Positions 1 through 64,000 of a stretch of 64,000 bases of DNA are shown here, in pieces (position 1 is the stretch's first letter; every line of letters starts with the position of its first letter). The translations under genes and the position numbers were made by a program. Below the pieces are notes generated by a model that ran no database searches, was not told the origin of the DNA, and worked only from the letters and a program-made list of their open reading frames with translations. Where the stretch lies: positions 52,081 to 116,080 of the forward strand of contig DGLB01000074.1 of NCBI GenBank assembly GCA_002387845.1, in the 5' to 3' direction. The DNA is from Stenotrophomonas maltophilia (GTDB lineage: Bacteria; Pseudomonadota; Gammaproteobacteria; Xanthomonadales; Xanthomonadaceae).

Positions 1-1301
1 GGCAGCGCGTCCTTGGCGGCTTCGTGCTGGGCGCGCTGGCCGGCTGGCTGCTGGGTCCGGCCGCTGAAACCTGGTTTGGTCCGCTCGGCGACCTGTACGT
101 CACCCTGATCAAGATGATCGCGGTGCCGCTGGTGTTCTTCGCGGTCATCAACGCGATCTCCTCGCTGCACGGGCAGAAGTCGGTGGCGGCCCTGGGGGGG
201 CGCACCTTCCTGTGGTTCATCGGCACCGCCGCACTGGCGGTGTGCGTGGGCCTGGCGGTGGGTACGGTCATGCAGCCGGGCACGGGCAACCTCAGCCTGA
301 GCATGGACCACGGCTACACCCCGCGCGAAGTGCCCAGCGTGGTCAAGGTGGTCATGGACGTGGTGCCGTCCAACGTGTTCTATGCACTGAGTGGCATCGG
401 CACGCGGGTCAATGCCGCGGGTGAGACCGTGCTTGCGGCGGGCCGGGGGTCGATCCTGCCGGTGATCTTCTTTGCCGGTCTGATCGGCTTCGCCATGGTC
501 AAACTCGGCGACAAGGTCGCCGAAGCGCGCAAGCTGACCGGGCAGATGAGCGAGATCATGATCCAGATCACCCGCTTCGTGCTGGAGGTGACCCCGCTGG
601 GTACCTTCGGCCTGATCGCAGGGCTGGTCGGCAGCTATGGGTTCGAGAAGCTGCTGCCGCTGGGCAATTTCGTGCTGGCGCTGTACATCGCCTGTGCCCT
701 GCACATCGTGGTGGTGTACGGCAGCCTGTTGCTGGCGCATGGGCTGAATCCGCTGAAGTTCTTCCGCGGCGCGTCGCCGGGCATGCAGGTCGCCTTTGTC
801 AGTTCGTCCAGCTTCGCCGCAATGCCGGTGGCGATGCGCTCGATCACCCACAACCTGGGCGTGAACAAGGACTACGCCTCGTTCGCGGTGCCGCTGGGTG
901 CCAGCATCAAAATGGACGGGTGCGGTGCGATCTACCCCGCGCTGTGCGCGGTGTTCATCGCCCAGTACACCGGCGTGCCGCTCACCCCGGAACAGTATGT
1001 AGTGGTGCTGATCGCCTCGGTGCTGGGCAGCTTCGGCACGGCTGGCGTGCCGGGCACGGCCGTGGTGATGGCCACGGTGGTGCTGAGCGCGGCCAACCTG
1101 CCGCTGGAGACCATTGGGTACCTGTATGCCATCGACCGCATCCTCGACATGATGCGCACGATGACGAACGTGACCGGCCAGATGCTGGTGCCGGTGCTGG
1201 TGGCCAAGGAAACCGGGCTGCTGGACCAGCAGGTGTACGACAACCCGTCCACCAACCCGGGGGTGGATGAAGCGCCACCGGAGCCGCGTTCCGGCAGCTG
1301 A
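1..1301 (+). CDS. Dicarboxylate/amino acid:cation symporter (DAACS family, GltP/DctA-like); 5' end outside window
   Basis: Open frame runs to base 1 with no stop. Conserved DAACS helices are present (LIKMIAVPLVFFAVINAISSL, SSSFAAMPVAMRS, GVPGTAVVMATVVL). The family N-terminus is missing, so the gene starts upstream of the window. Confidence 0.8.
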   Translation, partial: QRVLGGFVLGALAGWLLGPAAETWFGPLGDLYVTLIKMIAVPLVFFAVINAISSLHGQKSVAALGGRTFLWFIGTAALAVCVGLAVGTVMQPGTGNLSLSMDHGYTPREVPSVVKVVMDVVPSNVFYALSGIGTRVNAAGETVLAAGRGSILPVIFFAGLIGFAMVKLGDKVAEARKLTGQMSEIMIQITRFVLEVTPLGTFGLIAGLVGSYGFEKLLPLGNFVLALYIACALHIVVVYGSLLLAHGLNPLKFFRGASPGMQVAFVSSSSFAAMPVAMRSITHNLGVNKDYASFAVPLGASIKMDGCGAIYPALCAVFIAQYTGVPLTPEQYVVVLIASVLGSFGTAGVPGTAVVMATVVLSAANLPLETIGYLYAIDRILDMMRTMTNVTGQMLVPVLVAKETGLLDQQVYDNPSTNPGVDEAPPEPRSGS

Positions 1302-1315
1302 CTGCGTGCTGTAAC

Positions 1316-1365
1316 AGGTGTATCGCCGGGTGTAACAGCCGTGATACACCCGGCGTTAAACCGTT
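1316..1365 (+). terminator. Hairpin after the symporter gene (CGCCGGGTGT-12nt-ACACCCGGCG followed by a T-rich tract)
   Basis: 10-bp perfect inverted repeat at 1324-1333/1346-1355, followed by ttaaaccgttgttatc. Confidence 0.3.
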
Positions 1366-1467
1366 GTTATCAAGGCATCAGCACCTCGCCTGCCCGTGTT
1401 CAGCCGCTGTGAAGACGGCGCGCGGTGTAACACCGCTGTTGCGCTGAGTGTCACGCGCTTGCGCCCA

Positions 1468-1483
1468 AACGCCTGCAATTGCA
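1468..1483. promoter_or_regulatory. Perfect 16-bp palindrome GCCTGCAATTGCAGGC immediately upstream of the candidate fap sigma-54 promoter
   Basis: Read directly from the sequence. It lies 14 nt upstream of the -24 element, a position suited to a repressor or IHF-like site. Confidence 0.3.
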
Positions 1484-1494
1484 GGCCTTCGGGA

Positions 1495-1512
1495 CTTGGC
1501 ACGAATGCTGCT
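1495..1512 (+). promoter_or_regulatory. Candidate sigma-54 (-24/-12) promoter for the fap operon
   Basis: TGGCACG-AATG-CTGCT matches the TGGCACG-N4-TTGCW consensus at 11/12 positions. The -12 GC lies about 34 nt upstream of the fapA start codon (1545), with RBS GGGAGA at 1534-1539. A sigma-54 EBP is encoded immediately downstream of the operon. Confidence 0.45.
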
Positions 1513-1544
1513 CTACCTCTCCCGCATGGTTTCGGGAGATCGCG

Positions 1545-2087
1545 ATGGACAGCGTTGCCGTACGAAGCAGAACCGCACGAAATGCCGCCTGGCTGCTGGC
1601 TCTGGCGGTGTTGCTGCCGATGGCCGCGCAGGCCTCGGGCGCACGCACCGGGGTCAAGGCGCAGCCGGGTGAGATCGTCCTGCTGCGCGATGTCTCGGCG
1701 CGGCCTGCGTACCGGCCCGCACCGCCCGGGGTCGCACTGATTGCCGACCCCTCGCCGAATCGCGAAGTGTCTGCCGCCCTGGGAACGTCTGGCGGCATGG
1801 ACGAACTGGGGGATGAAGATTTCGCCTCGATGGGGTCCAACACCGGCGCGGGCACGACGGGGCACTCGCAGACCACCGTGGAACGGGTCACCGGCGGCAC
1901 GGTCAACGCCACGCTGGGCAACATCACCGAGAACGGGGTGCTTTCCGGCAGCGGGCTGACCAAGACCATGAGCACCCCGATGAGCGCTGTTGGCAACGCC
2001 ACGCGCGGCATCGGCGATACCGTTCGCGGCGCGTTGTCGCAGTTCCCGATGGGCACCGGCCAGCCTGCAGGTGGGCCCGGCAAATGA
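1545..2087 (+). CDS. fapA: Secreted protein at the fapA position of the Fap amyloid operon (signal peptide; weak curlin-like GN(A/I)T motifs)
   Basis: ATG at 1545 preceded by GGGAGA. Signal peptide AWLLALAVLLPMAAQASG. The stop overlaps the fapB start (ATGA at 2084-2087). The assignment is positional: the sequence is not clearly FapA-like and carries NATLGNITENG / VGNATRGIG motifs resembling FapB/C repeats. Confidence 0.45.
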   Translation: MDSVAVRSRTARNAAWLLALAVLLPMAAQASGARTGVKAQPGEIVLLRDVSARPAYRPAPPGVALIADPSPNREVSAALGTSGGMDELGDEDFASMGSNTGAGTTGHSQTTVERVTGGTVNATLGNITENGVLSGSGLTKTMSTPMSAVGNATRGIGDTVRGALSQFPMGTGQPAGGPGK

Positions 2088-2716
2088 ATCGCACTGTCGC
2101 CTTCCTTGTCGTGGCCGCACTGCTGCCACTGTCTGCCGCCGCGCAGCAGGCAGACGACTACGCGGCGATGTTGAGCTATCTCAACCACAGCCGCATTGAC
2201 GGCAATGCGCTGCGCAATGCCGACGGCGCGATCACCGTGAACATGGTGTCCGGCGATCTCAACCAGCAGGCCAATCTGCTGGGTATGGCCAGCGGCGAAA
2301 CATCGGCCATCAACATCAGCGCGCGGCAGCGCCTGGCGGGCAACCGGGTCACCGGTTCGGGTCCGCTGGACGCCAGCGCCAGCATCGGCGGCCAGGCTCT
2401 GAACGGAGCCACCGGCGTTGCCATGATCAATCAGGCCAGCGGCATCGGCAACGCGACGGTCAACGTCGTGACAGCCACGCTGGCGCAACAGGGCATACGC
2501 GAGTCCGACGACGAGGCCCTCGCGGCTTCGGGGGCACTTGCGTCAGCAGGGGGGCAGGACCTCGCCAACAGCCGCAAAGCGGCTGGTACCCGCAGCGTCG
2601 CCGTGGAGGACACGGCATTGCGGGGCTTTGACGGCGTGCTGCAACTCAATCAGATCGCGGGTTCTGGCAACGCCACCGCCAACCAGCTTGGCATCTCCGT
2701 GCAGTCCACCCCGTGA
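2084..2716 (+). CDS. fapB: FapB-like amyloid nucleator subunit (secreted; curlin/Fap repeats)
   Basis: Signal peptide MNRTVAFLVVAALLPLSAAAQQ. Repeats INISARQ..GN, INQASGIGNATVNVVTA, QIAGSGNATANQLGIS fit the Fap/curlin Q/N-G-x-G-N-x-A pattern. Size (210 aa) and position match fapB. Confidence 0.65.
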   Translation: MNRTVAFLVVAALLPLSAAAQQADDYAAMLSYLNHSRIDGNALRNADGAITVNMVSGDLNQQANLLGMASGETSAINISARQRLAGNRVTGSGPLDASASIGGQALNGATGVAMINQASGIGNATVNVVTATLAQQGIRESDDEALAASGALASAGGQDLANSRKAAGTRSVAVEDTALRGFDGVLQLNQIAGSGNATANQLGISVQSTP

Positions 2717-2760
2717 GTTGTTTCACCCACCCGATAGTCCGTGATGAGAGAGAGGGCACC

Positions 2761-4197
2761 ATGAATACCACGATGAAAAGGACCGTACTGGCGCTGGCCG
2801 TCGCCGTTGCTTCTGCGTCGGTAGCCGCAAACCCCCGCCACAATGGACCGGATATCGATACCCGTATCGATACCCATATCGACACTGACATCCATACCGA
2901 TATCGACACCAACATCGATACCGATATCGATACCGACATCGATACCAAGATCCGCAACGAATGGGATTCGCGGACCAAGATCCGCAACACCAGCACCACC
3001 AACACCAGCAGCAACACCAGCACCGACACCCGCACCGTGAACCATTCGCGGCAGGTAACGGTGAACGAGAACGTACAGAAGAACAGCAACATCCAGGCCG
3101 ACGAGCGCAAGGAAAAGAACAACCACGGCGTCGACGTGAACCTGGAATCGGACCTGCAGGTTGGTGCTGATGTGCAGTTCCGCGGCCGTCCCACCGTGTC
3201 GGGTGACCTGGAAGTCGATTCGGCGGCCATCGCCATCATCGACAACCGCCAGTCGGTCACCAACAACCACGGTGACAACGAACTGCTCGAGAACAATTCC
3301 TCGATCAGCGAGAACGTCGCCCAGGGAGCGTCCGGCAACCTCGGCTTCAACACCGCCGCCGGTGACAACAACGCGCAGGACAATGCGGCCTCGCTGTCCG
3401 CCGCGGATGCCTCGTTCACCTTCGGCATGTCCGATGCCCAGGTCTACGTGAACCAGTACGGTGCCGGCAACCAGACCTGGAATGACGGCGTGGTCAACAA
3501 CTCCAGCATCAGCGGCAACGCCTTCCGCAACGCGACCGGCAACATCGGCGTGAACAGCGCGGCCGGCAACAACAACGAGCAGAAGAACGCGCTGGCCGCT
3601 TCGGTGTCCACCGCCCGCATGGCCACGGCGAGCATCAGCTCCAACCAGGTCTCCACGGGTAACAGCGTGTCCAACGAAGGCTACGTCAAGCGCATGCAGG
3701 ACACCACCGAAGTCACCCTGCGTGGCACGGTGCGCGGCGGTACCGCTGCCATCGGCGTCGGCGGTTATCGCGGCAGCGGCAACGCCTACCAGTCGTCCAA
3801 CTTCTATGCGGACAGCTGGGAAGGCGAGCGTCACACCGGTGGCGATTCGACCGGGCATATCGACTATGACAACCAGTCGCAGGGTGCGGTGCAGAACCCG
3901 AACCGTCCGGGCGTCGGCGGTCTGGGCTTCGACACCGAAGAAGAAGGCGTGCTGGCCTTCGGCGAAGTCGGCTATGCCGATCTGCGCGCAAGCCTGAGCG
4001 GCACGGTGCAGACCACGCGCTGGGTGGTTGAGCGTGCGGAAAACAACGCCTCGCTGTCCGGTGATGCGTTCCGCAATGCCAGCGGCAACATCGGTGTGAA
4101 CGTCGCGGCCGGCACCGGCAACCTGCAGGCCAACAGCCTGGCACTGGCCGTGGCCCAGCCGTCCACCGGCACCCCGGGTGGCGGTGGCGGCGAGTAA
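2761..4197 (+). CDS. fapC: FapC-like major functional-amyloid subunit with an N-terminal (x-I-D-T)n tandem repeat and a T/N/S-rich linker
   Basis: RBS GAGAGAGGG before ATG 2761. Signal peptide MNTTMKRTVLALAVAVASASVAA. Three imperfect repeats (SISENVAQGASGNLGFNTAAGDNNAQDNAASLSAADAS; SISGNAFRNATGNIGVNSAAGNNNEQKNALAAS; SLSGDAFRNASGNIGVNVAAGTGNLQANSLALAV) match the known FapC R1-R3 motif GN(I/V)GVNVAAGxxNQQxN. Ends in a Gly-rich tail. Confidence 0.75.
   Translation: MNTTMKRTVLALAVAVASASVAANPRHNGPDIDTRIDTHIDTDIHTDIDTNIDTDIDTDIDTKIRNEWDSRTKIRNTSTTNTSSNTSTDTRTVNHSRQVTVNENVQKNSNIQADERKEKNNHGVDVNLESDLQVGADVQFRGRPTVSGDLEVDSAAIAIIDNRQSVTNNHGDNELLENNSSISENVAQGASGNLGFNTAAGDNNAQDNAASLSAADASFTFGMSDAQVYVNQYGAGNQTWNDGVVNNSSISGNAFRNATGNIGVNSAAGNNNEQKNALAASVSTARMATASISSNQVSTGNSVSNEGYVKRMQDTTEVTLRGTVRGGTAAIGVGGYRGSGNAYQSSNFYADSWEGERHTGGDSTGHIDYDNQSQGAVQNPNRPGVGGLGFDTEEEGVLAFGEVGYADLRASLSGTVQTTRWVVERAENNASLSGDAFRNASGNIGVNVAAGTGNLQANSLALAVAQPSTGTPGGGGGE
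2851..2958 (+). repeat. In-frame 12-bp tandem repeat (about 9 units; gatatcgatacc family) encoding DIDT/RIDT/HIDT/DIHT/NIDT/KIRN inside fapC
   Basis: Eight to nine consecutive 12-nt units read directly: gatatcgatacc cgtatcgatacc catatcgacact gacatccatacc gatatcgacacc aacatcgatacc gatatcgatacc gacatcgatacc aagatccgcaac. Confidence 0.85.
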
Positions 4198-4334
4198 GCC
4201 TGTCCGTTTTCGCAAGCAACACGCGTTGAGCGCAACAAACCCGGTCATCCGCCAATGGCCGGGCTCCCCGGGAGCCCCTGTTCCATCCTCCCCCTTTGGG
4301 GCAGGGGCTCCTTCCTTTTCCTGGAGCCACGCCG

Positions 4335-5030
4335 ATGTCGTTCTGCCGTCTGCTCTGCGCGGTACTGCTGTTGCTGCCGATTGCTCGCCTGCATGCGGGT
4401 GACGTCGCCTTCAGTGGAGTACTGCCCAATGGCGCCCTGTTTAACCAGCAGGTGGAAAGCATGCAGGAGCGGAAATTCCGCAACCTGGTGCGGCAGCACA
4501 CCGACTACAGCTGCGGCGCGGCCGCCCTGGCCACCATCCTGCGTTACGCCTACAACCTGGAGGCGAACGAGGCCACCGTGATCGAGGGCATGATGGGGGT
4601 CTCCGACCCGGAGCTGGTGCATCAGCGCGGTTTCTCGTTGCTGGACATCAAGCGCTATGTCGAATCGCTGGGCATGCGGGGACGTGGCTACCGCGTCAAC
4701 GAAGAGCGCCTGCGTTCGCTGCGGGTGCCGGGCCTGGTCCTGATGGATGTGCGCGGTTTCCGCCACTTCGTCGTGCTCAAGCAGGTCCGTGGCGATGTGG
4801 TGGACCTGGCCGATCCGATTCTGGGCAACCGCAGCATCACGCTTGACGAATTTCTGCAGTCATGGCCGTCCCGCGCCGTGTTCATCGTGATCGGTAGCGA
4901 TTTCAATCGCAACACGGTGTTGCTGCAGCCTGGCGAACGCCCCAGTGCGCGTTCGCTGTACGCCCGGCAGGGGCCGATCACCGAAGCGGAACTGGTGGAT
5001 TTCGGCTTTACCCACGCCGACCTGCTTTAG
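4335..5030 (+). CDS. fapD: FapD-like C39-family cysteine peptidase (periplasmic, signal peptide)
   Basis: C39 peptidase core YSCGAAALATILRYAY (catalytic Cys), with H in RHFVVLK. 231 aa with an N-terminal signal peptide, matching Pseudomonas FapD in size and operon position. Confidence 0.8.
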   Translation: MSFCRLLCAVLLLLPIARLHAGDVAFSGVLPNGALFNQQVESMQERKFRNLVRQHTDYSCGAAALATILRYAYNLEANEATVIEGMMGVSDPELVHQRGFSLLDIKRYVESLGMRGRGYRVNEERLRSLRVPGLVLMDVRGFRHFVVLKQVRGDVVDLADPILGNRSITLDEFLQSWPSRAVFIVIGSDFNRNTVLLQPGERPSARSLYARQGPITEAELVDFGFTHADLL

Positions 5031-5038
5031 GAGGCATC

Positions 5039-5824
5039 ATGAACATCACCCCATGGACGCGAAGTGCGGTATTGCTGGCCCTGCTGGGCATGCTACCGGC
5101 CTACGCCGCCGACGCCCCGGCCACAGACGGGCAACGCAAGGCGGGCAAGGGACTGAGCGAGATTCCCGATCCCGAGCTGAACCTGATGCGCGGCCGTTAC
5201 ACCGTGAATGGCAACAGCGTGGCCTGGTTCGGCGTCACCATGATTTCGCAGTGGCAGGCCGGCACACAGGCCGCCGAAAGTGCGCTCACACTCGGCATGG
5301 ACTTCACCCACAGCGCGACGGCACCGAAAGTCAGCTTCACCCCCAGTGTCACCGTGACCGCGGCCGATGCGCCGCTGCCGGCCACACCGGGCCGCAGCGT
5401 GGAATCGGCCGGGCTGCAGAACGTGGCCGGTGTGACCCAAGCCATCCAGGTGGCCGGCGACAACAACGTGGCCAGCAACAGCACCCAGCTCACCGTGCGT
5501 GAGGGCAGTGCGCCGACCGGGCAGGCCACGTCCGCCGCGCCTGCGGCGACGGCACAGCACGGCGGCGTCAGCGCCGTGGCACAGATGGAGGGCAACAACG
5601 CCCAGGTGCAGCTGCAGATCGAAGGCGTCGGTGCGGTCCAGCAATGGATCCGCAACGGCAGCGTCGGCCAGACCATCGCGCTGAGCAGCGACGGCCAGGC
5701 GGTCAGCAACCGCATGCAGATCGAACTGGTGCGGCAGACCCTGGCAAGCAATGCGCCGTTGAGCCAGAACGTGGCGCAGGCCATGAACTTGGTGCGCGGC
5801 ATTGGCATGGGACCCGGTCAGTAA
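5039..5824 (+). CDS. fapE: FapE-like secreted Fap accessory/minor fibre protein
   Basis: Strong RBS AGGAGG 6 nt before the ATG. Signal peptide MNITPWTRSAVLLALLGMLPAYA. 261 aa, located between the C39 peptidase and the FapF-like barrel as in fap operons. Confidence 0.6.
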   Translation: MNITPWTRSAVLLALLGMLPAYAADAPATDGQRKAGKGLSEIPDPELNLMRGRYTVNGNSVAWFGVTMISQWQAGTQAAESALTLGMDFTHSATAPKVSFTPSVTVTAADAPLPATPGRSVESAGLQNVAGVTQAIQVAGDNNVASNSTQLTVREGSAPTGQATSAAPAATAQHGGVSAVAQMEGNNAQVQLQIEGVGAVQQWIRNGSVGQTIALSSDGQAVSNRMQIELVRQTLASNAPLSQNVAQAMNLVRGIGMGPGQ

Positions 5825-5866
5825 CCGGCCGGGTGGGGGGCGTCACCACAACCGTGGAACAAGGCA

Positions 5867-7165
5867 ATGCACACTTACCGCATGACTCCGCTGGCGCTGG
5901 CGGCGCTGGCGCTGATCCTCTCTGCCGGTGCACAGGCGCAGACCGCACCGGCCGATGAGGCCGACATCAAGGCGTTGGCCCAGCAGCTGGAAACACTGAA
6001 GGCCAACTACGCACAGGAAGTACGCCGCCTGCGCGAACTGGACATGCAGGTGCAGGCCATGCAGGCGCGCCTGTCCGGCAAGACCGGTCCGGCCACCGGT
6101 GCGGCCGCACCACCGCCGCCGGCCGTTGCGGCGGCGACCGCGCCGCCCAGCGGCGAAGGATATGCCAGCACGGCTGCCGAAGCGCAGCAGGCCCAACAGG
6201 CGTCCAAGCGCAGCGTGGACGACGTGAAGCAGCAGACCGCCACCTTGTTCACGCGTCGCTTCACGCTGGAAAACAGCCTGAGCTACGCACGCTATGACCG
6301 CAAGCAGGTGACGTTGAACGGCTTCCTGGCGTTGGACGCCATTTTCCTCGGCAACATCGCCATCGAAAACGTCGAATCGGACACGTTGACCTACAACCTG
6401 GCCGCGCGCTGGGGCGTGACGCCTCGCATGACGCTGAACCTGGACGTGCCGTATCTGGCGCGCAAGACGGTGTTCCAGAAGGGCGGTGCCGGTGGTTCGG
6501 CTGCGGCCATTGCACAGGAAGAAACGACCGGCAACGGGCTGGGTGACATCAGCCTGAGCGGCAACTTCCGTTTGAACCAGGAGAAAGGGCGCTGGCCGGA
6601 AACCGTGCTCAACGTCGGTGTGACCGCGCCGACCGGGCAGGAGCCTTACGGCGTGGACTGGAAAGTACTGGAGCGCGACGAGGACGACTTCATCCGTTTC
6701 GCCGTGCCGGGCGACCAGCCCACCGGCAACGGCGTGTGGCAGGCCAGCCTGGGCCTGTCGGCAGTGAAAACGGCGGATCCGGCGATCCTGTTCGCCAACG
6801 TCGGCTACATCCATTCCTTCGAACGCAGTTTCGACGACCTGGATGGCAATCCGGACACGGTGAACCCGGGTGACGTGAAGCTGGGCGGCTCGATCTACTT
6901 CGGTGCCGGCGTGGCGTTCGCGTTCAACGAGCGCACCAGCCTCAGCATGTCCTTCAGCGACAAGCTCAGCAGCCGCGCTTCCACCCGGTACAAGGGCGGG
7001 CAATGGGTCAAAGTGATCGGCAGTGACGCCAATGCAGCCACGCTGAATCTGGGCATCACCTACGCGCTCAACCGCAACACCACGCTGGTGAGTCAGCTGG
7101 GGATCGGGCTGACGCCGGATGCGCCGGACTTCACGCTTGCCTTCAGAATTCCGTACATGCTCTGA
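5867..7165 (+). CDS. fapF: FapF-like outer-membrane amyloid secretion channel (N-terminal coiled coil + Ala/Pro linker + beta-barrel)
   Basis: Signal peptide. Heptad coiled coil DIKALAQQLETLKANYAQEVRRLRELDMQVQAMQARL. Linker PATGAAAPPPPAVAAATAPP. Alternating-hydrophobic beta-strands ending in an aromatic C-terminus (RIPYML). 432 aa, matching FapF architecture. Confidence 0.75.
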   Translation: MHTYRMTPLALAALALILSAGAQAQTAPADEADIKALAQQLETLKANYAQEVRRLRELDMQVQAMQARLSGKTGPATGAAAPPPPAVAAATAPPSGEGYASTAAEAQQAQQASKRSVDDVKQQTATLFTRRFTLENSLSYARYDRKQVTLNGFLALDAIFLGNIAIENVESDTLTYNLAARWGVTPRMTLNLDVPYLARKTVFQKGGAGGSAAAIAQEETTGNGLGDISLSGNFRLNQEKGRWPETVLNVGVTAPTGQEPYGVDWKVLERDEDDFIRFAVPGDQPTGNGVWQASLGLSAVKTADPAILFANVGYIHSFERSFDDLDGNPDTVNPGDVKLGGSIYFGAGVAFAFNERTSLSMSFSDKLSSRASTRYKGGQWVKVIGSDANAATLNLGITYALNRNTTLVSQLGIGLTPDAPDFTLAFRIPYML

Positions 7166-7256
7166 GGCGCTTCTTCGCTTCGGGGTCATGCGCTACCGGT
7201 CGTTGTTTGTTTCAGTGCCGTCGTCTGTCGACCGACGCTACCGTTCGCACGCCGCG

Positions 7257-7282
7257 CGTAGTGACACGCCATGCGTGTCACC
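7257..7282. repeat. REP-type palindrome GTAGTGACACGCCATGCGTGTCAC between convergent fapF and the EBP gene
   Basis: Perfect hairpin TGACACGC-CAT-GCGTGTCA. The same family recurs at 34451, 38659, 58174, 61268 and 61309. Confidence 0.8.
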
Positions 7283-7361
7283 GGTACTCCATCAGCACGC
7301 CAAATCGCGCACAGCAGCCAGGCAACGCCCGGCGACAGGGAAAACCCGCACTTCCAGGCTG

Positions 7362-8699
7362 TCAGCGCAGTTCGGGCAGGGCGAGCTGGTGTTTGCGGCA
7401 GAGGCGGTAGACGGTGACCCGCGAGACCTGCATGGTGCGGGCGCAGGCGGTGATGTTGAAGTCGTTCTGGCGCAGCGCACGCAGCAGGGCATCGCGCTCG
7501 GCGGCCTGGCGTGCGTCATGCAGCAGGCGCTGCGGCACCTCGATGCCTTCCGGCTCTAGTTCCAGGTCGGCCACCGTGATCAGTTCCGCTTCGCTCACGA
7601 TGGCCGCGCGCTGCACGCGGTTCAGCAGTTCACGTACGTTGCCCGGCCAGCGGAACTGCTGCATCGCCTGCAGCGCCTCGCCGCTGAAACCCCGCGCACG
7701 GGTGACGTGGCGCTGGCGGAAGCTGGCCAGGAAGTGCTCGGCCAGCAGGATGATGTCGCTTCCACGGTCGCGCAGCGCCGGCAACGGCAGGCGCAGCACG
7801 TTCAAACGGTAGAACAGGTCGCGGCGGAACTGTCCGCGTTCCACCGCCTGTTCCAGGTCCACGTGCGTGGCCGCGATCACCCGTACGTCCACCGCCAGCG
7901 GCTGGTTGCTGCCCACCCGCTCGATGGTGCCTTCCTGCAGTACCCGCAGCAGATTGGTCTGCGCGTCCAGTGGCAGGTCGCCGATCTCGTCCAGGAACAC
8001 CGTGCCGCCGCTCGCCGTTTCAAACAGACCCAGCCGGCGACTGGCGGCACCCGTGAAGGCACCACGCTCGTGGCCGAACAGTTCCGATTGCACCAGCGCC
8101 GCCGGGATCGCCCCGCAGTTCACCGCCAGGAAGGGGCGCGCATGCCGGGACGACAGCGCGTGCAGCGCGTGCGCCGCCAGCTCCTTGCCCGTTCCGGTTT
8201 CGCCGGTGACCAGCACCGGCAGTTCCACCGGCGCAAACTTGCGCAGTGCGGCGCGGGTGACCTGCAGCGCCGGACTTTCGCCGATCAGGGCCTGCGCGCC
8301 TGAGGGCGGCTGCAGATGTTGTTCAGCGCCCAGTTCCTGCAGCCGCTGCACCAGGCGGGAAACGTCCAGCGGTGCGCTGAAGGTTTCCGTGCAGCAGGCC
8401 AGCAGGGGCTGCCACTGCGGATGCACCGCCGCCGCACCCGGTGGCAGGATCGCCAGCACGCGCAGGTGGCGGTGCTGGTCCAGCACCGCCTGCAGATGGG
8501 GCAGGTGAGGGGGAGCCACGCTGCGCAGGTCCAGCAGCCCGACCACCAGGTCGTTGCCGCGCATGCCGATCGCCACGGCACCATCGGTCGCCACACCGCG
8601 CACCCGCCAGCCTGCGGCCGCCAGGGCCGTGCGCTCTGCTGCCAGGGGTTGCCCAAACCAGATCACACACCGGGCTGGAATTTCAGGGACTGCCGCCAT
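7362..8699 (-). CDS. Sigma-54-dependent Fis-family transcriptional activator (enhancer-binding protein) with an atypical N-terminal domain
   Basis: AAA+ sigma-54 interaction domain (VLVTGETGTGKELAAHALH, GAFTGA, sensor RDLFYRLNVLRLPLPALRDR) and C-terminal Fis-type HTH (NITACARTMQVSRVTVYRLCRKHQL). RBS GAAGG before the start. Confidence 0.85.
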   Translation of the reverse strand: MAAVPEIPARCVIWFGQPLAAERTALAAAGWRVRGVATDGAVAIGMRGNDLVVGLLDLRSVAPPHLPHLQAVLDQHRHLRVLAILPPGAAAVHPQWQPLLACCTETFSAPLDVSRLVQRLQELGAEQHLQPPSGAQALIGESPALQVTRAALRKFAPVELPVLVTGETGTGKELAAHALHALSSRHARPFLAVNCGAIPAALVQSELFGHERGAFTGAASRRLGLFETASGGTVFLDEIGDLPLDAQTNLLRVLQEGTIERVGSNQPLAVDVRVIAATHVDLEQAVERGQFRRDLFYRLNVLRLPLPALRDRGSDIILLAEHFLASFRQRHVTRARGFSGEALQAMQQFRWPGNVRELLNRVQRAAIVSEAELITVADLELEPEGIEVPQRLLHDARQAAERDALLRALRQNDFNITACARTMQVSRVTVYRLCRKHQLALPELR

Positions 8700-8855
8700 G
8701 CGTCACCTTCACGGAAAGGTATCCGGGCGGAGTCTCCTGCTCAGCGCTACCCGGCGTGCCGCCCCACGCCGGAGTCCACCACCGGGCCATGGGAGGGCAG
8801 GGTGGGTTGTGAAAAGAACAACGCGGGTTCAACCCGCCAACGGCCATGCGGCAGG

Positions 8856-8890
8856 CAACGAAAAAGGCCGCTGCGATGCAGCGGCCTTCA
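8856..8890 (-). terminator. Rho-independent terminator downstream of the NlpC/P60 gene (minus strand)
   Basis: Stem GGCCGCTGC-gat-GCAGCGGCC, followed on the minus strand by TTTTTCGTT. Confidence 0.6.
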
Positions 8891-8916
8891 GGATTCAGGT
8901 GCGAAGCAAACGCCGG

Positions 8917-9753
8917 TCAGAGTTCGACCCGGCGGGCCTGCATGAACTTGCCGCCCCAGTAGCCGGTGATCAGGCTGTCGACGCGGACGTCCTTGCCGGT
9001 GCTCGGGGCATGCAGGAAGCGGCCTTCACCCACATAGATGCCGACGTGGTCGACCCGGCCCTTGCGGCCGAAGAAGACCAGGTCGCCTGCGGCCAGGGCG
9101 TTGCGGTCGTTGATCAGCTGGGCTTCGCCATCACGGGCCATTTCGCGCGACACGCGCGGCAACTCGATGCCCAGCGCGGTGCGGAACACATAGCCGACCA
9201 GGCCGCTGCAGTCGAAGCCGCTGTCCGGCGAGGTGCCGCCCCAGCGATACGGCGTGCCCAGCAGGGTCATGGCGCGGCGGAGCAGGGACTGGACCTTGCC
9301 GTTCTCGGCCGGGTCGGCGGCCACGATGGTGCCGTTGGACGCGTCGTAGTTCGCCAGCAGGCGGCTCAGGTCACCGGCGACCATCGCCGAGCGGTCCATG
9401 AGCGGAATGGTGTCATTGGCTGCCAGGTGCGGCAGCAGCGCGGCCAGGGTGGCGCTGGCGGCCGCATCGGTCTTGCTGCGGACCGGTGCCTCAGCCTTGG
9501 GCTTGGCAACGGCGGGAACCTCGGTGGCCGGCGTGGCCGGGATCGCAACTGCCTCCGGCGTGGCCGTCGGAGCGGTCTGGGCCCAGGCCGGAACACTGGC
9601 CAGGCAGAGGGCGAAAGCGAGAAGAGCGGGGCGGGCGATACGCCGTGGGGTGGCGGTCTGGCCTTGGCACGTCAAGTCGGCTGTCGTCACGCGGCGGTCA
9701 CTGAATAAAAACGATGGGTGATGATGCCGTGGAAAGCGTGTGATTAGGTACAA
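8917..9753 (-). CDS. NlpC/P60 (C40) family cell-wall peptidase, secreted
   Basis: YRWGGTSPDSGFDCSGLVGYVF ... DHVGIYVGEGRFLHAPSTG motifs (Cys-His catalytic residues of C40 peptidases). The start codon is uncertain; the signal peptide LLAFALCLASVPAWA lies downstream of the first Met. Confidence 0.75.
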   Translation of the reverse strand: MYLITRFPRHHHPSFLFSDRRVTTADLTCQGQTATPRRIARPALLAFALCLASVPAWAQTAPTATPEAVAIPATPATEVPAVAKPKAEAPVRSKTDAAASATLAALLPHLAANDTIPLMDRSAMVAGDLSRLLANYDASNGTIVAADPAENGKVQSLLRRAMTLLGTPYRWGGTSPDSGFDCSGLVGYVFRTALGIELPRVSREMARDGEAQLINDRNALAAGDLVFFGRKGRVDHVGIYVGEGRFLHAPSTGKDVRVDSLITGYWGGKFMQARRVEL

Positions 9754-9821
9754 ATTTCGTTAAATTTTCGTTTAACTAGGCGTGATGCTTGTCACACTTT
9801 GCGACCTTTCCCCTGTTCAGC

Positions 9822-10361
9822 TTAGTGCAGAACGCGTTTCGCGCCAGTGTAGTGGTCCTTCCAGTAGCTGCCGCCCAGCGAGTCCAGGCGGACCGTGCCA
9901 CCGGTGCTGGGGGCGTGCACGAAGCGCCCTTCGCCCACGTAGATACCCACATGGAAGACATTGCCGCGGTTGCCGAAGAACACCAGGTCGCCAGCCGCCA
10001 GGCGCTGGGGATCGATCTTCGGGCCTTGCACGGCGGCGAGGTCACGCGAGGTGCGGGGCAGTTTCAGGTCGACCATCTCGCGGTAGACGTAGGTCACCAG
10101 CCCACTGCAGTCGAACCCGGATTCGGGGGTGTTGCCGCCGTAGCGGTAGGGTGTGCCGACCAGACCGATGGCGCGCATCAGCACGGCGTTGGCGGCCTGC
10201 GGGTTGTTCGGGGTCACCGTGGGCCAGACCTGGGTCGAGCTCGGCGGTGCGGAAGGGCGGGCGGTTTTTCCGCCGCCACAGGCGGTCAGCAGGGCCAGAA
10301 CGGCAATCAGCGCCAGATGGGCTGGCAGGCGGGTCAAGCGCGAAACTGGCGTCAGCAGCAT
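9822..10361 (-). CDS. NlpC/P60 (C40) family lipoprotein peptidase (paralog of the preceding gene)
   Basis: Lipobox LALLTAC. YRYGGNTPESGFDCSGLVTYVY ... FHVGIYVGEGRFVHAPSTG. Start chosen at MLLTPVS (10361); the ORF could extend to 10424. Confidence 0.75.
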   Translation of the reverse strand: MLLTPVSRLTRLPAHLALIAVLALLTACGGGKTARPSAPPSSTQVWPTVTPNNPQAANAVLMRAIGLVGTPYRYGGNTPESGFDCSGLVTYVYREMVDLKLPRTSRDLAAVQGPKIDPQRLAAGDLVFFGNRGNVFHVGIYVGEGRFVHAPSTGGTVRLDSLGGSYWKDHYTGAKRVLH

Positions 10362-10470
10362 GATGTCCGGATAATGCGCGGCCTTGGAAGTCGCCATGAT
10401 GGCGGCGTAACCGGCGGGCGACAACCCGTCCCACCCGTCTGCCCCGGCAGCCCCAGCACAAGAGTTCCGT

Positions 10471-10950
10471 ATGAAGATCGCAAAAGACAGTGTCGTCCGC
10501 TTCCATTACACCGTGGCCGAACAGGGCCAGGACCCGATCGAAAGCTCGAAGGACCGTGAGCCGCTGGCGATCCTGATCGGCCATGGCAACATCATTCCGG
10601 GCCTGGAAAACGCCATGATGGACCAGGAAGCCGGTGCCAGCTTCGAGGTTGACGTCAAGGCCGCTGACGCCTACGGCGAGCGCCGCGAAGGCCTGACCCA
10701 GCGCGTGCCGAAGAAGCACTTCGGCAATGCCAAGCTGGTCCCGGGCCAGCAGGTCGTGCTGCAGACCAATTTCGGTCCGCGCGCGGTCACCGTTGAAAAG
10801 GTCGGCATGAGCGTGGTCGACGTTGACCTGAACCACCCGATGGCCGGCAAGGACCTGCACTTCTCGGTGGAGATCGTGGACGTGCGCGAAGCCCAGGCTG
10901 AAGAGCTGGAGCACGGCCACGTGCACGGCGACGGCGGTCACCAGCACTAA
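10471..10950 (+). CDS. slyD: FKBP-type peptidyl-prolyl cis-trans isomerase SlyD with His-rich metal-binding tail
   Basis: MKIAKDSVVRFHYT...ILIGHGNIIPGLENAMMDQEAG (FKBP fold with IF insertion). C-terminus HGHVHGDGGHQH. Confidence 0.85.
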   Translation: MKIAKDSVVRFHYTVAEQGQDPIESSKDREPLAILIGHGNIIPGLENAMMDQEAGASFEVDVKAADAYGERREGLTQRVPKKHFGNAKLVPGQQVVLQTNFGPRAVTVEKVGMSVVDVDLNHPMAGKDLHFSVEIVDVREAQAEELEHGHVHGDGGHQH

Positions 10951-10958
10951 GCCGATGC

Positions 10959-11083
10959 TGCCGGGCAAGCCCGGCACTACGGTGGGTTGCTGAATGTAGA
11001 GCCGGGCTTGCCCGGCTGCTTTCTGAATGTAGAGCCGGGCTTGCCCGGCTGCTTTTCGGGTTGCCGGGCAAGCCCGGCACTAC
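10959..11083. repeat. Cluster of four SMAG-type REP palindromes (two minus-orientation copies flanking two direct plus-orientation copies)
   Basis: tgccgggcaagcccggcactac (10959-10980), tgtagagccgggcttgcccggctg (10995-11018 and 11028-11051), ttgccgggcaagcccggcactac (11061-11083). These match the GTAG-containing palindromes characteristic of Stenotrophomonas maltophilia. Confidence 0.85.
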
Positions 11084-11106
11084 CCGCCCCGGTCCCCGAG
11101 AGCCCT

Positions 11107-12339
11107 GTGAACCCAGTAGCTTCTCCCCTGCAGCCGGTTGCCGTCGGCGACCGCATCGAGGTCATCGACATCCTGCGCGGGGTGGCCCTGCTGGGCATCC
11201 TGTTGATGAACATGGAGGCGCTGAGCGGTCCGCTGGACCTGGCCTTCACCGGTATCGACCCGCACTGGCAAGGCGCTGACCGCTGGGCGGACGCATTGAT
11301 CTATGTGCTGGTGCAGGGCAAGTTCTTCACCCTGTTCTCGCTGCTGTTCGGTGCCGGCTTCGCGATCATGGCGCAGCGCGCCGACGCAGCGCGGCGTGAC
11401 TTCACTCCGTTCTATCTGCGCCGCAGCGCCGGTCTGCTGCTGATCGGGCTGTGCCATGCCCTGCTGGTGTGGTCTGGCGACATCCTGGTGCTGTACGCGC
11501 TGATGTCGTTGCCGCTGCTCGCGTTCCGCGAGGCACCGCCCCGCTGGCTGCCCGCGATGGGGGTGCTCACCTATCTGTTTGCATCCGTACTGATGGTCGG
11601 CATGGGCCTGCTGGTCGGCATCGCCGCGCAGGCGGATCCGGCCGCCAGCGCCATGGCCGACGCCGCCGCCGCCGGGCAACGGGCAATCGAACTGCAGCGA
11701 CAGGCGTACGCACACGGCAGTTGGACTGACGCGCTGCTGCAACGTGCGCACGACCTGCGGGTCAACCTGGGCGGCATGCTGGTGGTGGGGCCGGAGGTGC
11801 TGGGCATGTTCCTGATCGGGGCCGGGTTTGCCCGCAGCGGCGCGCTCACAACCCCCGAACGGTTTCCGCGCCTGTACGGCTGCCTGCGCTGGGGCGCCTG
11901 GCCGGCAGGGCTGGTGCTGATGATCATCAGCGCGTGCTGGGTGCCGTACGTCGCCCCGGGTACGTTCACCCCGGCCAGTGGATTCGCCTACGCCCTGTCA
12001 TCGGTAGCGTCACTGCTGATGTGCCTGGGCTACCTGGCGTGGATCGTGCATGCACGCGCGCATCTGCACTGGCTGGCACCGATGGGACGCATGGCGCTCA
12101 CCCAGTACATTGTGCAGTCGCTGGTGGGCACCTGGGTGTTTTACGGCTACGGGCTGGGGGCATTCGAAAGCCTGCCACGGCTGTGGCAGATTCCTTTCGC
12201 ACTGGGGTTGTTCGCGCTGCAGGTGCTGTTCGCACACGCCTGGCTGCGGCATTTCCGTTTCGGTCCGTTGGAATGGGTATGGCGTGGGATGACCTATGGG
12301 CGCTGGCCGCCGTTGCGTCGCACCGCTGGCACGCACTGA
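11107..12339 (+). CDS. DUF418/DUF1624-family polytopic membrane protein (YeiB-like)
   Basis: IDILRGVALLGILLMNMEALSGP...LFGAGFAIMAQR resembles DUF418/heparan N-acetyltransferase-like membrane proteins. Start inferred as GTG 11107, after the REP cluster (GAGAG upstream). The longer ORF from 10987 would be translated through the repeats. Confidence 0.55.
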   Translation: MNPVASPLQPVAVGDRIEVIDILRGVALLGILLMNMEALSGPLDLAFTGIDPHWQGADRWADALIYVLVQGKFFTLFSLLFGAGFAIMAQRADAARRDFTPFYLRRSAGLLLIGLCHALLVWSGDILVLYALMSLPLLAFREAPPRWLPAMGVLTYLFASVLMVGMGLLVGIAAQADPAASAMADAAAAGQRAIELQRQAYAHGSWTDALLQRAHDLRVNLGGMLVVGPEVLGMFLIGAGFARSGALTTPERFPRLYGCLRWGAWPAGLVLMIISACWVPYVAPGTFTPASGFAYALSSVASLLMCLGYLAWIVHARAHLHWLAPMGRMALTQYIVQSLVGTWVFYGYGLGAFESLPRLWQIPFALGLFALQVLFAHAWLRHFRFGPLEWVWRGMTYGRWPPLRRTAGTH

Positions 12340-12411
12340 TGCACACACTCACGCCGGGCGTGCCCCGACCCATGGCATGCTGCCCGCGCCATTTCTGGTT
12401 GGATCTGTTCG

Positions 12412-13767
12412 ATGAGCATGCAATACGACTATGACCTGATCGTGCTGGGCGGCGGCTCCGGTGGTCTTGCCGCCGCGTTCCGCGCCGCCCAGCATGGCTG
12501 CCGCGTGGCCATCCTCGAGCCCGGCGAACTCGGCGGCACCTGCGTCAACGTGGGCTGCGTACCGAAGAAGGCGATGTGGCTGGCGGCCGATCTCTCCGAG
12601 CGGATCGGGCTGGCAGCGGCGCTGGGGTTCGAGGTGCCGGCTCGTCCTGCGCTGGACTGGAAGGAACTGGTGGTGCACCGGCAGGCGTACATCGCCAACA
12701 TCCACACCAGTTACCTCAAGCGCCTCAACGACAATGGCGTGGTCCGCGTGCCGCGTAAAGGCCGCCTGATCGACGCGCACACCGTGGAGTGCAGCGACGG
12801 CATCCGCATCAGCGGCGCGCACATTCTGATCGCCACCGGTGCGCATCCGCAGCGTCCGGACATTCCTGGCGCCGAGCTCGGCAAGGTATCGGACGATTTC
12901 TTCCATCTGTGCAGCGCGCCGGAACAGGTGGCGATTGTCGGCGGTGGTTACATCGCGGTGGAACTGGCCGGCCTGCTGCAGGCGCTGGGCAGCCGGGTGA
13001 CGTTGCTGGTCCGGGGCGACCGTCTGCTCGAGCGCTTCGATGCCGAACTGACCGCGCAGCTGGCCGACAACCTGTGCCACCAGGGCGTCAAGGTGCATTT
13101 CAATTACCGTCTGCGTGAACTGCGCCGTGACGGCGACGCAGTGGTCGCGTATGGCCACGACGGCCCAGGCGATGGCCGTTTCGACGAGGTGTTCTTCGCG
13201 ACCGGTCGCCGTGGCAACAGTGCCGGCCTGGGGCTGGAAGCGTTGGGCGTCGTGGTCGGCGACAAGGGCGAGGTCGACGTCGATGCCTGGCAGACCACCG
13301 CCGTGCCCAGCGTGCACGCAGTGGGCGATATTGCCGGCAAGGTCGGGTTGACCCCGGTGGCCATTGCCGCTGCGCGCAAGCTGATGGACCGGCTGTTCGG
13401 CGGCCAGCCGCACGCGAAAATGGATTACGAGAACGTGGCCAGCGTGGTGTTCTCGCATCCGGCGCTGGGCGCGGTCGGGCTGACCGAGGAAGAGGCGCGT
13501 GCGCGCTTTGATGATGTCCGCGTGTACCGCAGCAACTTCCGCCCGATGCTCCAGGCCTTGGCCAACGGCAGTCAGCGCAGCCTGTTCAAGCTGGTCTGCG
13601 CCGGCCCGGATGAGCGCGTGGTCGGCGTCCATCTGCTCGGTGACGGAGCCGACGAAATCCTGCAGGGGTTCGCCGTGGCGGTGAAGATGGGGGCCACCAA
13701 ATCGTGCTTCGACGATACCGTGGCCATCCATCCGACGAGTGCGGAAGAAGTCGTGTTGATGCGATGA
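12412..13767 (+). CDS. gor: Glutathione-disulfide reductase
   Basis: MSMQYDYDLIVLGGGSGG...GGTCVNVGCVPKK redox-active disulfide motif. Full-length class I pyridine nucleotide-disulfide oxidoreductase. C-terminal HPT.EE motif. Confidence 0.85.
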   Translation: MSMQYDYDLIVLGGGSGGLAAAFRAAQHGCRVAILEPGELGGTCVNVGCVPKKAMWLAADLSERIGLAAALGFEVPARPALDWKELVVHRQAYIANIHTSYLKRLNDNGVVRVPRKGRLIDAHTVECSDGIRISGAHILIATGAHPQRPDIPGAELGKVSDDFFHLCSAPEQVAIVGGGYIAVELAGLLQALGSRVTLLVRGDRLLERFDAELTAQLADNLCHQGVKVHFNYRLRELRRDGDAVVAYGHDGPGDGRFDEVFFATGRRGNSAGLGLEALGVVVGDKGEVDVDAWQTTAVPSVHAVGDIAGKVGLTPVAIAAARKLMDRLFGGQPHAKMDYENVASVVFSHPALGAVGLTEEEARARFDDVRVYRSNFRPMLQALANGSQRSLFKLVCAGPDERVVGVHLLGDGADEILQGFAVAVKMGATKSCFDDTVAIHPTSAEEVVLMR

Positions 13768-14672
13768 CCCCGGTCGCCACTTCCTCTCCCCGCATTGCGG
13801 CCTCCGGCATCGCCCTGGCGGCCATCGGCGCGATCACCGCGTCCGGCAAGGCGGTGATCGTCAAACTTGGCTACCGCCAGGGCGTGGACGCGACCACGCT
13901 GCTGGCGCTGCGCATGCTGATGGCGTTTCCGCTGTTCGCGCTGCTGGCGGTGTGGTCGGCGCGCCGCGCCACGGCGCTGTCCTGGGCCGATCGTGGCCGC
14001 GTGCTGTGGTTGGGCTTTACCGGTTACTACCTGTCCAGCCTGCTGGATTTCCAGGGGCTGCAGTACATCAGCGTGACCCTGGAACGACTGATCCTGTATC
14101 TCAATCCGACCCTGGTGCTGCTGATCAGCCTGGTGCTGCTGAAGAAGAAGCCCGGGCGCTGGCAGGTGGCGGCGCTGGTGCTCAGTTATCTGGGCGTGCT
14201 GCTGGCCTTTGGCCACGACCTGCAGCTGGAGGGCGGGCGCATCCTGCTGGGCAGCGCACTGGTGTTCGGCAGCGCGCTGAGTTACGCGCTTTACCTGTTC
14301 GGCAGTGGGCAGGTGGTGGCGCGCATCGGGGCCATCCGCCTGACCGCCTATGCCAGCTGCGTGGCCTGTGTGCTGTGCGTGCTGCATTTTGCCGTGCTGC
14401 ATCCGCTGCCCGCGCTGTTGCAGGCCCCGGTGCCGGTGTACTGGCTGTCGTTGATCAACGCGACGGTCTGCACCGTGCTGCCGGTGGCGGCGATCATGCT
14501 GGCGGTGAAGCGCATCGGCTCGTCGTTGGCCGCGCAGGTCGGTATGCTCGGCCCGGTATCCACCATCGTGATGAGTCTATGGCTGCTCGACGAACCCATG
14601 GGCCCCTGGCAGATTCTGGGGACCGCGCTGGTGCTGGTCGGCGTACTGCTGGTCAGCCGCGCACGCGCGTGA
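13764..14672 (+). CDS. DMT-superfamily (EamA-like) transporter
   Basis: Ten predicted TM helices with two EamA-like halves. Start ATG overlaps the gor stop (ATGA at 13764-13767). Confidence 0.7.
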   Translation: MTPVATSSPRIAASGIALAAIGAITASGKAVIVKLGYRQGVDATTLLALRMLMAFPLFALLAVWSARRATALSWADRGRVLWLGFTGYYLSSLLDFQGLQYISVTLERLILYLNPTLVLLISLVLLKKKPGRWQVAALVLSYLGVLLAFGHDLQLEGGRILLGSALVFGSALSYALYLFGSGQVVARIGAIRLTAYASCVACVLCVLHFAVLHPLPALLQAPVPVYWLSLINATVCTVLPVAAIMLAVKRIGSSLAAQVGMLGPVSTIVMSLWLLDEPMGPWQILGTALVLVGVLLVSRARA

Positions 14673-15034
14673 AGCCGACTGCCGCGGCTGAAGAGGACAC
14701 CGCCGCCCAGGCCCGCGAGCGCATTCTGGCGGTGATCCGCGCCATCCCGCGCGGGCAGGTGATGGGCTACGGCCAGGTTGCGGCGAAGGCCGGCCTGCCC
14801 GGGCGTGCACGGCTGACTGCGCGCGTGCTGGGCATGAATGACGACCCCGAACTGCCCTGGCATCGGGTGCTGCGTTCGGACGGGCGCATCGCCATGCCGG
14901 AGGGCTCGCGCGGCTGGCGCGAGCAGAACCAGCGGCTGCGGGCCGAAGGTGTGGTGATGGAGGGCGGGCGGGTCAAGCACATGCCACGTGGTGGCGGAGA
15001 TGACCTGGATGCGGCGGTGTGGGGGCCGGGTTGA
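14669..15034 (+). CDS. Alkyltransferase-like (ATL) protein: MGMT-family DNA-binding domain with Trp in place of the acceptor Cys
   Basis: GQVMGYGQVAAKAGLPGRARLTARVLGMN...LPWHRVLRSDGRI matches the Ogt/Ada C-terminal domain but has PWHRV instead of PCHRV. GTG start overlaps the EamA stop (GTGA). Confidence 0.6.
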   Translation: MKPTAAAEEDTAAQARERILAVIRAIPRGQVMGYGQVAAKAGLPGRARLTARVLGMNDDPELPWHRVLRSDGRIAMPEGSRGWREQNQRLRAEGVVMEGGRVKHMPRGGGDDLDAAVWGPG

Positions 15035-15040
15035 GCGATT

Positions 15041-15745
15041 ATGATGGGGGCGGTTCCAAAGGATGCCTCCATGTTTCCGCGACTGCCCACTGTCACCAAG
15101 GCCCTGCTGATCGCCAACGCGGTGCTGTTCCTGCTGCAGCAGCCGTTCCTGCTCGGCTACGGCACGTTCGAGCCGTTCATGCTGCAGCCGCTGCGCAGCT
15201 TCGACCCGTTCTCGCCCGGCGGTAACTTCCAGCCCTGGCAGTTGCTGACCTACGGGTTCCTGCACGGCAACCTGATGCACCTGCTGTTCAACATGCTGGC
15301 GCTCTTCATGTTCGGTTCGCCGCTGGAACAGACCTGGGGCGAGAAGCGCTTTCTGATTTTCTACCTGGTCTGCGTGGCGGGCGCCGGCCTGTGTCAGCTG
15401 GCGGTCGGCGCGATGATGGTCGACCCGGCTCCGGTGCTGGGTGCCTCGGGGGGTGTGTTTGGTCTGTTGTTGGCGTACGGCATGCTGTTCCCGAACCAGC
15501 GGGTGATGCTGCTGTTCCCGCCGATTCCGATGAAGGCGCGCACCTTCGTGATCGTGATCGGCCTGACCGAACTGGTGTTTGGCGCGACCAGCTGGCAGCC
15601 GGGCATCGCGCATTTCGCGCATCTGGGCGGCATGCTGTTCGGCTGGCTGCTGATCCGTTACTGGCGCGGGCAGCCGCCGTTCACGCGCCGACCGCCGGGC
15701 GGCGGGCCGCCGAAGCGGCCGAACCATCTGCGCAGCGTCAAGTGA
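15041..15745 (+). CDS. Rhomboid-family intramembrane serine protease
   Basis: GFLHGNLMHLLFNMLALFMFG, GASGGVFGLLLAY (catalytic Ser), AHFAHLGGMLFGWL (catalytic His). The start may be the downstream Met at 15071. Confidence 0.8.
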   Translation: MMGAVPKDASMFPRLPTVTKALLIANAVLFLLQQPFLLGYGTFEPFMLQPLRSFDPFSPGGNFQPWQLLTYGFLHGNLMHLLFNMLALFMFGSPLEQTWGEKRFLIFYLVCVAGAGLCQLAVGAMMVDPAPVLGASGGVFGLLLAYGMLFPNQRVMLLFPPIPMKARTFVIVIGLTELVFGATSWQPGIAHFAHLGGMLFGWLLIRYWRGQPPFTRRPPGGGPPKRPNHLRSVK

Positions 15746-15810
15746 GCTGATACTCGAAATGGGCACCCTGTGGTGCCCATTTCTTTGTCGAACATGAACA
15801 ACGGACCTTC

Positions 15811-17466
15811 ATGAAGATTCTCATCCTGGGTGGCTACGGCGTTTTCGGAGGCCGCCTGGCGCGGCTGCTCGCAGACCTCAACGGGCTCGAACTGCTGGTC
15901 TGCGGGCGCAATCTTTCCGCCGCCGAAGCCTTTTGTGCGTCCTATGTGGGGGGCCCCCACGTGCGCCCGCTTCGCATCGAACGCGCCAGCATCGCCACCG
16001 CGCTCGACCGCGAGCGCCCGGACCTGGTCGTGGACGCCTCCGGGCCGTTCCAGGACTATGGCGACAACGGCTACAGCGTCATTGAAGCCTGCATTGCCGC
16101 ACGCATCGATTACCTTGACTTCGCCGACGCCGCCGATTTCGTCTTTGGTGTTTCGCGGTTCGATGCTGCCGCCAAAGCCGCGGGCATCTTCGTACTCTCG
16201 GGCGTCAGCAGCTTCCCGGTCCTTACCGCCGCGGTACTGCGCGAGATGGCGAAGACCATGGAGGTGGGTTCGGTCGAGGGCGGCATTGCGCCGTCTCCCT
16301 ATGCCGGCATCGGCCTGAACGTCATGCGCGCGGTGGTCGGCTACGCCGGTTCGCCGGTGAAGCTGCAGCGCGACGGCCGCGCGGGGCAGGGTATCGGGCT
16401 GGCCGAAAGCCGGCGCTTCACCGTCGCCGTACCGGGCCGCCTGCCGCTGCGCAACCTGCACTTCTCGCTGGTGGATGTGCCCGATCTGCAGGTGCTGCCG
16501 CCAGAGCATCCCACCCTGACCGACATCTGGATGGGCGCGGGGCCGGTGCCGGAGGTTCTGCACCGGGTGCTGAATCTGCTGGCCAAGGCGCGTGCACGCT
16601 TCCATCTGCCGTCGCTGGAGCCGCTGTCGCCGCTGTTCTACCGGGTGTTGAACCTGATGAAGTTCGGCGAGCACCGCGGCGGCATGTATGTCCGTGCACG
16701 CGGCCAACATGCAGGTACGCCGGTGGAACTGAGCTGGCATCTGCTGGCTGAGGGCGATGACGGTCCGTACATTCCGTCAATGGCCATCGAGGCGGTGATC
16801 CGCAAGCTGGTGGGCGGTGAGCATCCCGCCGATGGTGCGCGGCCGGCCACGCACGCGCTGGAGCTGGCGGACTACGAAGCGTTGTTTGCGGGCCGTTCGA
16901 TCCACACCGGTTTCCGCCGCGAGCAGCCGGACGCCTCGCTGTATCCGCAGCTGCTGGGCAGCGCGTTCGGTGTGCTGCCGCCGCAGGTGCAGGCGCTGCA
17001 CCGTGGCAGCGAGGCGCGGCGCTGGAGTGGACGAGCGGATATCCGACGCGGCACGGGACTCATGGCGCGCGCCATCGCGGCGCTGATCGGATTTCCGAAG
17101 GCGGGAACGGATGTGCCGGTCAGCGTGGCGTTCACGCCGGAGCAGGGCGGGGAGCGATGGACACGCGATTTCGGAGGCCGGCGGTTCTCGTCATGGCAGC
17201 GGCGTGGACGCGGGCGCAGCGAGTACCTGCTGGTGGAGCGGTTCGGGGTGATGGACGTGGCGTTGGCGCTGGTGGTGGAGGGCGAACGGTTGCATCTGGT
17301 GCCGCGTCGCTGGTTCCTGCTCGGTGTGCCGATGCCGGGTTTCCTGTTGCCGCGCGGCACCACCTTTGAAACCGAGACCGAGGGCAAGTTCGTGTTCGAA
17401 GTGGAGATTGCCGCGCCGTTGATCGGTTTGATCGTCGGCTACCGCGGACAGTTGCTTCCTGCGTAG
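15811..17466 (+). CDS. Saccharopine dehydrogenase-like NAD(P)-binding protein fused to a DUF4166-like C-terminal domain
   Basis: MKILILGGYGVFGGRLARLL Rossmann motif. Long C-terminal extension as in Sacchrp_dh_NADP + DUF4166 proteins. Confidence 0.6.
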   Translation: MKILILGGYGVFGGRLARLLADLNGLELLVCGRNLSAAEAFCASYVGGPHVRPLRIERASIATALDRERPDLVVDASGPFQDYGDNGYSVIEACIAARIDYLDFADAADFVFGVSRFDAAAKAAGIFVLSGVSSFPVLTAAVLREMAKTMEVGSVEGGIAPSPYAGIGLNVMRAVVGYAGSPVKLQRDGRAGQGIGLAESRRFTVAVPGRLPLRNLHFSLVDVPDLQVLPPEHPTLTDIWMGAGPVPEVLHRVLNLLAKARARFHLPSLEPLSPLFYRVLNLMKFGEHRGGMYVRARGQHAGTPVELSWHLLAEGDDGPYIPSMAIEAVIRKLVGGEHPADGARPATHALELADYEALFAGRSIHTGFRREQPDASLYPQLLGSAFGVLPPQVQALHRGSEARRWSGRADIRRGTGLMARAIAALIGFPKAGTDVPVSVAFTPEQGGERWTRDFGGRRFSSWQRRGRGRSEYLLVERFGVMDVALALVVEGERLHLVPRRWFLLGVPMPGFLLPRGTTFETETEGKFVFEVEIAAPLIGLIVGYRGQLLPA

Positions 17467-17507
17467 ACAATCAAACAAAAAGGGCACCCGAAGGTGCCCT
17501 TTGTCGG

Positions 17508-19523
17508 TCAACGCCAGATCTTGATCTGGTCGTTGTCCACCCGCTGCATCGGCTGGCCCGGCTTGCAGGTGAACGTGGCTCCGAACGCCGGCAGGTTGCT
17601 CAGCGGCCCATTGGTGCGCCAGCGACCCGGTGCGCGGATGTCGCTGGTCAGGCGCTGCGCGGCCTCGTTCGGCGACAGCTGCTGCGGCCACAGCGCCGCC
17701 CAGGCGCGGAAGAAGCCCTGCTGCTGGGCCGGCTTGGCCTTCGGCTCCTGCGCCAGGTATGCGGCCCAGGCCAGCTCCACACCGGCGATGTCGGCCAGGT
17801 TTTCTTCCTGGGTGAGCGAACCATTCACCTTGGCCCCCTTCACGCCGGGGAAGTCATAGGCGCTGTACTGCGCGGCGACGCGGCTGCCGAGCAGGGTCCA
17901 GGCGGTCTTGTCGGCTGGCGTCCACCAGCTGCGCAGTTCGCCCTTGGCATCCACCAGGGCACCCTTGGCATCGACGGCACGGTTCAGTTCGTGCGCGACC
18001 AGTGCACCGAAACTGCCGAACTTGTCGGCGGCATCGGCCTTGGCGTTGAACACCGGGCCCTGCAGCGCGGCGGCCGTGACGATCAGGCGGTTCTGGGCGA
18101 TGTCGTAGGCCAGCGACGGCTGCTGCGGCAGCACGTCCCAGCGGCGGTCAGCGTTGCCCTTGCCGATCCGCTTCATTTCCTCGCGATGGCGCCAAGTGGA
18201 GGCGATCAGCATGTTGCCGCCGAAGCTGCCACGGCCCATCGGCTGCACGCTGTAGTCCAGGTCGCGCAGCGGCGTGCCGATCTCGATCTTCAGCGCGGCC
18301 AGCTTGGCCTGCGCCTCGCTCTTGGCTTCGGCACTCAGCCAACTGCTGTTCTTGACCGCGTCGATCTGCACCTCGCGCACCTTGTCGACGATCCAGGCCG
18401 CCTGGCGGCGGTCTTCGGCGGACAGATGACGGGCGGCGTATTCACGGCCGACCATCGGGCCGGCGGCCACGTTGATGGCGTTGAGCACCTGCTCCCAGCG
18501 CGCCGGGGCCAGGGTTTCGCCACGGATCACGCGGCCGCGGAACTCAAACTCCGCATCGCGGTAGGCCTTGGACAGGTACGGGGCCATCGCATCGCCCACG
18601 CGCCAGCGCAGGTAGGACTTCCACTGGTCCGGCTTGATCCGGGTGACCATGCCGTCCAGCGCCTTGAACAGGTTCGGGTCGGCCAGCGAGACCAGGTCGT
18701 CGTTGACGCCCTGCACCTTCAGGAACGCATCCAGCTGCAGGTTCTTGTAGCGGCTGTTGAGGTCCTTGGTGGAGATCGGCGCGTAGTTGTTGAACGGGTT
18801 GTTGATCCCGGCCAGCGACTGCGCGTTGCGCGCCAGTTCGGTTTCCAGCGCGATCACCGCCTGTGCTTCAGCATCCAGCTTGGCCGTCGGGGTGCCGGTC
18901 AGGGCCAGGATCTGCTTGACGTAGTTGCGGTAGCGGCCCATCAGCGCCACCGTGTCGGCGTCAGTGCGGGTATAGAAGGCCGGGTCCGGAAGACCCATGC
19001 CACCCTGCATGAAGTAGCCGATATGACGATCCAGCGCCTTCAGGTCCACGTCCGGGGCGAAGTTGAAGGCCACCGGAATGCCGACCTGGTGCAGGGCGGC
19101 GATCGAGGCCGGCACGTCCTTGGCCTTCTTGATGGCGTTGATGCGGTCCAGCAGCGGGGCGATCGGATTGGAGCCGTCGGCTTCCACCGCCGCTTCATCC
19201 AGGCCGCTGGCCCAGAAATCACCCAGCAGCTTCTGGGTGTTGCCCTGCGGCGCCTTCATCGCCGCGTCCAGCAGTTCACGCTGCTGCAGGCGGGTGCGGT
19301 CGGCCAGCTGGCCCAGCGCGGTGGTCGCGCCGGTCTGCGGCACCGGGTTGGCCTTCAGCCAGCCAGCGTTGGTGGCATCGTAGAAGTCAGTGCACTGTGC
19401 GCTGGCGGCCGGGGTACGGGCGGCCTTCTTCTTCGGCGCGGCGGAGGCATCGGTGATCACCAGGGACGCCAGCCCCAGACCCAGGGCAATGGCAAGCGGA
19501 CGAAGGTTGGGCATGCGAAACAA
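17508..19523 (-). CDS. M13-family (neprilysin/PepO-like) metallopeptidase homolog with degenerate zinc site (HELNR instead of HExxH; NAYY replaced by LAYD)
   Basis: Collinear with the adjacent canonical M13 enzyme. Has signal peptide and retains ENLADIAG (third zinc-ligand region). The HExxH second His is Arg (VAHELNRAVD). Confidence 0.7.
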   Translation of the reverse strand: MFRMPNLRPLAIALGLGLASLVITDASAAPKKKAARTPAASAQCTDFYDATNAGWLKANPVPQTGATTALGQLADRTRLQQRELLDAAMKAPQGNTQKLLGDFWASGLDEAAVEADGSNPIAPLLDRINAIKKAKDVPASIAALHQVGIPVAFNFAPDVDLKALDRHIGYFMQGGMGLPDPAFYTRTDADTVALMGRYRNYVKQILALTGTPTAKLDAEAQAVIALETELARNAQSLAGINNPFNNYAPISTKDLNSRYKNLQLDAFLKVQGVNDDLVSLADPNLFKALDGMVTRIKPDQWKSYLRWRVGDAMAPYLSKAYRDAEFEFRGRVIRGETLAPARWEQVLNAINVAAGPMVGREYAARHLSAEDRRQAAWIVDKVREVQIDAVKNSSWLSAEAKSEAQAKLAALKIEIGTPLRDLDYSVQPMGRGSFGGNMLIASTWRHREEMKRIGKGNADRRWDVLPQQPSLAYDIAQNRLIVTAAALQGPVFNAKADAADKFGSFGALVAHELNRAVDAKGALVDAKGELRSWWTPADKTAWTLLGSRVAAQYSAYDFPGVKGAKVNGSLTQEENLADIAGVELAWAAYLAQEPKAKPAQQQGFFRAWAALWPQQLSPNEAAQRLTSDIRAPGRWRTNGPLSNLPAFGATFTCKPGQPMQRVDNDQIKIWR

Positions 19524-19584
19524 ATCCGGTCGGATTGAAGACCGCAGAACTATACCAAGCCCGCATGAAAAGGCGGCATCGGCC

Positions 19585-19614
19585 CAAATACAAAGGCCCG
19601 GGAATCCCGGGCCT
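19585..19614 (-). terminator. Rho-independent terminator between the two M13 genes (for the upstream, canonical M13 gene)
   Basis: GGCCCGGG-aat-CCCGGGCC stem, followed on the minus strand by TTTGTATTTGGG. Confidence 0.6.
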
Positions 19615-19640
19615 CTGCATTCATACAGACCTGAAAGCGC

Positions 19641-21755
19641 TTACCAGATCACAACCTGTTGGTCGCCGGTGCGCACCATCGGCGCGCCGGGCTTGCACTC
19701 GAACGCGGCGGCGAAGGCCGGCAGGTTCGACGGCGCGCCCATCGCGCGGAACTGCGCCGGGGCGTGCGGGTCGGTGGCCAGGCGGACCTTGGCGTTTTCC
19801 GGGGTGTACTTGGTACGCCACACCGTCGCCCAGTTGAAGAAGAAGCGCTGGTCACGGCTGAAGCCGTCGACCTTGGCGTCTTCCTTGCCGGCCGACGCCT
19901 TCTGCAGCGCGTCGTAGGCGGTGGCCAGGCCACCCAGGTCGGCGATGTTTTCGCCCAGGGTCAGCTTGCCGTTGACCGCCTGCTCGCCCACCTTGTAACC
20001 GTCGAACTGCTTGACCAGCTTGCCGGTCAGGCCGCTGAAGTTCTTGGTGTCGGCGTCGGTCCACCAGTTCTCGAAGTTGCCGGTCGGCCCGAAGCGGCTG
20101 CCCTGGTCATCGTAACCGTGGGTCATTTCGTGGCCGATCACCGCGCCGATGCCGCCGTAGTTCAGCGCGTCGTCGGCCTTCGGGTCGAAGAACGGCGGCT
20201 GCAGGATGGCGGCCGGGAACACGATCTCGTTCTGCAGCGGGTTGTAGTACGCGTTCACCGTCTGCGGGGTCATGCCCCACTCGGTCTTGTCGACCGGCTT
20301 GCCGATCTTGGACAGGGCGAACTTGTAGTTGAACTCGTTGGCGGCGCGCACGTTGCCGAAGTAGCTGTCGCGCTGGGTGCTCAGGCCGCTCCAGTCACGC
20401 CACTTGTCCGGGTAACCGATCTTCGGGGTGAAGGTTTCCCACTTGGCAATCGCCTTGGCCTTGGTCTCGTCGCTCATCCAGGTCAGGCCCTGGATACGCT
20501 CCTTGAGCGAGGCGGCCAGGTTCTTGACCAGCTCTTCCATCTTGGCCTTGGATTCGGGCGAGAAGGCGACCTTCACGTACAGCTGGCCGAACGCTTCGCC
20601 GGCGTCGTTCTCGATGGTGCCCAGCACGCGCTTCCAGCGCGGCTTCTGTTCCTTCTGGCCGTTCAGGGTCTTGCCGTAGAAGTTGTAGCTCTCATCGGCG
20701 AAGGCATCGGCCAGGTACGGCGAGGCCGCGTCCACAGTGTGGAAGCGCAGGTAGGAACGCCACACCGACGGGTCGGTGTCGCCCAGCGCCTTGCTCACTT
20801 CCTGGTGGAAGGTCGGAATGGCGAGCGAGAACTTCTCCGGCGCGGCGATGCCCTGGGCCTTGAAGAACTCGGTCCAGCTGAAGTTCGGGGTCAGCTTGTC
20901 GGCGTCGGCCACGCTGACCGGGTTGTAGTACAGCGAGACGTCGCGCGAAAGCTGCTCGCTGGACTTGGAGGCCTTGGCCAGGCGGGTTTCGAACTTCACC
21001 ACGTCCGCCGCCTGCTTGGCAGCGTCGGCCGCGGCCACGCCGGACAGTTCCAGCACCTTGGCCACGTGGGCCTCATAGGCCTTGAGCTTGTCGGCGTTCT
21101 TGGCGTCGGTGTAGTAGGTGGTGTCCGGCAGGCCCAGGCCGCCCTGGCTGGCGTAGGCGATGTTCTGCGAGGAGTTCTTGAAGTCCGCTTCCGGGCCGAA
21201 GCCGAACAGCACGTTCTGGCCCTTGGCCGCGGAGCTGCGCAGGTAGTCGGCGATTGCCTCCTTGCTCTGCAGACCGTCGATGGCGGTCAGGTCGGCCTTG
21301 ATCGGCTCGATGCCCTGCGCGTTGATCTTGGCCTCGTCCATGCCGGTGGCCCAGAAGTCGCCGACGATCTTTTCGATGCCGGTCGGGTTCTTCACCGCGG
21401 CCACCTGTTCGGCCAGCTGGTGCTGCACGGCGACCGAGCGCTCGTCCAGAATGGTGAACGCGCCCCAGCTGGTGCGGTCGCCCGGAATTTCATTGGCGGC
21501 CAGCCACTTGCTGTTCACGTAATCGCCGAACGCGGTGCAGGCGTCCAGGTTCTTGTCCAGGTCGGACGGGTGGAAGGCGTTGTAGGCCGGCAGCTTGGCT
21601 TCGTCCAGCTTGAACGCGGTTTCCGCCGGGGCGGCCGTCGGCGTGGCGGTGGAGGCCGCGCTGTCCGTAGCCGGGGTGTCAGTCTTGCCGCAGCCGACCA
21701 GCGCGGCCGAAACGGCCAGGGTCAGCAGGACGATCTTGGGAGTGCGTGCGATCAC
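19641..21755 (-). CDS. M13-family zinc metallopeptidase lipoprotein (endothelin-converting enzyme/PepO-like), canonical active site
   Basis: VIGHEMTHGYDDQG (HExxH), ENIADLGG, NAYYNP. Lipobox LVGC. Start assigned to GTG 21755, preceded by GGAGG with an 8-nt spacer; the 1179-aa ORF upstream extension is non-coding. Confidence 0.8.
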   Translation of the reverse strand: MIARTPKIVLLTLAVSAALVGCGKTDTPATDSAASTATPTAAPAETAFKLDEAKLPAYNAFHPSDLDKNLDACTAFGDYVNSKWLAANEIPGDRTSWGAFTILDERSVAVQHQLAEQVAAVKNPTGIEKIVGDFWATGMDEAKINAQGIEPIKADLTAIDGLQSKEAIADYLRSSAAKGQNVLFGFGPEADFKNSSQNIAYASQGGLGLPDTTYYTDAKNADKLKAYEAHVAKVLELSGVAAADAAKQAADVVKFETRLAKASKSSEQLSRDVSLYYNPVSVADADKLTPNFSWTEFFKAQGIAAPEKFSLAIPTFHQEVSKALGDTDPSVWRSYLRFHTVDAASPYLADAFADESYNFYGKTLNGQKEQKPRWKRVLGTIENDAGEAFGQLYVKVAFSPESKAKMEELVKNLAASLKERIQGLTWMSDETKAKAIAKWETFTPKIGYPDKWRDWSGLSTQRDSYFGNVRAANEFNYKFALSKIGKPVDKTEWGMTPQTVNAYYNPLQNEIVFPAAILQPPFFDPKADDALNYGGIGAVIGHEMTHGYDDQGSRFGPTGNFENWWTDADTKNFSGLTGKLVKQFDGYKVGEQAVNGKLTLGENIADLGGLATAYDALQKASAGKEDAKVDGFSRDQRFFFNWATVWRTKYTPENAKVRLATDPHAPAQFRAMGAPSNLPAFAAAFECKPGAPMVRTGDQQVVIW

Positions 21756-21935
21756 GTAGTTGGCCTCCAGGCCGAAGATGCGTGCATGGGTTGCTCCTTG
21801 GCGGAGCGTGGGGCAGACGATACGCCGCTGGCCCGGCCTGCAAGGGTGTCGAAGGTCATGGGCGAAGGCAAGCGGCGGCATGTGAACGCGGCGCGCGGGG
21901 CGACAGCTGCGGCCCGGGCGGTGTATACAGCCACA

Positions 21936-23531
21936 ATGAGCAAAGCCACGACGGGTGTGTGGGACGCGGTCATCATCGGCGGCGGGCATAACGGCCTGGT
22001 CTGCGCGGCCTACCTGGCCCGGGCAGGAAAGCGCGTATTGGTGCTGGAGCGCCGTGGCGTGGTCGGCGGGGCGGCGGTGACCGAGGAGTTCCACCCTGGT
22101 TTCCGCAATTCGGTGGCCTCTTATACGGTGTCGCTGCTGCAGCCCAAGGTCATTGCCGACCTGGACCTGGCCGTGCATGGGTTGCGCGTGGTTCCGCGCC
22201 GGATCAACAACTTCCTGCCGCTGGAGGGAGATTACCTGCTGGCAGGTCCGGGGCAGACCGCGGCGCAGGTTGCGCGTTTCTCCGCGCGTGATGCGGCCCG
22301 GCTGCCGGTGTTCGAGCAGCGCCTGGAGGCCTTTGCCGATGTGCTGCGCGATACCGCGCTGCAGCCCCCTCCGAACGTGGGCGAGGGCAGTTGGCTGCGG
22401 CAGCTGCCCGAGTTGTGGCGGGCGGGGCAGCTGGGTCGCCGCCTGCACGGCCTGGAGCCGGCGCTGCGGCAGGAACTGCTGGATCTGTTCACCATCTCCG
22501 CGTCGGAGTATCTGGACCGGTGGTTTGACAGTGAGCCGATCAAGGCGCTGTTCGGGTTTGATGGCATCGTCGGCAACTACGCCAGCCCGCATGCACCGGG
22601 CACGGCGTATGTACTGCTGCATCACGCCTTTGGCGAAAGCAACGGGGTGAAAGGGGCATGGGGTCATGCCATTGGTGGCATGGGCGCGATCACCCAGGCA
22701 ATGGCGCGCGCTGCAGAGGCCGCCGGCGCGCAGATTCGTGTGACTGCCGGGGTACGTCGCGTGCGGGTCGAGCAGGGGCATGCGGTGGGCGTGGAAACCG
22801 AAGCCGGCGAGCTGATCCGTGCACGCGCGGTGGTGGCCAACGTCAATCCCAAGCTGCTTTACGAACGCCTGCTGGCACCGGAACACGTGCCGCCCGCTAC
22901 CCGTGAACGCATGGCCAACTGGCGCTGTGCCTCCGGCACCTTCCGGATGAACGTGGCGCTGTCGGCGCTGCCCGATTTCACGGTGCTGCCAGGCGCGGGC
23001 GACCATCTCACCGCCGGCATCATCATCGCGCCCACGCTGGCCTACATGGACCGTGCTTACAGCGATGCACGCGAATACGGTTGGTCGCGCGCACCGATTG
23101 TGGAAATGCTGATTCCCAGCACGCTGGACGACTCGCTCGCTCCGCCCGGGCAGCATGTCGCCAGCCTGTTCTGCCAGCACGTCGCACCGGTGCTGTCAGG
23201 TGGGCGCAGCTGGGATGACCATCGCGAGGAGGTGGCGGACCTGATGATCGCCACGGTGGAGCAGCACGCGCCCGGTTTCAGCCAGCTGGTGCTCGGACGG
23301 CAGGTGTTGAGCCCGCTGGATCTGGAGCGTACGTTCGGGCTGATCGGCGGCGACATCTTCCACGGCGCACTCAGCCTCAACCAGTTGTTCAGTGCACGGC
23401 CGATGCTGGGGCAGGCGGACTATCGTGGGGCGCTGCCGGGGTTGTATCTGTGTGGTTCGGGCACGCACCCGGGCGGCGGCGTAACCGGGGCACCCGGGCA
23501 CAATGCGGCGCGGGTGATCCTGGCGGATTGA
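21936..23531 (+). CDS. FAD/NAD(P)-dependent oxidoreductase, phytoene-desaturase (CrtI)-like
   Basis: MSKATTGVWDAVIIGGGHNGLVCAAYLARAG dinucleotide-binding motif. About 530 aa, typical of CrtI-family amine oxidase-like proteins. The upstream part of the 1290-aa ORF is antisense to the M13 gene and is rejected. Confidence 0.7.
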   Translation: MSKATTGVWDAVIIGGGHNGLVCAAYLARAGKRVLVLERRGVVGGAAVTEEFHPGFRNSVASYTVSLLQPKVIADLDLAVHGLRVVPRRINNFLPLEGDYLLAGPGQTAAQVARFSARDAARLPVFEQRLEAFADVLRDTALQPPPNVGEGSWLRQLPELWRAGQLGRRLHGLEPALRQELLDLFTISASEYLDRWFDSEPIKALFGFDGIVGNYASPHAPGTAYVLLHHAFGESNGVKGAWGHAIGGMGAITQAMARAAEAAGAQIRVTAGVRRVRVEQGHAVGVETEAGELIRARAVVANVNPKLLYERLLAPEHVPPATRERMANWRCASGTFRMNVALSALPDFTVLPGAGDHLTAGIIIAPTLAYMDRAYSDAREYGWSRAPIVEMLIPSTLDDSLAPPGQHVASLFCQHVAPVLSGGRSWDDHREEVADLMIATVEQHAPGFSQLVLGRQVLSPLDLERTFGLIGGDIFHGALSLNQLFSARPMLGQADYRGALPGLYLCGSGTHPGGGVTGAPGHNAARVILAD

Positions 23532-23537
23532 TGCGGT

Positions 23538-23605
23538 GTGGACGCGCATGGCGCGTCCACACGCGGTGCATGAGAAGACGGTGGCACGCACGCGGCGTGC
23601 CACCG
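23538..23605. repeat. Two REP-like hairpins (GTGGACGCGC-atg-GCGCGTCCAC and GGTGGCACGC-acg-CGGCGTGCCACC) between convergent genes; likely a bidirectional terminator
   Basis: Perfect inverted repeats read directly from the sequence. Confidence 0.6.
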
Positions 23606-23615
23606 GTTCAATCTC

Positions 23616-25649
23616 CTACAACCCGCCGCCACCACACCCCTTGGTGAGGTAATCATCAATCAGCTTCAACTGGTCACCCATGATCGCCCGCGTCCATGCC
23701 GGCCCATGTGCGTAATCGGCGATGGCGTGATACTCCACCGGCTGGCCGGAGTTCTTGGCCTTGGCCACGAACCATTCCGACTGTTCGATCGGCACGGTAC
23801 GGTCGCGATCACCGTGATAGACCATCAACGGAATCTTCATCTCACCGGCCTTGTCCAGCGGATTCAGGCCGTCGACCGTCTTGGCCTGCGCCTGGCGGAA
23901 GAACGGGTTGGTGTAGAACCGCGACCAGATCTTCTTGATGTCGGACACGCCGGCACCGGCAATCGCGCACTTGTACAGGCCGTTCGGGCGCACCGAGGCG
24001 GCGAAGGCCGAATAGCCACCGTAGGAGAAGCCGAACATGGCGATATGGCCGGGCTGGGCGATCTTCTGATCGATCATCCACTTGGCACCATCATCCTTGT
24101 CGTCCTGCATCTTCTGGCCCCACTCGGCGTCGCCCGCCATCCACAGCTTCCGGCTCCAATCCGCCGAGCCACGGAACTGCGGACGCAATACCGCCATGCA
24201 GCGCGAGGCCATCAGCGGCACCCACATCGAGCCGTCGAAGTCCATGCCGTCTCGTGCCCACGGGCCACCATGCGGATGCACGACCGCCTTCCACGGGCCG
24301 GCCCCGCACAGTTCGGTGTTCGGGGTGGTCAGGAAGGCGGGAATGTCCAGGCCATCGCGGGCCTTGTAGTACACCAGCTTGGTATCACCCAGCGCGGCTG
24401 GGTCGATCTGCGGGTAGGACTTGGCCAGCAGCTCCAGCTTGCCGTCCTTGAGCAGGTAGTACTCCGGCGCATTGGCCGGACCGGAAACCGCCAGCACGAA
24501 GGTTTTGAAGTCGGCGCTGTAATCGAGTACGCGCACCGACTTGCCGGTGTCCGCCTGGGTGGTGGCCTGCTGACCGGTTGCCGGGTCCACCAGGGTCACG
24601 GCGCTGGACTGGATCCCCAATGCCTGGCGAACGCCTTGGTTCAGCCCCTTCATGGCCGGGTGGGTCCACTCGACCTCGTTCTCACGCGGGCCGCTGTAGC
24701 CCACGCCGAGCAGCGCACCGAACGGCACGCCTTCGACACCCTTGTAATGGTTCACGTATACCGAGCCGGCATTGAAGAACTTGTGCTCGTACAGCACTTC
24801 CTTCTGCTTGCGGGCGGCGATGTCGTATTCGTAGATGACGGTCTTGTCGCGACCGACATTGCTCTGGATGAACGCAATGTTCGGGTCATCGGCAAAGCCG
24901 ACCACCTGGCTGATATCGCGGTCTTTCACGTGCGAGCGGAAGTGCTCTTCCCAGGCATTGGTGGCCGGGTTGCGGAACTCCGTGGAGACATACGCACCGA
25001 CGCTGTCCACGTCTTGGCGCAGGCGTGCGCGCAGTTCGCTGTTGAGGTCGGTGAGATAGCCGGCCACGCGCTCTTCGGTCTTCTGGATGCGCTGGGAGGT
25101 GAAGCTGCGCAGGTTGACCTTGTAGACGTCGCCCGAGTTGCTGCCAGCGCCGTTGATCACCAGGATGTGGTCGGGGTCGTTGGGCAGCGTGTCCAGCACG
25201 GTGGCGTTGGAAAGCGCCTGCTCCAGTTCTTCACTGCGGCTGGTGGCACGCGGAACGCTGATCGGTTCCTTCCACTGCTTGCCTTCGGTGTCGGTGATGA
25301 AGAACTTGCTGATGAAGGTCTTGTTGACCCGGTCGGTGCGCAGGTCGTACGGCTGCCACAAGGTGACGGCCAGCAGCCCGTTCTTGATGAAACGGACACT
25401 CTGGAACTTCATGCGGCCCGCACCAATGGTGGTGGGGGCGGCGGAAAGGTCGGCGGTCTTCCAGACCAGGATGACCCGTTCTTCACCGCGGGCCTGCAGG
25501 CCGGCGATCTGGGTGCCGTCGGGCGACACGGAAAGGCTGGAGAGGGCCGGGAATGCGGCCAGCTGCTCGATCGTGGGCACTGCCGGCTTGGCGTTGAGCT
25601 GCAGCGGCGCAGCCACGGCCAGCGCGGCTAACAGAAGGTATTGCTTCAT
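23616..25649 (-). CDS. S9-family serine peptidase (prolyl oligopeptidase/dipeptidyl aminopeptidase-like) with N-terminal beta-propeller, secreted
   Basis: Catalytic serine nucleophile motif GFSYGGY, Asp in HGDRDRTVP, His in YAHG. Signal peptide MKQYLLLAALAVAAPLQLNA. Start placed at 25649. Confidence 0.8.
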   Translation of the reverse strand: MKQYLLLAALAVAAPLQLNAKPAVPTIEQLAAFPALSSLSVSPDGTQIAGLQARGEERVILVWKTADLSAAPTTIGAGRMKFQSVRFIKNGLLAVTLWQPYDLRTDRVNKTFISKFFITDTEGKQWKEPISVPRATSRSEELEQALSNATVLDTLPNDPDHILVINGAGSNSGDVYKVNLRSFTSQRIQKTEERVAGYLTDLNSELRARLRQDVDSVGAYVSTEFRNPATNAWEEHFRSHVKDRDISQVVGFADDPNIAFIQSNVGRDKTVIYEYDIAARKQKEVLYEHKFFNAGSVYVNHYKGVEGVPFGALLGVGYSGPRENEVEWTHPAMKGLNQGVRQALGIQSSAVTLVDPATGQQATTQADTGKSVRVLDYSADFKTFVLAVSGPANAPEYYLLKDGKLELLAKSYPQIDPAALGDTKLVYYKARDGLDIPAFLTTPNTELCGAGPWKAVVHPHGGPWARDGMDFDGSMWVPLMASRCMAVLRPQFRGSADWSRKLWMAGDAEWGQKMQDDKDDGAKWMIDQKIAQPGHIAMFGFSYGGYSAFAASVRPNGLYKCAIAGAGVSDIKKIWSRFYTNPFFRQAQAKTVDGLNPLDKAGEMKIPLMVYHGDRDRTVPIEQSEWFVAKAKNSGQPVEYHAIADYAHGPAWTRAIMGDQLKLIDDYLTKGCGGGGL

Positions 25650-25745
25650 GCGACGTCTCACTGTGTCCATGCAATGGGAGGGCAGGCCTGTGCGCTGCCC
25701 AAAACGCAGCCGCCGCCCCGAAGGGCGGCGGCCGGTGACGCAGGC

Positions 25746-28688
25746 TTAGAACTTCTTGCTGAGGTTCACGAAGAACGTACGGCCGAAGTAGTCATAGCCA
25801 CTGTACAGCGGGGAGTTGCCGATGGTGTTGTACACGCCGGCCCCCGGGCTGATGGTCGGCGGTTCCTTGTCGGCGAAGTTGCGCACGCCGGCGGTGGCCT
25901 GCCACTTGTCGGCGGTGTACTGCACCGAGAAGTCCTGGGTGATGTAGTTCGGCACGGCCAGGTCGTACGCCGAGGTTGCGGGATCTTCCTCGTAGTACGC
26001 ATAGCTGGACATGTCGTCCACCCAGTTCAGACCATAACGAACGCGCCATTCCTTGAACTTGTAGCTCAGGTCCAGCTGGCCGGTGAACTTCGGGTTGTTG
26101 ATCAGACCATTGGAATCGACCAGCGGATCATCCTCGAACACCTTGCCGGACTGCTCCAGGAAGCGCGAGATCTGGATGTTGGTGCGGAACTCGCCCGGAC
26201 CAATGTCACGCACGTAGCGGGTGGTGAAGTCCAGGCCGCGCACCTTGTCGGTGGCCAGGTTGGCGTAGCCATTCTGGACGGTCAGGGTGTTGTTGGCAGC
26301 GCGGCTGATCAGGCGGCAGACACCGTTGTTGGCGGCGAAATCACCGGTGGTGCCGTTGTAGCAGGTGCTGAGGATGTAGGCGGCACCCATCTGCGCCACG
26401 CCGTTCTCCACTTCGATGTCGTAGTAGTCGACGGCGAAGGAGAGGTCACCGAAGCCGCTGCCGAACTCCGGCTGGACCACCATGCCGATGGTCTTGGCGG
26501 TCGAGGTCTCAGCCTTCAGGTTGGCGCCGACCAGGCCACCACCGATCGAATCCACGCGCACCGAGTTGGTGGCGGTGAAGCTGGTCGGCAGGCCTTCGGA
26601 GGCACAGTTGATGTAGCGCGGGGTGGTCGGGTTGCGCGAGCCGTAGTTGTTGCAGGGATCGCTCGACGCGGCCAGGAAGCCGCTGGTGGCACCCAGGTAC
26701 TGTTCGAACAGGGCCGGGGCACGGTACGAGGTGCCGTACGACGCACGGAACGACAGCCACTTCACCGGGGTCCACAGGCCACCGATCTTGTAGGTGGTGT
26801 CATCGCCGTAGGACTTGTAGTCGGTGTAGCGGGCCGACGCGTTGAAGGTCAGCTCTTCGGCGGCGGTGACGCCCGACAGCAGCGGCAGTTCGATTTCGCC
26901 GTAGGCTTCCCACACCGAGTCGCTGCCGCGGGTCGGATCGGAGCTGGTCAGGCTGTACAGGTTGCGACTGATCGAATTCGGATTGGGCGTATCGTCGATC
27001 TTGGCCTTGCGATACTCGATACCGAAGGCACCGGCAGCGGTGCCGCCCGGCATGTCGAACAGCGGGCCGTTGACGTTCAGGTTGGCGGTCGATTCCTTGT
27101 ACGTCGTGTTGCCGGTGACCGGCGTGTAGACGAAGTTCTTCCAGGCCACCGGCAGGTTGCCGGCCAGGGTCTGCGCGTTGAGCATCGGTGCGGCGACGCA
27201 GCCGTTGGACGGATCGACGCAGCTGAAGCCGCCCGCGCCGTCGGAGACCACGTTCAGGCTCTGGGCCAGACGGTTGGTCAGGAAGCTGTTGAAGGTGTAG
27301 TCCGCGTCCGAATCAGCGTGGCTGACCATGAAGTCATAGTTCCACTCCGAACCCAGCGAACCACGAACGCCGGCGGTCGCGCGGAAGAAGTCCACGGTCT
27401 GCTTGCTGCGATCATTGCCGAAACCAATGAAGGTACGGGCAGCGACGTTTTGACCGTTGGTGGTTTCACTCGGCAGCGCGAAGGCCGGCAGGTTCGACAG
27501 GTTGCCCAGCAGCGGGTTGCCCACCGAGTAGTCATACGACAGCTGGCGGTAGCCGGTCTGGGTGGACTTGCGCTTGTTGCCCAGGAACTCGTAGTAGAAC
27601 TCGGCATCGCCCATCACGCCGAGGTCCACGCCACCCTGGAAGAACAGGGTGTGGGTTTCGGCCGGCGAAACCAGCGATTCCTTCAGCAGGCCCGGGTCGA
27701 AGGTGTCGCGGTCGTAGTAGCCGACAGCCTCATAGCCCGGCAGACGGCCGGTGGTGACGGCCGGGTTCGGGCGCCAGCGGTTTGCGCCGCCGAAGGTCGC
27801 CGTACCCAGGGTGTTGATGGTCACACCGCCGGAATCCAGGGTGAAGCACTTGGACTTGCCGGTGGTCGGGTCGATGTAGTCACCGCTGCCGAAGTAGTTG
27901 CCCACGTCCATGTCGCGCAGGCGGTCCATCGGGCAGCTGGCCCAGCCACGGTCGCCGACGGTCATTTCGTTGCGGCGGTAGTTTTCGTACGAACCGGAGA
28001 AGTGCGAACGCTCACCGGTGTTGCCGAAGACCAGCGAGTAGCGGGTTTCGTCGCCGCCACCGCTTTCGGTGGCGTTGTGCTGGAACTCGACTTCCACGCC
28101 GTCGACGTTCTTGCGGGTGATGATGTTCACCACGCCGGCCACGGCGTCGGAGCCGTAGATGGACGATGCGCCGTCCTTCAGGATTTCAACGCGGTCGACC
28201 ATCGCGCTGGGCAGCACGTTCAGGTCGGCCGAGCCGACCGAACCTCGCGAACCGGCCGGTGCGACGCGGCGGCCATTCAGCAGGATCAGGGTACGGGTGG
28301 CACCCAGGCCGCGCAGCGACAGGGTGTTGGCACCCGGGCCGCCATTGGTGACGTAGCCGCCGAAGGAGTTGTTGATCTGCGAGCTGCCGGCGGTGACGCT
28401 GTTGCTCTGCAGGGCAGAGGCCGTGGAGTTGAAGCCGGCCAGCGTGGTTTCTTCGCGGGTCACGACCTGCACCGGCGAGACCGAGTTGAACACGTCACGG
28501 CTGATGCGCGAGCCGGTGACGGTGACGGTGCCCAGGTCGGTGGCCTTCTTCTTGGCGGCTGCCTCTTCCTTCGTTTCGGTCGAGGTGGTGCTGTCCTGGG
28601 CGAACACGGGTGCCGAAGCGGCGAACACCATGGCGGTGGCCAGGGCGAAGCTCAGCGGATTACGGCTGAGCGACTTGCGATTGATCAT
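25746..28688 (-). CDS. TonB-dependent outer-membrane receptor
   Basis: Signal peptide. TonB box-like DLGTVTVTGSR. Plug motifs (VQVVTREE; LRGLGATRTLILLNGRR). About 900-aa barrel ending in the C-terminal aromatic residue (…LSKKF). Confidence 0.85.
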   Translation of the reverse strand: MINRKSLSRNPLSFALATAMVFAASAPVFAQDSTTSTETKEEAAAKKKATDLGTVTVTGSRISRDVFNSVSPVQVVTREETTLAGFNSTASALQSNSVTAGSSQINNSFGGYVTNGGPGANTLSLRGLGATRTLILLNGRRVAPAGSRGSVGSADLNVLPSAMVDRVEILKDGASSIYGSDAVAGVVNIITRKNVDGVEVEFQHNATESGGGDETRYSLVFGNTGERSHFSGSYENYRRNEMTVGDRGWASCPMDRLRDMDVGNYFGSGDYIDPTTGKSKCFTLDSGGVTINTLGTATFGGANRWRPNPAVTTGRLPGYEAVGYYDRDTFDPGLLKESLVSPAETHTLFFQGGVDLGVMGDAEFYYEFLGNKRKSTQTGYRQLSYDYSVGNPLLGNLSNLPAFALPSETTNGQNVAARTFIGFGNDRSKQTVDFFRATAGVRGSLGSEWNYDFMVSHADSDADYTFNSFLTNRLAQSLNVVSDGAGGFSCVDPSNGCVAAPMLNAQTLAGNLPVAWKNFVYTPVTGNTTYKESTANLNVNGPLFDMPGGTAAGAFGIEYRKAKIDDTPNPNSISRNLYSLTSSDPTRGSDSVWEAYGEIELPLLSGVTAAEELTFNASARYTDYKSYGDDTTYKIGGLWTPVKWLSFRASYGTSYRAPALFEQYLGATSGFLAASSDPCNNYGSRNPTTPRYINCASEGLPTSFTATNSVRVDSIGGGLVGANLKAETSTAKTIGMVVQPEFGSGFGDLSFAVDYYDIEVENGVAQMGAAYILSTCYNGTTGDFAANNGVCRLISRAANNTLTVQNGYANLATDKVRGLDFTTRYVRDIGPGEFRTNIQISRFLEQSGKVFEDDPLVDSNGLINNPKFTGQLDLSYKFKEWRVRYGLNWVDDMSSYAYYEEDPATSAYDLAVPNYITQDFSVQYTADKWQATAGVRNFADKEPPTISPGAGVYNTIGNSPLYSGYDYFGRTFFVNLSKKF

Positions 28689-29220
28689 GAATGGATCCCC
28701 TTGGAACGAACGTTTGCGTAAAACACCGGCGACAGTGACCAGCAGGCGTCTCCGTGTGCCCTCGGATCAGGTGTTGGCGTTGTTTTGCCCCCTGCATCAC
28801 CAGCTTTACGAGCTGATGACTTGAAGTTAACACAGGCTTAACGCGGCCTGTCAACTGTTCATCAAGAAGTCATAAAAACAAGATACGCAAAGCGAATCTT
28901 TCGTTCTCATTTGACGTGTAATGCATTGAGCTAAAAGGAAAAAATGATGGTTTCAATTGGAACGATCAAAATCCAAACTGTGACGTATGCACGCTTTTTC
29001 AGTTGGCCGGGCGCGCCCCTGTGTTGCGTTGCAGGTCGGATTTGACGCCCAAGACAACCCTAGGACAGCGCGGGACATCGACGTGCGGAAGTGGGCAAAG
29101 CGGGTGACGGCTGAATGCGCGACCTGGATTGCCGCGTTCCATCCCCGGCGGGTAGCTGGAGGCAGGGCCGGGATGGGCAGCCCTGTATAGTGGCGGGCTT
29201 TCCCGTTCTGCTTTTCCGGA

Positions 29221-30087
29221 GTGCCCGCAGTGAGTGCCAGCCCCTCTCGACGTCCCCATGCCAGCCAGGTGCAGAAGGGCCTCAGCCCGCATCCGCGCGT
29301 TCGCAACGTGATCGCGGTGGGCTCGGGCAAGGGCGGGGTGGGCAAGTCCACCACGGCGGTGAACCTGGCCGTGGCCCTGGCCAAGCTGGGCGCGCGCGTG
29401 GGCCTGCTCGATGCCGACATCTACGGCCCCAGCGTGCCGACCATGCTGGGCCTGAGCGGCCGTCCGGAAAGCCCCGACAACAAGTCGATCGAACCGCTGC
29501 GCGCGTTCGGCGTGGAAACCATGTCGATCGGCTATCTGATTGAAGACGAAACGCCGATGATCTGGCGCGGTCCGATGGCCACTTCGGCCATGACCCAGTT
29601 CTTCAACGACACCCTGTGGGACGACCTGGATTACCTGCTGATCGACCTGCCGCCGGGTACCGGCGACATCCAGCTCACCCTGACCCAGAAAATCCCGTTG
29701 GCCGGCGCGGTCATCGTCACCACGCCGCAGGACATCGCCACGCTGGATGCGAAGAAGGCGCTGAAGATGTTCGAGAAGGTCGAGGTGCCGGTGCTGGGCA
29801 TCGTCGAGAACATGGCCGTGCACACCTGCAGCAACTGCGGCCAGGTCGAGCACCTGTTCGGCGACGGCGGCGGCCAGCGCATGGCCGCGCAGTACGGCGT
29901 GCCGCTGCTGGGCTCGCTGCCGCTGGACATCGGCATCCGCGAGCAGGGCGATGTCGGCACGCCGATCGTCGCCGCTGCGCCGGAATCCCCTGCGGCCAAG
30001 GCCTATCTGGCCGCCGCCGAGCGCCTGGTCGAGGAAATGGGCAAGCGTCCGCGCGCCAGCATCCCGATCCTGTCCCAGCTGCTTTGA
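29221..30087 (+). CDS. apbC: Mrp/ApbC-family iron-sulfur cluster carrier ATPase
   Basis: [25 protein letters not shown] deviant Walker A, and CxxC (CSNCGQ). The exact start (GTG 29221 or 29230) is uncertain. Confidence 0.8.
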
Positions 30088-30128
30088 ACCGCTTAGAATC
30101 CTTGCCTCAACGCACCCAGGACCCCCCG

Positions 30129-30701
30129 ATGAGCATCAAGAGTGACCGCTGGATCCGCCGCATGTCCGAACAGCACGGCATGATCGAGCCGTTCGAGCCC
30201 GGCCAGGTCAAGCAGGCCAACGGCCAGCGCATCGTCAGCTACGGCACCTCCAGTTACGGCTACGACGTGCGCTGCTCGCGCGAGTTCAAGGTGTTCACCA
30301 ACATCAACTCCACCATCGTCGACCCCAAGCATTTCGACAGTGGCAGCTTCGTCGACATCACCGCCGACGAATGCATCATTCCGCCCAACAGCTTCGCGCT
30401 GGCGCGCACCGTGGAGTACTTCCGCATTCCGCGCGACACCCTGGTGGTGTGCCTGGGCAAGAGCACCTACGCGCGTTGCGGCATCATCGTCAACGTGACC
30501 CCGCTGGAACCGGAGTGGGAAGGCCACGTCACCCTGGAGTTCAGCAACACCACGCCGCTGCCGGCGCGCATCTACGCCAACGAAGGCGTGGCCCAGATGC
30601 TGTTCTTCCAGGCGGCTGCCGATGACGTCTGCGAAACCTCGTACAAGGACCGCGGCGGCAAATACCAGGGCCAGACCGGCGTCACCCTGCCGCGCACGTA
30701 G
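30129..30701 (+). CDS. dcd: dCTP deaminase
   Basis: [12 protein letters not shown]...[13 protein letters not shown]...[10 protein letters not shown], near-identical in layout to enterobacterial Dcd. Stop TAG lies inside a SMAG repeat. Confidence 0.9.
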
Positions 30702-30719
30702 TGCCGGGCTTGCCCGGCA
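30698..30719. repeat. SMAG REP palindrome (GTAGTGCCGGGCTTGCCCGGCA)
   Basis: Read directly from the sequence. Overlaps the dcd stop codon. Confidence 0.8.
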
Positions 30720-30737
30720 ACAACCCCCTGAAACAAA

Positions 30738-30764
30738 AATGCCGGCCCTCAGGCCGGCATTTTC
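30738..30764. terminator. Bidirectional rho-independent terminator (A-tract, GCCGGCC-ctca-GGCCGGC, T-tract)
   Basis: aaaaatGCCGGCCctcaGGCCGGCatttt lies between convergent dcd and a small minus-strand gene. Confidence 0.75.
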
Positions 30765-30777
30765 ACGTTTGCGGGAT

Positions 30778-30935
30778 CATTTCCCGCGACCGAACAACAT
30801 CGCCACGCCCACCGCCACCAGGCCCACCGGCCACCAGGTCAGGAACAGCCGGGACAGATTCAACTGGGTCCAGCCCAGGTTGCTGGCCAGCATGAACAGG
30901 CCGATCAGGATCAACAGGATGGCAGCGACAAGATT
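30778..30935 (-). CDS. Small (52 aa) two-helix membrane protein, not in the ORF track (<60 aa)
   Basis: Translation MRFNLVAAILLILIGLFMLASNLGWTQLNLSRLFLTWWPVGLVAVGVAMLFGRGK: two hydrophobic helices. Bounded by the terminator and the HIT gene. Confidence 0.45.
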
Positions 30936-30960
30936 GAAACGCATGGGATGTGGTCTGGAC

Positions 30961-31383
30961 TCAGGGCTGGGGCGAATATCCTAGCCGTTCCTTCCAGTAC
31001 GCGACACGTTCGGTCAGCACATCCGGGTCGAACCGGTGCGCCTGCCCGTGGCCCCAGACCGGCGCAGGCCAGGCCGGGTCGCCCTGGTGGCGGCCAATCA
31101 CGTGGAAGTGCAGCTGGCGTACGATGTTGCCCAGCGAGCCGATGTTGATCTTCTCGACCCCGTCGGTGCCCTTGAGCGCCTTGCAGGCCCGGTTCAATTC
31201 GGTGCGCAGCTTGTCCTGCTGCTCGCCGTCCAGCTCGATCCACTCGGTGATATCCGCCAGACGCGGCACCAGGATCAACCACGGGTACCGCTCGTCATTC
31301 ATCAACCGCACTTGCGACAACGGGCCTTCGTCTACCAGCACACTGTCGGTGGCCAGGCGGGAATCCAGTTCAAACTCGCTCAT
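30961..31383 (-). CDS. HIT-family (histidine triad) nucleotide hydrolase
   Basis: HIT motif QLHFHVIGR (HxHxHxx), 140 aa. Confidence 0.8.
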   Translation of the reverse strand: MSEFELDSRLATDSVLVDEGPLSQVRLMNDERYPWLILVPRLADITEWIELDGEQQDKLRTELNRACKALKGTDGVEKINIGSLGNIVRQLHFHVIGRHQGDPAWPAPVWGHGQAHRFDPDVLTERVAYWKERLGYSPQP

Positions 31384-32057
31384 CCAAGATGCTCCGAAAA
31401 GAAGTCAAGGGTGCGTTGCAGCGCCAGGGCGGCGCTGTCTGGATCATACGCGTGTCCGACGCTCCGGTTGAAGGCATGGTCGGCCGGGTACACATAGGTG
31501 GCCATCTGCGGCAGCTTCTCGCGGTGGGCCTGCACGGCCTCCGGCGGGATGCTGGCGTCCTGCGCGCCGAAGTGGAAGATCACCGGGGCCTTGGGCGTTT
31601 CATCCAGGAACTTCACGTTGCGCGCCCCGTAATAGCTCACTGACGGCAGGGCCAGGCGCAGTGCGGAGAGCAGGGCGATGCTGCCGCCCCAGCAGTAGCC
31701 CACCGTGCCGACCTTGCCGGCCGGGGCCAGCTTCGAGGCCGCTGCGCGCACGATCTCCAGCGGTTTTTCCACCCCCAGCGCATCGACCAGCGCCTTGCCC
31801 TGGGTGACGCCTTCGGCATCGTAGGGCAGCACCAGCGGCTCCGCCGTGTTCGCGCCTTCCTCGTTGAGATCGAAGAACGACGGGGCCAGCACCGCATAGC
31901 CCTGCTCGGCAAATCCTTCGGCCACCTCGCGGATATGCGGGTTGGCTCCAAAAATCTCCTGGATGATCACCAGCCCCCCGCGCGGCTTGCCCTCCGGCAG
32001 TGCCTGCCAGGCCCGGACAGGACCGTAATGCGTATCCAGCGTGACCCACTCACCCAT
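31380..32057 (-). CDS. Dienelactone hydrolase-family alpha/beta hydrolase
   Basis: GYCWGGSIAL nucleophile elbow. DLH-like length. Start overlaps the HIT gene by 4 nt. Confidence 0.75.
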   Translation of the reverse strand: MGEWVTLDTHYGPVRAWQALPEGKPRGGLVIIQEIFGANPHIREVAEGFAEQGYAVLAPSFFDLNEEGANTAEPLVLPYDAEGVTQGKALVDALGVEKPLEIVRAAASKLAPAGKVGTVGYCWGGSIALLSALRLALPSVSYYGARNVKFLDETPKAPVIFHFGAQDASIPPEAVQAHREKLPQMATYVYPADHAFNRSVGHAYDPDSAALALQRTLDFFSEHLG

Positions 32058-32274
32058 TGCCGTACTCCTGATGGTTCAGGCGTTCATTATCGGCTGTGCG
32101 AGGGTTATCGGGATGTAAGTGAACATGCGTGATCTGGCCGGATTCTTCGCCTTGCCTGCCATCCTGTTCATGGCAGTGCCTGTTGGGCCGGTATACTGGC
32201 GGCCTTTCAGGCCCCGGCCCCCAGGTCTGCCTGCCCTCCCGGCAGCGGCCCAGGCCCCCAGAGTCCCGCGATCC

Positions 32275-33642
32275 ATGTCCCAGCTGAACCCCAAAGTCGG
32301 CTTCGTCAGCCTTGGCTGCCCGAAGGCCCTTGTCGATTCCGAGCGCATCCTCACCCAGTTGCGGGCCGAGGGCTACGACATCGTGCCCTCCTATGACTCG
32401 GCCGACGTGGTCGTGGTCAACACCTGTGGCTTCATCGATTCGGCCGTGACCGAGTCGCTGGACGCCATTGGCGAGGCGATGAACGAGAACGGCAAGGTCA
32501 TCGTCACCGGCTGCCTGGGCAAGCGCCCGGAGGAGATCCGCAAGGCCTACCCGGACGTGCTGGCCGTCTCAGGTCCGCAGGACTACCAGAGCGTGATGGA
32601 GGCGGTGCACGCCGCGTTGCCGCCCAAGCATGACCCGTTCGTGGACCTGGTCCCGGACTACGGGATCAAGCTGACCCCGCGCCATTACGCTTACCTGAAG
32701 ATTTCCGAAGGCTGCAACCACCATTGCAGCTTCTGCATCATTCCGTCGATGCGCGGCAAGCTGGTCTCGCGCCCCGTGGACGACGTGCTGCGCGAAGCCG
32801 AACGGCTGGTGCGTGGCGGCGTCAAGGAACTGCTGGTGGTGTCGCAGGACACCTCGGCCTACGGCGTGGATGTGAAGTACGCCGAGCGCATGTGGCGTGA
32901 CAAGGCCTACCAGACCCGGATGAAGTCGCTGTGCGAGGGCTTGTCCGAACTGGATGCCTGGACCCGCATGCACTACGTCTACCCGTACCCGCACGTGGAC
33001 GACGTGGTGCCGCTGATGGCGGAAAACCGCATCCTGCCGTACCTGGACATTCCATTCCAGCACGCCAGCCCGCGCATCCTGAAGCTGATGAAGCGGCCGG
33101 GTGCGGTCGACAAGACGCTGGAGCGCGTGCAGCGCTGGCGCCAACTGTGCCCGGACATCACCGTGCGCTCGACCTTCATTGTCGGCTTCCCGGGTGAAAC
33201 CGAGGCCGAGTTTGAAGAGCTGCTGTCGTTCCTGGACGAAGCGCAGCTGGATCGTGTGGGGGCGTTTGCCTACTCGCCGGTTACCGGTGCGACGGCCAAC
33301 GACCTGCCCGGCGCGGTCCCGGACGAGGTCAAACAGGAGCGCCTAGCCCGCTTCATGGCCCGCCAGGCGGAAATCTCCGCCGCGCGGCTGGAAGCCAAGA
33401 TCGGCACCGTGCAGCAGTGTCTGGTCGATGCCATTGAAGACGGTATCGCGGTGGCGCGCTCCAAGGCTGACGCCCCGGAAATCGACGGCCTGGTGCACAT
33501 CCAGAACGCCGACGAGGCACGCCTGCGGGTGGGCCAGTTCGTCAATGTCGAAATCACCGAGAGCGACGAGCACGACCTCTATGGCGACGCGCTGATCGAG
33601 GACGCCCCGGCGCGCAAGCTCCTCGACCTCAAGGTGCTGTGA
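32275..33642 (+). CDS. rimO: Ribosomal protein S12 methylthiotransferase RimO
   Basis: [23 protein letters not shown] (MTTase N-terminus), radical-SAM [13 protein letters not shown]-terminus. Start 32275, not the upstream ORF extension. Confidence 0.85.
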
Positions 33643-34454
33643 CCACGGCGGCGGCCGATGCCGGCGGCGTGCGCCGCCGGTTCGTTGCGCCGCTGCGAGC
33701 CGAGGTGGCGGCGGTCACGTTCGACCACCCCTTGTTCGCGCAGGTCGCCGGTTTCCGGGATCTGCTGACAGGTCCCGAGTGGCCATCCGTGTCAATGCTG
33801 GACCGGCGTCTGGCATTGGACGGCAAGCGCCTGGCCGAACAGACCGATGTGCTGCTTGCCGATGGCCTTCACTACGAATCGCGCATTGCGCGCGGCCTGA
33901 TTGCCACCCGTGCGCAGAACTGGCACGACCTGTTCAACGCGCTGGTCTGGGCGCGCTACCCCGCGCTCAAGCAGGCACTCAACGCGCAGCAGTGTCGGCA
34001 TGTGGATGTGCAGGGGAGCCAGCGCAATCGCGCGCAGGCCGCGCTGACCCAGTTCGATGAATTCGGCGTGGTGGTGCGAGTGCGTGATCCTGCGCTGCTG
34101 CAGGCGTGGGATGCGCATGACTGGGAAACACTGTTTGTCGCGCATGCCAACGCATGGGGGGATGGGCGCATCGCCGTCGCTGCTGTGTTTGGGCATGCAC
34201 TGATGGAGCAGGCGCTGCTGCCGAAGCGGTTGCTGGTGGGGAAATGTCTGGTGGTGCGGGGTGATGATGACGCGCAGGCGGTTGTGACGGTGGCGGCGGA
34301 GATTGCCGCAGGCCGCGTGCTGTGCGACCCGTTGGAGCTGCGGCCGTTGCCGTTGATGGGCGTGCCGGGCTGGTGGTGGCGTCAGGATGCGCGGTTCTAT
34401 GCGGATACGGGTTACTTCCGGCCCCTGCGTGAGGGCCGTGCATACCCAACGTAG
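33639..34454 (+). CDS. Conserved hypothetical protein (DUF3025-like), translationally coupled to rimO
   Basis: Start overlaps the rimO stop (GTGA). No recognisable catalytic motif. Domain family assigned from memory only. Confidence 0.4.
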
Positions 34455-34475
34455 TGACGCGCCATGCGCGTCATA
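34451..34475. repeat. REP-type palindrome GTAGTGACGCGCCATGCGCGTCA
   Basis: Same family as 7257; read directly. Confidence 0.75.
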
Positions 34476-34485
34476 GCGGTGCTGG

Positions 34486-34989
34486 CTACCCCGCGTAATC
34501 CACCGCCAGAATCGCAAACCCGGTGCGCCCACTCGGCAGCTCCACTTCAAACTCATCATCCACGCGCTTCTTCAACAATGCCCGCGCCAGCGGTGAATCA
34601 ATGCTGATCCAGCCGGCACCGGCATCGGTCTCATCCGGCCCGACGATGCGATAGCGCGAGGTGTCTCCGCTGTCGACATTCTCCAGCTCCACCCAGGCCC
34701 CGAAGAACACCGCCTGCGGATCGGTCGGCACGGTATCCACCACCCGCAGCGACTCCAGTCGCTTGGTCAGGTAGCGCACCCGGCGATCGATCTCGCCCAG
34801 CTGCTTCTTGCGATAGGTGTATTCGGCATTCTCCGAGCGGTCGCCCTCGGCCGCAGCGGCGGCCAGCGCCTTCACCACCTCCGGCCGCTTCACCCGCCAC
34901 AGTTCATCCAGCTCGCTTTTCAGGCGCTGATGCCCCTGTGCGGTGATCAGTGCCGTGCTCTTTTCGCCGGGTGGACGCCAACGTGACAT
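34486..34989 (-). CDS. greB: Transcription elongation factor GreB
   Basis: [37 protein letters not shown] ... [13 protein letters not shown] closely tracks E. coli GreB. Confidence 0.85.
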
Positions 34990-36500
34990 CAGCGCTTGCC
35001 GCCAAAAATGCTGCCCAGGATGCCGCGCACGATCTGGTTACCCAGCTTGGTGCCCACCGTGCGGGTGGTCTGTTTGGCCATGGTTTCGATCATGCCCTGG
35101 CGGCGCTTGGTGCCAAAGATCGCGTCCTTGATCGACTGGCCGAAGCCACCGTCCTGCGCCTCGTCCTGCTCGCGCGTGCGTGCCTTGGGCGCATCGGCCT
35201 GCTGCACGGCTTTCTCCGCACGCTGTGCCAGCAGCTCGGCCGCCGATTCGCGGTTCACTGCGGTGTCATAGCGGGTACCCACGGGGCTGCCGGCACGCAC
35301 CTGGGCGCGCTCAGCCTCGGTGATCGCGCCCATGCGGCAGCGTGGCGGCGCGATCCGGGTCTGCTGCACCGGTGAGGGAATGCCCTTGTCCTGCAAGGTG
35401 GAGACCAATGCTTCGCCGGTGCCCAGCTGCGACAGGGTGGCCACTACATCCAGTTTGGGATTCGGCACGAAGGTCTCGGCGGCGATCTTCACCGCCTTCT
35501 GGTCGCGCGGCGTAAAGGCGCGCAACGCATGCTGCACCCGGTTGCCAAGCTGGCCGAGGATGTTGGCCGGTACGTCATCCGGGAACTGCGAACAGAAGTA
35601 CACGCCCACGCCCTTGGAGCGGATCAGCCGCACCACCTGCTCGATGCGCTGCACCAGGGCGGGCGGGGCGTCGTCGAACAGCAGGTGCGCTTCGTCGAAG
35701 ATGAAGACCAGCTTGGGCTTTTCCAGGTCCCCGACTTCCGGCAGCGTTTCAAACAGTTCCGACAGCAGCCAGAGCAGGAAGGTCGAATACAGCCGCGGCT
35801 TCAGCACCAGCTGGTCGGCGGCCAGGATGCCGATCACCCCGCGCCCGTCGTGGTTGACCCGCATCAGGTCAGCCAACTCCAGCGCCGGCTCGCCGAAGAA
35901 CGATTCGCCGCCGTCCTGCGACAGGCGCAGCAGGGCGCGCTGGATCGCCGCCACGGTCTGCGCGCTGACCAGGCCGTACTCGGTGGAGATGTCCTTGCGC
36001 TCATCGGCCACCACGCCCAGCAGGGCGCGCAGGTCGTCCAGGTCGAGCAGCAGCAGGCCGCGGTCGTCGGCCAGCTTGAACACGATGTCGAGCACGCCGG
36101 CCTGGGTGTCGTTGAGCTCCAGGATGCGCGCCAGCAGGGTCGGGCCCATTTCGCTGACGGTGGTGCGCACCGGATGGCCCAGCTTGCCGTACAGGTCCCA
36201 GAAGATCGCCGGGCTGCCGGCCGGGGCGTAGTCGCTCACGCCGATCTCCTGCGCGCGCTGCAGCAGCTTTTCGCCACCGGCTCCTGGCACGGCCAGGCCG
36301 GAGACATCGCCCTTCACATCGGCCAGGAACACCGGCACCCCGATCCGTGAAAAGCCTTCTGCCAGGGTCATCAGGGTCACGGTCTTGCCGGTGCCGGTGG
36401 CTCCGGCCACCAGCCCGTGGCGGTTGCCCAGCGCGGGTTGCAGGGTGACGGCGATATCGTCGGTGACGCCTTTGCCAAGCAGGATCGGGTCCATGGTCAA
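34989..36500 (-). CDS. HerA-like/DUF853 P-loop ATPase (YjgR family)
   Basis: Walker A GATGTGKT. About 500 aa, organisation typical of YjgR/DUF853 proteins. Confidence 0.65.
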
Positions 36501-36616
36501 CTCGCTGTGGTCGGGCAGGTGAATGGGGAAATTCTAAACGCCGGAAGGCGGTCGGCGCGTGACCGGGTTGCCCGGATGCAAGCCGCGCGGCTACTCTGCC
36601 TGCTCATTCGTTCACA

Positions 36617-38230
36617 GTGCCAAAGATGCCCGTTCCTGTCCTGTCTGTCCGTGGTTGGCCGCTGCTGGCATTGGCTGCTCTGTTCACCGTTGCGCCGCAG
36701 GCGCAGGCCCAGCGCGTCTCGGCGCGTGACAAGGTCAAGATCGAGGCGCTGGACCAGCGCATGGCCGCTGCCGAAAAACGCTATGCCGATGCCCAGGTGC
36801 TGGTGGCCAATGCCGATCCCAAGGGGCGCAACGAAAGCGATGCCGCGCTGGAGGACATGGAGGACGTGGTCAGCGACTGCGTGGCGCAGAAGGGCTGCCA
36901 GGTCAGCAACCTGCTCACCACCTACAAGCGCCTGCTGAAGAACAACGCTGACGCCAGCGGTGAAGAAGAGCAGGAAATCGCCGGCAATGGCCCGGCGCTG
37001 CTGGAGGCCGACCCGGACCATATCGGCCCGCTGGCGGCTGACGTGCCCGAGGCCGCCCGTGCCGCCGCGCTGCTCAACGACAAGCGCCACGCGTTCGACA
37101 ACATGGTCGAGTACAACCCGGCGGTGCAGGCCGGTATCCGCCGCTGGCTGACCGACATGCGCCCGGCGTTGCTGACCAGCTATGAGAACTATCAGAACCT
37201 GCGTTCGGTCATGTGGCCCGAATGGGAGAAGCGCGGCCTGCCCGAGGCCCTGCTGTTCGGCATCATGGCCAAGGAGTCCAACGGCCGCGTCCATGCCTCC
37301 TCGCGGGCTGGCGCGGCGGGACTGATGCAGTTCATGCCGGCCACCGGCCGTCGTTTCGGCCTGGGCCCGGACGGCACCGGTTTCGACACCCGCTTCGACG
37401 CGCGCAGTGCCGCTGAAGCCAGTGCCACCTATCTCAACGAGCGCATGCGCGAGCTCAACAACAGCGTCGAGCTGTCGCTGGCTGGCTACAACGGCGGCGA
37501 AGGCCGCGCCGTGCGTGTGTACCGGCAGAATCCGGGGCAGGGCTTCTGGGTGGACAGCGTGTACAACCAGTTCCCGGCCGAAACCAAGGACTATGTGCCG
37601 ATGGTGATCGCCGCGGCCTGGATCTACCTGCACCCGCAGCAGTACGGGGTGGAGTTCCCGAAGATCAGCGCGCAGCCGGCCACGCTGCGCCTGGCCAAGT
37701 CGACCACCATCTACGAGCTGACCATCTGCCTGGGCAGTGCCGGCACCCGTGACGGCTACATGCGCGTGCTGCGCAACCTCAACCCGCGCTACGAGGCCGA
37801 CGGCTGGATTCCGGCCGGCACGATCATCAATGCCACCACCCGCATTGCCGGCCTGTACAACCGCTACTGCGTGTCCGGCCCGCGCGCCGACCTGGCCCGT
37901 ACCCTGATCACCGCCGACCTCAATGCCGCCATCGTGCGTCCGAACGCGGCCAGCTACACCGGCAACGTCGCGGTGGGCAGCGTGGTGCCGGTGGCCGGCG
38001 TGGAAGCCGCAGCGGCGGCCACCGCGCCCAGTGCGCCGGTGGCCGTAGCGGCCAAGCCCAAGCCCAAGCCGGTGCGCAGCGTGAAGGTCGGCAAGGGCGA
38101 CACCCTGGGGCGGATTTCCGACAAGTACAGCTGCGATCTGCGCGAGCTGGCGCGGGCCAACGGGCTCAAGGCCCCCGGTTATGCCCTGCGCCAGGGGCAG
38201 TCGTTGAAACTGCAGGGATGCGGGAAGTAA
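36617..38230 (+). CDS. Membrane-bound lytic murein transglycosylase (MltD-like: SLT domain + C-terminal LysM)
   Basis: Signal peptide. SLT motif FGIMAKESNGRVHASSRAGAAGLMQFMP and AGYNGGEGR. LysM VKVGKGDTLGRISDKYSCDLRELARANGL. Confidence 0.8.
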   Translation: MPKMPVPVLSVRGWPLLALAALFTVAPQAQAQRVSARDKVKIEALDQRMAAAEKRYADAQVLVANADPKGRNESDAALEDMEDVVSDCVAQKGCQVSNLLTTYKRLLKNNADASGEEEQEIAGNGPALLEADPDHIGPLAADVPEAARAAALLNDKRHAFDNMVEYNPAVQAGIRRWLTDMRPALLTSYENYQNLRSVMWPEWEKRGLPEALLFGIMAKESNGRVHASSRAGAAGLMQFMPATGRRFGLGPDGTGFDTRFDARSAAEASATYLNERMRELNNSVELSLAGYNGGEGRAVRVYRQNPGQGFWVDSVYNQFPAETKDYVPMVIAAAWIYLHPQQYGVEFPKISAQPATLRLAKSTTIYELTICLGSAGTRDGYMRVLRNLNPRYEADGWIPAGTIINATTRIAGLYNRYCVSGPRADLARTLITADLNAAIVRPNAASYTGNVAVGSVVPVAGVEAAAAATAPSAPVAVAAKPKPKPVRSVKVGKGDTLGRISDKYSCDLRELARANGLKAPGYALRQGQSLKLQGCGK

Positions 38231-38276
38231 CCCGGAACCTGTTAGGCTCGCCGCCATTGAAACGCTCATTTAAGGA

Positions 38277-38645
38277 ATGACGATGGATATCACCGCCATC
38301 AACGAGATGTTCGCCAACATCCGCGAGAACACGGATTGGGACCTGCAGGGCAAGCTGGTCTGGGGCTATTTCTTCGTCAACACCACCCCGGAGCCGCTGC
38401 AGGGGCTGGCCGAGGTTCTCGAAGAACAGGGCTACACCGTGGTGGAGCTGTTCGAGCCGGAGCTGGAAGAGGGGGAGGCCCCGTACCACGTGTTGCACGT
38501 GGAAAAGATCGAGGTCCACACCGCCGAGTCGCTGGACCAGCGCAACCATGCGTTGCAGGCGCTGGCCGAAGCCAATGGCGTCGAGGATTACGACGGCATG
38601 GATGTGGGCCCGGTCGAGTTCGCGCACGGTGGCGACGACGCCTGA
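38277..38645 (+). CDS. rraB: RraB-family protein (regulator of RNase E activity B, YjgD-like)
   Basis: 122 aa, acidic. Conserved WxLxxxxxF core (WDLQGKLVWGYFF) and EELG.TV.E layout of RraB. Confidence 0.6.
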   Translation: MTMDITAINEMFANIRENTDWDLQGKLVWGYFFVNTTPEPLQGLAEVLEEQGYTVVELFEPELEEGEAPYHVLHVEKIEVHTAESLDQRNHALQALAEANGVEDYDGMDVGPVEFAHGGDDA

Positions 38646-38658
38646 TTCCGTGGGTCAA

Positions 38659-38679
38659 GGGACACGCATGGCGTGTCCC
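38659..38679. repeat. REP-type palindrome GGGACACGCATGGCGTGTCCC
   Basis: Read directly from the sequence. Confidence 0.7.
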
Positions 38680-38686
38680 TGCGGCA

Positions 38687-39532
38687 TTACGAACGCAACG
38701 TCGCCAGCGCCTCACCCAGGCGCACTGCCTGTTCCGCACCCAACCCCGGCGCAAACTCCGCCACCCCCGGCGGCAGCAGCACGATCACGGTTGACCCGTA
38801 GTTGAAGCGCGCCATCTCGGCAAAGCGCTCCAGGGTAATGCCCTTGCCCCGGTAGTCCTTGCGGGTGATGCGGTCGCCATAGGCCGGAATCTCCTCGCCG
38901 CTCCACACCGTCTCCACCCCCGACACCAGCAGCGCACCGACCATCACCTGCACCATCGGTCCGAAGTCGGTGTCGAAGTGGCACACCAGGCGCTCGTTGC
39001 GCGCGAACAGCGCCGGCACCGTGTTCACAGCCGCCGGGCCCACGCTGAACAGCCGCCCCGGCACATGCACGGTCTCGACCAGGGTGCCGGTCCACGGCAT
39101 GTGCACGCGGTGGTAGTCCTTCGGCGACAGGTACACCGTGGCGAACAACCCGTTCCGGTATACCTCGGCGGCAGCGTCGTCGCCCAGCAACTGGGCGGCG
39201 GTGAACGACTGGCCCTTGGCCTGGAAGATCACCCCGTCCTGGATCGGTCCCAGCTGGCTGATGCGGCCGTCGGCCGGCATCAGCAGGCTGCGCGGGTTGG
39301 GGTCGGCCACGCGCGCGCCCGGCTTCAGTGCGCGGGTGAAGAACTGGTTGAAGGTCGGGTAGCTGCGTGGGTCCGGGTTGGCCGCCTCGGCCAGGTTCAC
39401 CCCGAACTTTTCGGTGACGGTGTCGATCAGCCAGCGCGACATCCGCGGGTTGCTGGAATACGCCAGCCGGCGCGCCATCGACGACAGCAGGCGGTGCGGC
39501 AGGACGTAGGTCAGCTTGGTGGTCAGGCTCAT
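38687..39532 (-). CDS. psd: Phosphatidylserine decarboxylase proenzyme
   Basis: Full-length Psd with the autocatalytic cleavage motif GST near the C-terminus ([10 protein letters not shown]). Confidence 0.8.
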
Positions 39533-40179
39533 GGTGCGGTTTTCTCGGTCAGCAGCTGCAGGTCGCGGGCAATGGCCTGCGCCTGGAAGGGCGGGCGGAT
39601 CAGGCCGGCCAGCTTGCCGTCCGGGTCCAGGACGGCCAGGCTGGCCGAATGCTCCAGGGTGTAATCCTGGGGGTTTTCATCGAAGTGCCTGCCTTCCACT
39701 TTCTGGAAGACGAAGCCCAGCGACGTGGCAAAACGCTCCAGCGAAGGCACGTCGGCGGTGGCTGCCAGGGTGTCCTTGTGGAAGGCGTGGGCGTACTCGC
39801 CCAGTCGCGCCGGGGTGTCGCGCTCCGGGTCGACCGACACGAACAGCACCCGCGGGCGCAGGCTTTCCGGCTGGCTCTCCCAGCTTTTCTGGGCCCGGGC
39901 CAGGTCCGCCAGAGTGGTTGGGCACACGTCCGGGCAGAAGGTGAAACCCAGGAACACCAGGGTCCAGTGACCCTTCAGCTCGCCGGGAATCAGCCGGGTG
40001 CCATCGGACTGGCTCAGGTTGAAGTCCGGCAGCGGGCGCGGCTGCGGGTAGAAGGTGATGGATTCGGTGGCGGGGTGGTTGGCCGCCGGCGTCGGCGCGA
40101 ACACCTTCTGCGCCGTCACCAGGCCCAGCCCGGCGGCCAGCGCGATGATCAGGATGATGCCTGTGGTGCGGTTGAACAT
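39529..40179 (-). CDS. SCO1/SenC-family copper chaperone (thioredoxin fold)
   Basis: N-terminal TM anchor. CxxxC motif FTFCPDVCP. Conserved His in [15 protein letters not shown]. Start assigned at MFNRTTG (40179). Confidence 0.8.
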
Positions 40180-40312
40180 GGACGGCCCGTTCCCGGAGTG
40201 GTCCACCATCATAGGGGAGGGCTCCGGCCCCGCCCAGCCGTTTCGCCTGCAACGGATGCTCCAGCCCCGTACAGCGCCTATAATCGGGGGCCACATTGTC
40301 TGTTGCCTTGCC

Positions 40313-41242
40313 ATGACTGCCGATACGGCCGCCGAACTTCACACGATCATCGACCTGATCCGCTACGGCACCAGCCGTTTCAACGCCGCCGGGCTGACCT
40401 TCGGGCACAGCTACGACAACGCCCTGGACGAGGCCACCCAGCTGGTCCTGCACAGCCTGCACCTGCCGCACGACCTCGGCCCGGCCTATGGCCAGGCCCG
40501 CGTCACCCGCGACGAGAAGCTGCAGGTGCTGGAGCTGTTCCAGCGCCGCATCGATGAACGCATTCCGGCGGCCTATCTCACCGGTGAAGCCTGGTTCGCC
40601 GGCCTCAGTTTCAAGAGCGACACCCGCGCGCTGGTGCCGCGCTCGCCGATCGCCGAGCTGATCGAGTCCGGTTTCGAACCGTGGCTGGCCGGTCGCGACG
40701 TGCATCGTGCGCTGGACCTGTGCACCGGTTCGGGCTGCATCGCCATTGCCATGGGCCACTACTACCCGAACTGGGAAGTGGACGGCGTCGACCTCAGCGA
40801 CGACGCGCTGTCGCTGGCCGAAGAGAACAAGGAGCGCCTGCAGGCGCACAACGTGACCCTGCTCAAGTCGGACCTGTTCAACGGCCTCACCGGCCGTCAC
40901 TACGACCTGATCGTCACCAATCCGCCGTACGTCACCAATGACGAGACCGACGCGCTGCCGCAGGAATACTCCTACGAACCCGAAATGGGCCTGCGTGCTG
41001 GCGACGACGGCCTCGACCTGGTGCTGAAGATCCTGCGTGACGCGCCGCTGCACCTCAGCGAAGACGGCCTGCTGATCTGCGAAGTGGGCGAGTCCGAGCA
41101 GCACCTGATCAAGCTGCTGCCGGAAGTGGACTTTGCCTGGGTGGAGTTCAAGGTCGGCCAGATGGGCATCTTCGCGGTCGAATGCCGCGAGCTCATCGCG
41201 CACAGCGCCCGCATCACCGAACTGGCGGCGCAGCGGCCGTGA
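40313..41242 (+). CDS. prmB: 50S ribosomal protein L3 glutamine N5-methyltransferase PrmB
   Basis: SAM motif [17 protein letters not shown] motif (IVTNPPYV), PrmB-type N-terminal domain. The gene sits immediately upstream of aroC. Confidence 0.8.
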
Positions 41243-42342
41243 GTTCCAATACCTTCGGCAAGCTTCTGTCGGTCACCACCTTCGGCGAATCGCACGGTCC
41301 GGCGATCGGCTGCGTGGTCGATGGCTGCCCGCCGGGGCTGGAACTGAGCGCCGACGAGTTCGCCCACGACCTGCAGCGGCGTGCCACCGGCAAGAGCCGG
41401 CACACCTCGGCGCGCCGCGAGGCCGATGAGGTCGAGATCCTCTCGGGCGTGTACGAAGGCCGCACCACCGGCACGCCCATCGCGCTGCTGATCCGCAACA
41501 CCGACCAGCGCAGCAAGGATTACAGCAACATCGCCCAGCAGTTCCGCCCGGGCCATGCGGATTACAGCTACTGGCAGAAGTACGGCATCCGCGATCCGCG
41601 CGGTGGCGGTCGCTCGTCCGCGCGCGAAACCACCATGCGCGTGGCGGCCGGCGTCATCGCCAAGAAGTGGCTGGCGCAGCGCTACGGGGTGACCGTGCGC
41701 GGCTACCTGTCGCAGCTGGGCGAAATCACGCCCACCGGCCATGACTGGTCGGCGGTGGAGGACAACCCGTTCTTCTGGCCCGTGGCCGAGCAGGTGCCGG
41801 CGCTGGAAAGCTACATGGACGCGCTGCGCAAGTCCGGCGACTCGGTCGGTGCGCGCGTCAACGTGGTGGCCGATGGCGTCCCGCCGGGCTGGGGTGAACC
41901 CATCTACGGCAAGCTGGATGGCGAACTGGCGGCCGCGCTGATGAGCATCAACGCGGTCAAGGGCGTGGAAATCGGCGATGGCTTTGCCAGTGCCGCGCAG
42001 AAGGGCACCGAACACCGTGACCTGATCACGCCGGAAGGTTTCGCCAGCAATCACGCCGGCGGCATTCTCGGCGGCATTTCCACCGGCCAGCAGGTCACCG
42101 CCTCGATCGTGCTCAAGCCCACGTCCAGCCTGCGCCTGCCCGGCGCGACGGTGGACGCCACCGGTGCCGCCGTGGATGTCATCACCACCGGTCGTCACGA
42201 CCCCTGCGTGGGCATCCGCGCCACCCCCATCGCTGAGGCGATGATGGCGCTGGTGCTTATGGACCAGGCGCTGCGCCATCGCGCCCAGTGCGGCGACGTC
42301 GGCGACATCACCCCGCGCATTCCGGGCAGCATCGATGGCTGA
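41239..42342 (+). CDS. aroC: Chorismate synthase
   Basis: N-terminus [26 protein letters not shown] and the overall sequence track AroC. GTG start overlaps the prmB stop. Confidence 0.9.
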
Positions 42343-43408
42343 CACGCGTCCCAGGGTATGGGTCAGCCAGCCGCTGTTCGATGACGTCATCGAACAGCTC
42401 GGGCAGCATTTCGACCTGACTGTGACTGACGACGTTACCCGTTACACCCCGGACATGCTGGCCGAACGGCTGGCCGGGGTGGATGGAGCGCTGATCACCC
42501 TCAACGAACGCATCGGTGCGCCGGAAATCGCGGGTGCACCGCAGCTGCGCGCCATCGCGAACGTCGGCGTGGGCTACAACAACCTGGATATCGACGCGCT
42601 CAGCGCGGCCGGCATCCTCGCCAGCAATACCCCTGATGTCCTCACCGAGACCACTGCCGATCTCGGCTTTGCGCTGCTGATGGCGACGGCCCGGCGCATC
42701 ACCGAGTCCGAGCGCTGGCTGCGGGACGGGCAGTGGGGGCAGTGGTCGTTCCAGACCATGCTGGGGGCCGACATCCATGGCAGCACGCTGGGCATCCTGG
42801 GCATGGGCCGTATCGGCCAGGGCATTGCCCGCCGCGGCGCGCTCGGTTTTGGCATGCGTGTGCTGTATCACAACCGCTCGCGCCTGCCGCAGGCCACCGA
42901 GGCCGAGGTCGGCGCGCAGTATGTCGACCTGGACACGTTGCTGGCCGAAGTCGATCACTTGGTCCTGGTGCTGCCGTACAGCGCCAGCTCGCATCACATC
43001 ATCAATGCCGCCGCGCTGGCGAAGATGAAGCCAACCGCGACGCTGGTGAACATCGCCCGCGGCGGCATCGTCGACGAACTCGCACTGGCCGATGCGCTGG
43101 CCCACGGGCGTCTTGCCGCGGCCGGTCTGGACGTGTTCGAAGGCGAGCCGACGGTACGCCCGGAGCTGCTGGCACTGCGCAACATCGTGCTGACCCCGCA
43201 TATCGGCAGTGCCAGCCAGGCCACCCGCCGCGCCATGGTGCAGCTGGCGGTGGACAACCTGACCGCCGCGCTGGGGCAGGGGCCACGCGCTGGCAATCCG
43301 CCAAGCGCACTCAACGCCGACGCCGTGGCCGCCGTGAAAGCCGGCGGCGCTGCCGTGGGCGGCAAAAAAGACGACAAACGACTGGGAACCTCCGCGGCCA
43401 ATACGTGA
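42335..43408 (+). CDS. D-isomer-specific 2-hydroxyacid dehydrogenase (glyoxylate/hydroxypyruvate reductase-like)
   Basis: NAD-binding [15 protein letters not shown], and catalytic RGGIVDE...H residues. Confidence 0.8.
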
Positions 43409-43468
43409 GGTTCCCCGAACCCAGCCCGCTGTGCGTTTCTTTTGTCTAAAACCTATCGAGAAATCCCC

Positions 43469-44494
<1,026 letters not shown>

Positions 44495-44542
44495 TGCAAC
44501 GCCACGCCCTGCGTGGCTGGAATCGTCCGGAATCGCTATATT

Positions 44543-46513
44543 GCCGGCATGAAGAAACGAGTTCCGGGCGCGAAGCGCCCGCTCAAGGTGGTATCCACCC
44601 TGCTGCTGGCCCTGGCCAGCAGCTCGGCCATGGCTCTGGGCCTGGGCGACATCCGCGTGCTGTCCAAGCCCGGCCAGCCGCTGCTGGCTGAAATTCCGAT
44701 CATTTCCGCCGACCCGTCCGAGCTGGAGAACCTGCGCGTGGCGCTGGCGTCGCCGGTCACCTTTGCCCGGGTCGGCCTGGACCGGCCCACCGGTCTGGTC
44801 AGCGAACTGCAGTTCGAACTTACCCGCAACACCCAGGGCCGCGCCGTGGTCCGGGTCAGCAGCCAGGCCCCGGTCACCACGCCGTCGCTGAACTTCTTGA
44901 TTGAGGCCGACTGGGGGCAGGGACGCCTGGTGCGCGAGTACTCCGCGCTGGTGGATGCCCCCGACAGTGCGGTGGCCGTCGCCGAGCCGGAAATCGTGGC
45001 CCCGGCGGGGGCGATGTCCAATGCCATCGTGCGCGAACCCGAACCGGCGCCGCCGGTGGCCGAGCCACAGGTCGCCGAATCGCAGCCGGCCGAAGCCACC
45101 CCGTCGCGTACCACGCCGGTACCGGCCCGCAACGCGGCACCGGCACGCGCGCCGGCACCGGCGCGACCTGCGCCCGCGCCGGTCGCCGCTGCCGATGGCA
45201 GCATCACCGTGCGTCGCGGCCAGACCCTGTCCGAAATCGCGGCCGGTGTCGCCCGCGAGCGTGGGCTCAGCCGCGACCAGGCCATGATCGCGCTGCTGCG
45301 CGCCAATCCCGAAGCGTTCATTCGTGGCAACGTGAACCTGCTCAAGCAGGGCGCGGTGCTGCGTACCGCCGATGCCGCCTCGGCACCGCCCGTGGATGCG
45401 GCCGAAGCGGCGGCCATGGTGCGCGAGCACACCGCACAGTGGCGCCAGGCCCGTTCGGCCATCCCACAGCCGGCGGCCACGGGTGTGGCCAACGCGCCAG
45501 CCAGCACCCCGGCCAACGCAGCCGGCGCAGCACCGGCTGCGGCACCGGCAAGCGCAGGCGGGCGTCTGGAAATCGCCCCCGCCGTCGCGGCCACCGACCA
45601 TAACGCAGGGACAATCACCGGCACCGCCGCCGGCAGTGAGGGTGACATGCTGGGCAACGAACAACTGCAGCAGGCCAAGGAAGACGTGGCCACCCGCGAT
45701 GCGGAAATCCAGGAGCTGCGCGGCCGCGTGGCCGAGCTGGAGAAACTGCAGAAGCAGCAGGAAGCGCTGATCAGCATGAAGGACAGTGACCTCGCCGCGG
45801 CCCAGCAGCGCCTGGCGGACGCCCCGGCGGCCCGCGAGGGCGGCGGTGGAGGCTGGTACTGGCTGGGGCTGGGCGTGCTGCTGGTGGTGGTGGCCGGCTG
45901 GGCGCTGGCGCGTCGTCGCAAGCCCTCACCGCTGCCGCCGCTGCGCCGCGATGGTTTCGATGCCGCCTCACTGGCCGCTGCCGTACCGGCAGCCGGCTAC
46001 GTCGATGAGCTGGCCACGCAGGAACGCGCGGACCAGGAGCAGGCCGACCAGGACGCCGAGCTGGCCTACGATTCGGCCGAATACGACAGCACCGCCGATC
46101 AGGTGGCCGCCGAAGTGGCCCGTCGCGAACCGGTGTTCGCGCTGGAGCCGCAGCCCGGGCAGGGCGACAGCGTGGCAGACGCGCAGGATCATGACCATGT
46201 GGTGGTCCCGGCGCATGCCTGGAATGCGGCCGCGCAACCCTCCTACCGGGGCGTTTTCGAGTTCCCCGAGGAACCGGTCGCGCCTGTCGTGGTGCAGGCC
46301 CCGGTCGAACCGACCCCGGTTGCGCCGGCCAGCGAGCCGGTGGCCGCTGCGGAACCGCTGGGCACGCCGGGCCGCGAGCGGCTGGAGCTGGCCATCGCCT
46401 ATCTCGACCTGGGTGATGCCGACACCGCACGCGCGCTGCTGCAGGAAGTGGCCGCCGCCGGCGACATCCACAGCCAGATCCAGGCACGCGAGCTGTTGGC
46501 CCGCCTGCCGTGA
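44543..46513 (+). CDS. fimV: FimV/HubP-family peptidoglycan-binding pilus/polar scaffold protein (LysM + long acidic/Ala-Pro region + C-terminal TPR-like motif)
   Basis: Signal peptide. LysM-like ITVRRGQTLSEIAAGV. TM segment WYWLGLGVLLVVVAGWALA. Conserved C-terminal LELAIAYLDLGDADTARALLQEV. asd-fimV-truA synteny. Confidence 0.8.
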   Translation, partial: AGMKKRVPGAKRPLKVVSTLLLALASSSAMALGLGDIRVLSKPGQPLLAEIPIISADPSELENLRVALASPVTFARVGLDRPTGLVSELQFELTRNTQGRAVVRVSSQAPVTTPSLNFLIEADWGQGRLVREYSALVDAPDSAVAVAEPEIVAPAGAMSNAIVREPEPAPPVAEPQVAESQPAEATPSRTTPVPARNAAPARAPAPARPAPAPVAAADGSITVRRGQTLSEIAAGVARERGLSRDQAMIALLRANPEAFIRGNVNLLKQGAVLRTADAASAPPVDAAEAAAMVREHTAQWRQARSAIPQPAATGVANAPASTPANAAGAAPAAAPASAGGRLEIAPAVAATDHNAGTITGTAAGSEGDMLGNEQLQQAKEDVATRDAEIQELRGRVAELEKLQKQQEALISMKDSDLAAAQQRLADAPAAREGGGGGWYWLGLGVLLVVVAGWALARRRKPSPLPPLRRDGFDAASLAAAVPAAGYVDELATQERADQEQADQDAELAYDSAEYDSTADQVAAEVARREPVFALEPQPGQGDSVADAQDHDHVVVPAHAWNAAAQPSYRGVFEFPEEPVAPVVVQAPVEPTPVAPASEPVAAAEPLGTPGRERLELAIAYLDLGDADTARALLQEVAAAGDIHSQIQARELLARLP

Positions 46514-46530
46514 CACAGACGTAATCGAGG

Positions 46531-47310
46531 TTGACCATGCGCTACGCACTGGGCGTGGAGTACGACGGCAGTGAGTACAAGGGCTGGCAGCAGCTGGGTG
46601 AAAGCGGATGTCCCAGCGTGCAGGCCAGCCTGCAGGAGGCGCTGTCCTCGGTGGCCGATGCCCCGATCCAGGTCACCTGCGCCGGGCGCACCGACGCTGG
46701 CGTGCATGGCGAGTGCCAAGTGGTGCATTTCGACACCGACGCGGTGCGCGACCCGCGGGGCTGGACCCTGGGCACGACGACCCGGCTGCCGCGTTCGATC
46801 GCAGTGCGCTGGTGCGTGCCGGTCGCCGATGACTTCCATGCCCGGTTCTCGGCGCGGGCACGCCGCTACCGCTACCGCCTGCTGAACCGCCAGGTGCGAC
46901 CGGCCCTGTACCGCCAGACCCTCAGCTGGGAGCGCCGGCCGTTGGACGCCGGCCGCATGCACGAGGCGGGGCAGGCGTTGTTGGGCGAAAACGACTTCAG
47001 CGCCTTCCGCAGCGTGCAGTGCGAGGCCCTGCATGCCCGGCGTGAGCTGCAGGCGATCAGCGTGACCCGGCAGGGCGAGGTGATCGAGGTCTGCGTTCAG
47101 GCCAATGCATTTCTTCATCACATGGTGCGCAATATTGTCGGCTCATTGATTCTGATCGGTTGTGGGGAACAACCGGTGTCATGGATGGCCGAGCTGCTAG
47201 CAGGCCAGGACCGTACCGTGGCCGGCCCCACTGCACCGCCGCAGGGTCTTGTCTTTGTTGGCCCGTTGTATCCCGACAACTGGCACCTGCCTGCCGAGGT
47301 TACGTTATGA
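46531..47310 (+). CDS. truA: tRNA pseudouridine(38-40) synthase TruA
   Basis: [10 protein letters not shown]...[11 protein letters not shown] catalytic Asp motif. Confidence 0.9.
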
Positions 47311-47963
47311 GCCGCTCCTACTACCGCACCCGCATCAAGTTCTGCGGCATGACCCGTGCCGGCGACGTACGCCTGGCCGGCGAGCTGGGTGTGGACGCCG
47401 TGGGTTTCATTTTTGCCCGTGAAAGCAAGCGCCGGGTGGCCCCGGCCGAAGCCCGCGCCATGCGCCAGGCGATCGCGCCGATGGTCGACGTGGTGGCCCT
47501 GTTCCGCGACAACAGCAAGGAAGAAGTGCGCGAGGTCCTGCGCACCGTACGTCCGACCCTGCTGCAGTTCCATGGCGGTGAGGACGAAGCGTTCTGCCGC
47601 AGCTTCAACATGCCCTACCTGAAGGCGGTGGCCATGGGCGGGCGCGAAGAGGTCAACGCGCGCCAGCTGCAGCTGCGCTACCCGAGCGCCGCCGGTTTCC
47701 TGTTCGACAGTCATGCCCCTGGCGGCGGGGGGGGCACCGGCGTGACCTTCGACTGGACCCGTCTGCCGACCGGCCTGCATCGTCCGTTCCTGCTGGCCGG
47801 CGGCATCACTCCGGACAACGTGTTTGACGCCATCGTCGCCACCCTGCCGTGGGGCGTGGATGTCTCCAGCGGCATCGAGACCGAGCCCGGCATCAAGGAC
47901 GGCTACAAGATGCGCAAGTTCGTGGAGGAAGTCCGCCGCGCGGATTGCCACGAGGCGGATTAG
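47307..47963 (+). CDS. trpF: N-(5'-phosphoribosyl)anthranilate isomerase TrpF
   Basis: [13 protein letters not shown]...AVGFIF TIM-barrel TrpF motifs. Start ATG overlaps the truA stop (ATGA). Confidence 0.85.
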
Positions 47964-47978
47964 CGCCGTCCCTTGACC

Positions 47979-48002
47979 GTAGAGCCGGGCTCTGCCCGGC
48001 TG
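47979..48002. repeat. SMAG REP palindrome (GTAGAGCCGGGCTCTGCCCGGCTG)
   Basis: Read directly from the sequence; immediately downstream of trpF. Confidence 0.8.
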
Positions 48003-48088
48003 CGCTTCGCGCAATCCCGCATTCACACACAGGGTCAGAAACCCCCTATGTGCGCCATCGTCAATTTCACGTAGCATCAACGGAACAA

Positions 48089-48110
48089 GGGAATGCCGGA
48101 GCGCATTCCC
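48089..48110. promoter_or_regulatory. Inverted repeat GGGAATGC-cggag-GCATTCCC about 50 nt upstream of the yqiJ-like gene (candidate operator)
   Basis: Perfect 8-bp arms read directly. Located in the only sizeable intergenic region preceding the 10-kb operon. Confidence 0.25.
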
Positions 48111-48159
48111 AGGGACGCCGCAGGGGGAAACCGCGGCATCGATGCAAGGAAGTTGTGAA

Positions 48160-48840
48160 ATGGCGGAATTTCTCAATGTCGCGCTGACATTCCCCACGTT
48201 GCCTTACAGCATCGTGTTGGCATTTGCCATGGTCTATTGGCTGCTGGCTGCCTGTGGCGTGGTCGACGACGGCTTTGCCACCGACGGTATCGACCTGGGC
48301 GGCGGCGAGGAGGGTCTGCACGGCATCTCCGGCATGTTCTCGCGCCTGGGCCTGGGCGGCGCACCGGTGATGCTGGTGATCGCGCTGCTGGCCTTCTTCG
48401 GCTGGACCGGCACCTACCTCACCCATCTGTTCCTGCTGCAGCCGCTGCCGGTCCCGCTGCGCTGGGCGGCTGGCAGTGCCGTGGCACTGCTGGCGCTGGT
48501 GCCGGCGGTACCGGTCACCGCGTTGATCCTGCGCCCGGTCCGGCGCCTGCTGCTGCGTCTGCGCGCGGTCCCACAGACGTCACTGCTCGGGCGCATCGGC
48601 GTGGTCGCGTCGCCGCAGGTCACCGCCAGCTCCGGCTACGCCACCGTTGACGACGGCGGAGCCGGGCTGATTCTGCAGGTCCGCCTGCCCGAAGGGCACA
48701 CCTTGCCACGCGGGTCACGGGTCGTGCTGATCGACTACGTGGCCGAACACAACCATTACCGGGTCGCTGGCGAAGACAGCCACCCTGCGCTTTCGTTCCA
48801 AGACAGCCTGATTGCGGGCGACAAGGAGATCCATCGATGA
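48160..48840 (+). CDS. YqiJ/DUF1449-like inner-membrane protein with C-terminal NfeD-type OB-fold domain (flotillin partner)
   Basis: RBS AAGGAAG 7 nt upstream. Membrane helices, then a beta-rich C-terminal segment (GRIGVVASPQVTASSGYATVDDGGAGLILQVRLPEG...GSRVVLIDYV) typical of NfeD short forms. The stop overlaps the flotillin start. Confidence 0.65.
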   Translation: MAEFLNVALTFPTLPYSIVLAFAMVYWLLAACGVVDDGFATDGIDLGGGEEGLHGISGMFSRLGLGGAPVMLVIALLAFFGWTGTYLTHLFLLQPLPVPLRWAAGSAVALLALVPAVPVTALILRPVRRLLLRLRAVPQTSLLGRIGVVASPQVTASSGYATVDDGGAGLILQVRLPEGHTLPRGSRVVLIDYVAEHNHYRVAGEDSHPALSFQDSLIAGDKEIHR

Positions 48841-50855
48841 GTGTTGCTGCCATGGCCCCGTTCCTGATTGGCGTGGGCGTACTGATTGTCCTGCTGCTCG
48901 GTCTTGCCGGCCTGTTCAAGGCGTTCTACCGCAAGGTGGACCAGGGCGTCGCGCTGATCGTCAACGACATGAGCTCCCAGCCCAAGGTGCACTTCACCGG
49001 TGCATTGATCATCCCGGTGCTGTACCGCGCCGAGCTGATGCGGATCAGCCTGATCACCCTGCAGATCGACCGTCGTGGCAAGGAAGGCCTGATCTGCCGC
49101 GACAACATGCGCGCCGATATCGCCGTGGCGTTCTACCTGCGCGTCAATGAAACCCAGGCAGATGTGCTGCGCGTGGCCAAGGCCATCGGTGCCGACCGCG
49201 CCTCGGACAAGCACGCGGTGGACGAGCTGTTCAACGCCAAATTCTCCGAAGCGCTGAAGACCGTTGGCAAGAAGTTCGAGTTCACCGAGCTGTTCGAGAA
49301 GCGCCAGGAGTTCCGCGACGAGATCATCGCGGTGATCGGCAACGATCTCAACGGCTACGCGCTGGAAGACGTGGCCATCGACTACCTGGAGCAGACCCCG
49401 AAGCTGCTGCTGGACCAGAACAACATTCTCGATGCCCAGGGCATCCGCAAGATCACCGAGCTCACCGCTGCGCAGAACGTGGTCACCAACGAGCTGGAAC
49501 AGAACGAAAAGCTGGCCATCACCAAGAAGAACGTCGAGGCACGCGAAGCGCTGCTGGCGCTGGAGCGCCAGCAGGCCGAAGCCGAAGCCCGGCAGAAGCG
49601 CGAGATTGAAACCATCCAGGCCCGCGAACAGGCCGAAACCGCCAAGGTGCAGGAAGAGCAGCGCCAGCTGGCCGAGCATGCCCGCATCGAAGCGCAGGAG
49701 CTGATCGACATCCGCGAGCAGAACCGCCTGCGCGAAGTGGAAGTGGCCGAGCAGAACCGTCAGCGTGCCGTCGCCATCGAGGCCGAGCGCGTGGAACGTG
49801 CGCGCCAGCTGGAGCAGGTCACCACCGAGCGCGAAGTGCAGCTGCAGGGGGTTGAACGCGACAAGGTGGTCGAGTCCGGCAAGATGGACGTGGCCAACAT
49901 CACCCGCGAGCGCATCGCCATCGACAAGACCGTGGCCCAGGAAGAAGAGCGTATCAAGGAAGTGCGCGAGGTTTCCGAAGCCGACCGCCAGAAGCAGGTG
50001 CTGATCCTGGAAGCCGAAGCCAAGGCCCAGGAACTGCTGGTGCGCCAGGTCAAGGAAGCGCAGGCCGCCGAAACCTCGGCCAAGCACCGCGCGGTCGAGA
50101 TCACCACCCTGGCCCAGGCCGAGCACGAAGCCGCCGGCAAGCAGGCCGAGGCCAAGCGCCTGCTCGCCGACGGTACCCGTGCCGAACAGGCCGCCCCGGG
50201 CCTGGCCGAAGCGCAGGTGCGCGAAGCCTCGGCGCTGGCCATCGAGAAGGTCGGTATCGCCGAAGCCCGCGTGATCGAGGCCAAGGCCGACGCCACCCTC
50301 AAGCAGGGCACCAACGACGCTCGCGTGCTGGCTGAAACCCTGCAGGCCCAGGCCCAGGGTGAAGAGCAGATGGGCCGTGCCCGTGCTACCGCGACCGAGT
50401 CGGTCGGCGGTGCCGAAGCCGGTGTGGTGCAGAAGAAGCTGCTGGCCGAAGCCGAAGGCCTGGTCCGCAAGTTCGAGGCGATCGCCTCGCTCAGCGACAG
50501 CGCCCGCGGCCATGAAGAGTTCCGCATGATGCTCGACAACAGCCTCAAGCAGGCCCTGGCGTCGATCGAAGCCGGCAAGGAAGTCTCGCGCGAGAACGCC
50601 GGTGTCATCGCCAGCGCGCTGCGCAACGCGGATATCGACCTGGTCGGCGGCGACGGCGGCATGTTCGAGAACCTGATCAAGGCCGTCTCGCTGGGCAAGT
50701 CGATCGAAGGCCTGGCCGGCAAGAGCCCGATCGTCCAGGACCTGATGCAGCGTTACCTGGGCGTGACCGCGCGCGAAGAAGCACCGCGCCAGATCGCCGA
50801 CGAGCACACCGCCACCGCCGACACGGTGTCGGCCACCGTCGTCGACGCGCGCTGA
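48837..50855 (+). CDS. Flotillin/SPFH (band 7) family protein, YqiK-like, with long C-terminal E/A/R/Q coiled coil
   Basis: N-terminal TM helix. SPFH core (ALIVNDMSSQPKVHFTGALIIPVLYRAELMRISLITLQIDRRGKEGLICRDNMRADIAVAFYLRV). About 350 aa of heptad-rich EA repeats. Confidence 0.8.
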   Translation: MSVAAMAPFLIGVGVLIVLLLGLAGLFKAFYRKVDQGVALIVNDMSSQPKVHFTGALIIPVLYRAELMRISLITLQIDRRGKEGLICRDNMRADIAVAFYLRVNETQADVLRVAKAIGADRASDKHAVDELFNAKFSEALKTVGKKFEFTELFEKRQEFRDEIIAVIGNDLNGYALEDVAIDYLEQTPKLLLDQNNILDAQGIRKITELTAAQNVVTNELEQNEKLAITKKNVEAREALLALERQQAEAEARQKREIETIQAREQAETAKVQEEQRQLAEHARIEAQELIDIREQNRLREVEVAEQNRQRAVAIEAERVERARQLEQVTTEREVQLQGVERDKVVESGKMDVANITRERIAIDKTVAQEEERIKEVREVSEADRQKQVLILEAEAKAQELLVRQVKEAQAAETSAKHRAVEITTLAQAEHEAAGKQAEAKRLLADGTRAEQAAPGLAEAQVREASALAIEKVGIAEARVIEAKADATLKQGTNDARVLAETLQAQAQGEEQMGRARATATESVGGAEAGVVQKKLLAEAEGLVRKFEAIASLSDSARGHEEFRMMLDNSLKQALASIEAGKEVSRENAGVIASALRNADIDLVGGDGGMFENLIKAVSLGKSIEGLAGKSPIVQDLMQRYLGVTAREEAPRQIADEHTATADTVSATVVDAR

Positions 50856-50876
50856 GCGGGGCAGAGCCCGCTCTAC
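50856..50876. repeat. SMAG-like palindrome (minus orientation: GTAGAGCGGGCTCTGCCCCGC) downstream of the flotillin gene
   Basis: Read directly from the sequence. Confidence 0.6.
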
Positions 50877-50929
50877 ATTTCCACCGGCCGGTACCTCCGG
50901 CCGGTGTACCGTGAGCCGGAAGGAAGCTG

Positions 50930-53900
50930 ATGTCTGATACCGACCCCCGTCCCGACCCGTCGTCGGCGGAAGCCACTACCACCGTCGATCAGGCGGTTGC
51001 CCAGGGCGGAGCCTATGAAGTCCTGCGTCGTCGCCTGGGCGAGCAGGGCACGCGCCTGCGCGGTTTGGCCGATGCGCTCAACCGCCAGCGTCTGGTGGAA
51101 TTCGGGGACAGCCGGCTGGAGGTCATTGGCCGCTTCCGCATCCGCAGCGAAAACAACTGTGTAGGCCGGGACATCGTGCAGGTCGGACCGGACCTGCTGC
51201 TGTTCGGCTACAACGTCTACCTGGGGCTGAAGACCCAGACCCGGGTCGAGGACGTATTCGGCCTGTACCGGCTGGTGCAGTCGGGCGAGGGCTACGACGT
51301 GGTGCCGGTCGATGCCAAGGGCAGCTTCCTGGCCCAGGCCGGCTTCGTGCATGACTTCAGTGAGCTCTACGCCTACTACAAGCATGCGCGCCTGCTGCAG
51401 CTGATCAAGGTCGGTGACAAGCTGCTGGCGTCGTTCCAGATCGGCGAGCGCAGCAGTGACGTACGTGTGTTCCGCTGGGCGGTCTCGCGCGAGGGCGAGC
51501 TGACCTATCTGGATGCGCGCGGCGAGCGTGACATCGCGCTGCCGCCGCCGTTCGATTTTGAGTGGACCCGTGCCACCCGCGACATGGCGGTCAGCGGGCG
51601 TCATTCACATCTGAATATTCTGGACACCCTGTTCGTCGAGACCACCGGTGGCGATCTCACCATCAAGGTCGAGAACAACACCGAAAGCGGGCAGGGCATC
51701 TACAGCGAGCCGGTGGACGACAGCACCCAGTCGCTGGACGACGCCCAGTTCGATTTCGTCCGAGTCGGCTCATTGGTGCTGCTGAAGGTGCTGCCGTACC
51801 GCGAAACGGTATGGCGTGGCTTGATCTACAACACGTTGACCGGCGCGATCGTGCGCAATGACGCCATCGTGCAGGCCTGCGTGCAGCTGCCGGAAGACCA
51901 CGGCATCATCTTCCCCGGTGGCTATTACCTGCAGAGCGGCGAGCACAAAGCCTTCGACGCTTCGATGCAGGGCATGCAGTTCAAACGCGCGATCCGCTCG
52001 CCCAATGGCGAGGACGTGCTGTACATCTTCTATGAGCGCGAAGGTGGGCGCTCGGCGCTGTTCGTCTACAACACCATCCAGCGCGTGCTGCAGAACCCGG
52101 TGTTCGGCCACGGCTATGCCTTCATGCACGACGGGCGCATGGTGCTGTTCCACGCCGAAGGCACCGAGCCGACCCGCATCCACCCGATGCAGGTCTGGCA
52201 GACCCCGTTCAGCAGCGACGAATTTGCCGCCAGCCGGCCACCCGGCAACACCTTCATGGGCCGCATCGGCAACGCCGAGCTGGTTCGCGGCATTTCCAAC
52301 CTGTTCGACCTCGCCCGGACCATCGAAGGCCAGGACGTTTCGGTGCAGCGCTACCAGCGCCTGGTGCAGGATACCCGGCGCATGTTCGACGCCCACCACT
52401 GGCTCGACGATGCCAGCTGTGACGGCGCGGCCGGCCTGCTGCGCGAGATCAGCGCCACCGGCGAGTCGGTGCTGGACGAGTACGAAAAGGTCCAGAGCAT
52501 CCGCCAGCAGTCCGCCCAGGCCATGGCCCAGGCGCAGTCCAGCCAGAAGGCCCTGCTGGCGCGGTTGCAGCCGGAGAACTGGACCGGGGTGCAGGCCTTT
52601 GTCGAGGCGCTCAACGCGATTTCCACCCAGCGCGGTCATCTGCTGACCATCCGCGACTATCGTTACATCGATACGGATGTGATCGACGCGATGACCACCG
52701 CGTTGCAGGAAGCGCACGACCGCGTCGGTGCTGCCACCGGCCAGTTCCTCGCCGACGAGCGCGCACTGGCTCCGCTGGGCGAGCGCCTGCAGGCGCTCGA
52801 TGAAGCCGCGCAGCAGGCGGAAAGCGCGCGCGTGCTGGATGAACAGCTGGCCGGAATGCGCGGCATGGCCGCCGACCTGGACATGCTGTCCGCGCTCATG
52901 GCCGGGCTGAAAGTGGACGATGCCACCGCGCGTACCCGCGTAGTGGAAGCCATTTCCGCCGTTTACGCGCGCCTCAACCAGAGCCGGGTGCGTGCCGAGC
53001 AGCGACGCCGCACGCTGGGTTCCGCCGAGGCGGTGGCGCAGTTCGCCGCCCAGTTCGCGCTGTTCTCGCAGTCCATCACCAGTGCACTGGGCATGGCCAC
53101 CGACCCCGAGCGGGCGGATGAACAGATGTCGCGCCTGCTGGTGCAGCTGGAAGAACTGGAAAGCCAGTTCGGCGAGCACGAGCAGTTTCTGGGTGACATC
53201 CTGGCCAAGCGCGAAGAGCTGATCGAAGCCTTCGAGACCCACAAGCAGGCGCTGCTGGATGAACGCCAGCGTAAGGCGCGCTCGGTGCTCGATGCGGCCA
53301 CCCGCATCCTGGATGGCCTGGCCAAACGTACCGAGCGCTTTGCCAGCGCCGACGAGCTCAACGCGTTCTTCGCCGGCGACCCGCTGGTGCTCAAGCTGCG
53401 CGAGTTGGCCGAGCGGCTGCGTGAGCTGCGCGACAGCGTCAAGGCGGACGACGTCGAGGCGCGCCTGAAGGGCGTACGCGATCAGGCGGTGCGTGCGCTG
53501 CGCGACCGCAGCGATCTGTTCGAAGCGGGCGGCAACGTGGTGCGGCTGGGCCCGCGCCATCGCTTCAGCGTCAATACCCAGGCGCTGGACTTGACCCTGC
53601 TGCCACGCGGCGACGAGCTCGCCATCCACCTGACCGGCACCGACTTCCTGGAAGCGCTGCACGATCCGGAGCTGGCCGAGCTGAAGGCCTATTGGCAGTT
53701 GGGACTGGATTCGGAATCGGCGCAGCTGTATCGCGCCGAATACCTGGCCGGCAGCCTGCTGCTGGCCGCGATGGAAGCACGCGATGGTCTCGATCTGGCG
53801 GCTCTGCAGCATGCCGCTGCCGAGCCGGATGCGCTGGAGAAGATCGTCCGTGACTTTGCCGCACCGCGCTACCGCGAAGGCTATGAACGTGGCATCCATG

Positions 53901-56320
53901 ACCACGACGCCAGTCTGATCCTGCACGCGCTGCTGCCATTGCAGCAGGCCGCCGGCACGCTGCAGCATGCGCCACGCGCACGCGCGCTGGCCCTGCTGTT
54001 CTGGGCCGCGCAGCAGCGCCGCGAAGACGTGGCGCAGTGGTCTGCGCGTCAGGCCGGGGCCGATGCCATCGCCCGCCTGTTTGGTTCCAGCGAAGGTCAG
54101 CAGGCCCTGCTGGCCGAGATGACCACCGCATTGGATGCGTTCGTGCAGGAGCGCCAGCTGCCGTTCCAGACCGAAGATGCGCAGGCGTCGGCCGCCTATC
54201 TGGCTGCCGAACTCAGTGTCGGCGAGCCCGTTTTCAGCACCAGCCGCTACGCGCAGGCCCTGCTCGAAGCACTGACCCAGCATCTGCAGTCGGCCGGCCA
54301 GCGCGAAGCCTTCGACCGTGCCCTGCAACGCGAGCAGGACGGCCTTGCCGCGCGCTGGAAACTGGCGGGTCAATGGCTACGCGCACTGTGCCAGCTGCCG
54401 GCCTACGCCACGTACGCCGGCTACGCCGATGAGGCGGCAGCACTGCTGCTGGTGTCGCGTGCGCTGCGCACGCGTGGCAGCGAGGTCGCCCTGCAGGTAC
54501 AGGTGCAGGGGCTGCTGGGCGAGCACGCGCGCATCCAGCAGGGTCACCTCACCCTGTCGCTGGATGACTTCCTGGCACGCCTGCGCACCCACCTGCAGCA
54601 GTTCGTGCCGGCCTTCCATGCCTACCAGGGCGTGCGCCAGCGCATCATCGTGCGCGAGCGCGACGCCTTGCGCCTGTCAGAGTTCAAGGCCCGCCCGCTA
54701 TCCTCGTTCGTGCGCAACAAGCTGATCAACGACGTCTACCTGGGCGTGATCGGTGACAACCTGGCCAAGCAGATGGGCACGGTCGGCGAGAACAAACGCA
54801 GCGACCTGATGGGCCTGCTGATGATGATCTCGCCGCCGGGCTACGGCAAAACCACGTTGATGGAATACGTGGCGCACCGGCTGGGCCTGGTCTTCATGAA
54901 GATCAACGGCCCGGCGCTGGGCCACGAGGTGCGCTCGCTGGACCCGGCGCAGGCTCCCGATGCCACCTCGCGGCAGGAGCTGGAAAAGCTCAACCTGGCG
55001 CTGGAGATGGGCAACAACACCATGCTGTATGTCGACGACATCCAGCATACCCATCCCGAGTTCCTGCAGAAATTCATCTCGCTCTGCGACGGCACCCGCC
55101 GTATCGAGGGCGTGTGGCGCGGGCGCACCCGTACCTACGACATGCGCGGCAAGAAATTCTGCGTGGTGATGGCCGGCAACCCGTACACCGAGTCCGGCGA
55201 GGTGTTCAAGATTCCGGACATGCTCGCCAACCGCGCCGACATCTACAACCTGGGCGACGTGCTGGGTGGCATGGAAGAGGCCTTCACCCTGAGCTATATC
55301 GAAAACAGCCTGACCTCCAACGCGGTGCTGGCCCCGCTGGCGACGCGTGACATGGCGGATCTGTACCTGCTGGTCGACCGCGCGATGGGCAAGGAGGTCT
55401 CCACCAATGCGCTCAGCCACGCCTACAGCGGCGCCGAGATCAACGAGATCGTCGCGACCCTGCAACGCATGCTGCGCGTGCGTGACGTGGTCTACCGGGT
55501 CAACCAGCAATACATCGCCAGCGCCGCACAGGACGACCGCTACCGCACCGAGCCGCCGTTCCGGCTGCAGGGCAGCTACCGCAACATGAACAAACTGGCC
55601 GAGAAGATCTCGCCGGTGATGAACGAGGCCGAGCTGCAGCAGCTGGTCTCCGACCACTATCTCGGCGAAGCGCAGCTGCTGACCACCGGTGCTGAAGAGA
55701 ACCTGCTCAAGCTGGGCGAACTGCGTGGCGTCCTGGGCGAGGATGAGCTGCAGCGCTGGGCGCAGATCAAGCGCGACTTCCTGCGCAACAAGGCCATGGG
55801 GGCAGGCGATGCCGATGTCGGCGGTCGCGTGGTGGCGCAGCTGGCCGACATCGCCAGTGCGCTGCAGAGCAGTGCCGACGCCGCACCGCTGAATGCAGCG
55901 GACCCCGCACCGTGGCCCGCATTGCTTGCCGCATTGGAGCGCCTGGTTCCGGTGCCGGCACCGGCCACACCTGTGGTTGCGGCGGAGTTCGCTCCTGTCG
56001 ACACCGGCGTGCCGCACCCCCCACCGCTGCCGGCCGCCGAGCCGATTGCCCAAGGGTTGCAGGAAGGGCTGGCCCCGCTGCTGCAACTGCTGGGCCAGGC
56101 CAATGCGCAGCAGGCGCGCACCGGTGAAACCCTGGCCTTGCTGGCCAGCTGGGTGCGCGAACAGATGGAGCGCGGCCCGGCCGCACCGCCACGCCCGCGC
56201 GCACGCCGCGCCAGCACGCCGCAGGAGCGTGCGCTCGACGAGGCACTGATGCGTCACTTCTACGGTGAATCCACCCTGCCGCCGCGGTGGACCGGCGCTG
56301 CGGATGATGCGCCGGCATGA
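50930..56320 (+). CDS. Giant (1796 aa) uncharacterised protein: unknown N-terminal domains, extended central helical/coiled-coil region, C-terminal MoxR/AAA_5-like ATPase domain
   Basis: RBS GGAAG. Walker A ISPPGYGKTTLMEY, Walker B NTMLYVDDIQH, sensor-1-like VVMAGNPYTESGEVFKIPDMLANRADIY (compare MoxR ATQNP...LPEAQLDRF). Central A/L/E/Q/R-rich helical region. Stop overlaps the next start (ATGA). Confidence 0.7.
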   Translation: MSDTDPRPDPSSAEATTTVDQAVAQGGAYEVLRRRLGEQGTRLRGLADALNRQRLVEFGDSRLEVIGRFRIRSENNCVGRDIVQVGPDLLLFGYNVYLGLKTQTRVEDVFGLYRLVQSGEGYDVVPVDAKGSFLAQAGFVHDFSELYAYYKHARLLQLIKVGDKLLASFQIGERSSDVRVFRWAVSREGELTYLDARGERDIALPPPFDFEWTRATRDMAVSGRHSHLNILDTLFVETTGGDLTIKVENNTESGQGIYSEPVDDSTQSLDDAQFDFVRVGSLVLLKVLPYRETVWRGLIYNTLTGAIVRNDAIVQACVQLPEDHGIIFPGGYYLQSGEHKAFDASMQGMQFKRAIRSPNGEDVLYIFYEREGGRSALFVYNTIQRVLQNPVFGHGYAFMHDGRMVLFHAEGTEPTRIHPMQVWQTPFSSDEFAASRPPGNTFMGRIGNAELVRGISNLFDLARTIEGQDVSVQRYQRLVQDTRRMFDAHHWLDDASCDGAAGLLREISATGESVLDEYEKVQSIRQQSAQAMAQAQSSQKALLARLQPENWTGVQAFVEALNAISTQRGHLLTIRDYRYIDTDVIDAMTTALQEAHDRVGAATGQFLADERALAPLGERLQALDEAAQQAESARVLDEQLAGMRGMAADLDMLSALMAGLKVDDATARTRVVEAISAVYARLNQSRVRAEQRRRTLGSAEAVAQFAAQFALFSQSITSALGMATDPERADEQMSRLLVQLEELESQFGEHEQFLGDILAKREELIEAFETHKQALLDERQRKARSVLDAATRILDGLAKRTERFASADELNAFFAGDPLVLKLRELAERLRELRDSVKADDVEARLKGVRDQAVRALRDRSDLFEAGGNVVRLGPRHRFSVNTQALDLTLLPRGDELAIHLTGTDFLEALHDPELAELKAYWQLGLDSESAQLYRAEYLAGSLLLAAMEARDGLDLAALQHAAAEPDALEKIVRDFAAPRYREGYERGIHDHDASLILHALLPLQQAAGTLQHAPRARALALLFWAAQQRREDVAQWSARQAGADAIARLFGSSEGQQALLAEMTTALDAFVQERQLPFQTEDAQASAAYLAAELSVGEPVFSTSRYAQALLEALTQHLQSAGQREAFDRALQREQDGLAARWKLAGQWLRALCQLPAYATYAGYADEAAALLLVSRALRTRGSEVALQVQVQGLLGEHARIQQGHLTLSLDDFLARLRTHLQQFVPAFHAYQGVRQRIIVRERDALRLSEFKARPLSSFVRNKLINDVYLGVIGDNLAKQMGTVGENKRSDLMGLLMMISPPGYGKTTLMEYVAHRLGLVFMKINGPALGHEVRSLDPAQAPDATSRQELEKLNLALEMGNNTMLYVDDIQHTHPEFLQKFISLCDGTRRIEGVWRGRTRTYDMRGKKFCVVMAGNPYTESGEVFKIPDMLANRADIYNLGDVLGGMEEAFTLSYIENSLTSNAVLAPLATRDMADLYLLVDRAMGKEVSTNALSHAYSGAEINEIVATLQRMLRVRDVVYRVNQQYIASAAQDDRYRTEPPFRLQGSYRNMNKLAEKISPVMNEAELQQLVSDHYLGEAQLLTTGAEENLLKLGELRGVLGEDELQRWAQIKRDFLRNKAMGAGDADVGGRVVAQLADIASALQSSADAAPLNAADPAPWPALLAALERLVPVPAPATPVVAAEFAPVDTGVPHPPPLPAAEPIAQGLQEGLAPLLQLLGQANAQQARTGETLALLASWVREQMERGPAAPPRPRARRASTPQERALDEALMRHFYGESTLPPRWTGAADDAPA

Positions 56321-57021
56321 TGCGTGGCTGGCCCGTGCCGGTGCCTGTGGCAACCGACGCACTCGGACTGTCACGCTACGGCGCGTCGTTGCTCGATGCG
56401 CTGGGGCAGGGGGCGACGCCGCCGGTCGGGCATGACCCTGCGGCGGCACGCCTGCTCGCGGTGCTGGCACAGCTGGGCGCGGTGGTGCAGGCTGCCAACC
56501 CTGCCGCGGCGCGACGTCGTGTCAGCTGGTGGGGACGTCTGCTCGGGCGCGATGTCGAACAGGAGCTGGAGGCGCACGACAGCCAGTCACGGCTGGGTGT
56601 GCTGCTGGTACAGGCCGATGCGGCCGTGCGGGGCGTCGCCGCGCAGCTGGCACAGCAGGCGGCGGCGCAGGAACGCGCCATTGATGCCGCTATGATCCTT
56701 GAAGCCTGGGCCGATGCCGGACACGCGCAACTGGCCGCGTTGGCTCCGCCTTTGCAGGATGTATTGGCGCAGCGATTGGACCATCTGCGCCGGCTGGCCG
56801 CGCTGCAGCAGGTCGAGGCGGGGCAGTGGCAGCTGCTGCGCGAACAGAACGCAGCGCTGCTGGCCCGCAGTCAGCGCATTACCGAGACCCTGCTGCCGGC
56901 ATGGCAGCAGACCGTGCTGACGCGTCGGGCCGCCGACCAGCAGCAGCGCGACCAGCAGGCCACGCAGCTGCTGGCGCAGATCAGCGCCGAGGTCGCCTCG
57001 GCGCAGGCTAGACTGGACTGA
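56317..57021 (+). CDS. Hypothetical helical protein (234 aa, Ala/Gln/Leu-rich), translationally coupled to the giant ATPase gene
   Basis: ATGA overlap at 56317-56320. No recognisable motif. Predicted amphipathic helices. Confidence 0.5.
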   Translation: MMRGWPVPVPVATDALGLSRYGASLLDALGQGATPPVGHDPAAARLLAVLAQLGAVVQAANPAAARRRVSWWGRLLGRDVEQELEAHDSQSRLGVLLVQADAAVRGVAAQLAQQAAAQERAIDAAMILEAWADAGHAQLAALAPPLQDVLAQRLDHLRRLAALQQVEAGQWQLLREQNAALLARSQRITETLLPAWQQTVLTRRAADQQQRDQQATQLLAQISAEVASAQARLD

Positions 57022-57062
57022 CCCGTGTATTTCATTGCCGCCCCTTTCAAGGAGACTTCGCC

Positions 57063-58163
57063 ATGACCCAGGACACGCCGAACAGCTCGGCCCTTGCCGT
57101 GGCCGCGCCCACGGTGGATGACGCCACCTTGAAGGCACTCGGTCTGGTCCAGGACGACCTGCCGCGGATCGCCGAGATCGGGCGCAGCCTCGAAGACATC
57201 CGCCCGGGCAACCTGCAGGTGTTCGGGCGTGACGCAGCGGCCAAGACCGCAGCGTTTTCCAGCCAGCTGCTGGACCAGGTGCGCAATCGGGACCTGGATG
57301 CCAGCGGTGAGAAGCTGGGCGAAGTGGTACGCATCGCGCGCACGTTGAATCTGGACGGTCTCACCCAGCGCTCGAAGGTGCCGGTGATTGGCGGCCTGAT
57401 CGACAAGCTGCGTGCGTCCAAGGGCGAGCTGGTGCAGAAGTTCAGCGACACCAACCGGCAGATCGAGCAGCTGCTCGGCGACGTTGGCAGCCAGCAGGCG
57501 CTGATGGGCCAGCGGGTCGGCGAGTTCGACCGCATGCACGAGATCGTGCGCGAAGAGCGCCACGCACTGGGCCTGCATATCGCCGCCGGCAAGCAGCGTC
57601 TGGGCGAGCTTCGCGCGGAACAACAGGCATCGGTAGGCAACGACGACCCGCAGGTGCGCATCCGCCAGGGCGAACTGGACAACGCGATCCGCCTGCTCGA
57701 CAAGCGGGTCGGTGACCTGGTGGTGATGCAGCATGCGGCCGACCAGTCGCTGCCGATGATCCGCCTGATCCAGGCCAACGCGATCCAGCTGATCGAGAAG
57801 TTCAACACCGTCCGCGACATCACCATTCCGTCGTGGAAACGGCAGTTTGCGATCCAGCTCAGCCTGAGCGAGCAGAAAAGCGCGGTGGAACTCTCCAACG
57901 CGATTGATGACGCGACCAATGACCTGATGCGCCGCAACGCGGACCTGATGCGGCAGACCTCGGTGGAAACCGCCAAGGCCAACCAACGCGCCGTGATTGA
58001 CGTGGCCACCCTGCGCCATGCCCACGACCAGTTGATCGCCACGGTGGAAGAGGTGCGCACCATCCATCGCGAAGGCATGCAGCAGCGCCAGCAGGCGGAA
58101 GTCGAACTCGCGCGCCTGCGCGAAGAGGTGCAGGCCAGGCTGGCCGCGCCAACGGCTGCCTGA
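57063..58163 (+). CDS. TelA/KlaA (toxic anion resistance)-family protein
   Basis: RBS AAGGAG. About 366 aa, helical. Layout and motifs (LDLDGLT, QALMGQRVGEFDRMHEIV, DLVVMQHAADQSLPMIRLIQANAIQLIEKFN) resemble TelA/YaaN-family proteins. Family assignment from memory, moderate. Confidence 0.55.
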   Translation: MTQDTPNSSALAVAAPTVDDATLKALGLVQDDLPRIAEIGRSLEDIRPGNLQVFGRDAAAKTAAFSSQLLDQVRNRDLDASGEKLGEVVRIARTLNLDGLTQRSKVPVIGGLIDKLRASKGELVQKFSDTNRQIEQLLGDVGSQQALMGQRVGEFDRMHEIVREERHALGLHIAAGKQRLGELRAEQQASVGNDDPQVRIRQGELDNAIRLLDKRVGDLVVMQHAADQSLPMIRLIQANAIQLIEKFNTVRDITIPSWKRQFAIQLSLSEQKSAVELSNAIDDATNDLMRRNADLMRQTSVETAKANQRAVIDVATLRHAHDQLIATVEEVRTIHREGMQQRQQAEVELARLREEVQARLAAPTAA

Positions 58164-58173
58164 TCATGATTAG

Positions 58174-58200
58174 GGGGTGACACGCATGGCGTGTCACCCG
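58174..58200. repeat. REP-type palindrome GGGGGTGACACGCATGGCGTGTCACCC between convergent telA-like and LysR genes
   Basis: Read directly from the sequence; a likely bidirectional terminator. Confidence 0.75.
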
Positions 58201-58206
58201 CCGCCA

Positions 58207-59094
58207 TCACCTCAACTGCGCACTCAACCACTCCGCCAATACCTCCACCCGCGCATCCGCCACACCCTCCGGTGTCGCCAACACCCAGAACCCGCCGGTC
58301 GCCCCAAACCCCCACGGGGCCAGCAACCTTCCGGCCGCCAACTCATCAGCCACCAGCGGCTCCGGCGCAATCGCCACGCCCAGCCCGGCAACGGCCGCCT
58401 CCAGCAGGTAGTACAGATGGTCAAAGCCGGTGCCCATCACCAGCTGCGCCGGCTCCAACCCATGCGACAGCGCCCAGTCCGGCCAGGCCTGCGGGCGCGA
58501 CGTCGTATGCAGTAACGGCTCGCCCCGCAGCACCGAAGGCGGATGCCCACGCAGCCGCGCCGACGCCGGATGCTGCGGACTGACCACCACGCCCACCCGT
58601 TCCGGTGCCAACTCGCGTACCCGCCACCCCGGCGGCCAAGGTGCATGCGCCAGCAGCAACACCGCATCCAGGTTCTGCTGATCCGCCGTGAAGCTGCCGT
58701 CCTGCGCCGACCAGTGCAGCGGCAGCTGTGGCAGGTCGGCCTGCAGTTGCTGCAGGCGGGGAATCATCCAACGCGCCAGGATGCTGCCGCTGCAGCCCAG
58801 CACCAGTGCTTCCGGCCGCTGCCGGCGCTGCAGCCCGGTCACCGCCTCGCGGATCTGACCGAAGGCACCCGCGCAGGCCGCCTGCAGGGTCTCGCCGGCG
58901 GCGGTCAGGCGCAGGCCGCGACCGGCGCGCTCGAACAGCGCGAAGCCCAGATGCTCCTCCAGCAGCCGCAGCTGCCGGCTGATCGCACCGTGGGTCACAT
59001 GCAGCTCCTGCGCGGCACGCCCGACACCGCCCAGCCGGGCCGTGGCCTCGAAGCTGCGCAGGGCATTCAGCGAGGGCAGGGGGGTGTCACTCAT
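58207..59094 (-). CDS. LysR-family transcriptional regulator divergent from trpBA (TrpI-like activator)
   Basis: N-terminal HTH LNALRSFEATARLGGVGRAAQELHVTHGAISRQLRLLE. Divergent arrangement with trpB, as for Pseudomonas trpI-trpBA. Confidence 0.75.
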   Translation of the reverse strand: MSDTPLPSLNALRSFEATARLGGVGRAAQELHVTHGAISRQLRLLEEHLGFALFERAGRGLRLTAAGETLQAACAGAFGQIREAVTGLQRRQRPEALVLGCSGSILARWMIPRLQQLQADLPQLPLHWSAQDGSFTADQQNLDAVLLLAHAPWPPGWRVRELAPERVGVVVSPQHPASARLRGHPPSVLRGEPLLHTTSRPQAWPDWALSHGLEPAQLVMGTGFDHLYYLLEAAVAGLGVAIAPEPLVADELAAGRLLAPWGFGATGGFWVLATPEGVADARVEVLAEWLSAQLR

Positions 59095-59189
59095 GTGAGT
59101 TTTCCTGACGGGTTCGGCCAGATAATATCGATATTCCGGTCAGGATGTGTGCGTTAGAGTGAAGCCCTGTCTCTACCGGCTGTCGCGTC

Positions 59190-60413
<1,224 letters not shown>

Positions 60414-60455
60414 CCGCCCGCCGCGCATTTGAACTGACCCTGGAACGCGCCTGAC

Positions 60456-61262
60456 ATGTCCGTTGACCGTATTGATGCCTGCTTTGCCCGCCTGCGCGCC
60501 AGTGGCCGCAAGGCACTGATTCCGTTCATCACCGCCGGTGACCCCGGGCTCGAGGCGACCGTGCCGGTGATGCATGCGCTGGCTGCGGCCGGTGCCGATG
60601 TGATCGAGCTCGGCGTGCCGTTCTCCGACCCGATGGCCGATGGCCCCACCATCCAGCGCAGCTCCGAGCGTGCGCTGGCACGCGGGGCAGGGCTGAGCTA
60701 TGTGCTGGAAACGGTGCGCGACTTCCGCCGCGAGGATGCGACCACGCCGGTAGTGTTGATGGGTTACCTGAATCCGATCGAGATCCGTGGCACCGAGCGT
60801 TTCGCCCGGGATGCGATCGACGCCGGCGTGGATGGCGTGTTGCTGGTGGACCTGCCGCCGGAAGAAGCGGAAGAGACCCTGGCGATCTTCGAGCAGGCCG
60901 GGCTGGCGTTGATCCTGCTGGCCTCGCCGACGACCGCCGATGCGCGTCTGGACAAGCTCTCGGCCATGGCGCGTGGCTATCTGTACTACGTGAGCTTTGC
61001 GGGCGTGACCGGTGCCTCTGATCGCCTCGACAGCGACGCCGCCAGTGCCCGGCTGCGTGACCTGCGCGGTCGCTCGTCGGTGCCGGTGGTGGCTGGCTTT
61101 GGCATCAAGGACGCGGCCAGTGCGGCGGCGATGGCGAAGGAGGCCGACGGTGTGGTGGTGGGCAGCGCACTGGTGGCGGCGCTGGCGGAGGCGGACGGTT
61201 CAGATGCCGCAGCGGCGGTGGCGAAGGCGTTCCTCGCGCCCCTGCGCAAGGCCCTGGACTGA
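60456..61262 (+). CDS. trpA: Tryptophan synthase alpha chain
   Basis: ALIPFITAGDP...ELGVPFSDPMADGPTIQ canonical TrpA motifs. Confidence 0.9.
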   Translation: MSVDRIDACFARLRASGRKALIPFITAGDPGLEATVPVMHALAAAGADVIELGVPFSDPMADGPTIQRSSERALARGAGLSYVLETVRDFRREDATTPVVLMGYLNPIEIRGTERFARDAIDAGVDGVLLVDLPPEEAEETLAIFEQAGLALILLASPTTADARLDKLSAMARGYLYYVSFAGVTGASDRLDSDAASARLRDLRGRSSVPVVAGFGIKDAASAAAMAKEADGVVVGSALVAALAEADGSDAAAAVAKAFLAPLRKALD

Positions 61263-61267
61263 CCAGC

Positions 61268-61334
61268 CGTAGTGACACGCCATGCGTGTCATTACCGGGC
61301 AATCGGGGCGTAGTGACACGCCATGCGTGTCATC
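61268..61334. repeat. Two direct copies of REP palindrome CGTAGTGACACGCCATGCGTGTCAT, 41 bp apart
   Basis: 61268-61293 and 61309-61334, read directly; downstream of trpA. Confidence 0.8.
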
Positions 61335-61516
61335 GCGGTCCCAAACAGGGTCGAAGCCACGCAGGGGCGTGGCTCTACAGCGATCCATGGCATCCCGTCC
61401 GACGAGTTTCACGCTCCCTCCACACGCCCCCGTAGGGATCCCGGCCCCACGGCGGGTGAGCTAGACTGTCCGCCTTTGCGGCCTTCGGGCCGCCCTGAAT
61501 GGACGTATCAACAAGC

Positions 61517-62392
61517 ATGAGTTGGCTGACCAAACTGATGCCGTCGGGCATCCGCACCGACAATGTTCCCAGCAAGAAGCGCAGTGTCCCCGAGGGCCTG
61601 TGGGAAAAGTGCAGCAACTGCAACAGCGCGCTGTACGGCCCGGAGCTGGAAGAAAACCTGGAGGTCTGCCCGAAGTGCGGCCACCACATGGCGATCCGCG
61701 CCCGCGCGCGCCTGGCCGCGCTGTTCGACGCTGACAGCACCTCCGAAATCGCTGCCCGCCTGGGGCCGACCGACCTTCTGAAGTTCAAGGACCAGAAGAA
61801 GTACGGTGAGCGCATCAAGGCCTCGCAGAAGAACACCGGCGAATATGACGCGCTGATCGCGATGCAGGGCCTGCTCAAGGGCCGTCCGCTGGTGGCGTCG
61901 GCGTTCGACTTTGCCTTCATGGGCGGGTCGATGGGCTCGGTGGTCGGCGAACGGTTCTCGCTGGCCGCTGAAAAAGCGCTGGAAATCGGTGCACCTTACG
62001 TGTGCTTCTCCGCCAGCGGCGGCGCGCGCATGCAGGAAGGCCTGTTCTCGCTGATGCAGATGGCGAAGACCTCGGCCGCGCTGGGTCGCCTGCGCGACGC
62101 TGGCCTGCCGTACATCTCGGTGCTCACCCATCCGACCACCGGTGGTGTATCGGCGTCGTTTGCGATGCTGGGCGACATCAACATCGCCGAGCCGCAGGCC
62201 CTGATCGGCTTCGCCGGTCCGCGCGTGATCGAGCAGACCGTGCGTGAAAAGCTGCCGGAAGGCTTCCAGCGTTCGGAGTTCCTGCTGGAGCACGGCGCGA
62301 TCGACCAGATCTGCGACCGGCGCGAAATGCGCGATCGTCTGGCCGATCTGCTGGCCATGCTGGGTCGCCAGTCGCCGGCGGACGCTGCCTGA
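61517..62392 (+). CDS. accD: Acetyl-CoA carboxylase carboxyltransferase beta subunit
   Basis: MSWLTKL...[26 protein letters not shown] zinc ribbon, and GGSMG carboxyltransferase motif. Start at MSWLTKL by analogy with E. coli AccD. Confidence 0.85.
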
Positions 62393-63759
62393 TGGGGGCG
62401 CGCAAGTATTTCGGCACCGACGGCATCCGCGGTCGGGTTGGCCAGGGCGTGATCTCGGCCGATTTCGTCTTGCGCCTGGGCAATGCGCTGGGCCGCGTGC
62501 TGACCGAGCGCAACGGTCACCGTCCGGGCCACCGCCCGGTGGTGGTGATCGGCAAGGACACGCGCATTTCCGGCTATATGTTCGAGGCAGCGCTGGAAGC
62601 CGGTCTGGTGGCTGCGGGTGCCGACGTGCAGCTGCTGGGCCCGATGCCGACCCCGGCGGTGGCGTTCCTGACCCGCACCCTGGGTGCGGACGCAGGCATT
62701 GTGATCAGCGCGTCGCACAACCCGCACTACGACAACGGCATCAAGTTCTTCTCCGCCGATGGCGAAAAGCTGGACGATGCGACCGAGCTGGCGCTGGAAG
62801 CGGCGCTGGACAGCGAGTTCACCACGGCCGAATCGGACCGCCTCGGCAAGGCGGCGCGCGCGCGCGATGCGGTGGGCCGTTACATCGAATTCTGCAAGGC
62901 CAGCGTGCCGCGCAAATTCGACCTGCGCGGGCTGAAGATCGTGCTCGACTGCGCGCACGGTGCGACGTATCACATCGCGCCACTGCTGTTCCGTGAACTG
63001 GGTGCGGACGTCACTGCGATTGGTGCCGAACCCAACGGCGTGAACATCAATGACGGCGTGGGGTCGATGCACATCGACAACCTGGCGGCGAAGGTGCGCG
63101 AGGTGGGTGCAGACCTGGGCATCGCGTTCGACGGCGACGGCGACCGCGTGCTGATGGCCGACGACCAGGGCAACCCGGTTGACGGCGACGACCTGCTGTA
63201 TGTGCTGGCCGCCTCCTGGCAGCGCAATGGTCGTCTGCGCGGCCCGGTGGTGGGTACGTTGATGACCAACTTCGGCCTGGAGCAGGCGCTGGAGCGTCTG
63301 GGCCTGCCGTTCGTGCGCAGCAACGTGGGCGACCGCTACGTGCACCAGGCACTGGTGGAAGGCGGCGGCGTGCTGGGCGGCGAAGCGTCTGGCCACCTGC
63401 TGTGCCTGGACCGTGCCACCACGGGCGACGCCATCGTCAGCGCGCTGCAGGTGCTGGAAGTGCTGCGTCGCGAGGGCACGACCCTGCGCGCTGCATTGAC
63501 CGACGTCACCAAGGTGCCGCAGAAGACGGTCAACGTGCGTTTGGCGGGCGTCTCGGCCAAGGCCATCGTGCAGTCCGAGGGCGTGCAGTCGGCACTGGCC
63601 GACGCGCAGCAGGCGGTCAAGGGCCGCGGCCGCGCCTTCCTGCGTCCGTCCGGCACCGAGCCGGTGGTCCGCGTGACCGTCGAGGCCGACAGCGCCGAGC
63701 TGATGCAGGCCACGCTGGACAGCCTGTCCGGCGCGGTAAAAGCGGCCGCCGCGGCCTGA
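62392..63759 (+). CDS. glmM: Phosphoglucosamine mutase
   Basis: YFGTDGIRG, active-site [21 protein letters not shown] metal-binding loop. Start ATG overlaps the accD stop. Confidence 0.9.
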
Positions 63760-63769
63760 CCCGAAGAAC

Positions 63770-63792
63770 CCGGCTCCGGCCGGGTTTTTCGT
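63770..63792 (+). terminator. Rho-independent terminator after glmM
   Basis: CCCGGC-tccg-GCCGGG stem followed by TTTTTCGTTT. Confidence 0.7.
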
Positions 63793-64000
63793 TTGGAGGG
63801 TGCGATTGCACGATCTACGTATCGGCGGGCGTTGCCCGGCTGCTGTTGGATTTGTGCGAACAACCCTCGGTTCACTGCTTTGCTGGCTTGGCGGCTCGGG
63901 ACGGGCGTTCCGGGGGACGCTGCAAGAACGTCCATGTAAGCTCGGTCGCCGCATCCATGCGGCTCACGCCCCCTCCAGCCCCCCCCCTCCCGCCATCGAC

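Follow-up and report, generated by a model that had tools for sequence, protein, structure and literature searches.

On balance, the five same-strand genes at 48160-58163 of the Stenotrophomonas maltophilia window (the whole 64-kb stretch of DNA analyzed here) probably form a Stenotrophomonas/Luteimonas, TelA-bearing variant of a widespread flotillin-anchored, ATP-driven membrane-stress module. The invariant core is a 3-TM YqiJ/NfeD-like protein, a YqiK-type flotillin and a propeller/coiled-coil/AAA+ protein of 1,600–1,800 aa.

Organization of the Operon

We refer to the five genes, in order, as g1 to g5. They and the surrounding non-coding elements were as follows:

47964..48159, + strand: upstream intergenic region, 196 nt after trpF (sequence read)
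48089-48110, + strand: stem-loop GGGAATGC-CGGAGC-GCATTCCC (sequence read and alignment of seven upstream regions)
48160..48840, + strand: g1, 226-aa YqiJ/NfeD-like membrane protein (ORF, hydropathy, hhalign)
48837..50855, + strand: g2, 672-aa YqiK-type flotillin (hhalign, hydropathy)
50882..50906, + strand: GC-rich stem-loop CACCGGCCGG-TACCT-CCGGCCGGTG (sequence read)
50930..56320, + strand: g3, 1796-aa cytoplasmic protein with Pfam DUF3686, DUF7902 and AAA_5 (Pfam)
56317..57021, + strand: g4, 234-aa soluble helical protein (ORF, alignment)
57063..58163, + strand: g5, 366-aa TelA-family ("toxic anion resistance") protein (Pfam TelA)
58175..58199, no strand assigned: perfect 11-bp hairpin GGGTGACACGC-ATG-GCGTGTCACCC (sequence read)

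The g1 open reading frame could begin at 48142 or 48160, and we preferred 48160, as did the sequence-only reading: homologue alignments begin at this Met, and it has an AAGGAAG sequence 8 nt upstream. The sequence-only reading had described five genes on one strand with two ATGA stop/start overlaps, and both overlaps were read in the sequence, at 48837 (g2 start, g1 stop) and at 56317 (g4 start, g3 stop). Shine-Dalgarno sequences of the AAGGAGA or GGAAGGAAG type precede g2, g3 and g5. Hydropathy analysis placed membrane segments in g1 and g2 and none in g3-g5. A single transcription-unit-like cluster is supported.

The promoter and 5′ UTR of the operon presumably lie within 47964..48159. A consensus scan detected no sigma-70 site on the plus strand of this region, and a search of it against Rfam gave no match. 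In an alignment of seven upstream regions, a block at ~48043-48081 (...CCCCTATGTGCG...ATTTCACGTAGCATCAAC) was conserved among close Stenotrophomonas (the window and loci L003, L005 and L053), and pairing in the stem at 48089-48110 was preserved via two-sided changes in L003, L005 and L053. The 74-nt gap between g2 and g3 contains the stem-loop at 50882..50906, which was not called by a terminator scan; it lacks a T tract and therefore may be an mRNA processing/stability element rather than a terminator. The hairpin at 58175-58199, between g5 and a convergent LysR gene, is a probable bidirectional terminator marking the 3′ end of the operon, which the simple terminator scan missed because it has no T run.

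The upstream neighbor of the operon is trpF, and downstream the convergent LysR gene is followed by trpBA. All 27 species-level loci that share the five genes in the same order, from Stenotrophomonas, Xanthomonas chitinilytica and Luteimonas, keep this position, which is a core-genome one across Stenotrophomonas. Among these loci, g2 was 82–99% and g3 72–97% identical, comparable to truA and trpB; in these respects the operon behaves like a housekeeping locus.

g1 and g2 Encode a YqiJ/NfeD-Like Protein and a YqiK-Type Flotillin

Three hydrophobic segments were apparent in g1 (~residues 7-37, 59-88 and 96-128), followed by a beta-rich C-terminal domain with a conserved DDGGAGLILQVR...RG motif in a 16-sequence alignment. 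The same alignment matched E. coli YqiJ end to end (hhalign probability 86%, E 5e-6), and Pfam NfeD and YqiJ_N each gave sub-threshold matches to 3/16 family members. Besides a membrane anchor at its N terminus (residues 1-34), the g2 protein has an SPFH domain and a long coiled coil rich in Glu and Ala, and its alignment matched E. coli YqiK over 393 columns (probability 99.9%, E 3.7e-31). NCBIfam FloT matched g2 weakly (E 1.5e-3), distant g2 orthologues matched Pfam Band_7, and g2 identity across loci ranged from 47 to 99%. Neither protein of the window had a Pfam match above threshold; both were identified as YqiJ/YqiK-like by comparing their profiles to the E. coli counterparts, which bore out the resemblance to yqiJK first noted from the sequence.

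g3 Encodes a Giant Propeller/Coiled-Coil/AAA+ Protein

AlphaFold models (mean pLDDT 83 and 80.5) showed a long N-terminal helix in g3 (residues 13-58) before the propeller, and the following regions were distinguished:

51119..52201, + strand: residues 64-424, beta-propeller, core of DUF3686 (AF2 pLDDT 85-92, Foldseek)
52217..53509, + strand: residues 430-860, long helices and coiled coil (~400 residues), including DUF7902 (AF2 helices 448-858; Pfam)
53537..54454, + strand: residues 870-1175, small beta domain (~870-910), then helical domain (AF2 model, alignment)
54707..55879, + strand: residues ~1260-1650, AAA+ module of the MoxR/midasin/dynein clade
55880..56317, + strand: residues ~1651-1796, poorly conserved Pro/Ala-rich tail with one predicted long helix (low model confidence)

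The only recognizable module had been taken to be a C-terminal AAA_5/MoxR-type ATPase; this module was confirmed, and DUF3686 (residues 43-490, E 2.8e-193) and DUF7902 (residues 612-694, E 1.2e-22) also matched, the former having the propeller as its core and the latter lying within the coiled coil. Foldseek against the PDB related the propeller to WD40-like and other propellers (E 1e-6 to 1e-3), among them DCAF1 WDR, Sec12, Ski8, the clathrin terminal domain and IFT-A. No specific structural match was found for residues 870-1175, within which G988, H990 and D993 of the helical domain are family-invariant. The AAA+ module, with CbbQ and NorQ as its closest folds by structure comparison, carries Walker A (GYGKTT, 1304-1309) and Walker B (YVDDIQH, 1367-1373) motifs that are intact and invariant across the family, a sensor-1 region (MAGNPYTE, 1414-1421) and LANRAD (1432-1437). 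Several segments of the tail had pLDDT <50, and in many homologues the alignment stops at residue 1647-1672. We found more than 6281 g3 homologues and, when grouped at 50% identity, at least 886 clusters; the giant protein belongs to a named Pfam family, albeit an uncharacterized one, whose members are called "DNA repair ATPase" or "DNA repair protein" in databases.

g4 and g5 Form a TelA Pair

The assignment of g5 as TelA-like held, as Pfam TelA matched it with E 1.2e-68 (score 232 bits; cut-off 30). All of the 120 closest g5 homologues listed were from Lysobacterales where the source names the organism, and at least 11 of these 120 come from a contig equal in length to that of a g3 homologue and so apparently share it. 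The fast-evolving g4 protein (29–90% identity), in which the motif G-R-L-L-G-R-D is conserved, may represent a divergent paralogue of TelA that has been truncated: Pfam TelA matched 3/10 family members weakly (best E 0.0085; window g4 E 0.33), and hhalign aligned g4 with TelA over 49 columns (E 0.0017, probability just 15%). Most TelA-bearing loci had a tblastn match to g4, and no TelA-less locus with a complete downstream flank did; in some divergent loci with TelA, g4 fell below the tblastn threshold, though an ORF occupies the same position.

An Invariant Trio With Interchangeable Accessory Cassettes

In each of the 63 related loci with complete flanks, g1-g2-g3 occurred together; g1 lay upstream of g2 in 76/80 loci, the other four being cut off by a contig end. 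The linkage was kept in relatives of 28–40% identity, and the trio was present in Streptomyces, Deinococcus, Proteus and plasmid pQBR103. Identities across phyla (72% to Longimicrobium, 58% to Deinococcus) suggest horizontal transfer. TelA lay downstream of the trio in 38/63 complete loci, where the g3-g4-g5 order was maintained with 58–99% TelA identity, and was absent from 25/63. The sequence-only reading had proposed a single functional unit, with chance juxtaposition as its refutation. Chance was contradicted by the shared order in the 27 species-level loci and by the trio in 63/63, and the cluster does resemble a transcription unit; it is not indivisible, however, as the trio alone is universally co-conserved.

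The g4-TelA pair was not found in the sampled Longimicrobium, betaproteobacteria (Lampropedia, Comamonas, Delftia and Vandammella), Orbales, Proteus or Deinococcus, and is a clade-specific accessory of the trio. A YjfI (CesT/Tir-like)-PspA pair directly upstream of the trio was seen in 31/63 loci, a single-HKD PLD hydrolase gene 3′ of it in 16/63, and TelA and PspA cassettes together in 11 loci. The TelA pair, YjfI-PspA and PLD are thus interchangeable add-ons to an invariant trio, and of these cassettes the window locus has only the TelA pair. In pQBR103 the trio closes a 10-gene same-strand cluster, whose other genes correspond to yjfIJKLMC, the PspA-family operon of E. coli, with a rhomboid gene in addition. 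A TerD gene lies close to the Streptomyces trio, and in loci L087/L088 a TelA of 23% identity adjoins a distant trio of 29–34% identity, with a Dam-like methyltransferase and a ClpX-like ATPase beside the L087 TelA. The PspA, TelA and TerD neighbors together tie the trio to membrane-stress genes.

There is no PspA or YjfI gene within the 64-kb window, and the PspA link of this locus is therefore one of homology of context only. TelA has no detectable sequence relationship to PspA, which, like the missing PspA and YjfI genes, runs counter to the reading we favor.

Relationship to Known Systems

Ravi et al. (2024; mSystems 9:e00847-23, PMC11237479) described the trio from gene neighborhoods as a PspA-associated operon class (CesT/Tir-PspA, YqiJ/YuaF, band-7/flotillin and beta-propeller-coiled-coil-AAA+, with or without PLD) and inferred a PspA-linked role for it. 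Shared with this class are the 3-TM YqiJ-like protein, the flotillin with TM, SPFH and coiled-coil regions, and the propeller, coiled-coil and AAA+ protein, as well as the optional PLD and the "abbreviated" PspA-less forms, both of which occur among our loci; judged by architecture and context, g3 and their Dokdonia example would belong to the same family. The window locus differs in having a TelA-like protein and TelA instead of the YjfI-PspA pair and PLD, and TelA is not mentioned in the main text or supplement of that study. Calling the locus a candidate novel system was accordingly too strong, because the combination of the trio had already been described; that no system with these components has been characterized experimentally stands.

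Known operons of an NfeD-like protein and a flotillin include yuaF-floT of B. subtilis and yqiJ-yqiK of E. coli, the latter homologous to g1-g2; gene order and tight coupling are shared, as described for the SPFH2 group (PMC2636767), but E. coli lacks a third gene, whereas here g1-g2 is always trailed by the giant ATPase; g2 is also longer than YqiK (672 versus 553 aa) and below the Pfam Band_7 threshold. A passage of PMC2636767 cites unpublished data in which E. coli yqiK mutants had no growth defect under the general stresses tried, an observation that also sits uneasily with the favored reading. SPFH scaffolds genetically coupled to an AAA+ and/or PspA-family protein at the inner membrane are likewise known from HflK/C-FtsH, for which a passage of PMC13220708 presents SPFH assemblies as platforms for AAA+ machines, and from B. 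subtilis YdjI-PspA, where the SPFH protein is required for PspA arrival at the membrane (passage in PMC8581546). However, FtsH is a classical-clade protease and g3 has no protease domain, and the SPFH subfamily of g2 differs from HflK/C and YdjI. By analogy only, an AAA+ ATPase genetically linked to PspA (ESCRT-III superfamily) and membrane scaffolds recalls ESCRT-III/Vps4, as drawn by Ravi et al. for other PspA-AAA+ pairs (PMC11237479). MoxR proteins such as CbbQ and NorQ, within a wider AAA_5 clade that includes midasin and dynein, are ~260-350 aa and normally paired with a VWA-domain adaptor (NorQ with NorD, for example), whereas g3 has ~1,250 extra N-terminal residues and no VWA-domain partner was found in any locus examined, a further observation counter to the favored reading.

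As a full-length TelA family member, g5 belongs with TelA/KlaB (RK2 kilA locus), B. subtilis YaaN and Listeria Lmo1967; KlaA/KlaC are gene partners of studied TelA-family genes. XpaC is another such partner (PMC12791056), whereas g5 follows the giant ATPase and a putatively truncated TelA-like protein. Passages of PMC12791056 tie the family to tolerance of tellurite and envelope-acting antimicrobials and cite increased nisin sensitivity of Listeria TelA mutants (Collins, 2010).

Alternative Explanations

In database names and by tradition, TelA and Ter genes are associated with resistance to phages and colicins, and the sequence-only reading likewise linked the TelA family to phage inhibition. 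This background would fit an anti-phage or conflict system, in which the flotillin and YqiJ would sense infection-caused membrane perturbation and an ATPase switch would release an effector, leading to abortive infection, with PLD as effector in some lineages and TelA-linked membrane action in the window locus. The PLD gene after the trio in 16/63 loci, the cross-phylum identities and the methyltransferase and ClpX-like genes at the L087 TelA point the same way, and a patchy HGT-like distribution, modular accessories and a PLD add-on would also suit such a system. We nevertheless consider it unlikely, given that none of the five proteins had a PADLOC match, that no homologue appeared in 50,697 phage records and that just 13/72,556 plasmid records had one, mostly megaplasmids, chromids or mislabeled chromosomes. 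The constant core-genome position across Stenotrophomonas, the very strong purifying selection, unlike that of typical defense genes, and the flanks of distant loci, which hold metabolic and stress genes and not restriction, integrase or Cas genes, argue against it as well. In the earlier suggestion of a membrane-stress, remodeling or defense machine, the defense component thus found no support; what is most plausible for the operon is an ATP-driven role at the membrane. Such a role could also be that of a dedicated MoxR-type chaperone on a flotillin platform, maturing one membrane complex or inserting a cofactor as do NorQ/NorD and CbbQ/CbbO, with TelA and PspA as co-regulated neighbors and not substrates. 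The CbbQ and NorQ folds and the hosting of AAA+ machines by SPFH assemblies, such as FtsH by HflK/C (passage in PMC13220708), agree with this, but neither a VWA-domain adaptor nor a candidate client gene is conserved beside the trio, the sole recurrent neighbors being PspA/YjfI, TelA and PLD, and MoxR chaperones have nothing equivalent to the 1,250 propeller and coiled-coil residues, which leaves it unlikely.

That the TelA pair is a chance, functionally unrelated neighbor is highly improbable: although TelA is lacking in 25/63 loci with complete flanks and, L087/L088 excepted, in every distant phylum sampled, g4 starts within the g3 stop overlap, the gene order recurs in 38 loci, the closest TelA homologues listed all come from operon-bearing lineages, in many cases seemingly sharing a contig with g3, and a very distant TelA again lies beside a distant trio. 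We give still less credence to a DNA-repair function of g3, which is what the description of DUF3686 in Pfam, NCBI product names and source annotations would imply for this ATPase. Weak RuvB matches are confined to ~40 residues around the P-loop in the Walker A region, and MoxR, midasin and dynein score higher structurally; Pfam, the AF2 model and Foldseek revealed no nuclease, helicase or DNA-binding domain in g3, and its invariant partners are two membrane proteins. The name probably derives from coiled-coil similarity to SMC/RecN-type proteins.

A Proposed Flotillin-Anchored Membrane-Stress Module

Returning to the membrane-stress module, we infer physical interactions, substrates and a stress role from the observed gene structure, homologies, predicted folds and co-conservation. 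The flotillin and YqiJ would form a membrane-anchored SPFH scaffold at the cytoplasmic face of the inner membrane, on which the giant ATPase would dock via its propeller and coiled-coil arm and oligomerize into a ring via its AAA+ module. At the expense of ATP, it would then assemble, remodel or recycle helical proteins of the membrane-stress response at the membrane periphery, namely TelA and its presumed truncated paralogue in the window locus and PspA in other lineages, and inner-membrane integrity would thus be kept under envelope damage. In keeping with this reading are the role inferred by Ravi et al. (PMC11237479), the SPFH-dependent arrival of PspA at the B. subtilis membrane (PMC8581546) and the nisin sensitivity of Listeria TelA mutants (PMC12791056), together with the membrane-stress neighbors of the trio and the housekeeping-like behavior of the locus. 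The trio itself was already known from comparative genomics; what is new relative to the class of Ravi et al. is its accessory pair, a TelA-like protein and TelA.

Organization and boundaries of the operon

The sequence-only reading had placed five consecutive plus-strand genes at 48160-58163, with ATGA stop/start overlaps at 48837 and 56317. We found five open reading frames (ORFs) between 48.1 and 58.2 kb, and both overlaps lay exactly at these positions:

48142/48160-48840, plus strand: g1, ORF with two possible starts, probable YqiJ/NfeD-like protein
48837-50855, plus strand: g2, ORF, flotillin by profile comparison
50930-56320, plus strand: g3, ORF of 1796 aa, probable ATPase
56317-57021, plus strand: g4, ORF, helical protein
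57063-58163, plus strand: g5, ORF, TelA

The start proposed for g1, 48160, was also correct, since homologue alignments begin at this second in-frame Met and the sequence AAGGAAG lies 8 nt before it; good Shine-Dalgarno sequences precede each of g2, g3 and g5. On the upstream side, a 196-nt spacer separates the cluster from trpF. On the downstream side lies a perfect 11-bp hairpin (58175-58199), beyond which come a convergent LysR gene and then trpB, trpA and accD. The G+C content of the operon is uniform with its surroundings.

Scans for promoters and terminators found nothing on the plus strand, and the sigma-70 consensus scan did not call the block at 48043-48081 (CCCCTATGTGCG ... ATTTCACGTAGCATC(A/G)AC), which is conserved in the upstream regions of close Stenotrophomonas and is a candidate promoter or regulator site. 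A stem-loop at 48089-48110 (GGGAATGC-CGGAGC-GCATTCCC) lies ~50 nt upstream of the g1 start; its loop recurs as CGGAG(C/T) in three further Stenotrophomonas loci, where the stem stays paired through two-sided changes, for example GGGCACGC...GCGTGCCC in the related locus L053. Rfam returned no match in the operon 5′ region, this element included; it may be a 5′-UTR RNA element or an operator. Within the g2-g3 gap, a 10-bp GC-rich hairpin without a T tract (CACCGGCCGG-TACCT-CCGGCCGGTG, 50882-50906) may govern how much flotillin is made relative to the ATPase.

Identity of the encoded proteins

Direct Pfam and NCBIfam scans gave nothing usable for g1, g2 or g4, and for g1 and g2 we used profile comparison with E. 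coli YqiJ and YqiK. A 15-sequence profile of g2 homologues matched YqiK at 99.9% (hhalign; E 3.7e-31, 393 aligned columns, residues 7-450), in agreement with the earlier assignment of g2 as a YqiK-like flotillin. The protein itself had no Pfam hit at E≤0.01, Band_7 included, and scored 17.7 bits against NCBIfam FloT, far below the cut-off of 700. Because orthologues of g2 at distant loci do carry Band_7, we regard it as belonging to a divergent subgroup rather than as a non-member; on these profile comparisons, g2 is a divergent YqiK-type flotillin. Its N-terminal membrane anchor consists of one hydrophobic segment (residues 1-34), and its profile matched no SPFH structure among PDB sequences, even at E≤10.

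Hydropathy analysis of g1 showed three hydrophobic segments, and its C-terminal region is beta-rich and conserved. Its profile aligned end to end with E. coli YqiJ (hhalign 86%, E 5e-6, 183 columns), and Pfam NfeD and YqiJ_N each gave sub-threshold hits in 3 of 16 orthologues. We consider the proposed YqiJ/NfeD-like identity probable, though not proven. The g1 gene lies directly upstream of g2 in every locus with enough flank, and is coupled to it here by the ATGA overlap.

For g3, the suggestion that an AAA_5 module was its sole recognisable part did not hold. In addition to AAA_5 and AAA (residues 1297-1424), Pfam detected DUF3686 (residues 43-490, E 2.8e-193, profile positions 2-448 of 448) and DUF7902 (residues 612-694, E 1.2e-22). 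The resulting order is propeller, coiled coil, AAA, and the same precomputed domain set was present in 120 of 120 homologues among the matches listed. An AlphaFold2 model of residues 1-1200, based on 35 homologues down to 26% identity (mean pLDDT 83), predicted a long N-terminal helix followed by a beta-propeller at residues 64-424, ~400 residues of long helices (residues 430-860), and then a small beta domain and a helical domain; Foldseek searches with this model returned generic propellers only. The C-terminal module is an AAA+ core whose predicted fold is closest to MoxR, midasin or dynein modules, and matches of the g3 profile to PDB sequences were confined to the P-loop region of RuvB and p97-type ATPases. 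Since its Walker A (GYGKTT, 1304-1309) and Walker B (YVDDIQH, 1367-1373) motifs are invariant in the family, g3 is probably an active ATPase. Hydropathy analysis found no membrane segments in g3, g4 or g5. The g3 family comprises at least 886 clusters at 50% identity, and proteins of this type occur in Pseudomonadota, Actinomycetota, Deinococcota and Gemmatimonadota.

Databases name such proteins "DNA repair ATPase", a role that we find hardly credible for g3: no DNA-related domain was found to support the label and the partners of g3 are membrane proteins, so the name appears unfounded.

The TelA-like identity proposed for g5 was borne out by Pfam TelA, which matched over its full length (positions 15-331 of the 332 in the profile) with a score of 232.1 bits, the cut-off being 30. 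The TelA profile had no match among PDB sequences, and we rejected a sequence relationship between TelA and PspA, for which hhalign gave a probability of 0.2%. The g4 product evolves fast; it is helical and contains a conserved GRLLGRD motif. Weak Pfam TelA matches occurred in 3 of 10 g4 orthologues (best E 0.0085; E 0.33 for the protein in the window), and comparison with the TelA profile gave an E of 0.0017 but a probability of 15% (hhalign), which suggests, without establishing, that g4 is a truncated TelA paralogue.

A conserved trio with variable accessory cassettes

A scan of one genome per species yielded 547 confirmed g3 relatives. We analyzed the best 80 of these 547 loci, 63 of which had complete flanks. 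In 63 of 63 loci with enough flank, g1, g2 and g3 (the trio) occurred together in the same order and on the same strand. The trio was also intact in representatives with 28-40% identity, and on a Streptomyces linear plasmid, on a Deinococcus megaplasmid, in Proteus mirabilis and on the Pseudomonas megaplasmid pQBR103. Distributed around it were a YjfI-PspA pair, the g4 + TelA pair and a PLD hydrolase.

Gene content of the 63 related loci with complete flanks
Trio + g4 + TelA (as in the window; Stenotrophomonas, X. chitinilytica, Luteimonas): 27/63
YjfI-PspA + trio + PLD: 11/63
YjfI-PspA + trio: 9/63
YjfI-PspA + trio + TelA: 6/63
YjfI-PspA + trio + TelA + PLD: 5/63
Trio alone: 5/63

Co-conservation of all five genes therefore held within the clade of the window, but g4 and g5 did not accompany the trio consistently outside it. 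A YjfI-PspA pair lay upstream of the trio in 31 of the 63 loci, and the corresponding CesT/Tir (YjfI, DUF2170)-PspA pair was found neither in the operon nor anywhere else in the 64-kb window. We rejected the idea that the TelA and PspA cassettes are mutually exclusive substitutes, as 11 loci carry both.

In 16 of the 63 loci, g3 or TelA is directly followed by an ORF of ~230 aa whose PLDc_2 domain has one HKD motif (loci L024-L026, L031, L073 and L041-L046, L054, L058, L062, L074, L077). On pQBR103 (NC_009444.1, 84.4-97.6 kb; L092), a ten-gene same-strand cluster opens with YjfI, PspA/IM30, a rhomboid protease, DUF2491, DUF350, DUF1190 and a glutathionylspermidine-synthase-like gene, and ends with the trio, annotated as YqiJ-like, SPFH and "DNA repair ATPase". 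Without the trio, the cluster on this environmental, well-studied megaplasmid corresponds to the E. coli yjfIJKLMC operon plus the rhomboid gene. A plasmid of Streptomyces sp. NBC_00080 (L093) carries a TerD-family gene ~4 kb beyond the trio on its downstream side, surrounded by genes for metal and oxidative stress (ArsB, SOD, CopC), which is a further hint of a link to Ter/Tel-type stress genes.

Could the TelA pair be a chance neighbour of the trio? We consider this highly improbable, because the g4 start overlaps the g3 stop; gene order is kept across TelA identities of 58-99%; among the 120 closest TelA homologues listed, all organism-named entries are Lysobacterales, and at least 11 of the homologues listed lie on a contig equal in length to that of a g3 homologue, apparently the same contig; and a TelA of 23% identity lies beside a trio of 29-34% identity in L087/L088 (GCA_030248655.1). 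In that genome the TelA gene is convergent, ~550 nt downstream of the trio, and adjoins genes for a ClpX-like ATPase and a Dam-like methyltransferase; TelA may have become associated with the trio independently here.

Genomic position and spread

The Stenotrophomonas operon is invariably located between fimV-truA-trpF and LysR-trpBA, a core, non-mobile position. Among loci at this position, g2 is 82-99% and g3 72-97% identical, in the range of truA and trpB. The best match to g5 (99% identity) is annotated as Stenotrophomonas oahuensis, and g3 is 96-97% identical to proteins of "S. maltophilia STE2" and several MAGs; the window thus probably derives from S. oahuensis or one of its closest relatives. 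At distant loci, the neighbours of the trio are metabolic or stress genes. Among 72,556 plasmid records, 13 had a g3 homologue, and most of these were megaplasmids or mislabelled chromosomes.

Horizontal spread of g3 is indicated by its 72% identity to proteins of Longimicrobium (Gemmatimonadota; MAGs, L028, L032, L034, L084 and L085) and its 58% identity to a protein encoded on a Deinococcus actinosclerus megaplasmid (L095); the Longimicrobium value is as high as that for Luteimonas, a member of the order to which the window itself belongs. Recent transfer between phyla would account for these identities, as would a binning error or exceptional constraint. A contig labelled Bacillus subtilis SK7B5 (JAHREJ010000015.1, L006) carries a g3 of 87% identity within full fimV-truA-trpF...LysR-trpB synteny. 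Both this contig and a record labelled Flavobacterium sp. MXW15 (P0020) are of Stenotrophomonas/Xanthomonas-type sequence, and they look like contaminated or mislabelled public assemblies.

Relation to described operons

PspA-associated flotillin-AAA+ operons, composed of CesT/Tir(YjfI)-PspA and three further genes, have been described from gene neighbourhoods, including one in a Bacteroidota genome (Dokdonia), and "abbreviated" operons lacking the CesT/Tir-PspA pair are allowed for (Ravi et al., 2024; PMC11237479). The loci analyzed here independently reproduce those neighbourhoods. Compared with that description, the trio in the window has the same make-up (YqiJ-like protein, flotillin, propeller-coiled-coil-AAA+ protein), and differs from the full class in having no CesT/Tir(YjfI)-PspA pair. 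TelA is not mentioned in PMC11237479, and the 2012 Ter/TelA study of Anantharaman, Iyer and Aravind may already note its link to the trio. Our literature search found no publication mentioning DUF3686, and no experimental study of a TelA/flotillin/NfeD/AAA combination, of a Stenotrophomonas flotillin or of any trio member.

The observation made by the sequence-only reading was thus confirmed, and its interpretation as a candidate novel system was supported in part: the system is strongly conserved and experimentally untouched, but its core belongs to an operon class already defined computationally, and g3 to a named Pfam family, itself experimentally uncharacterised. What is new is a variant that carries TelA, lacks PspA and is fixed in the core genome of Stenotrophomonas; we do not assert that the TelA link is new.

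Proposed function

The loci share the obligatory co-encoding of two flotillin/NfeD-type integral membrane proteins with a large soluble propeller-coiled-coil-MoxR-type ATPase. Partners that recur without being obligatory are of two kinds, namely a PLD-family hydrolase and helical membrane-stress proteins of peripheral type (PspA with YjfI, TelA with a TelA-like protein). By analogy with described systems, we consider it somewhat better than an even chance that the operon encodes a flotillin-anchored, ATP-driven membrane-stress module. In such a module, the flotillin and the YqiJ-like protein would form an SPFH platform on the inner membrane, on which the g3 ATPase would dock via its propeller or coiled coil and oligomerise via an AAA+ ring; when the envelope is damaged, it would then spend ATP to assemble, remodel or recycle TelA or PspA assemblies or the flotillin cage itself.

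Analogous systems lend support: in B. subtilis, PspA recruitment is SPFH-dependent (PMC8581546); in HflK/C-FtsH, an SPFH cage is paired with an AAA+ machine (PMC13220708); and in Listeria, a telA mutant is reported to be nisin-sensitive (PMC12791056). The model is weakened by E. coli yqiK mutants, which have no obvious stress phenotype according to unpublished data cited in PMC2636767, and by the lack of a PspA gene in the window. A further weakness lies in the AAA+ module. Typical MoxR ATPases work with a co-encoded VWA-domain partner, and no VWA-domain gene was present in the operon or in any related locus with annotated neighbours.

A dedicated MoxR-type maturation chaperone for a particular client complex is, in our estimate, an unlikely identity for the system, and we give a conflict or abortive-infection system the same low standing. 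The defence role considered by the earlier reading found no support, as none of the five proteins matched a PADLOC-DB v2 family at E≤0.01 and no g3 homologue occurred in 50,697 phage records; were this a defence system, it would be an unusually conserved, chromosomally fixed one.

We tentatively raise a more novel proposal, to which we assign a low probability: the trio may be a flotillin-anchored bacterial motor for membrane remodelling. In it, an arm made of propeller and coiled coil would be joined to an AAA+ ring of the MoxR/dynein clade, and the ring would assemble or strip lattices of helical membrane-stress proteins, with TelA (and its truncated paralogue) and PspA (and YjfI) as interchangeable clients. 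The architecture of this arm bears a superficial likeness to eukaryotic coat and IFT proteins. If true, this would provide the first mechanistic role for TelA, and would show bacterial PspA-type systems to have an activity resembling that of Vps4 but of separate origin.

The functions of bacterial flotillins and of TelA ("tellurite resistance") proteins are two long-standing questions, and the operon ties both to one very strongly conserved ATP-driven protein. S. maltophilia is genetically tractable and clinically relevant, and with the five genes at a fixed core-genome position the system is therefore directly testable there. Should the ATPase act by remodelling assemblies of TelA, PspA or flotillin, it would represent a new type of membrane-maintenance machine, one that could aid tolerance of membrane-active antibiotics.

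Follow-up and report, generated by a model that had tools for sequence, protein, structure and literature searches.

The closest described relative of the locus analysed here is the bacABCDEF operon ("biofilm-associated cluster") of Pseudomonas aeruginosa (PMC10948618, PMC2587700), a PSP-type operon of the order CesT/Tir-PspA-YqiJ-band-7-AAA+-PLD. Its first genes code for a DUF2170 protein (BacA) and PspA (BacB), its last one for a PLD-family protein (BacF). BacE (PA3728/PA14_16190) has the same Pfam domains as the giant protein studied here and is preceded by a YqiJ-like protein of 213 aa and a flotillin-like protein of 688 aa. The genes bacA to bacF are co-transcribed, with a putative sigma-54 promoter, and BacB to BacF are up-regulated 6-13 fold in a bacA mutant (PMC10948618). 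Osmotic shock induces PA3731 (PMC2587700), and the phenotypes reported for P. aeruginosa are those of bacA and bacB mutants. The same operon type was described by Ravi et al. (2024), who proposed a function in sub-membrane dynamics and also described an N-terminal coiled coil for the giant ATPase family (PMC11237479).

Other AAA+ systems provide further comparisons. CbbQ, NorQ and RavA are proteins of about 250-500 aa with separate VWA/MIDAS partners, namely CbbO, NorD and ViaA. The pairing of an SPFH scaffold with an AAA+ machine is well established, as for HflK/C with FtsH and for prohibitin with m-AAA; FtsH is a membrane-anchored AAA+ protein of the classical clade with a protease domain. 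PspA, finally, is a bacterial relative of ESCRT-III, and the analogy to ESCRT-III/Vps4 has been raised by Ravi et al. for other PspA-linked AAA+ proteins (PMC11237479).

The stretch of Stenotrophomonas maltophilia DNA that we analysed (the window, 64,000 nucleotides) contains an operon of five genes, the third of which codes for the giant protein (Table 1). That this gene is real is supported by an identical protein called on the NCBI contig and by thousands of full-length homologues. We could show that the protein is the orthologue of P. aeruginosa PA3728/BacE and a member of the DUF3686-DUF7902-AAA family: it is colinear with the P. aeruginosa protein P0398 and 65% identical to it over 1746 aa, with 1% gaps, and P0398 sits in an operon of the order DUF2170-PspA-213 aa-688 aa-giant-PLD. 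The window operon shares the three core genes and the ATPase description with Ravi et al. and fits their "abbreviated operons", in which the PspA dyad is missing (PMC11237479). PspA and DUF2170 (YjfI) were found neither at the head of the operon, where trpF lies upstream, nor within the whole 64 kb. The operon thus lacks DUF2170, PspA and the PLD-family gene of bacABCDEF and instead carries genes for a 234-aa helical protein and TelA, which bacABCDEF does not. Both this class of operon and the architecture of its ATPase were published in 2024, so that the observation as such is not new. What is added here is the MoxR class of the motor, the spectrin-like rod of fixed length, the finding of how widespread and how strict the synteny is, and the variant extended by TelA. 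The words TelA and rhomboid are absent from Ravi et al. (PMC11237479), and literature searches joining TelA, flotillin and AAA, or SPFH and MoxR, found nothing relevant.

Table 1. Genes of the window operon and parts of the giant ATPase. Positions are counted from the first nucleotide of the window; aa, residues of the giant protein.
Feature	Position	Strand	Remarks
Gene 1, YqiJ/NfeD-like small membrane protein	48160..48840	+	226 aa from called start; ORF opens at 48142
Gene 2, band-7/SPFH flotillin-like scaffold protein	48837..50855	+	672 aa; one N-terminal membrane segment
Gene 3, giant ATPase	50930..56320	+	1796 aa plus stop; orthologue of P. aeruginosa PA3728/BacE
N-terminal long helix, aa 13-58	50966..51103	+	DSSP of model
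Pfam DUF3686 (PF12458), aa 43-490	51056..52399	+	E 2.8e-193; 447 of 448 profile positions
Helical rod, aa 440-860	52247..53509	+	spectrin-repeat-like; contains DUF7902
DUF7902 (PF25472), aa 612-694	52763-53011	+	Pfam E 1.2e-22
Three-stranded sheet (aa 888-910) and second helical domain (aa 935-1175)	53582..54454	+	model secondary structure
Invariant motif EGYE-G-[IV]-H-D-x-D-A, aa 984-994	53879-53911	+	in second helical domain
Linker to motor, aa 1180-1290	54467..54799	+	beta-hairpin and long helices (DSSP of model)
AAA+ alpha/beta core, MoxR class	54800..55264	+	fold begins at about aa 1290
Walker A PPGYGKTT, aa 1302-1309	54833-54856	+	within AAA+ core
Walker B LYVDDIQH, aa 1366-1373 (D1369-D1370)	55025-55048	+	within AAA+ core
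Sensor-1 N1417 and arginine finger R1435	55163-55246	+	within AAA+ core
Helical lid and C-terminal helical extension, aa 1446-1650	55265..55879	+	model and alignment
Pro/Ala-rich tail, aa 1651-1796	55880..56317	+	mostly disordered; two predicted helices
Gene 4, helical protein without family	56317..57021	+	234 aa; called gene; no Pfam match
Gene 5, TelA-family protein	57063..58163	+	366 aa; Pfam TelA PF05816
GC-rich inverted repeat GGGGGTGACACGC ATGG CGTGTCACCC	58174..58199		after telA; read from sequence

The two genes upstream of the giant gene code for membrane proteins. The product of gene 1, which is also called in the identical NCBI contig, combines three hydrophobic segments with a soluble C-terminus, and its stop codon overlaps the start of gene 2 (ATGA at 48837-48840). 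The product of gene 2 has a single hydrophobic segment (aa 1-34), and the positive residues following it suggest that the bulk of the protein is cytoplasmic, on the same side as the giant protein, for which hydrophobic-segment analysis revealed no membrane segment. The gene 2 product shares 64% identity with the neighbour of PA3728 in P. aeruginosa. Pfam YqiJ_N is matched by two of ten gene 1 orthologues, the window copy being without Pfam match, and Band_7 was found in the gene 2 orthologues of loci L002 and L004; the gene 2 product itself has a weak match to NCBIfam FloT (E 0.0015) and none in Pfam. A profile of the flotillin family compared with the PDB gave a marginal match to the QmcA coiled coil (E 0.01) and nothing else. 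Because both window proteins are below the Pfam thresholds, their assignment is made through the orthologues and holds at the level of the family.

The first 700 aa of the giant protein, used as a query, yielded 886 clusters (50% identity), 287 of them with E ≤ 1e-30. The two signatures [IVL]SPPGYGKT and Fx[IVL]PDML[AVS]NR, both present in the giant protein, retrieved 587 relatives, and the giant ATPase is found in at least 587 species from about eight phyla (Proteobacteria, Myxococcota, Actinomycetota, Bacteroidota, Verrucomicrobiota, Planctomycetota and Acidobacteriota, plus one Clostridiaceae genome). Complete members are 1600-2060 aa long, and distant ones (28-35% identity) keep the identical Pfam set. 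Members from archaea and eukaryotes are mentioned by Pfam and by Ravi et al. (PMC11237479). The gene neighbourhood was compared in 82 loci. In 75 of them, a flotillin-like gene directly precedes the giant gene on its strand; five of the other seven have less than 200 nt upstream of the giant-gene match. The YqiJ-like gene is present upstream in 67 loci, and order and strand are constant. Accessory genes are PspA (21 loci), DUF2170 (17), TelA (8), PLD (6) and rhomboid (4). The annotated neighbour clusters occurring in at least 14 of the 82 loci are PspA and DUF2170; the rest are, judged by position, antisense or off-frame ORFs over the flotillin gene. In some genomes, transposase-like ORFs, a toxin-antitoxin pair or lipoprotein genes are located between the flotillin and ATPase genes; most look unrelated by their sequences. 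Exceptions at this place are a split copy of the giant gene in locus L020 and a TerB-like ORF of 80 aa in two Pseudomonas loci.

The accessory genes (PspA, YjfI, PLD, rhomboid, TelA) are membrane-related, and there are no repair genes among them. Since the giant ATPase is almost always encoded beside a flotillin-like scaffold, it most likely serves the handling of membrane stress and not DNA repair. We infer that it uses ATP to remodel scaffold assemblies beneath the membrane when the envelope is under stress, and give this reading a probability of roughly 0.55. The role of bacterial flotillins and their NfeD/YqiJ partners is still debated, and a strongly conserved giant ATPase encoded right behind flotillins in hundreds of species offers an experimental handle on flotillin function.

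This reading differs from the name of the family, which is "DNA repair ATPase" in NCBI, in UniRef and in the Pfam description of DUF3686. Apart from the name itself, a repair function could draw on recJ, which lies three genes downstream in P. aeruginosa, and on weak RuvB matches at the Walker A region (E 0.003-0.008). The latter, however, span only about 45 residues round the P-loop and reach 18 bits against a cut-off of 282; sequence matches of the whole giant protein to PDB chains are limited to RuvB and p97 at P-loop level, and a fold search groups the motor with MoxR proteins and not with RuvB. Pfam searches detected no nuclease, helicase or DNA-binding domain, the conserved neighbours in the 82 loci include no repair gene, and a literature search for DUF3686 yielded no paper. 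We therefore regard a function in DNA repair as highly improbable. By the original prediction, confident homology of the full length to an annotated family of known function would speak against it. Confident full-length homology to an annotated family was found, the one carrying this name, but no experimental or contextual evidence was found behind the name, so that the prediction is refuted by half at most. The propagated name, which is attached to thousands of database entries, is very probably misleading; among these entries is a core gene of P. aeruginosa which phage infection induces and in which mutations recur among cystic-fibrosis isolates (PMC12041424, PMC8190622).

The structure of the giant protein was analysed with two monomer models, and secondary structure was assigned by DSSP. 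The order of the parts is N-terminal helix, beta-propeller, spectrin-like rod, second helical domain, AAA+ module with all its catalytic residues, and a variable, disordered tail. In the AlphaFold model (mean pLDDT 83), aa 60-430 are beta-rich and aa 440-1175 are almost all helix. The original prediction had seen an unusual architecture, with about 1250 unassigned aa preceding a single motor, a beta-rich N-terminal part with no obvious motif, and a heptad-rich helical centre that could be a long coiled coil. The N-terminal part is indeed beta-rich, but it is a recognised Pfam domain; the match to DUF3686 covers nearly the complete profile. About 28 strands form its core (approximately aa 60-430) in the model. 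Foldseek, which had been suggested as a check, retrieved 6- and 7-bladed propellers (the WDR domain of DCAF1 with E 1.5e-5, Elp1, prolyl oligopeptidase and Vps18), and the DUF3686 domain is modelled as a beta-propeller fold. With DUF3686 and DUF7902 assigned, only the stretch from about aa 695 to 1290 is left without any Pfam model at E ≤ 1, also when the regions are searched in isolation, and the beginning of the AAA+ fold is near aa 1290, not 1250. Profiles built from family alignments of aa 55-440, 440-870 and 870-1290 gave no significant match in the PDB. The central region is helical as proposed; it is not modelled as one long coiled coil but as broken helices of 15-58 residues each, which match tandem spectrin/plakin repeats. 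Its length is nearly fixed across phyla in the giant ATPase family. A tether or lever on a flotillin platform, as suggested, would be a reasonable picture. As for the architecture being unusual, the same domain order and length are the rule in a large family; this family is widespread and described in the literature (PMC11237479), so the architecture is no oddity of the Stenotrophomonas genome.

The second helical domain has no Pfam or PDB sequence match. Its residues G988, H990, D991, D993 and R1018 are invariant among 68 sequences, and the motif is also kept in the distant set; the conserved H-D-x-D motif could be the mark of some other activity. In the linker to the motor, the stretch FKARPLSSFVRNKLIN...GDNLAKQ is highly conserved in the family alignments. 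The tail has a pLDDT below 50 in several stretches, and the family consensus is undefined there, which shows that it is not conserved family-wide.

The motor motifs quoted in the original prediction were confirmed: Walker A, Walker B and the NP-containing sensor segment VVMAGNPYTESGEVFKIPDMLANRADIY were all located, at aa 1302, 1366 and 1412, respectively. The single motor belongs to the MoxR/AAA_5 clade: with 29.7 bits (E 7e-7), the AAA_5 match exceeds the threshold of 22 and is better than that of the generic AAA profile, which reaches 25.8 bits, and the nearest solved structures are the MoxR proteins NorQ and CbbQ. The model has a pre-sensor-1 beta-hairpin before the sensor-1 strand (strands 241-246 and 249-254 in the numbering of the model), and N1417-P1418 (an NP-type sensor-1) and R1435 are invariant in the family alignment; we take the hairpin and these residues to be the corresponding MoxR motifs. 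R1551, located in the invariant LQGSYRNMN, is a candidate sensor-2 arginine by position and invariance. The proposed absence of a VWA/MIDAS domain from the operon was borne out as well. The giant protein contains no DxSxS motif, the models have no VWA-like stretch of alternating beta and alpha elements, and none of the five operon proteins matches a VWA family in Pfam, the neighbours having been searched even to E ≤ 10. A search for a cryptic VWA/MIDAS domain by motif, Pfam and models thus found none. In contrast to CbbQ, NorQ and RavA, the giant ATPase has 1290 aa fused in cis to the motor, no VWA partner and the Walker B residues DD. The family represents a MoxR-type motor without VWA adaptor, and the fused propeller and rod apparently fill the role of the adaptor.

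The Walker B sequence is LYVDD and not the canonical hhhhDE, and DD is invariant family-wide, in the close as well as the distant alignments. This means that the motor could be a slow switch and not a processive remodeller. The replacement of the catalytic Glu by Asp, together with a spectrin-like rod whose length hardly varies between phyla, as one would expect for a spacer or ruler, would also fit a passive tether or sub-membrane skeleton, in which rod and propeller link flotillin patches to something else and the ATPase is a nucleotide-gated switch or inactive. We consider this improbable, as every other catalytic position, namely K1307 of Walker A, the sensor-1 residue N1417, the arginine finger R1435 and the candidate sensor-2 residue R1551, is invariant in members from about eight phyla. 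Few other parts of the giant protein are conserved as well as the AAA+ region, with its long runs of invariant columns, and judged from the alignments this and the invariant catalytic positions argue for a working nucleotide cycle.

If the giant protein is a remodeller of sub-membrane scaffolds, its AAA+ modules might form a ring, as those of NorQ and CbbQ do. The propeller-plus-rod arms would stand in for the VWA adaptor, which is a separate protein in ordinary MoxR systems, and would bind the flotillin/YqiJ assembly at the cytoplasmic face. ATP hydrolysis might then assemble, reshape or strip helical sub-membrane polymers or clients; candidate substrates are the flotillin scaffold itself, PspA where it is present, and TelA in the window operon. 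This activity would take place within an envelope-stress and membrane-maintenance response. Points against this reading are the lack of PspA and DUF2170 genes in the window, the sub-threshold Pfam scores of the gene 1 and gene 2 products, the DD of Walker B and the conserved H-D-x-D motif. The presence of PspA and ATPase genes in one operon, as in the 21 loci above, invites the analogy to a polymer and its disassembly ATPase. As with HflK/C-FtsH, the genes for an SPFH membrane scaffold and an AAA+ machine are coupled in the window operon; unlike FtsH, the giant ATPase is soluble, of the MoxR class and devoid of a peptidase domain. A more specific version, which we put forward tentatively and consider possible at best, would be a ring of about 1.2 MDa with six MoxR motors, fixed-length spectrin-like arms and propeller tips, which docks on flotillin/YqiJ and builds, reshapes or dismantles this assembly and PspA/TelA polymers, and would thus be the missing energy-consuming partner of bacterial flotillins. 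If true, the giant ATPase would be a functional counterpart of Vps4/ESCRT-III or FtsH/HflK/C that comes from an unrelated AAA+ clade and works without VWA adaptor.

The ATPase might also act on a client, as an assembly or quality-control chaperone. Here the task of the MoxR motor would be the maturation or repair of one particular membrane complex, and flotillin/YqiJ would corral the client, as HflK/C does with FtsH substrates, without being the substrate. The nearest solved folds, NorQ and CbbQ, are client-specific activases, SPFH-AAA+ pairing is an established theme, and some genomes have a gene for a rhomboid protease or a PLD hydrolase downstream of the ATPase gene. Ravi et al. favour a chaperone-like assembly of membrane-linked complexes (PMC11237479). 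Across phyla, however, just the YqiJ-like and flotillin-like genes are conserved alongside and no candidate client gene is, and the client-specific MoxR systems use a VWA adaptor, which was not found here. A client-directed chaperone is therefore rather unlikely in our view; remodelling of the scaffold itself is the reading we prefer.

TelA, the product of gene 5, bears on another explanation. It is a clear assignment (PF05816, aa 50-361, E 1.2e-68; its 232 bits are above the cut-off of 30) and is tied to the module in just the eight loci mentioned, from Xanthomonadales and Vibrio ostreicida; the TelA extension is lineage-restricted. PLD-family proteins include nucleases, and both TelA and PLD could be effectors of an anti-phage or inter-bacterial conflict system that senses an attack on the envelope and responds at the membrane. 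According to work cited in PMC7824862, TelA and Ter proteins have been tied to phage and colicin resistance, infection with two virulent phages induces PA3728-PA3732 (PMC12041424), and a sub-threshold TerB-like ORF of 80 aa is located inside the module in two Pseudomonas loci. Phage induction would equally be expected of a general envelope-stress operon, though, and none of the five operon proteins matches a PADLOC-DB 2.0 model at E ≤ 0.01. The giant ATPase family was found in none of 50,697 phage records; among 72,556 plasmid records, 13 contain it, and most of these are replicons of very large size. With 3222 sequences from P. aeruginosa and 1128 from Stenotrophomonas grouped in single 90% clusters, the giant ATPase behaves like a core gene. 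This behaviour and the high identity between the Pseudomonas and Stenotrophomonas proteins are untypical of defence genes, and we consider a conflict system improbable.

The start of gene 4 overlaps the stop of the giant gene (ATGA). Gene 4 is lineage-restricted: the orthologues listed come from seven loci with TelA, each of them in Xanthomonadales, whereas the eighth, the Vibrio locus L013, is not among them. For the 234-aa protein as a possible paralogue of TelA, BLASTP gave no match and hhalign a local profile match with a probability of 20%, and a link by iterated HMM was set aside, the profile having probably been contaminated by overlapping mis-called ORFs. In the 196 nt upstream of gene 1, read directly, no convincing sigma-54 -24/-12 element was found. 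A scan for the sigma-54 pattern gave no more matches than chance, with the matches listed running to about 40 kb, short of the operon, and consensus scans for sigma-70 promoters and terminators are uninformative in DNA of 66% GC. The inverted repeat after telA, which faces a convergent LysR gene, was missed by the terminator scan because it has no T-run; it is likely to be the end of the operon.

The ORF of the giant protein encodes 1796 residues, and the three motifs on which the original prediction was based are located at residues 1302, 1366 and 1412. An identical copy is annotated as a gene on an NCBI contig (GCA_031996005.1) and the nearest named relatives are from Stenotrophomonas, which marks the window as chromosomal DNA of Stenotrophomonas type; the feature is real. 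Its composition is as predicted, beta-rich up to approximately residue 430 and rich in Ala, Leu, Glu, Gln and Arg between residues 500 and 1200. The N-terminal part had been described as unassigned, which holds for residues ~695-1290, where no Pfam model matched even at E<=1, but not for residues 43-490 (DUF3686, "ATPase involved in DNA repair," E 2.8e-193) and 612-694 (DUF7902, E 1e-22).

The first 700 residues, searched against 1.84 billion cluster representatives, matched 886 clusters, of which 287 reached E<=1e-30. Throughout the family, complete members have 1600-2060 residues. The Pfam set is shared by a member with just 28% identity in the first-700 region and by the relatives of that member. 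Thus, the architecture that had been regarded as unusual is the norm of a large family. This family and its operon are already known from Pfam and from literature published in 2024. Members from Psychrobacter (P0374-P0387) have 2040-2069 aa, about 300 aa more than the others; the best BLAST segment spans just 61% of the query, which indicates that they have an additional domain or an insertion. The giant gene of an Actinoplanes metagenome-assembled genome (L020:9989-10873 and downstream; L numbers denote loci among the 82 compared) is broken into two ORFs, an N-terminal one of 294 aa and another with the remaining 1275 aa; the split reflects a frameshift, pseudogene formation or misassembly.

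Database names for the family are "DNA repair ATPase," "AAA family ATPase" and "MoxR-like ATPase." The repair name and matches to RuvB at the level of the P-loop make up the whole case for a function in DNA repair, which is most improbable; the recurring neighbours in the 82 loci include no repair genes. The motor belongs to the MoxR/AAA_5 clade, as proposed (AAA_5, residues 1297-1424, 29.7 bits with a cut-off of 22). It is a MoxR-class motor with conserved catalytic residues in a soluble protein, and Walker B is Asp-Asp throughout the family. Since the catalytic set is invariant, it is distinctly improbable that the giant protein is a passive tether. The reported lack of a VWA/MIDAS domain also stood: the five proteins of the operon gave no VWA match, and the giant protein contains neither a DxSxS motif nor a segment with a VWA-like fold.

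The structure was predicted from an alignment of 68 sequences (27-91% identity), with a mean pLDDT of 83 for the model of residues 1-1200 and of 79 for that of residues 1151-1796. Foldseek also returned propeller-plus-helix giants (a nuclear-pore component, IFT-A), a resemblance that is only loose given TM-scores of ~0.1. The spectrin-like rod has 427-433 residues in all 26 genomes compared and exactly 431 (1293 nt) in 19 of them, a length held across several phyla despite just 25-58% identity. This points to a rod of defined structure rather than to a floppy linker, and the rod length behaves as though it matters. The motif EGYE-G-[IV]-H-D-x-D-A and R1018 are invariant across phyla. The motif is located in the second helical domain, which is otherwise without annotation; together with R1018 it looks like a candidate metal or ligand site, and nothing in Pfam or the PDB matches it.

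Features of the operon and predicted anatomy of the giant protein (aa, residues of the giant protein; other positions refer to the window).
Feature	Position	Strand	Remarks
Inverted repeat	47982-48002		GC-rich; after trpF, upstream of cassette
Gene 1		+	226 aa; three hydrophobic segments
Gene 2		+	672 aa; one membrane segment, N-terminal
Gene 3, giant protein	50930-56320	+
Gene 4	56317-57021	+	234-aa helical protein
Gene 5, TelA		+	Pfam E 1e-68
Inverted repeat	58174-58199		GC-rich; after telA
Long helix	aa 13-58		predicted
~28 strands	aa 64-424		predicted
Long helices	aa 430-860		predicted
Rod	aa 440-870 (52247-53539)		spectrin-like
Disordered loop	aa 861-883		predicted
Three-stranded sheet	aa 888-910		predicted
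Second helical domain	aa 935-1175		predicted; helices shorter
Invariant motif	aa 984-994 (53879-53911)
Hairpin-plus-helix linker	between second helical domain and AAA+ core		predicted
AAA+ core	aa ~1290-1445		predicted
Helical lid and extension	after AAA+ core, to aa ~1650		predicted
Pro/Ala-rich tail	C-terminal, after aa ~1650		predicted; poorly conserved

According to the called genes, the operon is a five-gene unit flanked by trpF and a divergent LysR/trpB-trpA pair (flanking regions 47307-48159 and 58164-58260), with ATGA overlaps at two gene junctions. The 74-nt spacer between the flotillin-like and the giant gene (50856-50929) contains two short inverted repeats (~50858-50873 and ~50884-50907), followed by the ribosome-binding site GGAAGGAAG; the repeats could modulate the scaffold:ATPase ratio. 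Upstream of truA-trpF, a 666-aa FimV-like protein (44513-46513, +; FimV_N E 2e-36) is encoded as part of the ordinary context.

HMMs built from the neighbours in the window were run against all ORFs of the 82 loci. A flotillin-like protein was found in 75 and a YqiJ-like protein in 67, wherever found in the order YqiJ-like, flotillin-like, giant on one strand. Five of the seven loci lacking a flotillin-like match have less than 200 nt upstream of the giant match; the other two have ~1.5 kb, too little for a whole flotillin-like gene. The window's own copies of both proteins are below Pfam thresholds; Band_7 was reached by the orthologs in L002 and L004 and YqiJ_N by that in L044, the L070 ortholog being under the cut-off. 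Other recurring neighbours are PspA/IM30 (21/82 loci), DUF2170/YjfI (17/82), TelA (8/82; Xanthomonadales and one Vibrio), a PLD-family protein (6/82) and rhomboid (4/82), all of them membrane-associated kinds of protein. The gene directly 3′ of the giant gene encodes either a PLD-family (HKD) protein or a rhomboid protease in several Proteobacteria (for example L021:15372-16070 and L023:15214-15780). The window also has a rhomboid-family gene 33 kb upstream of the operon (15041-15745, +; Pfam Rhomboid E 1e-33), with no sign of a connection.

Both constant partners are membrane-anchored and their synteny with the giant gene is near-universal. We propose, with a probability of roughly 55%, that the motors form a ring, by analogy with NorQ and CbbQ, in which the fused propeller and rod would substitute for the VWA adaptor and attach to the flotillin/YqiJ assembly from the cytoplasmic side. 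ATP turnover would then remodel this assembly, or else helical sub-membrane proteins associated with it (TelA in the window and, in loci that have it, PspA), as part of envelope-stress handling. The main rival, the same setting with some other membrane complex as the client, seems somewhat unlikely.

A pattern scan with one genome per species found relatives in at least 587 species, which among the matches listed belong to Gamma-, Beta- and Zetaproteobacteria, Myxococcota, Actinomycetota, Bacteroidota, Verrucomicrobiota, Planctomycetota, Acidobacteriota and one Clostridiaceae genome. Phage records contain no family member, and of 72,556 plasmid records just 13 do. A role in conflict or anti-phage defence is unlikely, given the lack of PADLOC matches, the core-gene behaviour of the family and its very high conservation.

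The P. aeruginosa member, P0398 (1746 aa), is encoded in a row of genes that reads DUF2170, PspA, 213 aa, 688 aa, giant, PLD and continues with yaeQ, recJ and an M4 peptidase gene. The 213-aa and 688-aa neighbours match PA3730 (23 kDa) and PA3729 (76 kDa) of the "bac" cluster (PMC2587700), which identifies P0398 as PA3728, since renamed BacE (PMC10948618); the PLD gene is BacF. BacE and the giant protein are 65% identical over the whole length. The genes bacA-F form one transcript with a putative sigma-54 promoter (PMC10948618), whereas no sigma-54 element is recognisable upstream of the window's cassette. BacB-F are up-regulated 6-13 fold in a bacA mutant (PMC10948618). Osmotic shock induces PA3731, whose loss is detrimental to biofilm, swarming, rhamnolipids and virulence (PMC2587700). 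Phage infection induces PA3728-PA3732 (PMC12041424), and PA3728 is among the genes repeatedly mutated in cystic-fibrosis isolates (PMC8190622). We found no published tests of BacE itself. The operon type described by Ravi et al. (PMC11237479), who pointed out abbreviated versions without PspA, is the window's system; TelA and rhomboid are not mentioned there.

The all-helical 234-aa protein is translationally coupled to the giant gene and matched no Pfam family. Of the eight loci with TelA, seven have a listed ortholog. Profile-profile comparison with TelA gave a probability of 20% and a suggestive alignment of LLPAWxQ with the TelA segment IPSWKRQ; the protein could be a TelA-like paralogue in truncated form. 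Two Pseudomonas genomes have an ORF of 80 aa between the flotillin-like gene and the giant gene that scores below the Pfam TerB cut-off of 24.4 bits (L023:9604-9843, 23.8; L040:9590-9832, 17.3), a second hint, after TelA, of a link to Ter-type proteins. Extension of the operon by TelA is a minor variation that is restricted to certain lineages.
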